Positions 1 through 64,000 are shown, counted from the stretch's first letter. The stretch: 64,000 bases of DNA from Phyllosticta citribraziliensis (GCF_038025025.1 NW_027117346.1:186001-250000), one strand, 5' to 3'. Made by a program: numbers and translations. Notes: generated from the sequence alone by a model not told the origin.

Positions 1-773
1 TGTAGACGTTAGAGTTGCTTCGTCCCGAAAAGAGGCGACCTAGGTACCTTAGCCGGGGACTCGGAGTAGTGAGCGCCGCACCGCCACAGCCATCGGCGCG
101 AGGTGATGACGAGTCACTCACTGGGGTCGTCTGTGATGCTATTTTCGTCTTGCTGGTCTGTCGACTGTCGTCAGTCGCCGTTGTCGACCTCCGGCTCCAG
201 TCGTCAGGGTCAGCGTCACCCAGGCAGACAGGTAGGTCCGTCGTCGTCGCTTGCCCCGTCTGTCCTGATAGCTTTCTACACATTAGCTGCTTCTTTGTAC
301 GGGTCGGGAAGAGGCCATGGGAAGAGGCAAGACGCGGGCGGGCTTGGCGCCACGCGTATACCGCAGCGGGCAGAAGGCGATGGCGATGGGCGACGGCACG
401 ACGGGGTGGTGGTGGCGCCGTGTGGCGTGGCGCGGCGCATGCGTCGGTTCGGGCCGGATGACGATGGATGGCGATGGCTGGCGATGAATGGTGATTGATG
501 GGACGCGTGGACGTGGAGGTAGAGGTGGAGGTAACCAGAGGGGGCGATTGCGTGGTGGTGGTGTGCCTTGCGGGACGACGGGTATAAGTGTACATAAAGA
601 GGAGGACATCCTGATGCCAACCAACGTCCTCGTAGCCCTCACGCCTCTCTCCTCTCCTCTCCTCTCCTCTCCTCTCCTTTCCTCTCGACAGCTATCCACA
701 GCTATCCAACAAATCCAACAAACAACCAATCAACGCCGCCACCATACCTCTCCTCACCAAACTCCTCGACAAA

Positions 774-1205
774 ATGTCCCACCACGGGCACGGACAACAC
801 GTACACCACGGCAACGGCCCGCCGCCGCCGCCTCCACCGCCCGGTCCCCATCATCACGGCGGCGGCCATCATCACGGCGGTCCCCCTCCTGGTCCCCCTG
901 GCGGATCTCCGGGTGGGTTTGGTGGGCCGGGGGGTCATCATGGCGGTGGTCATCAGCATGGCGGGCCCCCTGGCGGGCCCCCTGGTGGGTTCGGCGGACC
1001 GGGTGGACCGGGGCATCATCAGGGCGGAGGTCATCATGGAGGGCCGCCTGGCGGGTTTGGCGGCCCTGGCGGTCCTGGGGGCTTTGGCGGCCCTGGCGGC
1101 CCTGGTGGCTTCGGTGGTCCCCCTGGAGGCCCTGGAGGCTTTGGCGGCCCTGGCGGACCGGGACACCACGGGCATCACGGACATCATGGGCATCACGGAC
1201 CGTAA
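774..1205 (+). CDS. 143-aa Gly/Pro/His-rich low-complexity protein (GGFGGPGG repeats, HHG repeats)
   Basis: Clean ATG..TAA ORF with AAAATG context. Third codon positions vary within the peptide repeats (ggc/ggt/gga/ggg), as expected for coding rather than satellite DNA. Pyrimidine-rich leader upstream and A-rich trailer downstream. Confidence 0.8.
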   Translation: MSHHGHGQHVHHGNGPPPPPPPPGPHHHGGGHHHGGPPPGPPGGSPGGFGGPGGHHGGGHQHGGPPGGPPGGFGGPGGPGHHQGGGHHGGPPGGFGGPGGPGGFGGPGGPGGFGGPPGGPGGFGGPGGPGHHGHHGHHGHHGP

Positions 1206-1750
1206 AGTAGTGCAGTGTAGGCGACGACAGAAAAGATGAGGGATGCGGGGATTAAGGATGCAGGGAGGGAGAAAGATATACCCAAACCAAAGCAAACCGT
1301 CAACGGTTGACGGATAGAGAGAGAAATAAGAAATTCGAAATACTTTGACAGAAAGAATGAAGCAATTAAACGATGAAGTTGTAGGATTTTACTGTTTCAG
1401 TGATTAATGGAAGGGGGGAGGGGCGGTCTTGGCGTTTCAGGGGTAAGGGGGAGGCATGAAGGAGGGGAAAAGTGTCTTTCTTTTTTGACTCTCTAGTCTA
1501 TTACTATTACCTATACTGCGTGCTCAAGAGTGGAGAGAAAGGTAAAAAACAGCCGGCGAACGTCCCGTCTCTGTCGCAGGTATGCAGGCAGTCAGTCACC
1601 TAGTGTGCGGTTGGTACAAAAGCCGTACATCCAACCCACCAGAAACTCGCCACCGCAGCAGCCAAACCTCAAAGCCACTGCTTCTCCTTCTCTTCCCCTG
1701 CTCAAAGTCACAAGTCAAACCGCGGACCGCGGACCACCCTCACCCTCCTC

Positions 1751-3450
1751 CTAGCCAACATGACTGCCTGTATCATACGGGCCCGTCCCCTCCAAGACTG
1801 ACAGCGCCAGCGCTCGCGCCTCCGTCTTCCACGCATCGGATTCCTCGGCCGTGGAGTCTGCTCCCTTCTCTTCTTCCTGCTCTCCCTCTGCGGTCTGCTG
1901 CGCCTCTTGCTCCTCGGCATGGCTACTGCTCCGGCCCTCCAACGCTCCGAACGCTTGGTCGCGCCACCACACCGTCTGCGTCTCTGGGTCGGCGATCAGT
2001 GACGACCTTGGCGGAGGAGCGGTCACATGGATCTCGGGGATGTTGCGCGCGTGTGCTGGGAGGTTGTCGTTGGAAGAGGGGGTGAAGGTGGTGCTGTGGT
2101 TGTGGTAGACGGCGCCGTGGCGGTGGGAGTGGGAGTGGTCGGTGGGTTGGGGCGCGGGCGTGCTTGGGCGGTCGTCTCTCTCTTTCTGCCATGGATGGGC
2201 TGGAAGGGCTGCGAAATCTTCGCCGTCAATTCCAGCAACAGAGCCACAGCTTCCTTTCGTGGAGAAGTATTGACGCTCTTGACCAAAGCCACTCACCTCC
2301 ACACGACCATCACCTCGCTGACCATTGTCAGAAGCACGCAAAAACGCAACGCGGACATCCACCTGCTTCTTCTCGAGTTCCACCAGCGAAGCCGGCGGCA
2401 GAGCCGAGAGGCCTTGCACCAAGCCCGACTGAACGGGACTGCTCGACGGCTTGCGGGGGTCGATGCTGAGGGAGACCTGCGAGGCGAATCGACTCATGCG
2501 CTTGAACGTGTCCCTGAGATTGCTGCTGCTTTCCGTCCTCGGCAAATCGTGCTCGCTTGCTCGGAGGCTCGCCATGCTGAACATCTTCTTGACCCTGAGA
2601 TTGCTGCTGCTTTCCTTCCGCGGCAAGTCGTGCTCGCTCGTCTTGAGGCTCGCCCTGCTGAACATCCTCTTTACCTTGCGCAACGCCTGCGTGCTCTTAC
2701 TCTTCGCCAAACCACCCCTGGACTCGACGACGGTGGAAAGGGTGACGGATGAGGCGTTGGACGCCTGGGTTTGAGAGAGGCGCGACCAGGGCGCAGCGGC
2801 GTCGTTGCGGAGGTGCTCGGCGGAGAGCGTGACGTTGTTCACATGGTCTCGGATGCTGGCGAGGCAGTCGATCATCTGCTTCTCCGCGGGGGAGGAGGGG
2901 GCGCGCTGTTTTGCGGCGGTCTTGAAGGCGATACATGCCGCGAAGCAGCTCTGGAAGGCTAGGGCAGTGAGGAGGTTGACTTCGCATCCCTCCAACGTCG
3001 GCAAGGTCCTGTTCCTGGTGTTAGACAGACGAGAATCTTCAACGGGGAAAGCTTTGCTTACTTCGCCTTCGCCTCGAAAATCTCCCTCCTCTCCTCCTCG
3101 CCAATCCGCGCCGTCATCGGGATGTCGTCGATGGTCAGGCCGAGCTTGATGGCCAGCAGCCGGTTGCGACGGTGCCAGGACGCCAAAATCTTGACAAGAA
3201 TGTCGGCATAGCATTCAAACTTGTCAGCAATCTCGACCGTGGCTTTGCGCTGCAGCTTTGGGCGCAAGTCGAAATGCAGGAGGCGCGCCGCCCGGACGAG
3301 CTCCGCCTGGAACATGTCTGGCCAGAGGAGACGGTTGGCGCTCTGCAGAACGGCCTGGAACTGCAGGATCGCTTGGATCTGCTTGCTGGCCTCGCGTTCG
3401 AGGGCCGTCATCTCCGCGTGGACTGGGGAGAACGATTCGAGGGCGCCCAT
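1751..3450 (-). CDS. Uncharacterised tandem-family protein, copy 1 (about 550 aa; exons 3450-3062 and 3014-1751; alternative start at 3516)
   Basis: ORFs 3058-3717 and 1751-3214 join in frame across a GTAAGC..CTAAC..CAG intron (3061-3015), giving ...EAKAK-NRTLPTLEGCEVN. Motifs ANRLLWPDMFQ, LSALPPASLVELE and WWRDQAFGALEG are shared with copies 2-5. Confidence 0.8.
2512..2673 (-). repeat. In-frame 81-bp (27-aa) tandem duplication inside copy 1
   Basis: VKRMFSRASLKTSEHDLPRKESSSNLR / VKKMFSMASLRASEHDLPRTESSSNLR; the nucleotide anchor ccctgagattgctgctgctttcc occurs at 2512 and 2593. Confidence 0.9.
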
Positions 3451-3765
3451 CTTGAGCGTTGGTGGGACGCGGAGATGCGAGGGTTGTGGAGGAAGCGTTT
3501 GGCCAAGCACCTGCATGAACTTTATCGGAGACGGCGCGGATCTCCAGTAGCAGTTAGTAGGAAAGATCACAGAGCTGTGTTGTTTTGATTTTCTGGGTGG
3601 GTGACCGCCGAGGATGTCGTGCGGCGGGAGGTTGAAGATCAAGATCATGCGAATCAGTTGCGCACCATTTCGCCGTATCTGCCCTGGGAGTACACTTAGG
3701 CAAATCAAAGTGAGCATGGAAGAGTAGTTTACGCTTAATTGTCTTGTCTGCTTCGCAGTGCTTGA

Positions 3766-3954
3766 TTGAACATGTCGGTGATGTTTGGAAATGTGCGGAT
3801 CAAGAAGACTATCTTATTTTTCATTACTACCCACGAAAGGACCTAGACCAACTCCAATTCTTGAACATCTTGGTGATGTTTGGAAAGGTGCGGATCAAGA
3901 AGGCTATCTTTTTTTCATTACTTCCCACGAAAGGACCAAGACCAACGCCAATTC
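3766..3954. repeat. Imperfect ~95-bp tandem duplication (2 units) between copies 2 and 1
   Basis: ttgaacat..ggtgatgtttggaaa.gtgcggatcaagaag.ctatctt..cccacgaaaggacc.agaccaac.ccaattc begins at 3766 and again at 3861. Confidence 0.9.
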
Positions 3955-4165
3955 TCCCGCTCATAATGCCCGAATCCTTGTCTTTCTTGATCGAAGAGAG
4001 GATCAATTCGACCACCAGCAACTCCTTTCGTTCCAGCTTCGTTGCGGGAACTTTCCACAATGTCCGACTCGAATATGAAAGAAACAAAAACAAACGCCAA
4101 ACCATAATGGTACATGCATCATCAGCCCAGCTTGAGCATGCCACCTCCATTGGCTCAAGACCCGC

Positions 4166-5881
4166 TCAAAGCTGGCGTCCCAAGCGCTCCATCTCGTCGG
4201 GGCCGAAGCTGAGCTTCGAGAAGTCGAGATTTCCGGCACCGCCGTCCTGGCCATCGTTGCCCTCCAGCAAGGCCAATGCCTTCGCCTTCGCCAGCTCCCT
4301 CCTCTTCACCACCTCCTCCTCGGTGAGCTCCTCCTCCTGGTCTTCTTCCTCAGCTGAGTCACCACCTTCCTCTCCGTCGCGGCCAGCCTCCAAGTCCTGG
4401 AGGGCACGCTTGCGCCACCACGATTGAGCAGCCTCCGGGTCTTCGTTCGAGTCTGGCTGGCTCGAATGGTCGGGAACAGAAGCCTCAAGAATCTCCTGCT
4501 CAAGTTGGGTGAGCTCCTCTACCTCACCGTCGTCGTCCTCGAAGCGCTGGTCGATGATCTGCTTCCGGTTCGGAACGCTCTCGTGGTTGTTGCTGTCGTG
4601 GTCGTGGTAGCTGAGGCTCTCCTCGCTGGTGCTCTGGGGATTGCTCGTTTGCTCGTAGTCAGGCTGCTTGGTGGCCGTTCGGCGAGGGCTCTCGAAGACG
4701 GGACCGCTGTCGTGCCTGACCTCATTCGAACTCAATGTCGGTCGCTGGCTCGAATTGCTGACGATTCGAATCGTCTCGGCTTGAGAGAGCTGCGACTGTC
4801 GGCGGACGTTCTCGTGGTGCCTTGCGACCTCTCTCTGTTGCTGCTCAAGCACAGGGAGGGGCGCTGGTGGGAAGACAGCCAGGCGAGGACGCTTGCCTGC
4901 TTCCGAGAGTCCAAGACTGAGACGCGGGTTGGGCAAGTCTAATTTGTTGTCGTCTTCGTCGGTCTTCGTGGTGGCGTCGCTGTCCTTCTTCGCATTGCCC
5001 TTGAACTTGTTGATAAGGGACTTGAAGGGACGTTTGGAGCGGCTTGACTTGTCCTCCTTCTCCTCCTGACGCCGCCTTTCCTCCTCTGCCTCGATCCCTG
5101 CACTGATCTTGGACACATCTTGCCAGGCTTTGACTGTATCCCTGCTGAGCTGCTCGGCCGAAAAGGCTACATCTTCAAAGCGGTCCTGCACCATGTGGAA
5201 GCAGGATTGAATTGATTGAGCTGCCGCAGCAATACGAGGCAGGTCGTGCATTGATTCTCGGGTTGACTGGAATGGAGAGGCCACGCAATCAACAAAGTAG
5301 ACGTGAAGGCGCTGGGCGGCAGCAAAGTTCAATTCGCATCCATTGATGGTCGGAAGGCGCCTGTGTTGATGTCAACGCCGATCAATCAAAAAGAAGGAAC
5401 GCAAAGTAAACACTTACAGCATCTTTTCCTTGAAAGGAACAGCTTCCTGCAGCGTGCTTGGGAGGTTCTTGACGTTAATTGAGACCAGATCTCCGCTGAT
5501 ATTCTGGTTCGATCGGGTCCACAGGGCCAAAATATCGGTGACGGCGGCGCTGTGGTGTTGGATCTTGTTGACGGTCTCTGGTCTCGCGCCTTGCGCCAAC
5601 GCCATTCTGAGCTCAACATGCACCAGGCGAACTGCCCTGATGATCTCACGTTGAAAGCCGTCAGAAAAAAGCAGACGATTCGCAAGGGACGCGATCGCTT
5701 GGATCCTTGCCTCGGCACGTGGAGTCAGAAGTGACACTCGGTCCTGCAGGAGAGAGTTGACTTCGCTCTCTGAAAGGGAGGGCCGGGTGGAGGGAGCGGC
5801 GGGAGCGTGGTGAGATTGTTCGATGGGAATGCCTTCCTCATCGCGAGAGTAGAGGGATGAAGTAGGCCTTGGGTTCTCCAT
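4166..5881 (-). CDS. Uncharacterised tandem-family protein, copy 2 (about 552 aa; exons 5881-5418 and 5360-4166)
   Basis: Start MENPRPTSSLYSRDEEG. GTAAGT..TTGAC..CAG intron 5417-5361 gives KEKML-RLPTINGCELN. Contains ANRLLFSDGFQ, LAVFPPAPLPVLE, WWRKRALQDLEAG, an acidic tract and ALALLEG. Confidence 0.82.
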
Positions 5882-6328
5882 CTCGAAGTTGAAGGTTTGA
5901 AGTGTAGTGAAGAAAAGAGGGGAGATGGTAATTGGTGCCGTGTGAAGCGTTGATGGCACCGGGGACGCGAGTTGGCAAGCTTGAAAGAGGTGGTGGAAGA
6001 TTGGGGTTGAAGAAAGGTTGAGATGGTGCAGAGGAAGGTGCAGCAGCGGTGGAATTGGATTTTGGCACTGTGGGTGGAGGTCCAGCCGCGGCGGCGACCA
6101 AAAGCGTTGGTGGTGTTAATTCTGGTCAGGTCGAGTAAAGCACTCCAACATTGTCAACAAACCATGCACCACCGCAGATACGTAGCTCGTCGACAAACCC
6201 ATCGCACTCCATCATGCCTGCACAGGAGTCTCCCTTGAACCATTGATTTTACTCGGAAGAGACTACTTAGGACGTCCTCAATCGAAACTCCCTTCCTTCT
6301 TACCCATCCAAGCTTTCAGTGCCACTGT

Positions 6329-6595
6329 TGTTGGTGGTCCTGTGTAACAACACCAAGCAGTCTCCCATTACGTCATCTCAGCTACAGTTCGCCTAGATAA
6401 CTACAGCTTATCCAGACAACAACTTACTACTTTAGTTAAGATATACTTATCTATCAGCTTCACACATCTTAACAAGTTTAGGACTTATTAGTAGTTAGCA
6501 CCAGCTACTACTCCCCCTAGTAGTTTTAGTAATATATAGATAGCTCTTAGAGTAGCCTTAAATAGAGTCTTTAGTTCTCTTATCTTACTTTATCA
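6329..6595 (+). repeat. 5' LTR (267 bp, TG...CA)
   Basis: Starts TGTTGGTGGTCC and ends TTTATCA; colinear with 11251-11517. Confidence 0.92.
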
Positions 6596-9500
6596 GGTTA
6601 TAAGCCCTTATATTACATATATAAATCACTTATCTAGCTTATTTTAGTATTATACTATAATACCATCTATACAATTATTACTAATAGTTATTTTATTATT
6701 TTATTATTTTATCCCTTATTATCTCACATAATTCCTACTCTTTAGTAAATTTATTAGTATTATCTATCTCTATAACTCTAAGTAATATACTAATAGTTAT
6801 TACCTTTACTATAACTTTACCTTCCCTTCCTCCCTTATTATCTAGTAGTTTAGGCTTTACCACTACCTTATCTTCTATACCAGCTAAGCAGGCTAAGGCT
6901 AAAGAAGAGGTAGACCTAACTATAAATAATAGTAAGTTTAGTATCCCTTTAAAGAATATCTAGCTACTTAAAGGCCCTACTAACTAGGTAACCTTTAAGA
7001 TAATAGTTAAGATAAGGCTTAATCTATTCTATTATACCTATCTACTTAAGGATAAGCTAAAAAATACTACTAATTATAAGAAGGATATATATATTATCTA
7101 CTAATTTATAATAATTATTACACTTCCTATTATAATAGTACTATAGGGGCATACCAGTTTAGCTCACTCTATATAGTAGAAGCTTTATAATATATATAAT
7201 ACTAAGGGTATCCTCTCTAAGGCTAATATTATTAAGGACTTTATCTTCTATTAATATAGTAATTTTATAATAGTAAAGGAATTCTATAATACCCTATATA
7301 AATAAAGGTAAGCCTATATTAGCTATATCTAATAGTAAGTTAAGGACTAGATTCTCTATATTCTACTCCTAGAAAACTTATAGAATAATATTCCTATCTA
7401 GTATATAACTTAGCATATAAATTAGTATAATAAGAAGGAGACACCTAAGTTTAAGGATCTTTTCTATACTATAACTAATAAGATTAAATATACTAGTAAG
7501 AATAGTACTATAGCTCTTACTATTTATACTAGTTAGCAGTCTACTAAGCAGTCTAAGTCTAACCATACCACCTATAATTACTATAGAAAGAAGGGGCATA
7601 TTAAGGCTAAGTATAGCTATCTTTACCTTAAATACCATCCTACCTATTAGAAGCCAGTATTAGGGGTATTCTACATACTAGATAATTAAGTCTCTAAACT
7701 ACTAATAGTAGTAATAGTAATAATAATATTAATAACTAACCCTCTAGTATAAGGTATAAACTACTTTACCACCCTATACCTATATCTAGCTTTAATAAAG
7801 GATAAATAGATTATTAATACTAGGGCTAACACCTACTATATACTAAATTTAACTAAGCTAATAAACTACTTATAGTTTATACAGCTAGTCTAGGTATATA
7901 GTTTAGGTATAGCAATAGCTATTAGCTATAGTAATACTATACTCTACTATCCTATAAATAGTATAGTCAACACTCTTATAATAGAGGGTATTCTATATAT
8001 TCTAGTACTAATAGTTAGTCTTATCTTAGCTTTAAAACTTAAGTAGAAGGGACTATACCTAGATTAGCTTACCTCTATATTATAAATATAAAACTATAGA
8101 ATAGCTATTATAGCTTACCCTAATAGTTTAGGGGTAAATATTCTAATAGTTATTAATAATAATTATATAGTATAAGTATTTACTATAGCAACTCCTCCTA
8201 TAGTAATATATAAGATATAGTACTAGTAATTAGGGTATATCTATACTGGCGCGCTTAATAAGCTCTAGTACTAGGGATAACTTATTATTACTAGTAACTA
8301 AGACTTCTATTATAAATCCTACTATATAGCTAAGTCCTACTAGATAGTATTATATAAACTAATACCTTAAGTAGACACGCCCTTTAGACGCGTCTATATT
8401 AATATATTTAGACTACTTATAGTCAGCCATAATAGCTACTATTAGGGGGTGGTATTTATAGATAACTACTTATATCTATAATACTTATTAGTTATAAAGA
8501 CTAAGGGCAACACCTTTAATAGTATTTAAAACTTTAATAAATAGACTAAAACCTAGTTCTAATATAAGATCTAAGCCCTCTAAATAGATAATAGCATAGA
8601 GTTTAGCGGCTAAAAGCTGCTAGTATAGGTAAAGATAGAGGGTATTAAGGTTAAAAAGATAGCACTATACTTACCTAAGTAAAATAGTATTAGTAAGTTA
8701 TCTATATACCTTATTACTAGTATAGCCTACTCTATAAGTATCGCGTTAAATACACCTTAATTATTATAGATAGAAGCTTATTAATATATAGTATATCTTC
8801 TTAACTATCTTCCTACTTATATACTTAATAGTAAGATACCAGTTAACGTTTTTAATAATACTATTAGTAGGTATAAGGATGTCTAGTTACTAGTACTAGT
8901 CTTTAGTATTACTATATATACTTATATCCTAGCTAAGAAGCGTCTTAAGAGCACTAAATTTAATATAAGAGTAAAGAAAGGATAGTTTATTAGCTATAAC
9001 TATAAGTATATCTTCTAGGTATATCTCCCTTAAATAAACTAGGTTATCTATACTTAGGACGTATATTTTAGACCTCCTTAGTAGCTAGACTTAATAGCTA
9101 CTATAAATAATATAGAAGATAGAAAAGTTAAGAATAGTAATAATAAGATACTTATTATATATCTTATATTAAAAATAGTTTAAGATACTCTTAAAGGCAA
9201 TACTAAAGTAATCTATAACATAGTAGAATAAGCAATTAAAGTAGTAGAGAGGTCTAATATAGGTAGTATAGATATTAGTAGTAGAGGTAAGGAGGACGCG
9301 TTTATAGATATTATACTATTAGTAGATAAAATAGATTAGATTAATATCTCTCTAGCTAATAAATATACTAGATCTAATAATTTAGTACTTACTAACCTAA
9401 CTTTAACCCTACTACTACCCTTACTATCTCTATTACCTATACCTACTCTACTACTAATAGCACTATTATAATACCCTTAGTAGATTTATACTAAGATATA

Positions 9501-11250
9501 ATTCTTTAATAAGAAATATAGTTTAGATAATACTTAACCTCCTTAACTATCTACTTACTATATATATATCTTTACTACTATAGAAAATACTACTTATTAC
9601 TAATAAGATGCCATCCCTACTAATAAGGTTCTACCTTACTTATAGTATAAGGCCCTTATAGGGCTAAAATCTATCTATTAGAGACCCTCTATAGATAAGT
9701 AGATATAGGAGTTAACTAATACTAGCACCTTTAAAGAGACTAACTACCTATTAGATAGCTCTTAGGTACTACTACTATAATAGGTCTAGATCTATAAGCT
9801 TAATAAGCTAGGTAAGAAGGTTATCTATAAGAGCTACATTATAGTTTTAGGTAATCTTTAATATAAGGGATTTAATATATCTAAAGTATTATTACTAGTT
9901 ATTATATTTCCTACTTTTATACTATTTTTAGTAATTAACATCTATTATTACCTATTTTATAAGTAAGGGGATATTAAGACAGCCTTCCTTAATATACTAC
10001 TAAAAGACCTAGTCTATACCTATATACCTCCTAGATACTAGGTTCTATAATAAGTTTAGCATCTCTAAAGAGCCTTATACAGCTTATACTAGTTACTACT
10101 TACTTAGTTTTAGTACCTCTATAATTTCTTATACTACCTAGGTTTCTACTCTCTCCCTTTAAAACCCTATATTATAAGATACTAGGACAAGCTTATATTT
10201 ATCCTTATCTATATTAATAATCTCTATATTACTACTAAAACTAAGTCTAAAGTTAATAAAATCATCTTACTACTTAATACTAAGATCTACTTTAAAGATA
10301 TAGGCTAACTATATTACTTCCTTAGTCTTTATATTAATTAATATATAAATAGCATAATTATACTATCCTAAGGTAGATATATTTAAAATATTCTTATATA
10401 GTTTAGTATAAGTAATACTACACGCGTCCTTATACTAATAGATTCCTATAAATTACATATATATAATAGCAAGAACGACCTAGACTATTAATAGCTTTAT
10501 AGTAAGATTATTAGCTTACTTATATAGTATATAATAAGATACCACCTAGCTATTCTTTTTCCTACTACTTATCTCTTATAATACACCTATAACCTATTAA
10601 ATAAACACCTTACTACTGCTTACTAAGTCCTTTAATACTTATAGGGTATATATAATTATAGAATCATTCTATACCCTAGTAATAATAGCACTCTTAGCTT
10701 ATAAATCTATATAGATGCCACTTTTACTAATAATCTAGATACTTATTAGTCCTTATTAGGCTATATTATTATAGCTTTAGGCAGTTTACTATATATAAAG
10801 AGTAGGAGATAGAAGCTTATTAGTATATCTATAATAGAAGCTAAGTTTATTAACCTCACTCCTACTATTAAATAAGCCATCTAGATAACTTAAGTTCTTA
10901 CTAAAATAGGTTATAAGGGCCCTAATACTTAACTAATCTAGCTCTATAATAATAACAAGAACGCCATCTAATTTACTAATAGTATAGAGTTTAATACTAC
11001 TATAAAACACATTAATCTATACTACTAGTATATTAAGCAGGTAGTTATAGATAGAACTACAACTATCTCTTATATCTCTACTAATAAGATAATTACAGAC
11101 GGGCTTACTAAAGTATTAGTAATAGTTAAGTACTACTGCTTTTATAACCTTATTAGGTATAGACTAATATAGTAAGTTTTCTATTTAGTTAATACAACTA
11201 CTTATATATCTACTCTACTATAACTATCTCTTTTCTTATCCTAGGGGGTA

Positions 11251-11517
11251 TATTAGTAGTCCTATATAATAATACTAAGTAGTCTCCTATTACATCATCT
11301 CAGCTATAGTTTACCTAGATAACTATAGCTTATCCAGACAATAACTTACTACTTTAGTTAAGATACACTTATCTATTAGCTTCGCGCGTCTTAATAAGTT
11401 CAGGACTTATCAGTAGTTAGCACCAGCTACTACTCCCCCTAGCGGTTTTAGCAGTATATAGATAGCTCTCAGAGTAGCCTCAAATGGAGTCTTCAGTTCT
11501 CTCATCTTACTTCATTA
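11251..11517 (+). repeat. 3' LTR (267 bp; termini mutated to TA...TA)
   Basis: Starts TATTAGTAGTCC (transition version of TGTTGGTGGTCC), ends TTCATTA, followed by TSD ACTGT. The differences I could see from the 5' LTR are transitions. Confidence 0.92.
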
Positions 11518-11571
11518 ACTGTTGAGTTTCCTCTTCTTTTCTTCATGCTCGGTCTCACAGTCCTTCGCGTT

Positions 11572-11949
11572 TTAGGCCTTTGATGTGATCTTCGCCGCGT
11601 TCGCGTTCGCGTTCGCTTTCTCTCCGACCCTGACCGCCTCCCAGTCTTCTTGAACCCACTCCAAGATTGCGTTCTCGCCCACCTCATCAAGTTTCCGGAC
11701 CTAAGGGATCTTCTCCTCGTCGGGCACTGGAGTATCGTTGGACTTCAGCTCGTCATTGTGAACAGAAACGATCCGGAGGAGTCCCTTGGTGGTTGTCTTC
11801 GAGCTTGGGCGATTATACTGATCCAAGGGGGACCTCTATAATGCGAAAGCCATGCTTGAAGAAAGCTCCACCAACAGTGACCGCCCAATGGGCCAGAATG
11901 TGCACTTTAAGAACCAAGCTTGAAACTGATGAACTCCTTCCTTCAACAT
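11572..11949 (-). pseudogene. Possible degenerate 125-codon ORF interrupted by two in-frame TAG codons
   Basis: ATG at 11949 to TAA at 11572 in one frame, interrupted only by TAG at 11838-11836 and 11703-11701. Translation looks protein-like (…DEVGENAILEWVQEDWEAVRVGE…). No homology recognised. Confidence 0.25.
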
Positions 11950-12097
11950 TCAGAGTAGGATATACACTCTTTATAATTGCAGAAACCATTGAGTAAGTAA
12001 ACATGACTCTGGTATTTAAACTGCCTGGAAGAACAACCCCTACAGCTCTTCTTCAGTCCCGACCAGCACGAAACAGAAGCCCAAGTCGCCGCCCTCA

Positions 12098-13534
12098 TTA
12101 GCGACACCTCCGAGCGCTACCGCTGTCAGAACAGCTATCGGCGTCACCTTCCAACATCTCCAGAGCCTCCGCAACATCCCGGGCCTTCTTTTCGGCGGCC
12201 TCCTCCTCGGAAGACTCCTCCCCCCCCTCCTCCTCCTCCTCCTCCTCACAATCCTCCCACTCCCACTCGCTATCCTCGTCTGGCTCTTGTCCCTCCAAGT
12301 CCTGCAGGGCGCGTTCGCGCCACCAAGAGCGAGTTCCAGAAGCCTCGGGTGATTCGGCGCGCTTGGCTTCAAGTCTCTGGACGAACACTCGATTGATGTT
12401 TCGTTCGAGCTCTGAGAGAACTCCCGGCCGTCCCAAATTGACGCTGTGGTGCTCTCCGTTGTGACTGGCGACGCTCACCGAGTCGTGTCTTTCTTCGGGA
12501 ACAGCCTGCTGGGTGGTCTCGTGCTGTGCTTCGAGGTTGACTAGAGAAGTTGGCGGTAGGGCTGAAAGAGGTGAAAAAGCGTCTGCGTAGAACATTCCCG
12601 GTGGATAACGTCTCTGGGCTGCATCGTGAGGAGCAGATTCCGAGGCTTTAGCGGGAGAATCGGTATTGGCCTTGCGCCCGCTGTCGTCCTGAACGATGTC
12701 GTCCTTCCTGGAATTGCGCTTGGAAAACAAATTCTTGAACGTGAATTTTCCAATGCGCTGCTTCTCTTTGGCTCTTTTGTTTACCTCCTGGCTGGCACGA
12801 GAAGCTAAATACAAAGACCTCTCCGAAATGGCTTTCCAAGACGCAGCTACATCTTTGCTGGCTTGTTCCGTCGAAAAGGCGACATCTTCCAAACGATCTC
12901 TGGTCGCGAGAAGACAGTTGATGACTCGAATTTCTGTGGGCGTAGAGTGGGCAGATCCGTGTCCAGCATGTTTGGCAGCAGAGCAGAGGTTGACGACAGA
13001 GTCCACGAAGAAGCTTCGCATACCTTGGATGGCCTCAACGTTGACCTCACAGCCAGTGATTGTTGGCAAAGGCCTATTACGTTTCTGATCAGAACACGTC
13101 TTGAAAGAAGCAGGCGCAAGAAGGAAAGTAGTCATTGCTTACTGAATCCTGGTATTTGGATCAAGCTGCGAGACAGCAGAGATGTTTGCTTCCCTCATCA
13201 AGCGCGCATCCACGCTGATGCGCTGGTTGCGACGCGTCCAAGCGGTCAGAATGTCGACAACCTTCTTGCTGAGGGACTCGATCTTCTGGAGAGTCTCCTC
13301 GATGAGTCCATTCCGCAGCAAGCCGTGCATTTGGTTGAGCGCTTCGATTACTTCGAGGATTTGGGCTTGGAAGCCATCTGCCCAGAGCAGCCGCTTGACA
13401 GTTCGTACGACAGACTGGAGGAGTTGGTCGGCGACGCTGCTGACAGGTTGGACCTGGAACTGTTCGGCAGGGCTGATCGAATTGCCGTCTTCGTCCCTGG
13501 AGTAGACGGAAGAGGTGGGACGGGGGGCTTCCAT
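12098..13534 (-). CDS. Uncharacterised tandem-family protein, copy 3 (about 455 aa; exons 13534-13143 and 13073-12098)
   Basis: Start MEAPRPTSSVYSRDEDG. GTAAGC..TAG intron 13142-13074 gives TRIQ-PLPTITGCEVN. Contains VKRLLWADGFQ, LSALPPTSLVNLE, WWRERALQDLEG, poly-E and ALEMLEG. Confidence 0.8.
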
Positions 13535-14080
13535 TGCTGATAGTGCTAGGTACGAAGAGTTGAAAGGGCAGATATGGAGATGATCGAAAGTTGAAAGGTG
13601 AGAGGTTCAAGAGAGCAGGTGGTGGATGCAAGAAGATGGAGGTTGGATTTGGTCTTGAAGCGCAACAACATTCGAGAAGACAAGATGGACGCGTTGGTGC
13701 CGCATCTTTGGGACGAATGTGAACCAAAGGGAAACCGTATGAAAGTAGGATCTTGGCAAAACGCGTCGACCAATCGCGTTCACACTGACTTTGGAAAGTC
13801 ATCGACATTGTTTAAGTCTGAAAGGTATTGTTGCGCCCTTGTCAACCTCTCACAGCTGTCAATTGCATTGTCGTCGAATTTGAGCAAAGAGAGACCAAGA
13901 ATCTACTTTGGAAGCCAGAGGCACGCAACTTTGAGATTTGATTGTATTGAATGGACAACTATGACTCCATCCCAACCATGTGCGCGTAGACAGTGCAAGA
14001 GCAGGACAGTAATTTTGATTGAGACTACTTACGACGAAGCCTGATTCCGTCCAAGAGATCCTCCGCTCCCTCCAGCCAAG

Positions 14081-15207
14081 CTATCCTGGACCAGCTGCAC
14101 TCGTCGACGGCTTGTTCATCTCTGCTATCGAAGCTCTCGTCCTCTGCAAAATCCCCGAGACGCTGTCATGTCTGCTCAGCGGCGGATCAGCTTCCTGCAT
14201 CTTGCGCTTGCCTTGCTGCTGGACTGGCCCGAACCGCGCGCAGACCCCTTGTTGTTGCTGCTGCAGTTCTGCAAGTGAAACCGGAGGCAGCGCAGCAAGG
14301 CCAGGCTGAGTGCCTGCTTCTGAGATCCCCAGGACGTATTGGCGAAGGAGGTCGAGTCGTTGGGTGTTGGCTTGAGTCACTCGTTCGATGCCCTTGAGCT
14401 CTTCAGGGCGCTGTTTGCTGAGAAGGCCTTTGAGAGGACCCAAGACTCGTTCGCGCTTCGCTTGCTTCGCCGCTGTTTTCTTGAGCTGTCGCTCGAGGAC
14501 CTCCTGCTCCTCCTTCTCGGCGGTGATCTCCACCAGGAAACCAAGCAAAGACTGGCGTACTCCGGCTGCGTCGTGGCAAGCCTGCTTTGCTGAGGATGCA
14601 ACGTCGGCGGAACGCTTCCGAAGGCCTGAAAGACACGTGCGGATCCGCTGTGCAGCGTCGAGGTCGAAGGCGGCGTTGTTGTTGAAGACAGCTGTGGAGA
14701 ACGGAGCCGCAATCTGGTTGGCGATGTACTGCTCGGTCTTCTGCGCGGTTGCGATGTTGGCTTCGCAGCCGGAGGCGGTCGGCAAACTCCTATGAAGTTG
14801 TTAGACATCGAAGCAAGAAGTATGCTTATGGAAACTCACTGCAGCTCGAACTCGAAGGTGAGCGCCTTCGCTTCAGGCTCTGGACTCTTCAGGTCGATGA
14901 ACTGTGTGCGCCGGCTGATGAGCTGGCTCCTCACAGTCCAAGCAGCAAGAATGCCCATTATGGCATCGGCGCAGCGTTCGATTTTCTCGCAGGCCTCAAC
15001 TGTCGCCCCGAGCTGCAGCAGTGGGCGGAGCTCGTCGTGGAGGAGATGCGTGGCGCGGAGGATTTCCGCCTCGAAGCTGTCCTCCCAGCTCAGGCAGTAG
15101 GCGTCCTGCCAGATTGCTTGGACAGCCTTCTGAGCGGCGGTGTCGGTCTGCATGGCAGAGCTGGCGACGTTGGTCTTGCCGAAAGAGGAAGTGGAAGAAG
15201 AAGCCAT
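14081..15207 (-). CDS. Uncharacterised tandem-family protein, copy 4 (about 358 aa, C-terminally truncated; exons 15207-14840 and 14789-14081)
   Basis: GTGAGT..CTAAC..TAG intron 14839-14790 gives FELQ-SLPTASGCEAN. Contains AYCLSWEDSFEAEILRA..LHDELR and LAALPPVSLAELQ. The TAG stop is followed in frame by LGWRER, a relic of the WWRxR motif. Confidence 0.75.
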
Positions 15208-16383
15208 GGTGTAGTCGTAATGGTGGTTGTAGGAGAGATTCAGAGTAAAGATTATAGAAGAGATGAAGAGGTAGAGACGTCTAAAGGTCGGCGGTTGCAA
15301 AAAAGCTCGAGAGAGGGAGATTGCAGTAGTGGTGGTGGTGTTGTTCAGAAGTGTCAACAGAGGACGACCATTCTGCCAACACCGTGGTCTGTGCGCCCCA
15401 AGCCAACCCATTCACTTTCACTTCATACCACACCACCAAGCTCTGTTGCCGTTCTCGAGTAGGCTCGAGGACCCGAATATACAGCCAAAAATAGGTTGGC
15501 AGTCAGAAATTAACACCGTGTGCCATGCGCCCAGAAACTCGACCCAGACTCGGCGACGGCCACGAAGCCCCTGACCCATGCCAAAGTTGAGCATAGGGCC
15601 TTCGTCTTTGTAAGCTTTTGCACCCAGCGCCTCCAATACGTAGCTTGTGGTGCGGTCATGGCGAGGACCTTCGACGAGCATGTCGATATCACCGTGGTCG
15701 GCTTTCAACATGGCTGCTTCAGCACTCGCTGGCGACGTTCTCATAAATCTGAGTAAGGATGGCGGCATGCCCAGACTCCAGGTCCCCAAATAGGGCGGTT
15801 TGAATGCGAGGGCCCTCCAATTCATCAACCATGAAGGCGTTTCCACCCATGGTTCGGCGCAGGGAATTTCAGGGGTCAGGTCGCCATCCCGACTTCTTTC
15901 AAAACGATCATATAGAGCGGTTCTTGGCTCAAACAGAGGCGATGAGGGAGACTTTGGGAGTCTTCTCACGCGGGGGTGGTCTATTTACTATGGAAGGGGT
16001 GGAAACGAATATACAATGGTGTTGTTTGGAGTCAATGCCGGCTGCGAAGCGGACACCTTTGTATGCTCTTCGGACAAAGACAGTGGTTCAAAGGCGCAGT
16101 AATGAGGCGTGAAAGCGAATTTATGAAGGGTCAAGCTGGAAGGTATTCGCAATGAGGAAATTCGATTTGTAAAGACGAAGTCGGTGTGGTAGGCCACCAA
16201 CGAATTAACACTGACGAGTGTTATTTTGAATCCTGACTCCATGCCCAAAACGCCTGGCTGTAACGAGCCCAACTTCCGTGTAAACCCAAAGAAATTTCCA
16301 ACTCCCGCTTCCTGATCCAATGTCTTGATGTACATGCCCAAAACGCCGCCCAATGCCCTGTCCCTCATGCCAGTCCACTGCCC

Positions 16384-17689
16384 TCAGAGCCCACCCTCCA
16401 AGTCCGCCAGAGCCTTTTTCCGCCACCAAGACTTCCTCCTCTGTGGATCCAGCTCGACGTCTTCATCGTCGTCGTTGAGCGTGGAGCCTGCCATGGCGTC
16501 GGCGAGGCGAGATCCGGCGGCCGCAAAGTCAGTCGCAGCAACTTGTTCGCTTTGGCGTTGCCTGCTCGGGGTCTGCTCCTGGTGGTGTCCTGCGCCGGAG
16601 TCTTGTCGGGAGCTCGCGAACTGCTGGTTGATCTCTTTTTGGCGGGCTTGGAGCTCGTCAAGTGAGGCAGGCGGCAGCGCATCGAGGGCCGGATGCTCTC
16701 CCGGCTTGGTGAGACCCATGACGTGCTGGGGGTTGAAAGGTGCCGAGATTTGCAGTGGGCTGTCCTCCTCCTCGCTCTTCGCCTTTCCCTTGCCTTTGAA
16801 GATGGCGCCGATCTTCTTTATGGCCTTGTCCCTCTTGCGTTCGGTGCCGGCCTCGGTTTGGGATTCCGGGTCCGGGCTCGAGGAGACCGCCGCTGGCTGG
16901 TTGATCGGGATGAGGTCGAAAGCAAACTTTGGCCCCATGGCCTGGCTGCCAAATTCTTGCCAGACTGAGGTCGCATCGTCGAGGAGGACCTTTGCCGTGG
17001 CCTTCACCTCGTTGAAGCCGTCGCGGAGCTGGAGCAGCAGAGTGCGCATATGTCGCTCAGCGGGGACGAGGTGCCGAACTTCCTCGGGTGTTGACGCGGA
17101 AGGCATAAAGTTGAAGTCAACTTCTTCAGCGTAGTAAAGCTGGAATGCCGAGATGGTGGCAACGTTCTGCGCGCAACCCGCGATGGATGGCAGGGTCCTT
17201 TGAGAATGTCAGATCATGAGCTCCAAACGATGGAAGGGTGAAGCAAGTCAAGGTAGTTACTTACGGCATGATCTTCTTCAACTCGAAGATCGCATGATTG
17301 CAGCCCTCGCTGCTGGCCTGCGAGATCGCGCTCAAAGTGTCGAGGTTGACCTTGGAAACGTCTTCGCTGAGAGCACGGTTGCGGCCTGCCCAGGTCCCCA
17401 GTGTCCTGAGCAGCAGATTGCAGCAGTAGTCGATCTTGGCGATCGTGCTGCTGCGTCCTCCGACTCTGAGGACCGGACGAAGGTCGCAGTGGAGGACCCA
17501 GACGGCTTGGATGATGCTCCGCTGGAAGCCGCCGGCCCAGAGGAGACGATTCGCAGCCGTGATGGCCGCTCCGATGCGCATGTCCGCGCGGGTGTCGAAG
17601 ATCGATGGCTGGTACACCGTCGGGAGCACCTCGACCTTGCCGGCCTCGTCGCGAGGGATACCGGAGGAGGAACGGCGAGAGTTCGACAT
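16384..17689 (-). CDS. Uncharacterised tandem-family protein, copy 5 (about 412 aa; exons 17689-17265 and 17197-16384)
   Basis: GTAAGT..CTGAC..AAG intron 17264-17198 gives KKIMP-TLPSIAGCAQN. Contains ANRLLWAGGFQ, LDALPPASLDELQ and WWRKKALADLEG. Confidence 0.8.
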
Positions 17690-20411
17690 TGTGAGAGAGG
17701 GAGAGGGTGGAGATGCGTATAAAGGGTAGGAAGGTTGAGGGTAGAGGTGTATAGAACGAAAAGGGCTTGAGAAGTAGTGCGAGGAGTTCGAGAGACGTGC
17801 AAGCTGTGATCTGGAAAACCGAGAGAGAAAGCTTGAAGGTTGAAAGTTTGGAAGTTCGGGATGGAGGAGGAGGAGGAAAGAAAAACAACAATCGCAGAAG
17901 AGGTCCAATATCACAACCACCGCGGGCGGTGGGTCTGTGCGTTCACTTCACGCCGTTCGCTTCCATGCTCCTCGTCGACCGCCCACGTCCAAAAGAGGAC
18001 AAGCCTTCTTTCAGTCTGCCAGAAGGCTCGGCTCCAAAGCCAGAACGCAGTATACGCCGTGGATAATGACACCTAGCTGCCCTGAGGGCGTGTGAGGAAG
18101 GTAGGTCTCTATACTCACTGTTCTCCTCGTCTGCTCCGCTGTCCGGTTGGTGTTTATGGCCTTCCAGGACGCCAAATCTTGCGGTGCCGTTTTTCCCTTG
18201 TAGCCTAGCCTCTACCTTCTGCTGACTCTCTTCCTGCTCTTCCAGTGCTTGTCGTTCACAGTCCACGGCCTCACAGCCCACTGCGCCGTGAAATCATCCA
18301 TTGCTCTTGTCACCGACTTCGCCAGCTCAGCAGCCCGTCCTCCTACACCACTGGACATTGCAAGATGAGCTCGCCGCCATCCTTCGGAACAGCCAGCCAG
18401 ACAGCGAGCAAAGCCAGCAAAACAGAGCGTAGAAAGCCGCCGCCGTCGAGCACACCCCCCAAAACAACACGTCCAAAACGCCCGTACAATTTCCACGGAA
18501 CGACGCAGAAAGACGGCCTGCTTGGTTCTGCTTGGGCTTGTTCTGCGTTTCGAGGCCGCCGCTGAAGTCCAAGTCAATACTCAACCTTACGCCAAGGGGT
18601 ACAGATACACTTACGGCTTCTATTCCCCTCGCCATCTTTTGCTCTTCTCGTCCCATTCTGTCACAAAGCAAAGCAAACGCGAACGCGAACGCAAGCCTCT
18701 GAAGAAAAAGTCGGTCAAAAGCAGCAAGGACGGCAAAACGCCAGTACATCGCGCAAGAAACCCAGGAATTCAACAGCCGCAGAACCACCTCCTGGCGCAG
18801 TCAAAGCTAGCCGCACAGGAAAGAAAGAGTGGCGGAAGGGAAGGCAATGAAGAACGGAAAGACAAGAGAAGAGGAGGAAAACGGGGAAGCTAGACAAGTC
18901 GCACCCGAAGTACCCATGGGCATCTCGATGGCTGAGAATGCGGCGATTGGAACATAAGCTGTCGTATGCGACATCCATGATGCGTGATGCAAAAAAAGGC
19001 AGAGGGGGAAGGGGGGAGAGCAGTTTATATACCCACGTAGCTTACCCTCAACGCTCAACCCGCGCCCGCCAAACCGACTCCAAACCGGCTGCGAAAACAG
19101 ACGGTAAACGACATGCGAGCGCGAGAAACAACGGACACACACAAGACAGACAAGCAAGAAACGAAACGAATGGCAAAGCCAACGCAATCTTCAGAACCCA
19201 ACGCAGCAAGTGAGATGGCCAAACAATTACGCCAGACAATACAAGTAGTCAACCGACGCACAATAGCAAAGAGCAAAGAGAAGACGCAAAGGTCAAAGAA
19301 AGAGGCTGTGGTGTGGTAGGCAGACGAGAAGCTTGATAAGAGGAGGTACCACCTACATACGAATAAGCGTACATACAAGCGTGTAGGCAGGCAGGTAGGT
19401 AGGCAGGATACGCAGGACACTGCACCGCTTCGCCCACTCACTCACGCACATAAGCCCAACCGCAACACCAACCTGACGCAACAATCTCGCGCAACAATCT
19501 CGCGAAGCAGCCAAGCAGCCAAGCAGGCCCAAACGCCGCATGAATCAAACGCCGCATGAATCAAGGAAGCGAGAAAGAGATACCTTACTCACTTACTCAC
19601 TGACTCCGTAGCCGTCCATCTACGGTCTAAATAGCACACCCGATTACACCTTAGACACACGCCTCAGAAAACCGAACGCCAAACCCAATTCCAGCGCCAA
19701 ACCCAATCGAATCCAACGCTAACGCCATGTCAATGCAGCGAGCGCCAAATGGGAAAGCAGCAAAGCTGAGCACGAAGACGAAGAAGAAGAAGAGGAAGAA
19801 GAAGTTTTGTTTAGCGTGCGTACAGCGTACGGCATACGCGAGTGACGAGCTGCTCTTCCTGCTGTACCGCCTCCAGCCATCGTCAACCTCAAGAGGTGGT
19901 CGGAAAAGGGAGCTGGAGCTAGCGAGCCAGCCAGCGCTCGAGAAATACGAGTAGCGGTACCGGTGATGGCAGGTAGGAGCAAGGAATAGACACTCCAGAG
20001 CCAGCCAGCGTAGGTATGCAGGCAGTGCGAGGCGAGGGAGGCGAGGCGACTAGTATAGGCAGAGGGAGTTCTCTGCGTCGACGGGCGGAAAAGCGCAAGA
20101 GGCGCGCGGGAGAAAGACCAACCCGTTCGATTCGATATCGAAGAGCGGAGGAGCGGAGGAGCGTTTGCGGCGTGCTGTGAGGTAGTGATGTGGTGGCAGC
20201 AAAGTGCTCGAAGGCAGCGTCGACGAGCCAAGCAGCGCGGATCCCATCCGCATCTCGATGGCCTCCGGCCAACGCGTCAAGGCTTTTCCTTTTCCTTGAC
20301 GCCAAAGAATGCGGAACAAAGGACCAAGCACCTTGCGCGAGTGTCCGTCTCCAAAAGATCCATGCCAACGACCAAAAGAAGCGGGGGGTAGCCAAATCCC
20401 ACGAACGGAGC

Positions 20412-22525
20412 TCACACCCACAGCATCCACCCAGCCGCCAGGGCCGCAAAAACGATACTCCTGACAACCACAGCGCCGCTCGACAGCGAGCCGGCGGCAT
20501 TGACGTAGAAAATAGCGCCCAGGTAGCTGCACGTCAACTGGCCGCCGCCATTGCCATCTCGCGTGCCGTAGCTCTGCTCGAGGCCCTTGCCAGCCAGCGG
20601 ACAGGCGAAGCTCATGGTGGCGGGGCAGCTCTGGACGAGCGAGTAGCACAGGTCGTCGCAGGGCAGCAGCTCCTTGTAGGGGCCGGGCTGCACGACGGTG
20701 TCGATGAGCGCGTTGCGGCTGGAGTTGGCGTACACGCGGTTGCGCAGCGTCGAGTTGTACTCCTTGACGTTGTCGGCGAAGGGCGTCTGCGCGATCGTCG
20801 TGCCGTTGATGAACGGCGACGCCACGTTGCGCGGCTGCAGCCACTTGTCCGAGGCCGAGAAGTCTTCGCACCGCGGGATGGTCACGGCGCAGAGCCAGTT
20901 CTTGTACGACTTGGCACAGTCGACGCAGTTTTTGGCGAGCGAGTACTGCGCCGTTGTTGTCGTGTTGCAGGCCGTCTGCTGGAGCGTGTAGTCGAAGTTT
21001 TTGTACATGCCCACCGCGTGGTTGTCGTACAAGTCGCGGAGGGATTCCATGTCGGAGAAGCGTTCTGGATTGCTGGGGACTGCATACGACACTTCGTCAC
21101 AGAAAGTGAGATTGAAAATGATCTGGCAGTTATTGTCTGTAGCGCTGTTAGAGCTTTCTTAGGAGAACGTGCATATCTTTGCCTACCTGACTTTGTAGTA
21201 AAGCCAACCACGGGCCAAACCTGCCCTCCACCACCGACAACCCCAGAGCCAGCAGCGGTACTATTGCCCTGCATGACAGGAAACGCTTCATAGGCAGTTG
21301 ATCCATTCAAGCCCTGGATGAAGAACTGCTGCTTTGGCTTGTTCCCCAAACCCCGAGTCGTCATACCGGTGAGAATGCTCGTTGGGGCCTGCGCCTGGGC
21401 ATTTCTTAATGCGCAGAATGATCGCTCCAGCCCGTTGATTGCAGTATTGTTGCTGTTAAATGTATAAACATAAAAGGGGTCGACGGCACTCATCCACGCC
21501 TTGTAGTCGTCCGAACTAGCCTTCGCCGTCGTAAGGTTGTCCGTGACCACCAAGGCAGAAGTCGTATCGCTGTCAACAAAGTAGGCAAATGCCTCTGTGG
21601 GGTCGCGGTCATTGTAGGCGTGATATGGAGCGTCAATGGAAGCCGCAACTTCGTAGTCCCAATCGCCAGAGTAGCCGTCCGGGAGGGGCGAGGGTGCGTG
21701 GACGCTCACATAGACGTTGCTTGAAGCATTCACCGTAGCGCTCGCAAAGCCGCCAGCCAGAGGCAGTATAGCCTGTTGTCCATCCGAATCTGGTCCTGGC
21801 GAAGTATTGTCGTTCGAAGTCGAGACATACATGGTGAGCTGAGGGGGATCTGCAGTAGTCGTCCCGTTGACCTCCGGCCCACTACAGACATTCATCGAAA
21901 TGTAGACAGTCCGGGTATTTGCCGTCTGTCTCCTGGTAGATTCCAAGAGCTCGTCATCATCCCACTCAGCTCTTTCTTCCCCGTCCTTGGCATCTGGACT
22001 CGCATCCCGCTTCTTCAGCTCGCGATCGAGCTTGCGTGCCACAATCTCCTTCGACGCAATCGTCGGCAGTGTTGGCATGTACTGAGAGTAATTCCCCCAC
22101 ACGCTCTCGTTTGCAAACTTGTACGTCTGCGTCTTGCCCACCGTGATCGTTGTTGCGGCGGGGGTGTTGCCCTCCAGCGTCGCTTCGGCGCCAGAGCTCG
22201 TCGTATCCGCGCGGCCCACCAGGTCCTTTGAAACTCCCACCGCAAACTCGGGCTCATACGCAACGTGGGGATATTTCTCCTCGTCGTCCATGTGGTCCCA
22301 GGCGGATCCGACCAGGCCCTCCAGCACCTCATGTTGCCGCACAAGGTCTTCGTCAATGACGCCGCGATGTATCCGTTGGTGGTTGTGGTCCAGATTTGAC
22401 TCTAGTTCGGCGGCCGAGGCGAAGTTGCGGGGGTACATGGACATGTACACGATGATCAGGACAATGAGGGCCGTCAGGGAGGCGGCAAGCCGCGATTGCA
22501 GCGGCGTCAGCTTCGGAAACGCCAT
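20412..22525 (-). CDS. MID1: Stretch-activated Ca2+ channel subunit Mid1 (intron 21186-21137)
   Basis: Typical N-terminus MAFPKLTPLQSRLAASL plus hydrophobic segment; RGLGNKPKQQF; Cys-rich C-terminal domain (C..YAVPSNP, WLCAVTIPRC, PGPYKELLPCDDLCYSLVQSCP..F.CP); hydrophobic tail. Confidence 0.92.
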
Positions 22526-23567
22526 CGAGGGCAAAAGGGAGAGTAGCGGAGGAGGCAGACGCAAAACGGAAGGTCGCGCTACAAGTATCCGTGGGTACGT
22601 ATGATGTGTCGCGTCGAGGTGCGGAAGACGAGCCGCGCACGGCACGCCCCGCGGGGGATGGATGTGCGGTAGGTTAGAGCGAGCGAGCGACACGAGGCGA
22701 GCACTTGGAGAGGGCGGTCCGGCAAAGAATTGGTGGAGGATGAGAAGCCAGCTGGTAGGGGTCGGCCTAGGACGGGAGGGTCGAGGTGTGCTGTCGGGAG
22801 AGGAGGAGGGAAGCTGTTGTTCAGGTGTTGTTTGAGGTGGCAGCGCGGGAGGGGTGCGACGACTTGGCTTCAGCCCTACGCCGACTGTCAGTTTCGAGCC
22901 ACGATCCAGGCTCAGGCAGGGAACGAGAAAACGGCGGCCGCTTCCCTTCGATTCGTCTGTCAAAACGCCCGCACTGGCCGTCTTTCCAAAAATGGATCGA
23001 GCCCGTCGTGACAGCTGCAATGGCAATTTCTCTGCTGCCGCCCGTCCACGACACCAAACAACCCAATCCATCTGCATTGCCCTACTCGTCTACAACGGTC
23101 CTTCTCGCGGAACATGACACTGCATCTTCTGTGCGATGGCAGCATCCGCGCTTCTGGTCCGACGTCCTCCAATCAAACTTCCACCGCGTCGAACCCGCGG
23201 CTCGTAACTAACAGACGTCCGCCGGCCAGCAACATAGCATGTGTAAGCTCTCCTGCCGTGAGGGACATCATTCCCTAGTTGACAAGCATCGTGACCGTAA
23301 TGTACATCATACATACATACATCGAAAGCGAGAGCGCAAACCAACGCTCATGTCTATCCAAATACCCAAATACCAACCGTTAAGCTGTCGCCGCGGATTC
23401 CATTCCGTCTCCCGACCCGCCCTCCCGAGCCGTTCAGCCGTTCATTGGTTCAGTAATCACCTACTAAACTCGACCTCTCAAACCCCGCGAGGTCCCTCGT
23501 ATAACTAAACAGCTGGATCCGGAGGCGCCGTGCTCAGAAGAAAGCCTTATACCACCGACTTTTCCGT

Positions 23568-25903
23568 CTACAACTTCGCCTTTGGCTTGTTGCCCTCCTC
23601 GCTGACCACCTCTTCGTACATTTCATCAATGAGATTGCGATATTTCTTGGCCGTCTGGGGGCGCTTGAGCTTCAGTCTAATGGTTGCAAGTCAGCACATC
23701 ATTCGAAAATTTGGACGGCCAATCCCACGGCCGGAACCAAAGGCAGCTACCCCGAGCGCAAAGAGAAGGTGGCGGGTACTTACGTCGGAGTCAAGAGCTC
23801 ATTATCAATGGAGAACGGGTCAAGAAGCAACCGTATCGCCCGGACGCGCTCGTAGCTGTTGAACTTGTTCTTCTTGGCCACGCGGTCCAGTTCCTTGAGC
23901 GCCGCCTTCCTGACCTTGGGGCTCTTGGCTGCTTCTTCGAGTGCCTGTCTGTCCGTTTCGCTGATGCGCTGGCCCAGAATCTTGCTCGCAAACGGCGCGA
24001 ATTGCTCGGGCTGGACACCAAAGATGGCGACGAGGCTAGACTGCTGGCTGTCGCCGTGCACGTATGCCATGGCGAGCCAGCCACAGTTGGCCAGGTAGAC
24101 GTTTTCGATGCGCTCGGGCGACACGTACTCGCCCTGGCTGAGCTTGAGCACGTTCTTCTTGCGGTCAATGATTTTCAGACGGCCCATCTCGTCGACCAAT
24201 CCAATGTCGCCGGTGTGGAACCATCCGTCCGCATCAACTGCCTTGGCCGTCTCTTCTGGGTTGCGGAAGTACTCGCGGAAAATGGTGGGTCCTCGGAGCA
24301 AGACCTCACCGCGAGGATGAGGCTTGTCGGTGGCCATGTACTCCATGTCAGGCACACTTTCCAAACAAAACTCTTGCGAGGGACAGGAAGCACCGCAGTT
24401 GCCTGACGACAAGTCCCCAATGAGCTGCGCCGTCGATGCCGCATACGATTCGGTAAGACCGTACCCCTGGGTGAATTGGTTGGAAAAGACGATGCGCAGG
24501 AACGAGTGAAGAGACGGGTCAAGAGGAGCAGAGCCAGTCACCAAAGTGTGTGCACGATCGAGCCCGACGGCCGAGGCAGCCTTGCGTGCCCAGACGCGGT
24601 CCCAGAAAAAGTGCTTGTTGGTCGGGTTGGGTCCCTTCAACGCCGCACTTTTTGCTGACACGGCTTGTCTCGACAAAGCACCCCTGACGCCGCCCTGCTC
24701 AATTGTGCCAGCCTTGATGGCGCTTCCAAACCGGTTGTACAACCTGGGAACTCCGCTAAAAGCGGTGGGACGAAGCAACTTCAAGTCATCGACAAGCTCG
24801 GCAATGTTGCCGTGGAAGTATCCAATGGCGCCGCCGCCCCAAAGCGCAGTATGCTCACCCACCCTTTGGTAAATATGAGCGAGAGGCAAGAAAGAGCACA
24901 TGACATCGCTGCTCGTCTGGCTGGTAATGGTCATGGATGAGCTGGTTGCTCCCAGCGCATTCTTGTGCGTCAAAACCACACCCTTGGGGTTACCCGTCGT
25001 TCCAGAGGTGTAGTTGATGGTAATAACGTCCTCGGGATGAGGAGCATTGTAAGGTCTCGGGTGCTTCTCTCCAATGGCTTCGACTTCTCCAAGATAGTAT
25101 ATCGTCACACCAAGGTCACTGGCAATGGCGTTCAGCAGGTCCCTCTTCGACGACCCGGGCAGGTCACCTCCATCCAAGGGGTCCATGGAAATGATCAACT
25201 TCAACGACGGTAACCGCGGCTTCAGCTTCAAGAGCGTAGGAATGTGGCTCAAAGAGGTGGCGACGCAGTTCAGCTCGGCGTGGTTGATGATGTACTCGGT
25301 GGTGTCGGGGCCAAGAGTGTCGTAGATGGAGACGGTGAAGCAAGCCTGTGACATGGCCGCCAGGTCTACATGGACGTCAACGCGTCGAGTCTCTCGAATG
25401 GGTCCAAATTCAACGTACCGACAATCTGCCACTCGGGCCTGTTCTGGCACCAAAGGCCAATGCCATACTTGGCTCCCTCTGGAACGCCAATCTTCCTGTG
25501 TATTTCGGCGAGACCGGCGCCGCAGTTGGTCCTGCGCTGGTGGATGGTCTTGTAGTCTTGCCAGACGTACGGGCCCCAAGACTTGGTCGCGGGATCATAT
25601 GGGCGGTGTCCCAGGCAGCGGCTGTTGGGGTTGTTCTTGGCAGACTGTTCAAAGGCCTCGTGGATGGTGGAGACCTGGAGACGTGGTGAGCCAAGAGACA
25701 AAGGACAGAGGGAGCAAAAAGGCAAGACTCACGGTGGGATCCAGGGACTCGAGACAGCCGTCGACGAAGCGCCAATGGCGGTAGGCGGCAGTGCGGCCCT
25801 CTCTCTCGGTGCCGGGGACAGGAGCGCTGTGAGGTTGGCCCGGAGGGGGCAGGCCCTGCAGCGACAGAGCGCGGTCCACGGCAGGAAGATTTGCAGGAGC
25901 CAT
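23568..25903 (-). CDS. Long-chain fatty acyl-CoA synthetase, probably peroxisomal (C-terminal -AKL PTS1); introns 25732-25675, 25418-25366, 23783-23677
   Basis: AMP-binding signature YTSGTTGNPKG, SFLPLAHIYQR, GYGLTES, GWFHTGDIG, IIDRKKNVLKLSQGEYVSPERIE, LLTPTLKLKR; ends KPKAKL*. Confidence 0.93.
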
Positions 25904-26275
25904 GATGGAAAAAGATGGGCAAGCAAGTATCTACAAGACAAGCGAATGCCTGGAGGACTTGACAGGTGGGATAAGGGTCAGGAGAGGACCGGAGTCAACG
26001 CGGCGGAGAGGTCGAGGACCAGGCGCAGCACAGCCAAAGGCGGTGGCCAAGGAAAGATTGGGGAGGAAGTGATGTCAGGGCCGGGGTGCTCTGCGGAGGC
26101 CGCCAGACGGCGATATAAGAGGAGGAGGCGCGTGGTGGAGGATGGAGCTTGGGAGAGGGCAGCGCGGTTGGGTCGGAGGGACAATCACAAGGGAGGAGGA
26201 GGAAAAGAGGGTGCAACGGTGGGTGGTGGGTTTGGTGTCTGTCTTTCCTGTGCGGTCGGGCGGTCAGTCGCCGTG

Positions 26276-26281
26276 CCTCGG
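26276..26281. promoter_or_regulatory. Candidate FarA/FarB-type CCTCGG element upstream of the acyl-CoA synthetase
   Basis: CCTCGG about 370 bp upstream of the ATG. This is the known fatty-acid response element in Aspergillus, but a single 6-mer in GC-rich DNA is weak evidence. Confidence 0.3.
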
Positions 26282-27494
26282 TACTAGGGAGCTCTGCGGG
26301 CTGATCCCAGCCGTTGCATGGCGTCGGCGTTGTTGGCCTTTGCACATGTCGGCCGTACCAGACGGGGCAGTGGTAAGGTAACCACTGGCCGCCTCTCGCT
26401 GGAGGTCCGGTCTTCATGCTCGAAGAAGGGAAGACGAGGTGTTGACAAGTGTCAGTCGGACGGAGCGGCGCCGCTGGGGGGCGCTGCCTGCGGTGCGTGG
26501 GGCTGCGGCCGACGGCCAAAAACTGACGGCGACGTGACAAGAGCAGTGTCTCGGCAAGGTAACCTTCTCCTTCGCTCTCTCGTTTCTGCTCCATCCCGCG
26601 ACATCGCATCCGTCCCGAACAGCGGAATCCGCCCCATCTCGCATGTGACGCGCGACATGCGTCCCTCCGCTGGTTTCCTGCGGTTGGCTGCAGGGACCGA
26701 CGGCCGGGACTCCGCCTGTCGCTGCGATGCGCATCGCGACATGCATGCCGGCGCCGCCCAAGCCACACGACAAGAGCTCGACAAGACTCTCCTGAGGTCT
26801 TGACCACGGCGCCCGCCCTTCACATGAGGCGGCTTCAACTCCACGGCTGGCGGACACACTCAGAACACATGGCTGTGTTTTCAAGCTGCTGCTGCTGCTG
26901 CTGCTGCTGCGGTGGCCTGCCCTGCCCTGCCCTGCCCTGCCCGTCCTTTTCCCCGCGCCAACCGGGGATCGACCGCAGACCTGGGCGAGAGCGAGGAGGG
27001 AGGGATGGAGGGAAGGCTGCCCGCGCCGTTGCACCTCGCGCTGCTACTACTGCTTCTGCACTACTGCTGCCGGCGCCATGTGCCTGACCCGACCCAACCC
27101 GACCTATCCTGTCACCCATGGGCTTTTTCCCTCCATCTTCCTTCCATCCATCCTTCCTCGACGAAATGCGGGGCAGACTGGGTGGGAAGACGGCCACGCC
27201 GGCCACTGGTCGCGGCGCATTTTCCTACTCCAGACGCTGCGCGAGCCGTGGCGCCTTTGCATGACCATGGCTGCCGACACCAGCGACCAATTAGGCACGC
27301 GGAGGAGCAGTCATTCAGTCAGGAAATCTGCCAGTCTGTCAGCCTCCGCATTTTCCTCCCCCGGCTCGTCTCGTCTCCTGCGTGGGTAATGTCAGCGTTT
27401 CCACAGTGCACATTTGGCCGGCGGTGCCAGAGGCGCAGCGGCAGATGTGTTTGCGCGTGGACGAGAAACGCAAGGCAGGTCTGCCGGCGACTTG

Positions 27495-27530
<36 letters not shown>

Positions 27531-28441
27531 CTGAGCAAACCTCCAACAACGTCCCGTCCCGTCCCGTCCAATCACCGCGCCTGGCGCGCCAAGGCCTGCG
27601 TCGCTCAGCCCAGCGGAATCGAGGTCAGCATCAATGGTGGGGGTTGACGACGTACGTACAGAGAGAGAGAGCACCCACCGTCGGCGAAACCGAGAGAGCG
27701 TCGCTGTCGTACCTCTTTCCCGGAACGGCAAGTTGTTGCTTCTGGCTGCTGCTGCTCCTCGGCCGTTTCGACAGTCAATCACGCAAACGCAAACGCAGAC
27801 GACGAAAACCCCCCCCAAAAGCCTTCGGCTGTGGAGACGGCTTCCATGGCGTGGCACGGCATGTATGGCATGATCATCCATCTCCCATTTGCCATCTGTG
27901 TGTGTCGTCGTTCCCTAGTTGAATATAGGACGACATGTCGCCGACACCGCAGCAGATACACCACACAAACCAAAAAGACCAGACCAGACCAGACCAGACC
28001 AGACCCGATCCAACGACACAACAACACCCAAAGCACCCGTGCTCCCCTGCCCTGCCCATTGATCCATTGATCAGCCGTCCGTCCATCCATTCGTTCGTTC
28101 CTTCGTTTACGCTGTTCGTGGTTGGTTTGGATATCTCTCTCCCTCGGTTGGATTGGATATGTCATCTCCCGTGGTTGGTTTGGATTCGGTTTCGGATTGG
28201 ATAAACGTTGAAGTTCCCAGTTTGCCCGCCGGCGCCCGCCCAGAAAGAAGAGTGAGTCTGACTACGGTACCTTACGTACCGACGCGCCCACCTCTTGTCT
28301 CGCTTGGAAAAAGATGATGATAGGAAAGAGAAAGGGAAAGAGAATGGGAAAGAGCTACTTTTTTCTCGCAGCGTGGAGAATCAGAAGAAAGACGAGGTCT
28401 CGCAGAATCCGTCAAGAGGAAAACTACGATGACTGAGTGGC

Positions 28442-30177
<1,736 letters not shown>

Positions 30178-30478
30178 GGTGTAGTAGACGCGGGAGAGGT
30201 TACTGCGACCTGGCAAAGTCGTTCAGTACAAAGCTACGAGAATTGGAAGAGCTGAGGTTGTAGACTCACTCGTTGGCGGGCAAGACAGGCAAGTCAGTCA
30301 GTCAGTCAAACAAAGACGACACAAACAATAGCAAAGGCCGAAGTCGGGCGCGCGTGGAGGAATTGGTGGGGGGAAGAAAAGGCGGCGAGCACGCAATTTT
30401 TGTCCGCTCTGCGCAGGTAGCCCCGCCTTTTCCTGTCCCCAAAGAAACATGACACGCCACCTGCCAGGGCCGCCGGCC

Positions 30479-30490
30479 TGACGTGAGTCA
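30479..30490. promoter_or_regulatory. Composite bZIP site TGACGTGAGTCA (Gcn4/CPC1 TGAGTCA overlapping TGACGT) upstream of MET17
   Basis: Perfect TGAGTCA about 305 bp upstream of an amino-acid biosynthesis gene. Confidence 0.4.
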
Positions 30491-31231
30491 ACTGGAGGTT
30501 GGTTGGCTAAAAACTTGTCGAAGGCTTGCCCGCTTCTCTCAGTCCTGCTGGTTCTTCATTGCGTTAGAAAAGCCTTGAGGGAGAAATAATCTCCGCGAGG
30601 CCCTTGCAACGCGTGGGCAATTGGCTGCGGGGAAAACTGATCGGTGCAGGGATTCGGCTGAGCTTGCTCCGCTGGGAGCTGGGTTCCTCACTACTGTCGA
30701 CTGTAGGAACGGCGGTTGGATTAAGCATTCGTTCTCGTACTCGTACGTTTAAAGGAACACAATTATCGGCTGTAAATATTGCTGTGTTTTTATTTTGTGG
30801 TCTTTCCCTTGATGTCTGCGTCTGCTTTGGAGGTTGATGCGGGATCGGCATGGCCAATGAGAGCTAATCCATATCAGCCTGCGTCGGGAAGCTAACTTGT
30901 AACTTGGCAAGCTTGTCGAATGGCGTCAATCGACTCAAGCCAGAACGGGAACGCACACAATTTTGGACTGTATGACACCATCAAGCTGCAATCTTCAGGG
31001 GGGATTCAGAAGGCTCAGGAAGGAATGGATTTGTGAATTGGCGGCGAGAGAGCAAAAAATTGGAAATTCGTGACAAATACAGGTCGCTTTACTGTTGACG
31101 ACGTATAATCAACTACTTGGTACATAATCCGGAGGTATCGCGATTGGCCAGCCAGCCCCCTTTTTGAAACTCCAAACGCCAGTGTGCATAATCTGCAGGA
31201 TGCTTCCACGCCCAAGTCAATCGCTCAGGTC

Positions 31232-32449
31232 TTACCGGGGAATGTCAAAGAGACTTGGCTTCATGTTGATTTTGCACAGCTTCACAACACAGCCAGAGAG
31301 CTGCAGGTACGTTTGGACACCCTCGAGGATGCGCATGTGCGTGAATCCGATTTCCTGACCTGTCAGCGCCACAAATCTACGGGAACAGGGCTTCTGCACT
31401 CACCTTGATGAATTCGAGCTTTGCGTGCTCCGAAATCGTGGGTATGGTCTTGGTCACTTTGAACATGGTGCTGATGATGTCATGGCAAGAGTAGCCCAAA
31501 TCCCACAACTCCTTGAGCGCGTCCAGCGCCTGGTCGACCTTTGTTTCGTGGCACGCCTTGATCATGGCCTGCACCTTGACTGGATGCGGGCTGTCGACCA
31601 CCTTGAAGACATTGTCGCCATTGACAATGCCGAAGCCTGCGTGGGTGCTCTGCAGATTGTTTATGGCCTGGCGCATGTCTCCCTCGGCGGAAAACACCAG
31701 GGCCGCAAGACCGTCGTCGGTGTGGTTGACCTTTTCGGCCTCGCAAATTTGCATCAACCTCTTGACCAGCTGGCCGTCGGTCAGACGTGCGTATCGGAGA
31801 ATGGCGCAACGGGATTGGAGAGGCTCGATAATCTTGTTTGACAGGTTGCAGGCAAAGGCGAAGCGCGTCGTAGATGAGTAGATTTCCATGGTTCTTCGGA
31901 GCGCCTGTTGAGCGCCAGAGGTCATGCTACATTTCGATCAGCACACGGGCAGAGCGAGCCTTTCGACGGTCGACGCACCTATCCGCCTCATCCAGGATGA
32001 CAATCTTGTGCCTTCCTGCAGGCAGGGTGACCTTCTTCTGGGCGAAACCCTTGATGCGATTCCGGACGACATCAATGCCACGCTCATCACTGGCATTGAG
32101 CTCCAGCACAGCTTCCTTGTAGGCGTCGCCGAGAAGTTGGCGAGCGAGGCACAGAACGGAGGTGGTCTTGCCGATTCCGGGGGTGCCAGAGATGATGACA
32201 TGGGGCATGTTTCCATCCTTGGCGATGATCTTGAGGCGCTCGATGGTCTCGGTGTTGCCAACAATGTCGTCGAGGAAGACGGGGCGGTACTTTTCGACCC
32301 TGCGCGGCGCCCAGAGTCAGCTTACAGAAGCGCGGTGTGCGAGGTGCAGAGACAACAAACCAAGGCAGCTCGTATGCGACGGCGCCCCCATCCGACTGGG
32401 GCTTGACGCCGTTGCGGGCAGCAGAGGCAGACGACTCGGCTTGCACCAT
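31232..32449 (-). CDS. RFC4: Replication factor C small subunit (yeast Rfc4 / human RFC2 ortholog), multi-exon
   Basis: YELPW/VEKYRP; Walker [55 protein letters not shown] motif [17 protein letters not shown]. Confidence 0.95.
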
Positions 32450-32507
32450 GGCGACGAGATGGGCGGAGCAGAGGGGTGGGAGATGGAGTTGAGTCGAGTC
32501 GAGGGAA

Positions 32508-32556
32508 ACGCGTTTGCGCGCCGAGGGCGAGGCGAGAGACGCGCCGCAGTCACGTG
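32508..32556. promoter_or_regulatory. MCB-like ACGCGT (32508-32513) and Cbf1-type GTCACGTG (32549-32556) upstream of RFC4
   Basis: Exact motifs 60-105 bp upstream of a DNA-replication gene; a second ACGCGT at 32852. These may fall in the 5' UTR. Confidence 0.35.
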
Positions 32557-33703
32557 TGGCACCTTTTCCCGGCGACCTGACTAGCAATTTCAATTCGTCG
32601 GCTCCGCGCCGGGTGAGTCTAGGGAGGCGCAGGGAGTGCCCAACTCCACTGCGAGTCGGAAAGCGGAAAAGCCGCAACTCTAACCTTGTTTCTGCCCTGC
32701 CCGCAGCGCCGCAACACCACAGCAACAACCATGACGACAGACACTGAGTGAGGATGATGACTGCGAGGCTCCTTCGCCCGAGCACGCACCGACGATGAAG
32801 AGACGGGCGCACGGAAGGCCGACCGGGCGTGAGCAGCGCCACGGTAGCCTTACGCGTCACAGCCTGCCAACGGTCCAGTTTCAGCTTGGCGCCCCACGAC
32901 CAGACGAGACCAGACCGCCTTTGATGCAACCAAGATGCAGGACCACCGCACCAGACCAGCGCCCGCCGGCTATCCAACGGACACGGAGCCGCGTGCCCAG
33001 TCGGCTGTCCCTCCCGGCCTTCGTTGGGTTCCGTTGTCTCTCCTCTCCTCTCCTCTGCTCTGCTCTCGCCAGACTGACTGACTGACTGACTGACTCTGAT
33101 GACCACAAGCAGACGCCATGGCCGAAGCGCTTACGGCTTTGGATTCCCTCTGTCGTTGCGGAGGGCTTGTCATTTGCATCCACCCTGCCTGACACGCCCC
33201 GGCGGCACTGCAGACGGACTCCTTACAGCCATGGTCTCCAAAGCCATTCATCACCCCCACGACCGTCTTGGTCCGCGTCAATGTGGCGACTCCCCTCAAA
33301 CGGCGTCCCAGCCGGCGACGTTTGCTTGACGCCATGTCTGGCGCGTGTCCTCGGCCCAGAATAACTACCCTACACTTTACTCATCCTGCGCCGTCATTCC
33401 TCGACTCTCTTAAATCCCTTTGTCCGCAGCACCAACCGCGTGAGCTGAGTGAGTGGAGTCGCGGCTGCCCGGCCACCGCCACGCCGTCCTCAATAGTCGT
33501 CGTCATCATCGCACGTCGTACGCACTCGCCCCGGTGCTCATAATAAACCCTTGTCCACTCTCTGTCTGAGCTCCTGCTCTCGGCCCATTTGCCGCGCATT
33601 GCCATTGTTTCCTAGAATTTCTATATCTTCCAACAAAGATCCGCCTCGGCTCCTACCTTCTCCCACCACCTGTTTGCATCCAACCCACCAAACTCGCCAA
33701 GAC

Positions 33704-35188
33704 ATGAGGCCCACTACCGCACTGACCCTGGCCGCAAGCCTGCTCTCCGTAGCCGAAGCCCTGCAGTTGGTCAAGCGAGAGGTCAGTCGCAGTAGAACGT
33801 CGTCCACCTCAACTTTCTCTAACAAAATCCAGGGCACACCTCGCGTGCTTCAAACTGAAATCCAGCGCAGAGATGACATTCAAAACGTCGTCAAGCGCGA
33901 CCTCGCGCGCAGAAATAGAAGAGTCAAACGGTCCAAGACTCTCCAAGCAACCCTGGACAATGAGGAAACCCTCTACTACGCCAACGCAAGTCTCGGAACC
34001 CCAGGCCAAGCCGTGAGACTCCACATCGACACTGGCTCAAGTGATTTGTGGGTGAATTCGGCATCTTCGAGCTATTGCACCGCAAAAGAAACCCCATGCA
34101 AATCAGCAGGAACCTACTCGGCAAACGACTCGTCGACCTATGAGTTTGTCAATAGTAAATTCAACATTTCGTACGTGGACGGATCTGGAGCCGCTGGAGA
34201 CTATGTCAAGGATACTTTTACCTTTGCTGGCACGGACCTGACCGGCTTGCAATTCGGCGTTGGCTACACTTCAACCTCGTCGCAAGGAGTCTTGGGAATC
34301 GGATATGTGATTAATGAGGCGGCCGTCAACCGCGCGGGCCTCGATTCATACCCCAATCTGCCCCAGCTTCTCGTCGACCAGGGCATCATCCAGTCCAACG
34401 CGTACAGCCTGTGGCTGAATGACCTCGACGCCAGCACAGGAAACATTCTCTTTGGAGGCGTCGACTCTGATAAGTACCACGGCACACTGCAGACGCTGCC
34501 CATCCTCAAGGAATACGGCTTGTACCAAGAGTTCACCCTTGCGTTGACTGGAGTCGGCTACAGCGGCAACCACGGCTCCTTCTTCAGCACCAACAACAGC
34601 GATAGCGCTGTTTCCGTACTCCTCGACAGCGGCAGCTCTCTCGCGTACCTCCCAAACTCAGTCGTCTCGGACATCTACGACAAGACGGGCGCGCAATACG
34701 ACTCGTCCGAGGGCGTCGCCTTCATCGACTGCGACAAGAGTTACAGCTCCGAAACCATCGACTTCACCTTCTCGTCGCCGACCATCAGCGTGTCGATGAG
34801 CGAGCTCGTCATCACGGCCGGCTACAGTGACAACCAGCCCATCTGCATCCTGGGCATCGCCCCCGCCGGCGACTCGTCGTGCGTCCTCGGCGACACCTTC
34901 CTGCGCTCCGCCTACGTCGTCTACGACCTGGCAAACAACGAAATCAGCCTCGCCCAGACAAACTTCAACGCCACCTCCTCCAACATTCTCGAAATCACCA
35001 CCGGCACCGCAGCCGTCCCCGACGCGACCGGCGTCGCCAACGCCGTTAGCACCCTCGCTGGCGGCACCGGCGGCGCGCGCAATGGCGGCGTCGACGTCAC
35101 GGGTGGCGCTGCGGGTCCGCAGATTACGTCCATGCCCAAGGCGGCGCTCGCGGCCGCGGCGGGCGCTGGCCTGCTGTTCGCCCTGTAG
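33704..35188 (+). CDS. Secreted, probably GPI-anchored aspartic protease (yapsin/OpsB-like); likely 51-nt intron 33782-33832
   Basis: Signal peptide MRPTTALTLAASLLSVAEA; KR processing sites; catalytic DTGSSDLWV and LLDSGSS; LGDTFLRSAYVVYDL; hydrophobic C-terminal tail. Confidence 0.92.
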   Translation: MRPTTALTLAASLLSVAEALQLVKREVSRSRTSSTSTFSNKIQGTPRVLQTEIQRRDDIQNVVKRDLARRNRRVKRSKTLQATLDNEETLYYANASLGTPGQAVRLHIDTGSSDLWVNSASSSYCTAKETPCKSAGTYSANDSSTYEFVNSKFNISYVDGSGAAGDYVKDTFTFAGTDLTGLQFGVGYTSTSSQGVLGIGYVINEAAVNRAGLDSYPNLPQLLVDQGIIQSNAYSLWLNDLDASTGNILFGGVDSDKYHGTLQTLPILKEYGLYQEFTLALTGVGYSGNHGSFFSTNNSDSAVSVLLDSGSSLAYLPNSVVSDIYDKTGAQYDSSEGVAFIDCDKSYSSETIDFTFSSPTISVSMSELVITAGYSDNQPICILGIAPAGDSSCVLGDTFLRSAYVVYDLANNEISLAQTNFNATSSNILEITTGTAAVPDATGVANAVSTLAGGTGGARNGGVDVTGGAAGPQITSMPKAALAAAAGAGLLFAL

Positions 35189-36916
35189 TAAGGGGCGGCG
35201 AAAAGTTTTCTCCTCTGCCTCCTTCTTGTCCTTTGGTTTGAGCGTTTTCTTTGTAGGGGCTCGCTGCCCCGTGGCATGACTGGCGTTTGACTGCATGGAC
35301 TTTTTCCTTTCTTGCATGCATCCCCTGAGCGCGTTTGTTTCTTTACCCCCCTCACCTACCTACTTACCTACCTACTTATCCTCCTTCCCCCTTTTCCCTG
35401 TGTATGACGAGACGAGATGATCATTGCTACCCGACGATTCAAAGTACTGCATCCTATCCATATCCCTGGCCGAAAGCAGTAAGAGTAGGAGTAGGAGTAG
35501 GAGTAAGAGTAAATGGCAGCATATGTGGAGTTTCCCTGGTCTCTTAAATCCTTCTCTTGCTTGGTTTATCCTATCTACTTGCTCTGTCCGATCGTTTTAA
35601 ATGTTTTATCTCATCCCTCTTCTTCGTTTATATTGGCATCAGATGAGAAAGTAGTGTGTTGTGTGTTGATGTAAAGAGAGGGAAAGAGGGACAGAAAGAG
35701 ATGGGAGGATGAGATGATCGTTGTACAGTACAGCGTCAGCATTGGGATTGGTATCATCATGACCGGCACGATGTATGTACCGTAGCAAGCCAAGTCAAGC
35801 CAAGCCGAGACAGATGGATGGATGTACATAGATGGATAGACAGACCAACCACATGTACCCACATATAATCCCGTCCACACCCACAACCCTCCCTCTCCTT
35901 TGTGAACAGCAGCGCGGCGAATATCAGCGACATGACTTACTCACAGCCTGCCTACCGATCTGACTGACAGTCAAACAGACTGATAGCGCGACAGACGCAA
36001 CCGAGCCACGCGCAACAAGTCACCGGCAAGACAAAGTGACGGCGGGCCGTCCCCCGTTGGCCCCGTGAGATGCCTTTGCACTCGGCACTCATCCATCCAT
36101 CCATCCATCCATCCATAAATTTATGGACGTGACTGACCAGCAGTCGCAGCGGAGAGTTGGCGATATATGTGATACAAGCAACGCGGATGCCTCGGCGAGC
36201 GACACGAGCCACGGTGTGCTCGCGCGAAAGCCGCGGGCGAGGCGCGAGCGCAAGGATGACAGCGAAGAGGAGAAAAGCTCTGAATAGAGCTGAACTGGGC
36301 TGAAAGTCTGAGCGGTGCGGGAGGGAGGGAGGGAGGGAGGGAGAGTCCGGCAGTGGCGGATTCAAGCGCAACCACGAATACGATTTGGCGTCGTCGACCA
36401 ATGGGGGCACCTCGCAAGACTGTTCTTCTCCCTCCCACCTTGTCCTGGCCTGGCCTGTCCTGTCCTGTGCTGCCGAGGGAACGTGGGCTGATGGCAAGGG
36501 GGGCTGCGCTGGTGATGGTGCAGTGGTTGTTATGTATGGTGGTGCTCGCAGCGCCGCCCGGCCATGCTTCCGCTCTCCCCCAGTGGCCAGGCACCACGCC
36601 GCCTCCTCCAAGAGCGGTTGGTCTAGGACGACATGGCGATGACGAAGGAGACGCGGTATGGTCTGATTTCTCTACCTTGCCGGATGGACACTTCGCTGTG
36701 GAGCAAAGCAAAGCGCGAGGCACGCGGGGGGAAGGGTTCTGTGGATGCGACGGGACCTTCGTATCAGCTGGCGGGTTTCTGGAAAGTGTTTATATATATC
36801 ATCCCCATGGGAGGGAGGTTTGTTTCTCCAAACGCGTGTTGCAAATTGGTACGTTTCTTGCACCGAGTATCCTTCCAATATCTTCGAAAGTCGCACCCGC
36901 ATCTATCAACCGCAAT

Positions 36917-38443
36917 ATGATCGAGACTCTGATCACATCGTGGAGCTTCAGCTGGCTCTCCATCGCGCTGACATGCTTCGTCTCTTTCCTCCTGCTGGAA
37001 ATGGGCAGAATGGAAATGGGCAGAATGGTTTATTCGACTCGGATCCACGTCCTCAGCAAAGTCCCCGGCCCGTGGTTCCCTGCCGCCAGTTCGCTGTGGA
37101 TCCGCTGGCAACGCTGGCACGGGAGCCTGTCCTTCACTGCCGACGACCTGCTCCGCGAGTATGGCCCGGTGGTGCGCATCAGCCCCAACATGGTTCTCGT
37201 GAACGACGCGCCATCTCTGCAGGCCGTCTTCGCCAGGCAAGACTTCGACACCGCGCCCCGAGCCATCCGAGCCCTTCGCATCGGCGGCCATGACTGGACC
37301 GTCACGTACTCGCGGAACGACGTGGCGCGCGGACGGCGTAGGCCGGTCATGGTGAGCACCACGACCAAAGCCCTGAAGTACTGGCGGCCCATCTTCGACG
37401 ACAACATCGACGGGATGGTCCGCAAGCTTGGGGCGTCCCAGGGCAACGCGTCCGAGGACATTGTCTACCATCTGCGCGTCGCCACGCTTCTCAACTCTCA
37501 AGTCGTCATGGCAGGCTCGCAGGCCAAGATCGATCCCGCCGACTTCCCCCACGTAGTCGGCGAATACAACTTCCTCGTCGTCTGGCGCCTATGGTTGCCG
37601 ACCTGGCTTTTCGGCTGGCTGAAGCTGATGCCCTTCGCCTTCGGCCGCGCCGCCAGATTCCGCGTCCAGTCCAGCGACATGCTGTTCAAGCTCGGCGAGC
37701 ACATCTGCAACGAGGCCGAGAAAGCCGACCCCGCGGACGGCGACGACGTGCCGACCGTCTACCGGCTCTTGATGGAGAAGCAAGAAAAGGGCGCCGTCGA
37801 CTGGACGCACAACGAGATCGGCGCCGAGATGGCCGGCCAGGTTTTGGCTGCAACCGAGACCACGTCGTCCGCGCTCGCCTTCATCTTCTACGAGCTGGCC
37901 AGGAACTCTAGTCTGCAGGACAGCGTCTCCCGAGAGGTCGCGACCCACCCCGACAACGAAGGCCTCGATGGCCTCAGGCTTCTCGGCGCTTGCGTCAGCG
38001 AGGGCCTGCGTTTCCGGCCTCCCGTCGCCCTGACTGGCAGTCGTGTCGTGCCCAAGGGAGGCATTAACATTCTCGGCCATTACGTCCCCGAGGGTACCGT
38101 CGTCACCACACAGTCTCTTTCTCTGAGCCGCCAACGCCCCGACCTCTTCCCAAATTACGACGTGTTTGACCCGACGCGATGGCTGGACAAGGAGCGCCTT
38201 GCTGAGCGTCGACGTCTCACGGCTCCGTTTGGTGTCGGTGCTCGTCGCTGTCCCGGTGGGAACATGGCAATCTACCAGATGCGGCTGATTCTTGCGGCTG
38301 TCCTCCGCCAGTACCGAATCACGGTCGCTCCCGAAACAACCCCAGAGTCGATGGCTCCATTCGAGGCCAATGGTTTCCGGTCTCGATTTGACAAATGCTT
38401 TCTCATTTTCACTCCTCGTAGTACTCAATTGCTCAATTTGTAA
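36917..38443 (+). CDS. Cytochrome P450 monooxygenase (intronless)
   Basis: N-terminal membrane anchor; VPGP; YGPVVRISPN; I-helix AATETTS; EGLR (ExxR); FDPTRW; heme motif FGVGARRCPG. Confidence 0.93.
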   Translation: MIETLITSWSFSWLSIALTCFVSFLLLEMGRMEMGRMVYSTRIHVLSKVPGPWFPAASSLWIRWQRWHGSLSFTADDLLREYGPVVRISPNMVLVNDAPSLQAVFARQDFDTAPRAIRALRIGGHDWTVTYSRNDVARGRRRPVMVSTTTKALKYWRPIFDDNIDGMVRKLGASQGNASEDIVYHLRVATLLNSQVVMAGSQAKIDPADFPHVVGEYNFLVVWRLWLPTWLFGWLKLMPFAFGRAARFRVQSSDMLFKLGEHICNEAEKADPADGDDVPTVYRLLMEKQEKGAVDWTHNEIGAEMAGQVLAATETTSSALAFIFYELARNSSLQDSVSREVATHPDNEGLDGLRLLGACVSEGLRFRPPVALTGSRVVPKGGINILGHYVPEGTVVTTQSLSLSRQRPDLFPNYDVFDPTRWLDKERLAERRRLTAPFGVGARRCPGGNMAIYQMRLILAAVLRQYRITVAPETTPESMAPFEANGFRSRFDKCFLIFTPRSTQLLNL

Positions 38444-39340
38444 GCGAGGATGAAGAAAGCCGCTTTGAGATGTTGGTTAGCGTTCTTCTAGGACAAATTG
38501 GATTCGAACGTTTGGTCGTGCAATCGATTTCACGATGGAGTTACCTGGCCGATTTGTTTTGAGACGCGACCGGGACAAGCACTGGTAGGTTAGCAGGCGA
38601 CGATGTGGGTGGTTGAAGAAGGGGTTCAGATGAACTATTGGCACGACGACGCTACCAATGAAGTTGGTGCTCACAAGCTTTCCATACAGATCCATACAAG
38701 TTTGTGATGTGAGAGGCGCGGGCGTGTATTTGCGCTAGCGATTAAGCGCAAAAACCTTGCACGCTTGCGCCAATAGAGGATCAATTTCCCTGCAGAACAT
38801 CGGTATGTATGGCTGCTCTGCGCGAGCCTGCGGTTGTAGACCGGAGCGAAAAGGGAGCGTTGGATAAGAACGTCCGAGTCATTTCATTGCCAAGGGAATG
38901 CACTGATGACAGCGACTGGTGGTTCGGATTCGTCCGCAGAGTTGAAACACGAGAAGACCAGGACCAGTCGCCGTTGATGCTTGCTCCGAATACATGGTTC
39001 GCTCCGAGTTCCCGCGCATTGCAGCTTGGCTCCTCAGTCTTGGCTTGGTATCTTTCTTCCCGCCTTGGGATCGCGTCTTTTGGGTACTCGGCATAACGCG
39101 CTGGGCACGCTCGCAAATCGGTGGAGGCAGTGTTTTCCAATCCCATTGGCATGCGAACTCGATTGGAGCCGCAGTGGGTGGTCCGAGGTCTAGTTGCTAT
39201 GCAAGCCTCCGTTTGATGCCCAAAATCGCCCAAGCTGAAGTGTGTGGTTTTTTTCAACGCCAGTGCCCAGCCCGCCCGCCGTTTCAACGCCAGTCGCTCA
39301 AATGCAATAACAATGGCTTTGCAGCCAGTCGACTTGGCTG

Positions 39341-39850
39341 CTACTCTTCACCCAATTCTTCTTGTTCGCTGCCGTCGCGCCTGCTGTCAAGTTAGCGAGC
39401 GCCAACACGATCCTCTCCTGAGACGCGCAACAACTTACGGGATATATCTCACACCGGCCGCCTCGCACGCCGCGAGCTGTTCCTCACCAAGCTGTGTCGA
39501 AAAGCGAATCGTCAGCGAGACCACACCAAGTCTTCCTCGCGCTACCGCCATGCCGGGGCACCACTTACGATTCCCGAGACCTTGACCGCATATGTTCCTG
39601 GCACGTAGCCGTCCAACCGCTGCCACTTTGCGACCCAGCTATCGACCGGGTTCTGGAGGAAGATGACGCCCTCGTAGACGGCGCTGGTGCAGTCGTTGAC
39701 GTGGGCCTCGTCGGAGCCTTGCATTTCAAGAAACTCGCAGTTGGGACAGCCGTGCCGCCGAAAGTTGCTCCCCGTGGTCAAGTACGCGCAGACCATGCAG
39801 GCACGCAGGTTCTTCATGTGGTTGGGCGGGACGTAAGATTTGGACGTCAT
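39341..39850 (-). CDS. SPT4: Transcription elongation factor Spt4 (3 exons)
   Basis: LRACMVC..GCPNCE zinc site, [38 protein letters not shown]. Confidence 0.95.
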
Positions 39851-40052
39851 GTTGGCGGGTTCTTTGCTGCCGGCGGCACAGCGAAAGGATCGATGAGAGG
39901 TGGATTGGGACGAAGACGAGCCGGCGCGTGGATTGCGGGTAGAAAAATGGGTTGTCGGCGAGAGACGAAAGGAAGAGTTGAAGGAGCAGAGTTGCGGGAG
40001 AGCTTGCGCACGGATGGTTCCGTTGGCGGCGTGCGGGCCCGGCGGCGACGCA

Positions 40053-40084
<32 letters not shown>

Positions 40085-40340
40085 CAACGAAGCAATGCGG
40101 TGCGCGACTCGCTTTTCTAGAACCCCATGAGCTTTCTTCGAAGCGATTCTTCGCAGCCAAATCACACGCCCAATTCCCTGCCGACCGCCATCCACTCAAT
40201 TCTTGCGCCTCGCCCCCGTCCTTTGCGCATCTTCTTGCGCCCCGTCCCTTCCTCGTTCCTTTTTGTGGCCTTTGACCACTCGCAGATCCGCCTCCAGGCG
40301 CGTGCGTCACCACTTCGGGACTCGAGATAACCACGCCGAC

Positions 40341-41929
40341 ATGGGTAACGTCGAGGACGCCGTAGCCCTCAAGGAGCAGGGCAACAAGGCATTCAAGGAG
40401 CACAACTGGCCAGCCGCTGTCGACTTTTATTCCAAGGCCATTGAGCTCCATGACAAGGAGCCTTCGTTTTACACCAATCGTGCGCAGGTAGGCAGCGTCT
40501 TTGCGCACGCGACAGCGCACCGCTAACTTCATGACCTCACCAGGCCAACATCAAGCTCGAGTCCTACGGGCTTGCCATTGCCGATGCCACGAGAGCGCTT
40601 GAACTCGACCCCAACAACGTCAAGGCCTATTATCGGCGAGCCGTTGCCAACACGGCCATTCTCCACCACAGCGAGGCATTGCGTGATTGGAAAATCGTCG
40701 TCAAGAAGAACCCTTCGGACAAGAACGCAAAGCTGCAACACGCCGAGTGCGAAAAGGTTGTCAAGCGCGATGCCTTTCTCAAGGCCATTGAGGTTGAGGA
40801 TGCGCCGTCGGCGGCCGAGGGCTTGGACTTGGACAACATGGCCGTCGACGACAGCTACGACGGCGCGCGGCTGGGCAAGGAAATGACCAAGGAATTCATT
40901 GACGACATGATTCAAAGATTCAAGGACGGGAAGAAGATTCACAAGAAATACGTCTACCAAATCATCCTCGCCGTCAAGGAGCTGGTTTACAACGAGCCGA
41001 CCATGGTGGAGTACAATGTGCCCGCGGGCACCAAGATTACCGTCTGCGGTGACACACATGGTGAGAATTATGAGCCGTTGTATCAGTGACGAGCTAATTA
41101 AACGCAGGCCAATTCTTTGATCTTCTCGAAATCTTCCGTCTCGCTGGATCCCCTTCAGAAGAGCACGCATTCCTCTTCAACGGCGACTTTGTTGATCGGG
41201 GCTCGTGGTCGACCGAAGTTGCGCTGCTGCTCTACTCGTACAAGTGGCTGTACCCAAAGTCATTCTTCCTGAACCGCGGAAACCACGAAACAGACGACAT
41301 GAACCGCATGTATGGCTTCGAAGGCGAGTGCCGGGCCAAGTACACCGAGCGCGTCTTCAAGGTCTTTTCCGAGTCCTTCTCCGCGCTGCCTCTGGCTACA
41401 CTCATTGGCAAGAAGCACTTTGTCCTGCACGGCGGCCTCTTCTCCGATGATGACATTAGCTTGGATGACGTGAGAAAGTTGAACCGCCACAAGCAAAGAC
41501 AACCAGGCCAAAGCGGTTTGATGATGGAGATGTTGTGGACCGACCCGCAACCGCTCCCGGGACGTGGCCCCAGCAAACGTGGAGTTGGCCTGCAGTTTGG
41601 TCCCGATGTCACCAAGAGGTTCTGCGAGAAGAACAACCTCGAAACGGTCATTAGAAGTCACGAGGTCAGGATGAATGGCTACGAAGTCGAGCATGACGGC
41701 AGGTGTATCACTGGTAAGTCGACGCATCCCAACCTTTTCTGGCAAATTTCACTAATTACGTGTAATAGTCTTTTCGGCACCCAAGTATTGCGACAGCACC
41801 GAGAACAAGGGCGCCTACATCGACATTGGCCCCGACTACCAGCTCGACTTCACCGTATTTGACGCAGTACCGCATCCTCCGATCAAGCCCATGGCTTATG
41901 CCGGAAACTCTCTCATGTCGATGATGTAA
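40341..41929 (+). CDS. PPT1: TPR-containing Ser/Thr protein phosphatase 5
   Basis: N-terminal TPRs ([19 protein letters not shown]); GDTHG, GDFVDRG, RGNHE, HGGL, IRSHE and FSAPKYCD; C-terminus [12 protein letters not shown]. Confidence 0.95.
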
Positions 41930-43156
41930 AAGGACGGAATGACTGGTACGAACGACATGACGCTCTTGTTTTATGGTCGTATACGAACAACGATGGCCCA
42001 TCATGATCACAATTAAGATACCGTCCCATTCCGGATCATTTCTTTTGGCTCGATTGGTTGGGGGTCCATCTTTGGCAGAGTCCGGGGAGGCGTTGTCATG
42101 TGTTTTTTCCTTGTTGCAAATACGTTGAAGCAATCACTTGCATAGCGTGCGGCAAGCTCGACGTCGGCAGCAGCAGTGTCAGAATCACGAGTCTTCCACT
42201 GCGAAGCGCACATGTGGTACATTGGGCATTTGTGGTTCCAAGGGTTTCATCATGAGTACCTTTCGTGTCGTTGTATTATACAGAGATTGCACCACCCAAG
42301 GGAAAGACAGACTTTGGGCTTCTTCAGAGAGAGGGACGAGCAGGCGGGCTGCTTTGGTCCACTGTGTTCGCGTGTAGGATCAGAGAGCGCATTGGGAATG
42401 ACGACGAACGAATCCGCAAGGTGGAATCTCCTCATGATGGTGTCCAAAGTTCAGAGCGGGACGAGTGACTCGCGAGAGGTCCGCTCTCGTCGGGCCTGTT
42501 ATGGCAAGGCGCCGGAAGCACCGCGGCGATACTCGCCTCTGCGTTTTGCAAATCCGCGCGTGGCCGCCTCGTCCGCGCCTTTCCGCGTCCAGAGCGGCCA
42601 CGACTTGACTTGCCCAAGGCCCTCAACGTTGCGGCGCGCCGGCGGACGACGTCACCTCAGGCGTTGAGTAATGCGGGTCGACACCGGAGACTGAGAGAGG
42701 GCAGCTGGAAGTGGGTGGGTCAAACTAAGCTTGCGCGCGCGCGGGGACAGACGGAGGGGCAGGGCAGAGAGGGGATTTAAGTTGAGCGCTGGCTCCCTAC
42801 GCTGCGGTTTCTTCTCCACATCATCGCCATTGGACTTGTTCAGGTACGTGGGTTGCTGCTTTTGGGTGTGAGAGAGTGCCGTTACTCTCCACTCTACATC
42901 ATACACATTGTCTTTCTCTGTTGGCTTTTGACTGCTGCCTCGTGGCCGCCGGGAGAGGTGGTGCCACATCACGCACACCTACTCTAGCAGGCGCTGTCTC
43001 TCACATCTCTCTCCCCATCCTCACCTCTGCACACCAAAACCGAGCGACTTCGAACAGAGAAAAGTAAACTAACACAAGAGACAAACCCCAGTACCCGGCC
43101 GCTCCTCCTCCGCTCCCTCTACACTCAATCCCAATCCCAACACAGAAACAGCAAAA

Positions 43157-43534
43157 ATGGTCTACACAATCGTGGTGCACCTGTACGCCAAGGAGGGCAA
43201 GGAGGTCGAGGAGAAGCTGCGCAACAAGCTGATCGAGGCGTCGCAAGTGTACTCGCAGGACCGCGAGACGGTCGGCTGGCACGTCATGCAGGACCACGTG
43301 GACCCGCGCGCGTGGTGCATCGTCGAGAGATATGAGCAGGAGAGCGTGAGTTGTCCTCGTACCTCCCTTCTTCTTGCATGAGTGCTGATGTTGTGATGAC
43401 AGTCGCAAAAATACCACCTCGAGAACCCCTACTGGAAGACGTTTGACCCCTACGTCATTCCGCTGCTGGACCGCGACATGGACCTGCGCCGCTTCCACGA
43501 GCTGGACACGAGCAAGCCGGTCAAGGTCGAGTAA
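43157..43534 (+). CDS. Small ABM / dimeric alpha-beta barrel domain protein (2 exons)
   Basis: MVYTIVVHLYAK..EASQVYSQDRETVGWHVMQD..IVERYEQES | SQKYHLENPYWKTFDPYVIPLL; GTGAGT..CAG intron joins in frame. Confidence 0.8.
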
Positions 43535-44367
43535 GGAGCGAGCAAGCCGAGCAAGCAAGCTACATAGCAAGCAAGCTACATAGCAAGCAACGTAACCAAC
43601 CGACCAGTTGTGGTGGTGTCCTCTTCGGAGGAATGTAAATAGTTGAATGATGGCTATTTATGACTTGTTGCTGCAATTTGCAAATGTTGGTGTTGTGGTG
43701 TTGTGGCAGACATGTCTCTCTTCTTTCCTGTCGCCTTTTCCCTGACTCTCTTGTTTACGGCGATCCCAGTTTGTGGTGTGCGCAGACGACACGCGTTGGG
43801 CCCCCTGTCTCCATCACGTCTCCTGCCTAGAATATTCATCACCCCCTGCTCCTCCTCTTCTCGCCTCTTCACTCTATCCCACAAAACCCGCTCCATCGCG
43901 CTCCGCAACGCCCACCCCCTTTCCAATAGCGACGGTGGTGGTAGAATATTACTCCTCCTGGCCTACTTACATACCATCAACCGACACTTGCAAAACAAGC
44001 CAAAGCACGTATAGGGGAGGGGAATTGCACCGGAATCACCATCACCATCACCACCACCCTCCCACACCACCCATCCACCCATCCAGCCTAGTTAGTAGAC
44101 TTTCGGCACCAAACGAAAAAAACACACCTTTCACGAACGCGCCACAAACATTGATCCGGAGTGGGTGGCAGCAGCTGGGCAGTGTGGTATTTCTGTAGTT
44201 TAGTTCATTTTCCCTTACTTGCATCTCTAAGAGCCTGCCGCACAGCTCGAGGCATTCCCGTAGTTCCATTGACTCGATTCGTTTGCTTGCGTCGGATTGA
44301 GGTGGGTTGATTGATTTTATCGACTGAGTATCCACTAGGTATCTGCGACCAGCGACGACGATAGCGG

Positions 44368-44370
<3 letters not shown>

Positions 44371-44422
<52 letters not shown>

Positions 44423-44428
44423 AACGAC
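44371..44428. repeat. (ACGACA)n hexanucleotide microsatellite
   Basis: About nine tandem caacga units read directly. Confidence 0.9.
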
Positions 44429-45172
44429 ACAGAACAGCCTCAGCCCCGCGCCTCGCCCACTTCGTGCGCGTAGAAAGACGACTGACACCGTGTTTCCGCG
44501 TTCTCAAGACAGGCGTGAGCAGCGTGACAGCGTAGCCCAGACCAGCCCGCTTGAACCCGGCGCGTCGGACGGCGAGCAAGTGAAGAAGACAAAGGCAACG
44601 AAAGATGTAAATTAACGGTACAGGCGCCCATCGTCTGGTCTGAGCGATACGATGGAGGAAGAACGGTAATCCTAGAAAAGGAGGGGTGGGGGAGAAGGGG
44701 AAATCGTCCAGCGACACTCCACTGATGGCGCGAAGGCGTATTGCTCGCTGCTTGCTGCTCACTCGCTCACATGCGTGGTTGTTTCGGGGCAAAGCACGAA
44801 GTTGGATGTAGAAGACAAGGCTGACGGTTGACTGGTTGAATGGTTGACTTGCTGACGTTTTCTTTTGCCGCTGCTGCTAGAAGAAGAAGAAGAAGAGAAG
44901 GAAAGAAGCACAAGCCCCACGAGCGAGCGGGAGAACATCCCTACCTCGCCAACACCCCCCCAGCCGCGAAGAAAAACGGCAGAAGGGCATGGGCGATGCT
45001 TCCAACAGCAGAAAAGTAAATGTGCACAGAAGGCAAGATCTGCAGCAGGAGAAGAGAAAAGCGTTTTGTGGAGAGGAGCAAGTAGTTACTATGTGTGTAA
45101 TAGTAGGGGTATGAGGAGGAAGCAGGACAAAGAGTGCGGGGGAGGTAAAGGGGGATTGAGAAAGAAAGCCGA

Positions 45173-45853
45173 TTAAGCGTTTTGCGCCTGCATCTCGGGC
45201 GCCGGTCCCTTCTCCGCCGTCGAGCGCGTGCGCCAGACGTGCAGGGCGGCGAGCGTCATGGTGCCGACGAAGATAGCCCTGTCGCGAGAAGAAGAAAAAG
45301 TTAGCAAAGTTTCTCAACTCCGCGGCCATCTCTCCGCGGCTGTATCCAGCGCGGCCGGCCACATCCCGCAACACTCCCCAAAACACATCAGGGACCAGAG
45401 AAAACGTACCACTCAAAGGCCGCAAACGCGGTAGCGGCGCGGGCGCTATCGCAGACAGCGCCAAAGCAGACGCGATTGTCGAGCCAGACGGCGACGGCGA
45501 TGAAGCCGGCGAACCAGAACAGCATGGTGAGGGCCTCGACGGCGAGGACGGCGTACTTGTGGGCGGCGGAGGGGAACTTCCATGGCGCGACGAGCAGGTA
45601 GCCGAGGACGAGGAGCGTCCAGACGGAGGTGAAGATGAGGAAGTTGATCTCGGCGGGCGAGGTGGCGAACCAGTGGTTTGTCCACCAGTTGGAGACTGTG
45701 CGGGTGTCAGTGATGAATACCTTGGGTGGGCGGAGGAGGAGGAGGAGGAGGAGGAGGAGGATGGAGGCACTGACCGAAGGATACCAGGCCGAGGACGATG
45801 ATGGTGAAGACGGCTTGCGCGATGCGCAGAGGGAGGAGCCAGTTGAACGCCAT
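45173..45853 (-). CDS. MARVEL-domain four-TM membrane protein (3 exons)
   Basis: MAFNWLLPLRIAQAVFTIIVLGL; SPAEINFLIFTSVWTLL; EALTMLFWFAGFIAVA; C..C..ARAATAFAAFEW; final exon AIFVGTMTLAALHVWR. Confidence 0.85.
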
Positions 45854-48248
45854 GGCGGCGAGGAGATGAGGGCGAATGTGTGGTAGTAGGAGAAGACGAC
45901 AGAATATATCGACGCAGCAGCCACAGGCAGCGTAGTCAAGACGGAGGAGGAGGCGTAGAGAAGCCGGCGCAGGCAGTCACCAACCGACCAAAAGGCGACG
46001 ATGTGGCAGTAAGGAGATGGAGATGTAGATGTAAAGGCAAAAAGGAGGAGAAGGGGCAGAGAGGGCAAGTGATATTACGCTTCGCAGTCAGAGTTGCAAA
46101 AGATATTACTCGCGCCGTGTGAGTGGATGGCGGTGGGTGCAGCAAAACAGGATTGTTCCCTCTTCAATGCTGACTCTGACAGGGCTGCTCCCAGCAACGT
46201 CTCAGGTTCACGTCTGCTCCAAAAAACCGGTTCCCTGCCCGGCCCTGCCAAGTGTGCGTATATGCGTATGTATATGCGAGTATGCCGACGACGAGGGTGC
46301 AGTCAGTCTGTGGAGAAAAGAGTGGTCCGAGTGAAGAAAAGACGACAAACTCCCTCGGCGCAGACAGACAAAGCCTCCAAGGCAGCAGGCAAACCCGTCT
46401 TTGTTGCTCGAAACGCTGCACTCCTCGAGAACGGCGTCGAGTGTGTTCCGCCAATCGAACATGTGACGTCGCGCCAGCCCAGCATCGCCCTCTTTGCGAC
46501 GAATCTGAACCTCTCAAACCTTTGCTGCCTATGCGTTGTGTTGGTTGATTCGCAAATACTTACCTACACGGCCACCACCACCGCCGCCGCCATCAGCAGC
46601 AGCATCGCCAACAACGACGACGACACTCATCCGTCAGCCACAGCGACAGCGACAGCGACAGCGACGGGCCTGATCCGCCACCCACCGCCCGCCGATCCGG
46701 GGATCCAGCTGCCCTTCGACCCCTACGCACGGCGATGCGATTGGTCGCAGCCAGTCAACAGAGGCCGTCGAGGACGTCAGAAGTCCCCTCGCTCGCTCGC
46801 CCTCGTCCGTCCCGCGCCCGTGTCATGGGCCCGAGCCTATTGGCAGCCGTTAATCTCGCGCGACGCGCCTTGCCGGGGCTCCGTCTGCCCTACCCACCGG
46901 ACCCATGCATGGCTGCCTCTGCATGCCTTTGTCTCTCCGCCTAGTAGGGTCCTGAGGATGAGGAGGAGCAGTCGGTAGGTCGGTAGGTCGGTGCAGGGAC
47001 AGGAGGTCGTCATTGTGCGACGCATAACTTACGGCAGCTGTGTATGTATTGCGTTTTGCATGGCAGCGCATGGCATGGCAGCGCATGGCATTGCTTTGCT
47101 GCGGCCCGCCCGCTTCAAGCCTCAACTGCAATCACGTCTACTAGCGCAGTACATCAACCGTAGTCCAGTCCAGGCTAACCCACTCGCTGGCTCTCTGAGT
47201 TGCTCGATTTGACTGGCTGGCTGCTGGCTTGCTTGCTGGCTGGCGCGCTGAACAACGCCTGCCGCTGCGCCTTGCGATGCGATACGATGCGATGCGACAC
47301 CTGCAGTTGTGATGATGGTGGCGGCGATGGCGCTGGCGGCGACGGCCTCGTGATGCCATCGGATAGTTGGTCGATTGCGCGTCGCGGGCCGCAGCCACGA
47401 GAAGCGCAGCAAACCAGGTGGGTGAATAGCGCCGCTCGGGCGGGTAGGCAGAGCAGGGCGCGGGTGCGAGAGGCGGGCGATGCCAGAGTTGAGGGTGGTG
47501 AGGTCAGAGAGACGGAGGGGGAGGGGGTGGGGGAGGTGCAGGCTAACGGTGAGGTAGGCAGGTAAAGATGATCGGCGCAGAAATGACGACGGCGTGCATG
47601 CATGCAGCAGATCGGGTACTGTACCTATCTACAGTGCTTCTCCAAGACGACGAATAACACCGATATCCAGGACGTGCTCTGTTTTCCTTGTCCTACATCT
47701 ACTAGCACTCACGTCCCCTTCTACAACACTGTGTACAGTACAGTACATACAAACATGCCCCATGAACTTCCACCCTCATGCATTATATGTATGCAATTCC
47801 GACTGCTTCTACGGAGGAAAGCTCGATGTCATGAAGGATGTGGTGTGTGCGACATTTGCCATCGTCGTATGGATCTGCCCCACGGCATGCCGCTGTCGCT
47901 GTCCTTTCCATTCCGTATCCATAACGTCGTCGTCGTCCTTCCTTCTCTCACTCACGACAAGGAGATAGGGAGGCAAGGCAAAAAAGGTGAGAGAAGAAGA
48001 ACCCAGAAACCAGAAAACCAGAACGACCAAACAAAAAAACGCCCATCGCACCACGCCCCATGGTATACCTCATCCATCCAGTAGTAGAGCCTGCCTGTCC
48101 AGTGAGCCTGTCGGCAGCCGCAGCGCCATCCCACGGAACCACTCCCGAACGAGTTCAATTCATCTCTAAACACCGATTGCCCCGCCGCGCCCAGCTGTCA
48201 TGCCCCATGATCAAAAAGTTCGACTTTTATGAAAGCCCCGTCCGTCCC

Positions 48249-51200
48249 TTATGAGAAACGCCACGTCTCCCTGCCACTGCCTCCTGCGCCTACAGCCGAC
48301 GAGGCCGCCATCCGCACGGGGGTGTCGACCAGAGGGCCAGACTCCGCGTCGCCGCTGCGCGCTCCTCTAGGAGGACTGTCCAACGACTCATCTCCAATCT
48401 CGCTGAGCGGGCTGACGGCCGGGCGCTGCGGCGTCAGCTGGCCGCCCGCCTGCCCTGGCACGGCGCCGCCTGCCACGGCCTCGCCGACGCTGCTGCGACC
48501 CGGCGTCATGGGCGCTGGCGGTCTGCTAAAGGCCTCGGGCACCTTGGTTTGGGTCGCGGGGCCGAATGCCCCGCTGTCGTACCCGTAGCCTGGCCGGTAG
48601 CCCCGCGTGTTGCTTGGTCCCGTGTAGCCGCCTAGCGACAGGTTTGGCGGTGGGCTGCGCTGCTCGGGGCCCGGGGGCCGCGGGGCGCTGCTCGAATGCT
48701 GGCTGTGCGGAGGAGGCTGCGGCTGCTGATACTGTGTTTGGAAAGGCTGCGGCTGCGGAGGGGCGTAGTGTTGCATGTGAGGCGGCGGGCCCTGTGTCGG
48801 AGCCGGTTGCTGATACTGCTGCGGATAATACATGCCTGGCTGCGCCTGGCGAGGTTGGAGGTTCTGCTGTGACTGTGTCTGCGCTGCGTATCTGCGCGCT
48901 GCATTCTCGTTCGCCTGGCTGAGTTGCTTGATCAGGAGCTCAAACTTGGTGCTCCCGTTCGTTGGTGGCAACTGCGCCCGGTTCACATCCGCCTGGAAAT
49001 CTTGAGCACTCTGGAACATCAATCCAGGGCGCGAAGCGGCGTTATTTGCATCGTTGCCCGAATAAGGACCCTGTCCGTACCCAGGGTTGTTGTACAGCTT
49101 CGTCGGTTGGGGCAGGCTCGGGCGGCTCCAGTTTTGCAAAGTTTGCGAGTAGACACTGCTCGGGGGCTGTGGCGCCTGCGACCTGAGCTTGCGTGGGTCG
49201 TAGGCGTCTGAGAAGCCGCTCGTGCCAGGATACGGAGATTCGTAAACCTTCGGTCTCCGCAAGTATGCGTTGCGCAAGTAGGGGAACCGCTGCAGAAATT
49301 GGAGATACTCGACATCCGGTTGACCAGAGCTGCTCGATGACTGTCGCTGCGCCGTAAGGACTGGCGATTCAGTCTTGTACGCACCAGAGTATCCACTTGC
49401 GCCGCTGACCGATCCAGGGCTGTGTTGATGAGAGAACGAGGGGCGGTGGACATTTGGATATGGCACCCGGCGGCCAGCTTGTGCGTCATGGGTGGAGTAG
49501 GGCGACGAAGATGTCGGCTGATGATACGCCGGAACAAAAGGTTCGCTTGTCCTATATCCCGACTGAGACGACTGCGAGTAGCTCGTTGCAGTCGAGCCCC
49601 GTCGCAACTCGGGGGAGTAGGGAGAATGAGTATACGGATATGGAGGAAGAGGAGTAAAGGTGGGCGGCCCGTTTAAGCCGGGGTTGCCAAAGGGTGAAGA
49701 TAACGGACGCGCAGCTGGAGCAGACGATGTGTAGCCTGCCGGACTGTATCCTGTAGAGTATGAGGGGCGAGGAAGCGCTTTTTGGTCCACCGAATTTCTT
49801 GGTGTATACTCCGTCTTTCTCGGTGTATACTCCTTCGTTGTCGGCGTGTACTGCGGCTGCAACGACTTTCGTTGAGCTGCCATAGCACCGTTGAGAGCAT
49901 GGTAATTTGCTGGACGATGGGTTCTGGGCAGAGGCTTGCGTTCTGCAGCAGCTGCCGCCCGTTGTGCCTCCTTGACCGTTTCCAGGAAGTTGCCCTTTGT
50001 GTTGTGCACAGGTTTCTTTGGGTCGTCGGTGAATTGCGCCCTGGCCTCTGTCGACGTTTTCCCAAGGTAGTGCCACAGCTGATTCGGCTTTGACAAGTCG
50101 ACTTTGACCTGGAACTGATTCTTGACCTCCTCAGCGCTGGCGGTGTTGAACTCTGCCCATTTCTGACTCGAATTTTGCTCCGAAAATGGATCGTCCACTT
50201 CTGGAGGACCGTCCTTCTGGTTTTTGGAGTTGAGTGCTGGGTCGCTGCTTTGAAGACCTTCAGGCAGCGGTTTGGCATTGGCAGACGGCTTGGGGCGGAG
50301 AGACTGTTTGGGATCAAGAACCGAAATGTACTTCCACTCGAGTTCAATGCGTTCGCGACTGGTTACCACGTTAGCGAGACATATTGATGATGGGAAAGGC
50401 ATTGATACATACCAGTCAGGCAAGATGTCGACAACCACACTGAGCTCGCCAGGTCGGTTCTCCACAACGACGCCTGCAAAGACCTCTCCAACAAGATACT
50501 GTGCTTGCAAGACCTGGTTTGGCTTGAGATTCTTGGCGTACTCTTTGACGAGCTTGTTTTCCTCCAAGCTGTCGACGTCCACATTCTTGGGGCGCTTGGC
50601 GCGATGGAAACGGCAGCGCAGGTCGAACCCGTCGCAATAGTACTCGGTACCGTCCTCGTCAAAGGTGGGAACAGGCCCCTCGTCGATTTGCACGCCCGCG
50701 GGAGCCGCACACGTGGCGTGGAATGCACGTGTGCACTTCTTTGAAGCGCACTGGAAGCAGGAACCGCGCTTGGAGCGACAGTAGTTGCACTTGAGCTCCA
50801 GGCGCGCCCTGTCAATGTTTCCAACATTGCATACGTGCTCAACGCCATCCTTTTCGATGATGTAGGTCTCGGGTGTAAACAACGCGCACAGACGATGTGC
50901 CTGTTTGCCGTTGTCCGTCGGGAGAAGCGTGTCGTACGCAACGTCGTTCGGGCACAAGACGCATGGCTCCGCTTTGGGGACTTTGAGGCGAATCTTGACC
51001 CGCTTGACCTTTTCTTGACTGTCCTTGGCTCCTGCATCCCTCTTCCTCTTTCTTGGTGCGGCCGGTTTTCCTTTGACACTCGCGGGTGGGCTGGGAAGAT
51101 CATGCGCAACCTCCATCTCATCATCCTCATCCTCTTCATCGGTCTCTTCAATGTACTCGGGAGTCGGTTCGCCGCGGAGTTTGCGTTCAATCTCAGCCAC

Positions 51201-52954
51201 GTCGACCCAGACGCTGTCCGACTCGCAGTCGCACTTTTTGGCGATTCTGCCGTACTCGATCCATTGCTCAGTAGCAAAGTTGACCGATTCGGCACAGTTG
51301 TAGCCAATATTGTATCCGGAGTGGTAGCCGTACGGGTATGTCAGGACGAATTCGCCCTCGTAGTGGATGAGCTTGTTGACCTTGATGTTGAATTCGCTTT
51401 CCAGCCGCTGCGGCGAGATCAAATACGTCTTGTGGCGCAAGAACTGGCTGCAATTTTTCGCATCATTGGGCCAGATTCTCTTCATGGCATTCTCGAAACG
51501 CCGGGCGTCTTCCTGGGAGATGCTGTACCATTGCTTCGGGGCGCCAAAGTGAATGTAGTTGATGGAATAAAGATCCACGTCCTCCAGGTGCCAGGCGAAT
51601 GTTGCCTTCCACATTCCTAGATACAGGTAGGCGGTATTCACACCGGGGACTTTGGTGCCAAGCACGTCCAGAAGATTTTCGAGCTTGGCGACGTTCCAAG
51701 ATGAGGTCGAGTCATCAAACAGGGACCCTGGCATGTCTGCACCGTACATGGGTTGGCCAAAGTTGACGGTCTTCCAGTAGTACTGCTCGAGCTCTGCACA
51801 ACGCTCCTTGGTGAATTCGTCCAGCCCCTGCATGTGATAGTCGAAGCCAACAAAGGCTTCTTCGTCGACATCATCAGCATCTGCTCGGCTGTTGTTTTTC
51901 CGTCTTGATGAGATGGACTTGGGTTGGCGACCGCGAGGCTTTGGTGTTGAGTCGTCCGGTGCTTCCTTTTTAAGGGCGGCAATCTTTTTGTCGACAGGAC
52001 CAACAGTGTCCTCGGGCGGTGAAGCGGGTGTTGGTGGAATCGACTGTTGGCTGTTTCTTCGGGAAGTCGAGCCATTCTCCGGTGTCTGTTCAGGTTCTTG
52101 ACTTGCTTCTCGAGAAGCAACGCTCTTAGCTGCAGACTTTCGAGGCCGTCCTCGAGTTCGTTTCGGGCCAGGCGCGGCGTTGGTAGGCTCTCGGTTACGC
52201 GTGGACCGCGTGCGAGCCGGGGCTGTCTGATCGCCGCGACGCTCTCCCCGCTTGGCAGGCGGTTGGTGGTCCCACTCTTCTGTCAAGGCCTTCCACTGGG
52301 GCAAGTTGTACGATCTTTGCTTTTCGATGTTCTGCTGGGTATACTGGCCGCGGCTGCCGGAGAAGTCTTGCGTGATTGGATTCTTGACCTTGATCTTCTT
52401 TACGGCCTCGGAGAGATCAGGTAACGAGTTTCGCCTGGCGCCAAAGCGGTTAGGATCATTCTGTGTCCTGCCCAAAGACTCGGCGCAGTTGCGTGGTACT
52501 GGCAAGGGTGGAGGAAGCTTACCACTCCGCCGGAGGTACGACCTTGACAATGCCCGACTTCATGCCGTACTTGTCAATCTTATCGACGAACTTTTTGAAG
52601 CTCCGGAACTGGGCCATGGTCTGCACCGCAACAATCAGCACGCGCAAATGGACAAGCGACACCAGGTCGCAACTTGCGCGCAAAGGCGCTGCATGAACGG
52701 CGGCGACGTACCGGGTGGAAGACAGGGATCTTTCCACCATCCCAATAGTAGGCTGGCTCAACCTCTCCAATGTCGTCGTCATCGTCAAATTCGAGTTCGG
52801 ACAAATCCGACGACGATCCTTCTCTCTTGCCTCTGTCCATGTCTTCGCTGGTCGGCGGTGTCAATGCGACCTTGTGGTCGACGTGTTTCGCAGTGGTGTC
52901 GGGAGCGGCAGCGGCCGCGACTTGAGGAGCGTCCGACACCGGAACGTCCTCCAT
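48249..52954 (-). CDS. RPH1: JmjN/JmjC histone demethylase with PHD-type fingers (Rph1/KdmA, KDM4 family)
   Basis: JmjN IPVFHP/TMAQF..YGMKSGIVKVVPP; JmjC YGADMPGSLFD, PGVNTAYLYLGMWKATFAWHLED, FLRHK, YHSGYNIGYNCAESVNFA; Cys/His fingers; long low-complexity tail. Confidence 0.93.
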
Positions 52955-54734
52955 GTTGACGTAGTCTCAGCCGTCGCAAGGCTGGAGGGAATGCGCAGTG
53001 GCAGAGGGCGCGCACGGGCGGAGGTTGTGCGGTCGAGCTGAGGGTGGATGTGAAGGCGGCGAGGTCGGCGGCCGCTCGTCGTGAGTGAGGATGGTACGGT
53101 TGGTAGTAGGTCGGGCGGGCGAGGGGTATGCGGGAAACGAGCGACGGCGGCAGTAGAGTGCTCCGGCAGCACACGACTAGAAGCGTCGCATGGGAGTTGT
53201 TGGGGGTGGGAGCGCAGTCTGTCGCCGGGCCAGAAGACGCAATCTCGAGTGAAGTGTGACGGTGGGCGGGCGGTATGAAGGTCGAAAAGTACGGTCCAGT
53301 GCAAGGAGCGGAGATGGATGTTGGATGGGTGCTTGGCCCAAAGCCGCTAGAGCGAACCCTGCCCTGCCCTGCCTGTTTACCGAGCACTGCAGACGGTGGT
53401 ACGCAGCTCACGCCACCGCTCACCAGACAAGTTCCTATGGCCTTCTGTTCTCTGCCCAAAAGCGCAGAGTGTCTCTTTCCAACGGTGCAAAGGAGGCGAC
53501 CAGACCAGACCAGATTTGGCCCACACGGCCTCGCCCCGACTCGAGGCCGGCCTCACCTGGCAGCCGCCTTAAATCGCCAATCACGTGCAGTGCGCGCTCC
53601 CTTCTTTGACCTTTCCCGGTTGTTTACCTTGCCTCGCAAGTCTCATCGTCTCACCCAACGCATTGGGAAAGTGAGGCTGCATTCCCATTCATCTCGAGGT
53701 CTCATTGTGCCATCCCGACAATCACCAGAGCAGCATAAGCGGGGCGTATCACAAAGGCAATCCTACATAGATCCACTACCGAGATCAGATCTGATGCAGG
53801 AACATCATCGCGCACCTGTGAGGCTTGTTTGCTGATCTGCAGGTTGCTGCGCACCAAGTCGGTGGTCAGGACTGCGGCACTCGGGGACCTCGCGCACTCG
53901 CGTCACCCCAACCTTCACCCACAGTCGGGTGGCAGGCCAGAAACTACACGTTGGCGGGGCCGCGCGCTGCTGGAGCACGTCAAACACAAGCCACTGCGTC
54001 ACCCCGGAGCTTGACGTGATGCCACGGTGCAGCCGCCGACGAGGGATCTGCGAGTATACGGGACCAGCCGTAGGTTAATCGCCGTTTGACTCCGCAGCCG
54101 CAGCCCTACCGGCAGCCGGAGCCCCACGTGGTGAGCTTTGTGCTGGTCCGTGGGGACCGGAAGGGTGCAGGGCAGACTGGACGCACCTCAGGCCTGCTCG
54201 GGTCGAGTCCAGGTCCGGATCCTCCAACTCGGCGAATTTGATCACTGCAAGATCCGGACGCGATAAGACAACACCACACAGAGAGAACAGTCATCATGAT
54301 GGTGGACCCCAAGCTCCGTTCTCCTCACGTAGACTCCTAAAACAAAAAGCAACTAGTCATCCGTGAATCTCTCGTCGCAGTCATGGGGGAGGGGAGGGTA
54401 GCGAGAGGGCGCGGGTAAAAAGCAAAAGAACTGAAGGAGACAACCTGTAGAAGCCAACTGCGTCCCCACCCCATTAACCGACGAGCAACCCCGAGACCCC
54501 ATTTTCACACCTGTTCCAGGGCTCCAAATGCTATGCAAATTTCGAGACCGTGACTGATCTTTTGTTTTCTTGACCCTATCCGTAACACCTTGCGTAAAAT
54601 CGCTCAAATGCCCGAGAGAATCACTTTGTAAAACCATGGGGAGAATGAGCGTTGGGACACCACCTTTACGTCGTCATTGTCAACTTGGCTGGTGGCAGTC
54701 ATTGCATGCCAGTGGGAGACTGCTTCGCATGCGT

Positions 54735-56308
54735 TTAAGCAGACGCCTGAGCCTGGTCACGACCACGTCCGCCGCGGAATCCGTTGCCGCCACGGCCACG
54801 ATCACCACGGTGGAAATTTCCGCCACGGCCACGACCCTGACCACGGCCGCGATAACCGCCACGGCCACGCTCGCCCTGGAAACCGCCACGTCCACGACCA
54901 CCGCGATGAGCGACCTCCTGGAAGCCTTCACCGTTGGGCGCAGGAGTAGCATTGGTGACAGGAGCAGGAGTCTCGGGAGCGGAGAGGGCGGGAGTGTCCT
55001 CAGCCCAGCTCTGGGTGCTGGCCGCCGGGGCCGGTTGGTGGATCGCCTCGGTCTCGCTAGGGTTGCGGGGAACCATCTCAAAACTCTCGGTCAAAGGGTC
55101 GTCAGCGACGGGCACCTTGCTGTCCCACTGCTCCGCACCGGCAGCATTGGCAGAGCTGTCCTCGACACTAGTAGCAGCAGGGGCGGGGGACTCGTCGTGG
55201 GAGTCGCCGTTGGTAGCAGCAACACTGTCGTCGATCTCAGTCAGGCCAGCGTGAGCGACCGTGGGGTCCGTTCCGGTTTCCGCACTGGCCGCTGCGTTGG
55301 ACGCCGGCGGAACGGGTTCCGACTGAGCAACTTCTTCGGCCCAAGCCTTTTGGTCGGCAAACTCGATATCCTTGATCGATGATTCCTTGACTTCGGCGTC
55401 TGTAGACGGTCAGATTTGCTGGCTAGAGGATAATGAGGGATGCTCACAAGTGATGGTAAGCGCAATGCCCTCGGTGGAAAGGACAGGCTCCGTAGAGCCA
55501 CCAATCAGCTTCAGAGCAGCTTCCACAGCCTCAGGATTGCCGCCGTAAACCTGCAGCAGAGCACCCTCGAAGGCCCTGGACAGCTCCGAGTCATCGTCAC
55601 ACTCTTGACGCCTGGCAGCAGCAGCCCGGAGGAATTTGGAGAAGATGAGCAAACGCTCCTTCGTGGCCTCCTCAGCCTTGGCCTCTGCGGTGGCCTGAGC
55701 CGTTCTTTCAACCTCCTTCAGCTTCTCGGCATGGGCGGCCTCCAGTTGCTCCCTCTGACCCTTCAACATCTTCTGGTGGTCATCATTGACCTTCTTGTAT
55801 TGAGCCAGCTGCTCCTCAAACTGCTCGCGGTCGGCCTCAAGCTGGGGCTTCTTCAAGGCCTGGGCCTTTTGGTCGTTGTTGATCTTCTTCTGGGCGACGA
55901 GATCATCGAGAGCGACGTTGGGGTTTTCCTTCAAGACAGCGTTGAGCTTGTCCATGGCGTTCTGAAAATAGGCAAGATTAGCATCCATTGTGAGGCTGGG
56001 TTTCGATGACGATACTCACGAGCTTCTTGTTGACATTGCGGAGCTTCCTAGAGTAGATGTCAATACTTGGGCTTGTTCCGGTGCTCGCGTGCAAGGCCCA
56101 CGTACTTTTGCAGCTCTTTAATGAACGGGTGTTCCGACTCAACATCCGCGCCATTGACCGAGCCCTCGACTGGCGAAGAAGCATCCTTAATGGGGCTCGA
56201 AGGGGCGGCGGCAGCAGCAGCGGCAGCAGCCTCAGCCTTGGCCTTCTTCTTGCGAGCGGACTTGGACTCGTTTGGAGTTGAGCTGGGCGGGTTGACGGTT
56301 CCCGACAT
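54735..56308 (-). CDS. Coiled-coil protein with C-terminal RGG repeats (YAG7/caprin-like, probable RNA-binding), multi-exon
   Basis: ESKSARKKKAK; IKELQK/KLRNVNKKL; LDDLVAQKKINNDQKAQALKKPQL; SKFLRAAAARRQ; QSWAED; DxF-like EGFQEV followed by RGG repeats. Confidence 0.7.
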
Positions 56309-57147
56309 GTTGGAGGATGTATGGTTGGAATGCAAGGTAGATCTGATGCAGAGCTGTAGGGAGGGAAGGTGAGCGAGTCTCGCGAAGAGGCAGGGCGGAC
56401 ACATACGCGTGGAGGAAGGGTGGTGAATGTACGTCGAGTTGGCAAATGCAAGCTCCAATGACAGGAAGAGGCCCGGAGCAAAGGCGCGTCGCGGGAGCGA
56501 GGGCCCGTGCGCGCCAAGGCTCATCGTCATCGGGAATGTCGGAGTGAACCACCGAACCTTGGAACGACACCTCTCCTGGACATTTTCGTCGCTGTTCATC
56601 TTCACAAGGCATGGGACATATTCCATTGTGAAACATTGGCTCTATGCAGTCTATTGTCCGTCATCACTTGCACAGTCCTGCCAGACAAGTGCCTCGATCG
56701 GGCCACTCGCGAAGCTGGTGATCTATCATCTAGAGCACGCGACCAATCACTGCCAGGCCAACCGCAGTAATGCCGGGAACCTGGATCACGCCTCCCTCAT
56801 TCCAGCGAGGATTGGACACAGAAAGAGTGCCTACGACAGGAAACTCGCGGCTCGAACATCTCTATCGCTAGGTCTCAAGAAGCGCTCTGCCCTACCAACT
56901 CGATCCATCATTGAAGCTAAACACTACATACGCGAAGAGAAAACTGAGAGAAGAGCCAAGCTGTGAAACAGTATCCAATAGCACCCAATGCCTTTCAGAG
57001 CCCATTGGGATGTCGTCGAATCAAGGAGCATTTGGCGCTCCAACGGGCGGTTGAAAGGGAGCATCCCTATGTTTAGCGTGCCTTTGCCCAAGAAAGGCAG
57101 CCGTATAAGAGAAGCGAAGAATCCAAGATCGAGCACTGCTCGAATAG

Positions 57148-58567
57148 TCAAGAGCACTGGCCTGGAAAGCGCCTATCCGTCAGTGGCTGGGGGATGAATC
57201 CCTGGCAGTATGGTCAGTAATTTCCTAGATTGGTGAACAAGATGACATCTCACCTTCTCGACACCCCCAATGAAACCCCAAGAGCCAGGGCCTTTGAAGT
57301 TCCAAAAGAACCAGCCTCCACTGTACTTCTCAAAGACGTCGAATTGCACCTCGACGTAGCGGCGAACTTGTTGGATGATCGGGCCTTCCCAGTCGTCGAG
57401 GGATAGACCTCCGTCGGCTTCGCACTGGCAACCGCCGTCGGGGCAGAGCTGGCCGGTACCTTCAGGGTCGGCAAATGTTGTACCGTCAGGGTTGACGCAG
57501 ATGAAGGTGTTGCCGCTGAACTCGCCGCCGTAGACTGGGAGGTTGTTGTCCTTTGCAACCTTTAGCTGTTCCTCTGCAAACCGACAGACCTCTTTGATGT
57601 GGCCGTCCTGGTCGAGGTGGCGGTCTTTTTCCGTGAACAGCTGGTACTGATGCACGTCGAGGGCAAATATTCCAGGATTGGTGCTGTTCAACGCTGCGTT
57701 GACATCGAGCCAGTTCTTAGGCTGCACCCACTGATCGTGCCTGGATTAAAGTCAGAATAGGACCACTGACTTCAATGGGGGGGGTGTGGAATCTTACATG
57801 ACGATTCGCAGATTCTTGTTCTGAGAAGCTTCGCGAACAGCGTCGAAGGTCGTTTTGGTCCATCTCTTTGAGGTCGTGAGTGTGTTGGGGAAGCCGTTGG
57901 AGGGTTCGTTGAGCAGCTCGATTGCGACAACCGTGTCTGCATATTCAGCAGAACCATACTTCTGCGCCATGGTCCTCAAAATCTCCGTTGTACGCTCCAG
58001 ATTGTTCTGACCATCTGCCTGCCACTCCACTGCTGCGATCCGACCGGAGCCTGCAGCCGCGTTTTGCCTGCCAGGTGCGCCGTGTAGATCAATGATGACT
58101 GCCATTCCGAACTTGCGGGCCCAGCCTATGGCACTTTCCAGGTAGTCATCGGCGCCTTGGTGGTAGGGCGTGTCTGTGTTGTCGTAAGCCCAGTAGCCGA
58201 TTCCGATGCGTAACCTGTGTTAGTTTAGTGGAAGGTGATTCCCAGAATGGTTGACTACTCACGCGTTGATTCCGTACGAGCGGAGCTTCTGGACGTCAGA
58301 CTCGTTGAAAAATGTGTCCCAGTGGTTCTTGATCGCTTCGTCAGAGCCGGGCTGCTGGTCAAAGGTCCACTGATCAACTGCCGGAGAGTTTTTGAAGAGC
58401 TGAGGAGTGAGGTACGGCTCGAGGACGAGCCATCCGCCAATGTTGACGCCGCGCAAGTAGGTATTGGCGTTTGCTTTGAGGTAGTCACCAACGAAAGCCG
58501 GGCGAGCGGTGGCCTCAAGTGAATAGAGAAGCACCAAGAGAATGTGCACAATGAATGGACGCGCCAT
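57148..58567 (-). CDS. Secreted GH5 glucan 1,3-beta-glucosidase (exo-glucanase), multi-exon
   Basis: Signal peptide; RGVNIGGWLVLEPYLTP; LRIGIGYWAY; IDLHGAPGRQN; acid/base NEP; DVHQYQ; nucleophile GEFS; GWFFWNFK. Confidence 0.92.
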
Positions 58568-61178
58568 CTTCAAGATGGCACAGCTTCAGCGACGGAAATG
58601 AGTGTGGTAGCGAGCAAACAGCAAAGCGAGGGTGCAAGAGCGACAGAGCGCAATAGTTGAAGAGCTGTTTTGATTTAGGTGGAGAGGGGATTTTGTTAGG
58701 TCGCTGTCTTAAACTGCCCGTGACACTGACCTCACGCACAACCACAGCCGGCGCAATGCCACGGCGATTTTCGAACCCCAATGGAAATCAGACCGAACTC
58801 AAACCTCATGACCTCACCCCTTTGGAGTCTGGGTTGGTTCTGCACTTGATCTTCCTGCCTTGCGATCCTTTGACAGCTCCTTCGACGGCTCCTTGTCGAC
58901 TTCATCCTCGCGACAAAAGAGCTTTCGCATGAAGCTCTGCCAACAAAGTCGGTCTTCTGCCATGTCTCAACAGCGATCTTGGGCGTCTTGAACACTGGTT
59001 GGATGCTCCTGGAGGATCTCATAATCGCCAAAGTTGGCGGAGTCGACGTCACTTGAAGCAACAACTGGCCGGAATGAAACATTTTTCCCGCTCTTGTTGA
59101 CTCAAAATGTTGTAGAAAAGAAACCAAAGTGTGACAAGGGAAGCCTTGTGTTAATTCAGCACGACTTCTTCAGTCCAGAAAGATCCACGACGCAATGCGT
59201 CGACGCAGGAGTGGTCAGAGTGCCGGTCATGGAGACTTATTTGGTCGTTTCTGGGTAATGTCCAGTGTCATGGACGGATGAGGCAGGCAACGAGTGTTTC
59301 CGGCGCTGCATGCTACTCCAGATGGCCTTCAGCCAGGTCTTGGTCTGGGGAAAACAAAATTGTCAAGGGGCGCGGGCGTGGAAAAAGCAATCTGCTCGGG
59401 CGAAAATACTTCCAAGGCATGGCTCAGGGAAATGGCAGCGTCCCTGGGTTCTGGGTAAGCCCTATATGTCAAGACCAAAAAAGCAAAGATGTAGTCGAGA
59501 GAAATCTGCAGCATCCCAAGGTGCAACGAAAAGGGTTTGGTCATGTCTCGGGAGGCAGTGCAAAGACGAGAATTTGGTCGAGTCTCACACAGACATGAAT
59601 CATGCAGCAGAGAGAGAGAAAAAAGCAAGAGAGGGACGGGGTGTTGAGGATCCGGATGGGTATAGCTGGAGAAAGGTTGATCCGAGCAGAGAGGCGGGGC
59701 TAGGTACAGGTAGATACATGTGGAGTGCAGGTTGATGCAGCCAAAAAGGGCTGGGGGTGGCTGCCGGGGCCCAGCAGTGATAGGCTGCGATGGCGACAAT
59801 CAAGGCGCGCAGACAGCACACGTGAACACCTCGGCTGAAACTAGGTCTCGATTGGTGCACACCACGAGACCTGATGGTGCATTCAGAGGTGCAGGATGAG
59901 GAGAGGCAGTCATCGTGTATGCGGATGTGGGCAAGACGGGGGAGTTGTTGTTGTTGTTGTTGTTGTTGGAGAGAAAAGGCGGTGGACAGCTGTGACTGAC
60001 AAGAGAGAGGGTCGAGTCGACCGCAAGGAAGCGAAGCGAAGTCGTCGGGGCGGGGGTTCCGATGTTCCTCCGATGCTGAGATAAGTCGGCTGTGGTGGTT
60101 CTGTTAAAAGAGGCCAGCGATTGCCGCCCACGGCACCCATACAGACTGGTGCCATGTGATTAGCACTCACCTGATCAACCATCAACTCTTCCCTCCATCA
60201 ACATTAACAACCCAATATCTGGCCCACGTCCAGGCCCAGTTCCTCTCGGTTTTGACCCGTCGTCCATCTGCTGCCCTCGCGCACCTCCGCTCTCGGTCGC
60301 ACCCTTTTTTGCGCGTCGACCGCGTTACCGTCGACGCCGTCAAGTCCAAGTCGAGTCGGGACCACCTCAAGTCACGTTTCTCGTCCTCGCCGACGAGGGA
60401 GCATAAGTAAGTCATCATCTCAATCAATTCACCCGGCCTCTCCCTCCATCGCGCGACACGGTGACCACGGCGCTCTTGACACGACTGCCACCGATCGCCG
60501 CCCTGTCCTCTCCTCGTCGCCCGCGCCACCGCGACACCGTCCCTTGGCCTCGCACCTGCTACCGCGCATTCCACATGGTTCCGTCGCGTCCCTGGTCCTC
60601 GTCGCCTACGCGGCCTCCGCCGTGTCCACCGTCACGACGGGCCTGCGGTGCCAACGCGCAGCAGCGTCTCGCGCAACCGTCAAGCAGGACATTGACAGCT
60701 TGGTCTCACAGCCAGGAAACTGCTTGTCCGCATCATGGTCGCACTCGACACTTGCCGTAGGACACGTGCTAACGATGCATATCCACTAGGGCATTAACAG
60801 TGTGCTTGCTCTACCTTCGTCCACCACTGCCCTCTCTCTTGCGGAGCCTTGCGGGGGTTTGTTCTCAAAAACATTACCTTTCTCTCCCTCTCGCCATAGT
60901 GCAACTCTGCTGGTGGTTTGCCTCCGCGGCCACGCGTTGTACTGCCCCGCCTACCGTCCTCCTGGAGTCAGTACTTGCCCCCAGGTCTGTCTGAGGGCCA
61001 TTCGCGGCAGCCTGCATATTGTGGTTGTCCTACTCCGCCATCCATTAAAATCCGCCATTGGGCAATACCCACCTCGAATTAAATTGCGACCACTTGCGCC
61101 GTCAACCGCGAAGCCAACGAATCAGCCTCGCAAGCCAAGTCAGAGCCATCCCCCTACAAGCTGCAAGTCGGCGCGCAA

Positions 61179-62242
61179 ATGGCGGACGTTGCCAGTTACC
61201 CTGATTCGGATCCCAAGGCCGACGTCAGTGACTCGACTTCGATGCACAACAACAAGCGCAAGCGCAGCTCGATCGACCAAGGCTCTTCCAACACGCGACC
61301 TGCCCCCGGCGACTCGTCTCGCAACGCGAACTACCAGCGCGCATCACCTGGATCAGCAAACAACACGGGTTCCGCGGGATTAACCGATCAATCGAACAAT
61401 TCCTTTTTGGGCGCACACCACGGTACTGGGACTGGCGAAGAAGATATGCATCACTCCAATGCTGAGATCGACTTCAGCCAGCTGGCGCAACACACAAACG
61501 ACCACAACATGCACCAGAATGGCGGAACCACCTCGTCTGCGACAGACACGGCTGTTGCAGCCTTGTCGCATCACTTTCAAATGACGGTCCCTCAAGCCAC
61601 CGAGCTTTCTTTCCAGAACCAACCGACAGGTGGAGAAAATGACCGGGCTCTGGGCAATTCATTCGGCATGGGAGATCACAACATCCACGCTGCCTCGCAT
61701 GGAATGGGTGACTATGGCTTGGACCCCATGAACAACAAGTCGAATACCCCGGGAGCGTCTCAGAATGAATCGCCGCCTCCTTCATCAAAGCCTCAAGTCG
61801 GCTCTGAGGAGTGGCACAAGATTCGCAGGGACAATCACAAGGAAGGTATGTTTAGAATTATTCCTCACCAATCCAGGGACAATTTCTGATTGCAACAGTT
61901 GAACGCCGACGCCGTGAGACAATCAACGAGGGCATCAACGAATTGGCCAAGATTGTCCCTGGTTGTGAGAAGAACAAGGGTTCCATCCTCCAGCGCGCTG
62001 TCCAGTTTATAACTCAACTTAAGGAGAACGAGTCGCAAAACATCGAAAAGTGGACTCTCGAGAAACTCCTGACCGAGCAGGCAATCACTGAGCTTAGTGC
62101 TAGCTGCGACAAGTTCAAGGGCGAATGTCAACGCGCATGGAATGAAGTCGAGATATGGAAGAAGGCCTGCCAGAACGCCGGCATAGTGCCCGAAGAGTAT
62201 CAAAACCAAGGCGAGAAGGCGGATCAGAATGGCGATAGTTGA
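61179..62242 (+). CDS. CBF1: bHLH-ZIP transcription factor, Cbf1/DevR-like (intron 61846-61898)
   Basis: KPQVGSEEWHKIRRDNHKE|VERRRRETINEGINELAKIVPGCEKNKGSILQRAV..NIEKWTLEKLLTEQAI. Confidence 0.9.
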
Positions 62243-62828
62243 GGAGCGCGAGCACCTTCACATTCAGGAACGAACGCCAATTCCAGCGAGACACGAGCAG
62301 CAGCAAGCACAGCTGTGGCAGTGTCTGCTCAAGCAGCCTTCGACGCTAGGACGATGTCATGAACGATTCACGACTGGTTTTTCAGCTTGCTTGCTTGATT
62401 TGATTTCATCTTCTTCGCAGGCCCTTCTTCACAGGCGCGATTGGCCAACACAGCACCTTCACACCCATCCTCTCCCTCTTCCTCTTGCGATCCACGGCTC
62501 GGAAACAGGGAGTCGTAGTGATGGACAGTGGGTCAGAGCGACGAATGGGTGGTAATTCGGGAGTTCGACTCGACTCGATCGAGTCACTTTCTCCCCTCTT
62601 TTCCTCCAATCCACGGTTTGGGTGTTTGACGGACGGGAGGCGGACACTTTCATTGCATGACACGAGAGGACTTTTTCTTCCGCCCTTTTCTTTCTCTCTC
62701 TCTCTCTCTCTCTCAACCTTGCGGATTCAACCCAAGTGTGTGGCGGATACCTGTATGCTTCCTTCCTACATCCTCTCGTGGTGGTGGGCGAGTTTTTTTC
62801 CGCTGAGCTCTTACTTAGTGCATCTTCT

Positions 62829-62878
62829 CTGCTCTGCGCTGCTCTGCTCTGCGCTGCTCTGCTCTGCTCTGCTCTGCT
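62829..62878. repeat. (CTGCT)n pentanucleotide microsatellite; similar SSRs at ~26885 (CTG), ~27493 (GCCT), ~27976 (GACCA), ~45731 (GGA), ~59944 (GTT), ~63229 (AGGT)
   Basis: Read directly from the sequence. Confidence 0.85.
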
Positions 62879-64000
62879 TTAGTTTTGGCATTCCCCCAAT
62901 TCGAATTGAATCGAGTGAGTCTGTGATACTTGCCCTTATTTTCTGCACGCGTGGTCAGTCGTGTGCTTGGACTATGTTTATGCGGTGCCCCGGCCTTGGC
63001 CCTGCCCCTGCTGGCCACATGACGACGAAACCGAAACCGTTGGTGACCTGCCTTGCCTACGGTATTTTGAGAGCGGATAGGTCACGGCCGCACCCGGACC
63101 GTGCCTAGTCTTTCTCCTCCCCAAGCTTTTTTCGCATCGTCGCCGCCGCCGCCGCCGCCCCCGTGGTGTCGCTACCTAGTGTGCATGCATGGATCCCTGA
63201 CGACACCCTCTTTTTCGCAAACGTGGCAAGGTAGGTAGGTAGGTAGGTAGGTACATGTACATGTCCCTCGCCCAGCTGCCGCTGCAGCTGCAGACGGCTT
63301 GCCTTGACCTTTGCCTTTGCCTGTGGGTCTGGTCATCGCGTAGAAAGCAGCGAGCAGCGAGCAGCGAGCGTCACTTGCCCTGTATCAATACTGGCACAGT
63401 GCCCAGCATCCATCCCCATTCCTCCGCCCTCAAACACCCCATGCCGTATGCTATGCTACATGTCGGCGCGGGCAACCTCGGTCTTTCGCTCAATTCACTA
63501 AGTGTTCAGCAGGGTAGGTAGCGCTGTGTCTCTGCTCTGCCGTCTGTCTGGTCGTGCGCGACGCATTCGCTGGGAGAAGAGAAGATGAGAGAGGAATGGA
63601 GGGAAGAGCGGGAGAAAAAGAGTGGTCAAGGTGAAGAAGAAAGGGGCATGGGAACGGGTACCCAGGGCAGGCTTTGTACTCGGACTCGGACTCGGAGACT
63701 TCCTGCGTCCAGCGTAAACGTTGGGTTCTTCCCCAACACCACATCGCGACTGCATAGAGGCCGTTACTTCAGCGCTTGTTGCGCTGCAAATGGAGGTCTC
63801 ACCATCGCCAGTGATGCGGTGGTGCGGGCGAGATGCATGACAGAAGAATTTACATGCTGCGCTGTAATAGGAGGATGTGGATGTGTGCAGCAGCTCCCGT
63901 GATTCAGTGGAAAGATGAAGATAGGACGACGAGAATGGCGTGCAATTTGATTTGAAAAGGAAGGGCCAAAGGAATGGTCGAGAGGTCTCTGTCATTTGGA

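Follow-up and report, generated by a model that had tools for sequence, protein, structure and literature searches.

The window analysed here, a 64,000-nucleotide stretch of the genome of the citrus endophyte Phyllosticta citribraziliensis (NW_027117346.1:186001-250000), contains an array of five anciently duplicated genes (g1 to g5). With roughly even confidence, we favour the reading that their products form a soluble, intracellular, non-enzymatic adaptor- or regulator-like family in which the copies have specialised by tail-module loss. The original prediction had offered two interpretations of this array, a fungal conflict locus and a lineage-specific adaptor family, and it is the second that we prefer.

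The five proposed two-exon genes are all present on the minus strand (Table 1), each running from an ATG to a stop codon, and removal of one short intron leaves a single open frame in every case. The introns are all phase 2, as proposed, and canonical (50–69 nt), and they share a position just before LP(T/S)xxGC, where the split codon lies about 1–2 residues ahead of the leucine. Donors are GTAAGY or GTGAGT and acceptors AG, with a CTRAY branch-like site 15–19 nt upstream of the acceptor in four of the five; use of alternative acceptors would place the g1 and g4 introns at 3015-3061 and 14787-14839, respectively. Preservation of intron position and phase indicates that the genes were copied as DNA.

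Table 1. Coordinates of the array genes and associated features, counted from the first letter of the window.
Feature	Position	Strand	Structure or basis	Product	Modules
g1	1751..3450	-	exon 1 3062-3450; intron 3009-3061 (53 nt, phase 2); exon 2 1751-3008	548 aa	N-terminal peptide lost
g2	4166..5881	-	exon 1 5418-5881; intron 5361-5417 (57 nt, phase 2); exon 2 4166-5360	552 aa	full set
g3	12098..13534	-	exon 1 13143-13534; intron 13074-13142 (69 nt, phase 2); exon 2 12098-13073	455 aa	C-terminal end decayed
g4	14081..15207	-	exon 1 14840-15207; intron 14790-14839 (50 nt, phase 2); exon 2 14081-14789	358 aa	only bundle, basic patch and ALPP piece
g5	16384..17689	-	exon 1 17265-17689; intron 17198-17264 (67 nt, phase 2); exon 2 16384-17197	412 aa	stops after LEGG
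RIP-degraded LTR-retrotransposon-like relic	6331..11515	+	between g2 and g3; terminal repeats 6331-6593 and 11253-11515		
Segment ~85% like 7533-nt high-depth X1 contig	11518..11810	.	joints 11554>11602 and 11810>15654; loose end 11518		
Second segment ~85% like the same contig	15654..15883	.	contig comparison		

The spliced g1 model with the 53-nt intron is identical, letter for letter, to public protein P0002, and the g2 and g3 junctions are also crossed by public proteins P0001 and P0009 (the latter with its first junction). P0001, the public g2 model, has 460 residues and begins at an internal Met; alignment with the g2 orthologues P0003, P0005 and P0006 starts at residue 1 of the 552-residue model. 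The g4 junction is placed by sequence signals and by the orthologues P0012 and P0014, whose sequences run through the same point. Among contigs from sequencing runs X1 and X2 (run type unrecorded), only g5 has one that spans its junction: a 2396-nt X1 contig maps to 16145-17196 and 17264-17800 with 0 other letters, continues beyond 17800 and lacks 67 nt whose ends read CT..AC on the plus strand, or GT..AG on the gene strand, so that the predicted g5 intron is exactly missing. Contig cover is limited to parts of g1, g2, g3 and g5, with none listed on g4, and apart from g5 consists of small low-depth pieces (g1, 3208-3418; g2, 4433-4667 and 5500-5676; g3, 13147-13310). GC3 of the array genes is 0.62–0.78, compared with 0.60–0.71 in five conserved neighbouring genes. 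Separately, TCGACGAG occurs in four of the five 600-nt upstream regions of the array genes (shuffles: mean 0.025, maximum 1), at scattered positions from -289 to -573, with one site lying within the g4 coding sequence.

Pairwise BLASTP among the five products gives E-values of 1e-22 to 1e-37 at 25–34% identity and, as judged by these alignments, the predicted paralogy is far beyond chance; at the DNA level, blastn detects no similarity between copies. A family HMM matches 10 of the 1391 six-frame ORFs in the window, exactly the ten exons of the array. Because the HMM was built from these sequences, the informative part is that no other ORF matched, and no further copies or relics were found by it in the window. 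Every copy groups with orthologues in a separate clade (SH-aLRT 99–100, in a quick IQ-TREE tree of 26 rows from which 9 short fragments were excluded), and the duplications are therefore old. The best relatives are P0004 for g1 (76%), P0003 for g2 (76%), P0015 for g3 (49%), P0012 for g4 (76%) and P0010 for g5 (84%). The named nearest orthologues are from Phyllosticta citrichinensis, described in a passage of PMC9073689 as a very close relative. The fast divergence noted originally is thus evident, the copies being mostly 76–84% identical to their nearest orthologues (with g3 the exception); within the folded helical bundle described below, identity is 79–93% to the nearest orthologue and 38–57% to the next. 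With separate orthologues for each copy, no shared DNA similarity and no extra relics, the array is old and maintained, which speaks against the birth-and-death turnover that had been proposed for it.

A profile search of 1.84 billion protein representatives yields 28 relatives at E<=1e-3. Nine of the 33 proteins collected carry names, eight from Phyllosticta and one from Macrophomina phaseolina, and searches starting from a distant alignment (A5) and from an intermediate one (A4) gave two proteins and one, respectively, with two names and no wider range. Judged by its named members the family seems restricted to Botryosphaeriales, and its range may be wider. Public records call its members only 'hypothetical protein', and a literature search for MPH_12038 found no paper. 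The family is unrecognised, as was thought: Pfam-A hmmscan reports no family over cut-off for the ten exon translations or 15 family proteins, and PDB sequence searches with four profiles give a best E not below 0.016, in rows that lie in charged low-complexity parts. The ESM Atlas gives no usable feature match for P0002, with structure rows all at TM<=0.43. For P0029 the best scores (0.81, 0.76 and 0.75) are under the level that shuffled proteins also reach, and an Etd1 lead, carried by 61% of one cluster, was dropped.

All of the shared motifs claimed for the family are found, except that WWRxxALxxLE is missing from g4, and also from both g4 orthologues. A short conserved N-terminal peptide, PxSSVYSRDEDG, is present in g2 and g3 and partly in g5. 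Gene g1 contains an 81-nt tandem duplication (2509..2670, minus strand; two copies 86% alike) that doubles the basic patch (KVKRMFSRASL / VKKMFSMASL); its nearest orthologue, P0004, has a single copy of this unit. Gene g5 stops right after WWRKKALADLEGG, g4 has neither the WWR motif nor an acidic tail, and in g3 the C-terminal motif is out of frame, as seen by reading its 3′ end in three frames against the orthologue P0011. The tail-module losses of each copy (Table 1) are common to that copy's orthologues.

These losses could alternatively reflect partial decay of the array, with g5 and perhaps g1 and g2 still working and g3 and g4 being drifting remnants that are open by chance. The out-of-frame motif of g3, which the public model bridges with a 31-nt intron that we judge implausible, and the loss of the entire C-terminal half of the g4 tail would fit this. 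We nonetheless think it unlikely, since in both genes the long open frames and canonical splice signals are preserved, GC3 is normal and the bundles are 54–79% identical to orthologues, as in the other copies. Furthermore, a 164-nt contig lies on g3 exon 1 with 0 other letters, and P0012 and P0014 are as short-tailed as g4, so its truncation is old and tolerated.

AlphaFold models predict a confident helical bundle of ~200 residues and six long helices that spans both exons. In the AF2 model of P0002 (g1), residues ~10–225 have pLDDT mostly of 80–96 and the ALPP helix reaches 87, the rest being below 50. In that of the g5 orthologue P0010 (31 sequences; pTM 0.63), the bundle is at 90–98, residues 300–335 at 80–94 and the C-terminal helix at 86. 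The P0010 model has only two beta elements, 41–43 in the RLLW motif and 306–308 just ahead of LPxxSL, which, as there are no others, must be paired with each other. The conserved tail motifs thereby appear to fold back onto the bundle between disordered linkers, a contact read from one AF2 model with no contact map and with strands that are not seen in the P0002 model. Complex prediction in trans, pairing P0010 bundle 1–225 with tail 296–340, scored 0.00 in a run without alignments or controls, and weighs neither for nor against this contact. The N-termini are polar (MEAPRPTSSVYSRDEDG...), with pLDDT below 50 at residues 1–8 of P0002 and 1–5 and 9–14 of P0010. No conserved transmembrane or hydrophobic stretch is found with a 19-residue Kyte-Doolittle window; only g1 exceeds 1.6, within a buried bundle helix.

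Foldseek finds nothing at E<=1e-3 for either model. Among the best 50 matches, the middle helical domain of the MukF/JetA kleisins (3rpu_A, 1t98_B, 9qe0_E) is the best structural match to both, with Z of 12.4 (rmsd 5.7, 177 aligned) and 11.2 (rmsd 3.1, 148 aligned) for P0002 and 10.3 and 10.1 for P0010; identity is 8–10%, and helical bundles that are unrelated also reach Z values of this order with the tool (under about 13). MukF belongs to a bacterial SMC complex, and its N- and C-terminal winged-helix domains bind the SMC head and neck. In contrast, the array models contain helices and disorder with only a two-strand bridge and no winged helix, and the similarity is confined to the middle helical domain. 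Closed bundles of the syntaxin type and SPX domains share long antiparallel helices with a later segment folding back (Z 7.5–8.5), but these scores are at background level, and the array family matches neither SNARE nor SPX models in Pfam and lacks a membrane anchor.

The linker that follows the basic patch invites a different functional reading, in which the proteins would be scaffolds resembling effectors of Rho GTPases (Cdc42/Rac). The patch is followed after 10–40 residues by ISxP(F/S/Y)(N/D)xxH.xG, which would be a degenerate CRIB motif, an ancestral feature that the g5 type has retained and g1 to g4 have lost. Gic2 and Ste20 are Cdc42 effectors with a basic region and a CRIB, the consensus of which is I-S-x-P-x(2-4)-F-x-H-x-x-H-V-G. 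Of the 35 family rows, 12 contain ISxP (g5, P0010, P0013, P0017-P0020, the Macrophomina-type P0024, P0027, P0029, P0030 and P0033). In seven aligned g5-type segments the I, S, P and downstream G are invariant, and in six of them a His, read by eye, lies eight residues after the I, in register with the first His of a CRIB. As expected of a free peptide motif, the P0010 model shows this region as disordered. The part of PMC6166713 relevant here lists I238, P241, F244, H246, H249, V250 and G251 as CRIB residues of WASP and puts a basic region directly before them. The g5 type is similar to WASP and PAK in having a polybasic or amphipathic patch shortly before I-S-x-P...H...G in a disordered region, and the array protein likewise appears, in its model, to be autoinhibited by intramolecular docking. 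However, the family holds only the first half of a CRIB, with the F at +6 and the H-V-G at +11 to +13 missing; none of the seven segments matches the Pfam PBD (PF00786) at E<=10, a PDB profile search gives 0 matches, and of the five window copies only g5 has the motif. We regard the CRIB interpretation as very improbable.

As originally noted, the array is associated with a transposable element, one RIP-degraded LTR-like relic that interrupts it (Table 1). Its terminal repeats are direct, 263 nt long and 87% alike, with differences almost only transitions, and a purine run immediately precedes the right repeat. GC content of the region is 26%, and the RIP indices over 6200-11500 are 1.77 (TpA/ApT) and 0.26 ((CpA+TpG)/(ApC+GpT)). 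Pfam searches of 41 of the 55 ORF pieces in the AT-rich block gave no match, and it is therefore from its terminal repeats that the relic is read as a retrotransposon. In the 7533-nt X1 contig resembling two further segments, 702 letters stand in place of 3843 nt of the window (g3 and g4); the segment at 11518..11810 may be either a repeat-family relic or a paralogous locus.

A fast-diverging tandem array associated with a transposon is also what had suggested a conflict locus; the relic inside the array and the fast divergence, which extends to the folded domain, would fit this. The copies would then be executioners in allorecognition or cell death, or else a set of killers and antidotes, with the tail shutting the bundle and, on opening, the basic amphipathic helix attacking membranes; the predicted closed bundle and amphipathic helix would be compatible in logic with autoinhibited helical-bundle executioners, and rapid change even within the bundle would also fit an arms-race protein. 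We consider this unlikely, because the array consists of five old lineages with orthologues, recent copies and relics being absent, and the polar, disordered N-terminus is not hydrophobic. There is also no conserved transmembrane stretch, no HeLo, HET or NACHT Pfam match (E<=1 for exons, E<=0.1 for 15 family proteins) and no fused long form among the 28 matches in 1.84 billion proteins, the longest of which has 1038 residues and no Pfam domain. The neighbouring genes are ordinary, with no NACHT, NB-ARC or HET in the 15 ORFs scanned out of the 31 outside the family that reach 230 aa or more. The meiotic drivers wtf, a multi-pass membrane protein, and Spok, with nuclease and kinase domains, differ from the array proteins, which have neither a conserved transmembrane stretch nor a Pfam domain. 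HeLo/HELL and MLKL proteins share with this fungal, fast-evolving, lineage-restricted family an all-helical N-terminal domain and a regulatory tail; however, the array family has no Pfam match, NLR partner or fusion, or prion-forming motif, and its six-helix bundle of ~200 residues, with a polar, disordered N-terminus, is larger than their four-helix bundle. HeLo and MLKL structures are not among the best 50 matches in either whole-library VIA fold search (P0002, P0010), and a similarity at lower rank may exist. A new, Botryosphaeriales-specific autoinhibited executioner or incompatibility factor, with ALPP and WWR clamping the bundle, a trigger freeing the basic helix and the five paralogs serving as a recognition or guard set, seems more doubtful still.

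Under the adaptor reading that we favour, the products would be soluble and intracellular, without enzyme signatures, and composed of an N-terminal peptide, the ~200-residue bundle and a largely disordered tail. Two tail pieces would return to the bundle, the LxALPPxSLxxLE strand and helix and the DPExxxWWRxRALxxLEG helix, and the linkers between them would be looped out, presenting the basic amphipathic helix, to which the g5 type adds the ISxP..H..G peptide. The proteins could then act as adaptors or regulators through protein, and perhaps membrane, contacts of these peptides, with the copies specialised through loss of different tail modules. 'Adaptor' is here the default reading for a predicted helical bundle with a disordered tail.

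These data supply correct gene models for a family lacking a Pfam model or a solved relative, and describe its structure and evolution for the first time. Botryosphaeriales include important plant pathogens and endophytes, and the family may be a marker of this order. The array is a clear case of ancient tandem duplicates that have each lost different tail modules, and it illustrates that being tandem, divergent and next to a transposon is insufficient for calling a conflict locus. If the tail truly clamps the bundle, the family would offer a simple new autoinhibited scaffold for study.

Once one intron is removed per gene (GT[AG][AG]G[TC] donor, AG acceptor, length 40–130 nt), each of the five minus-strand two-exon genes g1–g5 reads as one open frame; the ORF listing shows them only as minus-strand fragments. 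All solutions are phase 2, the split codon of every gene precedes the L of LP(T/S)xxGC by two residues, and a CTRAY branch-like word is found 15–19 nt upstream of the acceptor in four of the five introns. Since intron position and phase are common to the copies, these presumably arose through duplication of DNA rather than through retroposition. The five spliced frames, the shared phase-2 position and pairwise BLASTP E-values of 1e-22 to 1e-37 (25–35% identity) bear out the five-gene array of the original prediction.

Coordinates of genes, introns, repeats and shared upstream words in the window, with the closest relatives (percent identity) of each gene product
Feature	Coordinates	Strand	Basis and remarks	Nearest	Further
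g1 (1751-3450) intron	3009-3061	-	splice-signal search; product 548 residues	P0004, 76%	P0007 and P0008, 38-40%
g2 (4166-5881) intron	5361-5417	-	splice-signal search; product 552 residues	P0003, 76%	P0005 and P0006, 55%
g3 (12098-13534) intron	13074-13142	-	splice-signal search; product 455 residues	P0015, 49%	P0011, 41%
g4 (14081-15207) intron	14790-14839	-	splice-signal search; product 358 residues	P0012, 76%	P0014, 48%
g5 (16384-17689) intron	17198-17264	-	splice-signal search; product 412 residues	P0010, 84%	P0017, 35%
AT-rich block	6331..11515	+	LTR-like relic		
Repeated pair 1			self-blastn; LTR pair		
Repeated pair 2			self-blastn; 81-89-nt duplication inside g1		
Repeated pair 3	3766-3955		self-blastn; 95-nt tandem duplication		
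Repeated pair 4			self-blastn; weak pair within AT-rich block		
TCGACGAG sites	6186-6193, 14100-14107, 15671-15678, 17971-17978		8-mer upstream of g2-g5, either strand		

Public records agree with these models in part. The g1 model with its 53-nt intron is identical to the P. citribraziliensis protein P0002, the g3 record (P0009) has the same first junction as our g3 model, and the seven proteins returned by a profile search are all named Phyllosticta. Among the contigs that two public sequencing runs of unrecorded type (X1 and X2) place on 1700–17800, a 2396-nt X1 contig fits 16145–17196 plus 17264–17800 with no other letters, and the 67 nt that it skips, with CT..AC ends on the + strand, are exactly the predicted g5 intron. 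The natural reading is that this contig would be a spliced transcript, the run type being a guess. The original prediction had called for its introns to be confirmed; that of g5 is matched by this contig, and the other junctions come from models and public proteins. Exons of g1, g2 and g3 are also matched by small contig pieces with 0–1 other letters. The g5 contig runs ~808 letters past 17800, reaching some 900 nt upstream of the g5 ATG, and this extension (17690 to beyond 17800) is either a long leader or an overlap with an upstream transcript.

GC3 in g1–g5 is 0.62–0.78, similar to that of five conserved genes nearby (0.60–0.71). In the public record for g2 (P0001, 460 aa) an internal Met is taken as the start, so that the first helices of the N-terminal helical bundle are missing (window 5605–5881); the 92 codons upstream of that Met form an open frame that is conserved in P0003, P0005 and P0006, and an X2 contig covers 5500–5676 with 0 other letters.

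Among the 1391 six-frame ORFs in the 64-kb window, a family HMM, which includes the window copies' own sequences, matches ten, all of them the exons of g1–g5; there are therefore exactly five copies and no relics. Self-blastn detects no DNA-level likeness among the copies and only four repeated pairs in the window. Through the tandem duplication inside g1 (81 nt, window 2509–2670) the basic patch is present twice. P0004, the nearest orthologue, carries one copy, so the doubling of this conserved motif is recent and lineage-specific. The 95-nt duplication (92% alike) falls within the 715 nt that separate the stop of g2 from the start of g1. The 8-mer TCGACGAG is present ≤600 nt upstream of g2, g3, g4 and g5; it has 9 sites in the whole window, one of them within the g4 coding sequence, and such words averaged 0.025 in shuffled controls.

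HMMER searches with a 12-row profile against 1.84 billion representative proteins gave 28 matches at E≤1e-3, 23 at E≤1e-10 and 15 at E≤1e-30, and together with earlier matches the family set comprises 33 proteins, three being the window's own. Nine carry names, eight from Phyllosticta and one from Macrophomina phaseolina (MPH_12038). The Macrophomina-type proteins are longer (517–1038 aa) and retain the bundle and an ISxP peptide, with the exon-junction motif in the form IPTExGAECN and the WWR tail motif in the form EDPELxxxWYRAxALRRLEGGPP. Provisionally, given the library's uncertain cover of fungal proteomes, the family is restricted to Botryosphaeriales.

In a quick-search maximum-likelihood tree of 26 rows (nine short fragments left out), every window copy falls in its own clade with its best-match proteins (SH-aLRT 99–100), and the five lineages are therefore older than the divergence of the species involved. 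The nearest matches that carry names are from P. citrichinensis. The comparative-genomics paper PMC9073689 describes P. citribraziliensis as an endophyte that occurs on Brazilian citrus, with P. citrichinensis as its closest relative and P. capitalensis as the least related. Identity to the nearest orthologue is 79–93% in the bundles and 73–78% in the tails, and divergence, judged on the family proteins alone, appears fast for such close species, as originally proposed.

The lineages differ in their tail modules, and the differences recur in each lineage's orthologues. The full set, including a C-terminal FSFxPDExExxGRxL, is present in g2; g5 types end directly after LEGG, and g4 types have nothing downstream of the ALPP piece. 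The last motif of g3 is out of frame relative to P0011: the 3′ end (window 12098–12170) reads LEGDADSCSDSGSARRCR-stop, with what remains of the C-terminal motif (..GGVANEGGDLGFCF..) in a different frame. In the public model P0009 the two are joined by a 31-nt intron, which, by the usual minimum intron size, is considered too short to be real; a frameshift relative to the orthologue P0011 seems more likely.

That the family would match no recognised domain has held. No Pfam family reaches its cut-off with the exon translations (best Mis12, 16.5 bits versus 25.7 required) or with 15 family members (best RIX1, 24.3 versus 27.4), and profile searches of PDB sequences with the family give nothing meaningful. 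The family proteins lack a conserved hydrophobic segment, and their N-termini are not signal-like. AlphaFold2 predicts a helical bundle at ~10–225 of P0002 (12-row alignment; pLDDT mostly 80–96); in the tail, pLDDT rises above 50 only in helices at the ALPP (up to 87), WWR and ALALSVLEG motifs. The model of the g5 orthologue P0010 (31-row alignment; pTM 0.63) is better, with the bundle at 90–98, residues 300–335 at 80–94 and the last helix at 86. Its only two beta elements are 41–43, in the exon-1 RLLW motif, and 306–308, just before LPxxSL; since a beta strand has to pair with another, the model sets the tail motif against the bundle. Such a contact would explain the joint conservation of these distant motifs. 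Foldseek finds no match for either model at E≤1e-3. The MukF middle domain tops a whole-library alignment with each model (Z 12.4 and 11.2 with P0002, 10.3 and 10.1 with P0010), and we read the likeness of these predicted folds as shared arrangement and not kinship because unrelated helical bundles reach Z ~13 by the tool's own statement.

The basic patch and ISxP peptide could be taken as a basic region plus CRIB layout, such as PMC6166713 describes for WASP, a reading to which we assign a low probability. ISxP is found in 12/35 family rows, 10–40 residues past the basic patch in a segment predicted to be disordered; seven g5-type segments all share I, S, P and a G further on, and six of them have a His at +8 from the I in our reading of the alignment. 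However, the segments lack the second half of the CRIB consensus, and neither PBD (E≤10) nor a PDB search gives a match.

The g2–g3 gap holds a 5.2-kb block of 26% GC, which ends in 263-nt direct repeats (87% alike) differing almost only by C/T and G/A, with a purine run preceding the right repeat. The RIP indices TpA/ApT and (CpA+TpG)/(ApC+GpT) are 1.77 and 0.26 in the block and 0.32–0.45 and 1.35–1.37 in gene stretches, the usual thresholds being ~0.89 and ~1.03. The block is read here as an LTR retrotransposon degraded by RIP. Of its 55 ORF pieces 41 were scanned, and none of these showed a trace of reverse transcriptase. A 7533-nt X1 contig (depth 811, ~85% alike) aligns in one orientation to 11518–11810 and 15654–15883, has 702 letters of its own versus the 3843 nt of window holding g3 and g4, and continues unlike the window to the left of 11518, where the LTR relic ends. 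It represents either a transcribed repeat family with relics flanking g3–g4 or a related locus lacking both genes. Flanking genes at 20885–55379 are ordinary (Mid1 channel component, AMP-binding enzyme, aspartyl protease, cytochrome P450, JmjC/PHD protein, calcineurin-like phosphoesterase). An open frame at 636–1205 (+) encodes a Gly/Pro/His-rich low-complexity protein with GGFGGPGGPG and HHGHH runs and 9-nt-spaced repeats, and has no Pfam match.

The tandem arrangement, the transposon relic, fast change that includes the folded part, and a bundle that is predicted to be clamped and is combined with a basic amphipathic helix would all suit a conflict locus, as originally suggested. We nevertheless consider this improbable: the lineages are old and each has orthologues, and the window holds neither young copies nor relics, which leaves the proposed birth-and-death turnover unsupported as well. 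The searches found no membrane segments, no HeLo, HET or NACHT signals and no fused forms, the N-terminus is polar, and the neighbouring genes are ordinary. Most likely, the five genes form an old array that has been maintained, and their products belong to a lineage-restricted family of soluble, adaptor-like proteins. In the predicted architecture the tail would be clamped onto the bundle, an arrangement worth testing.
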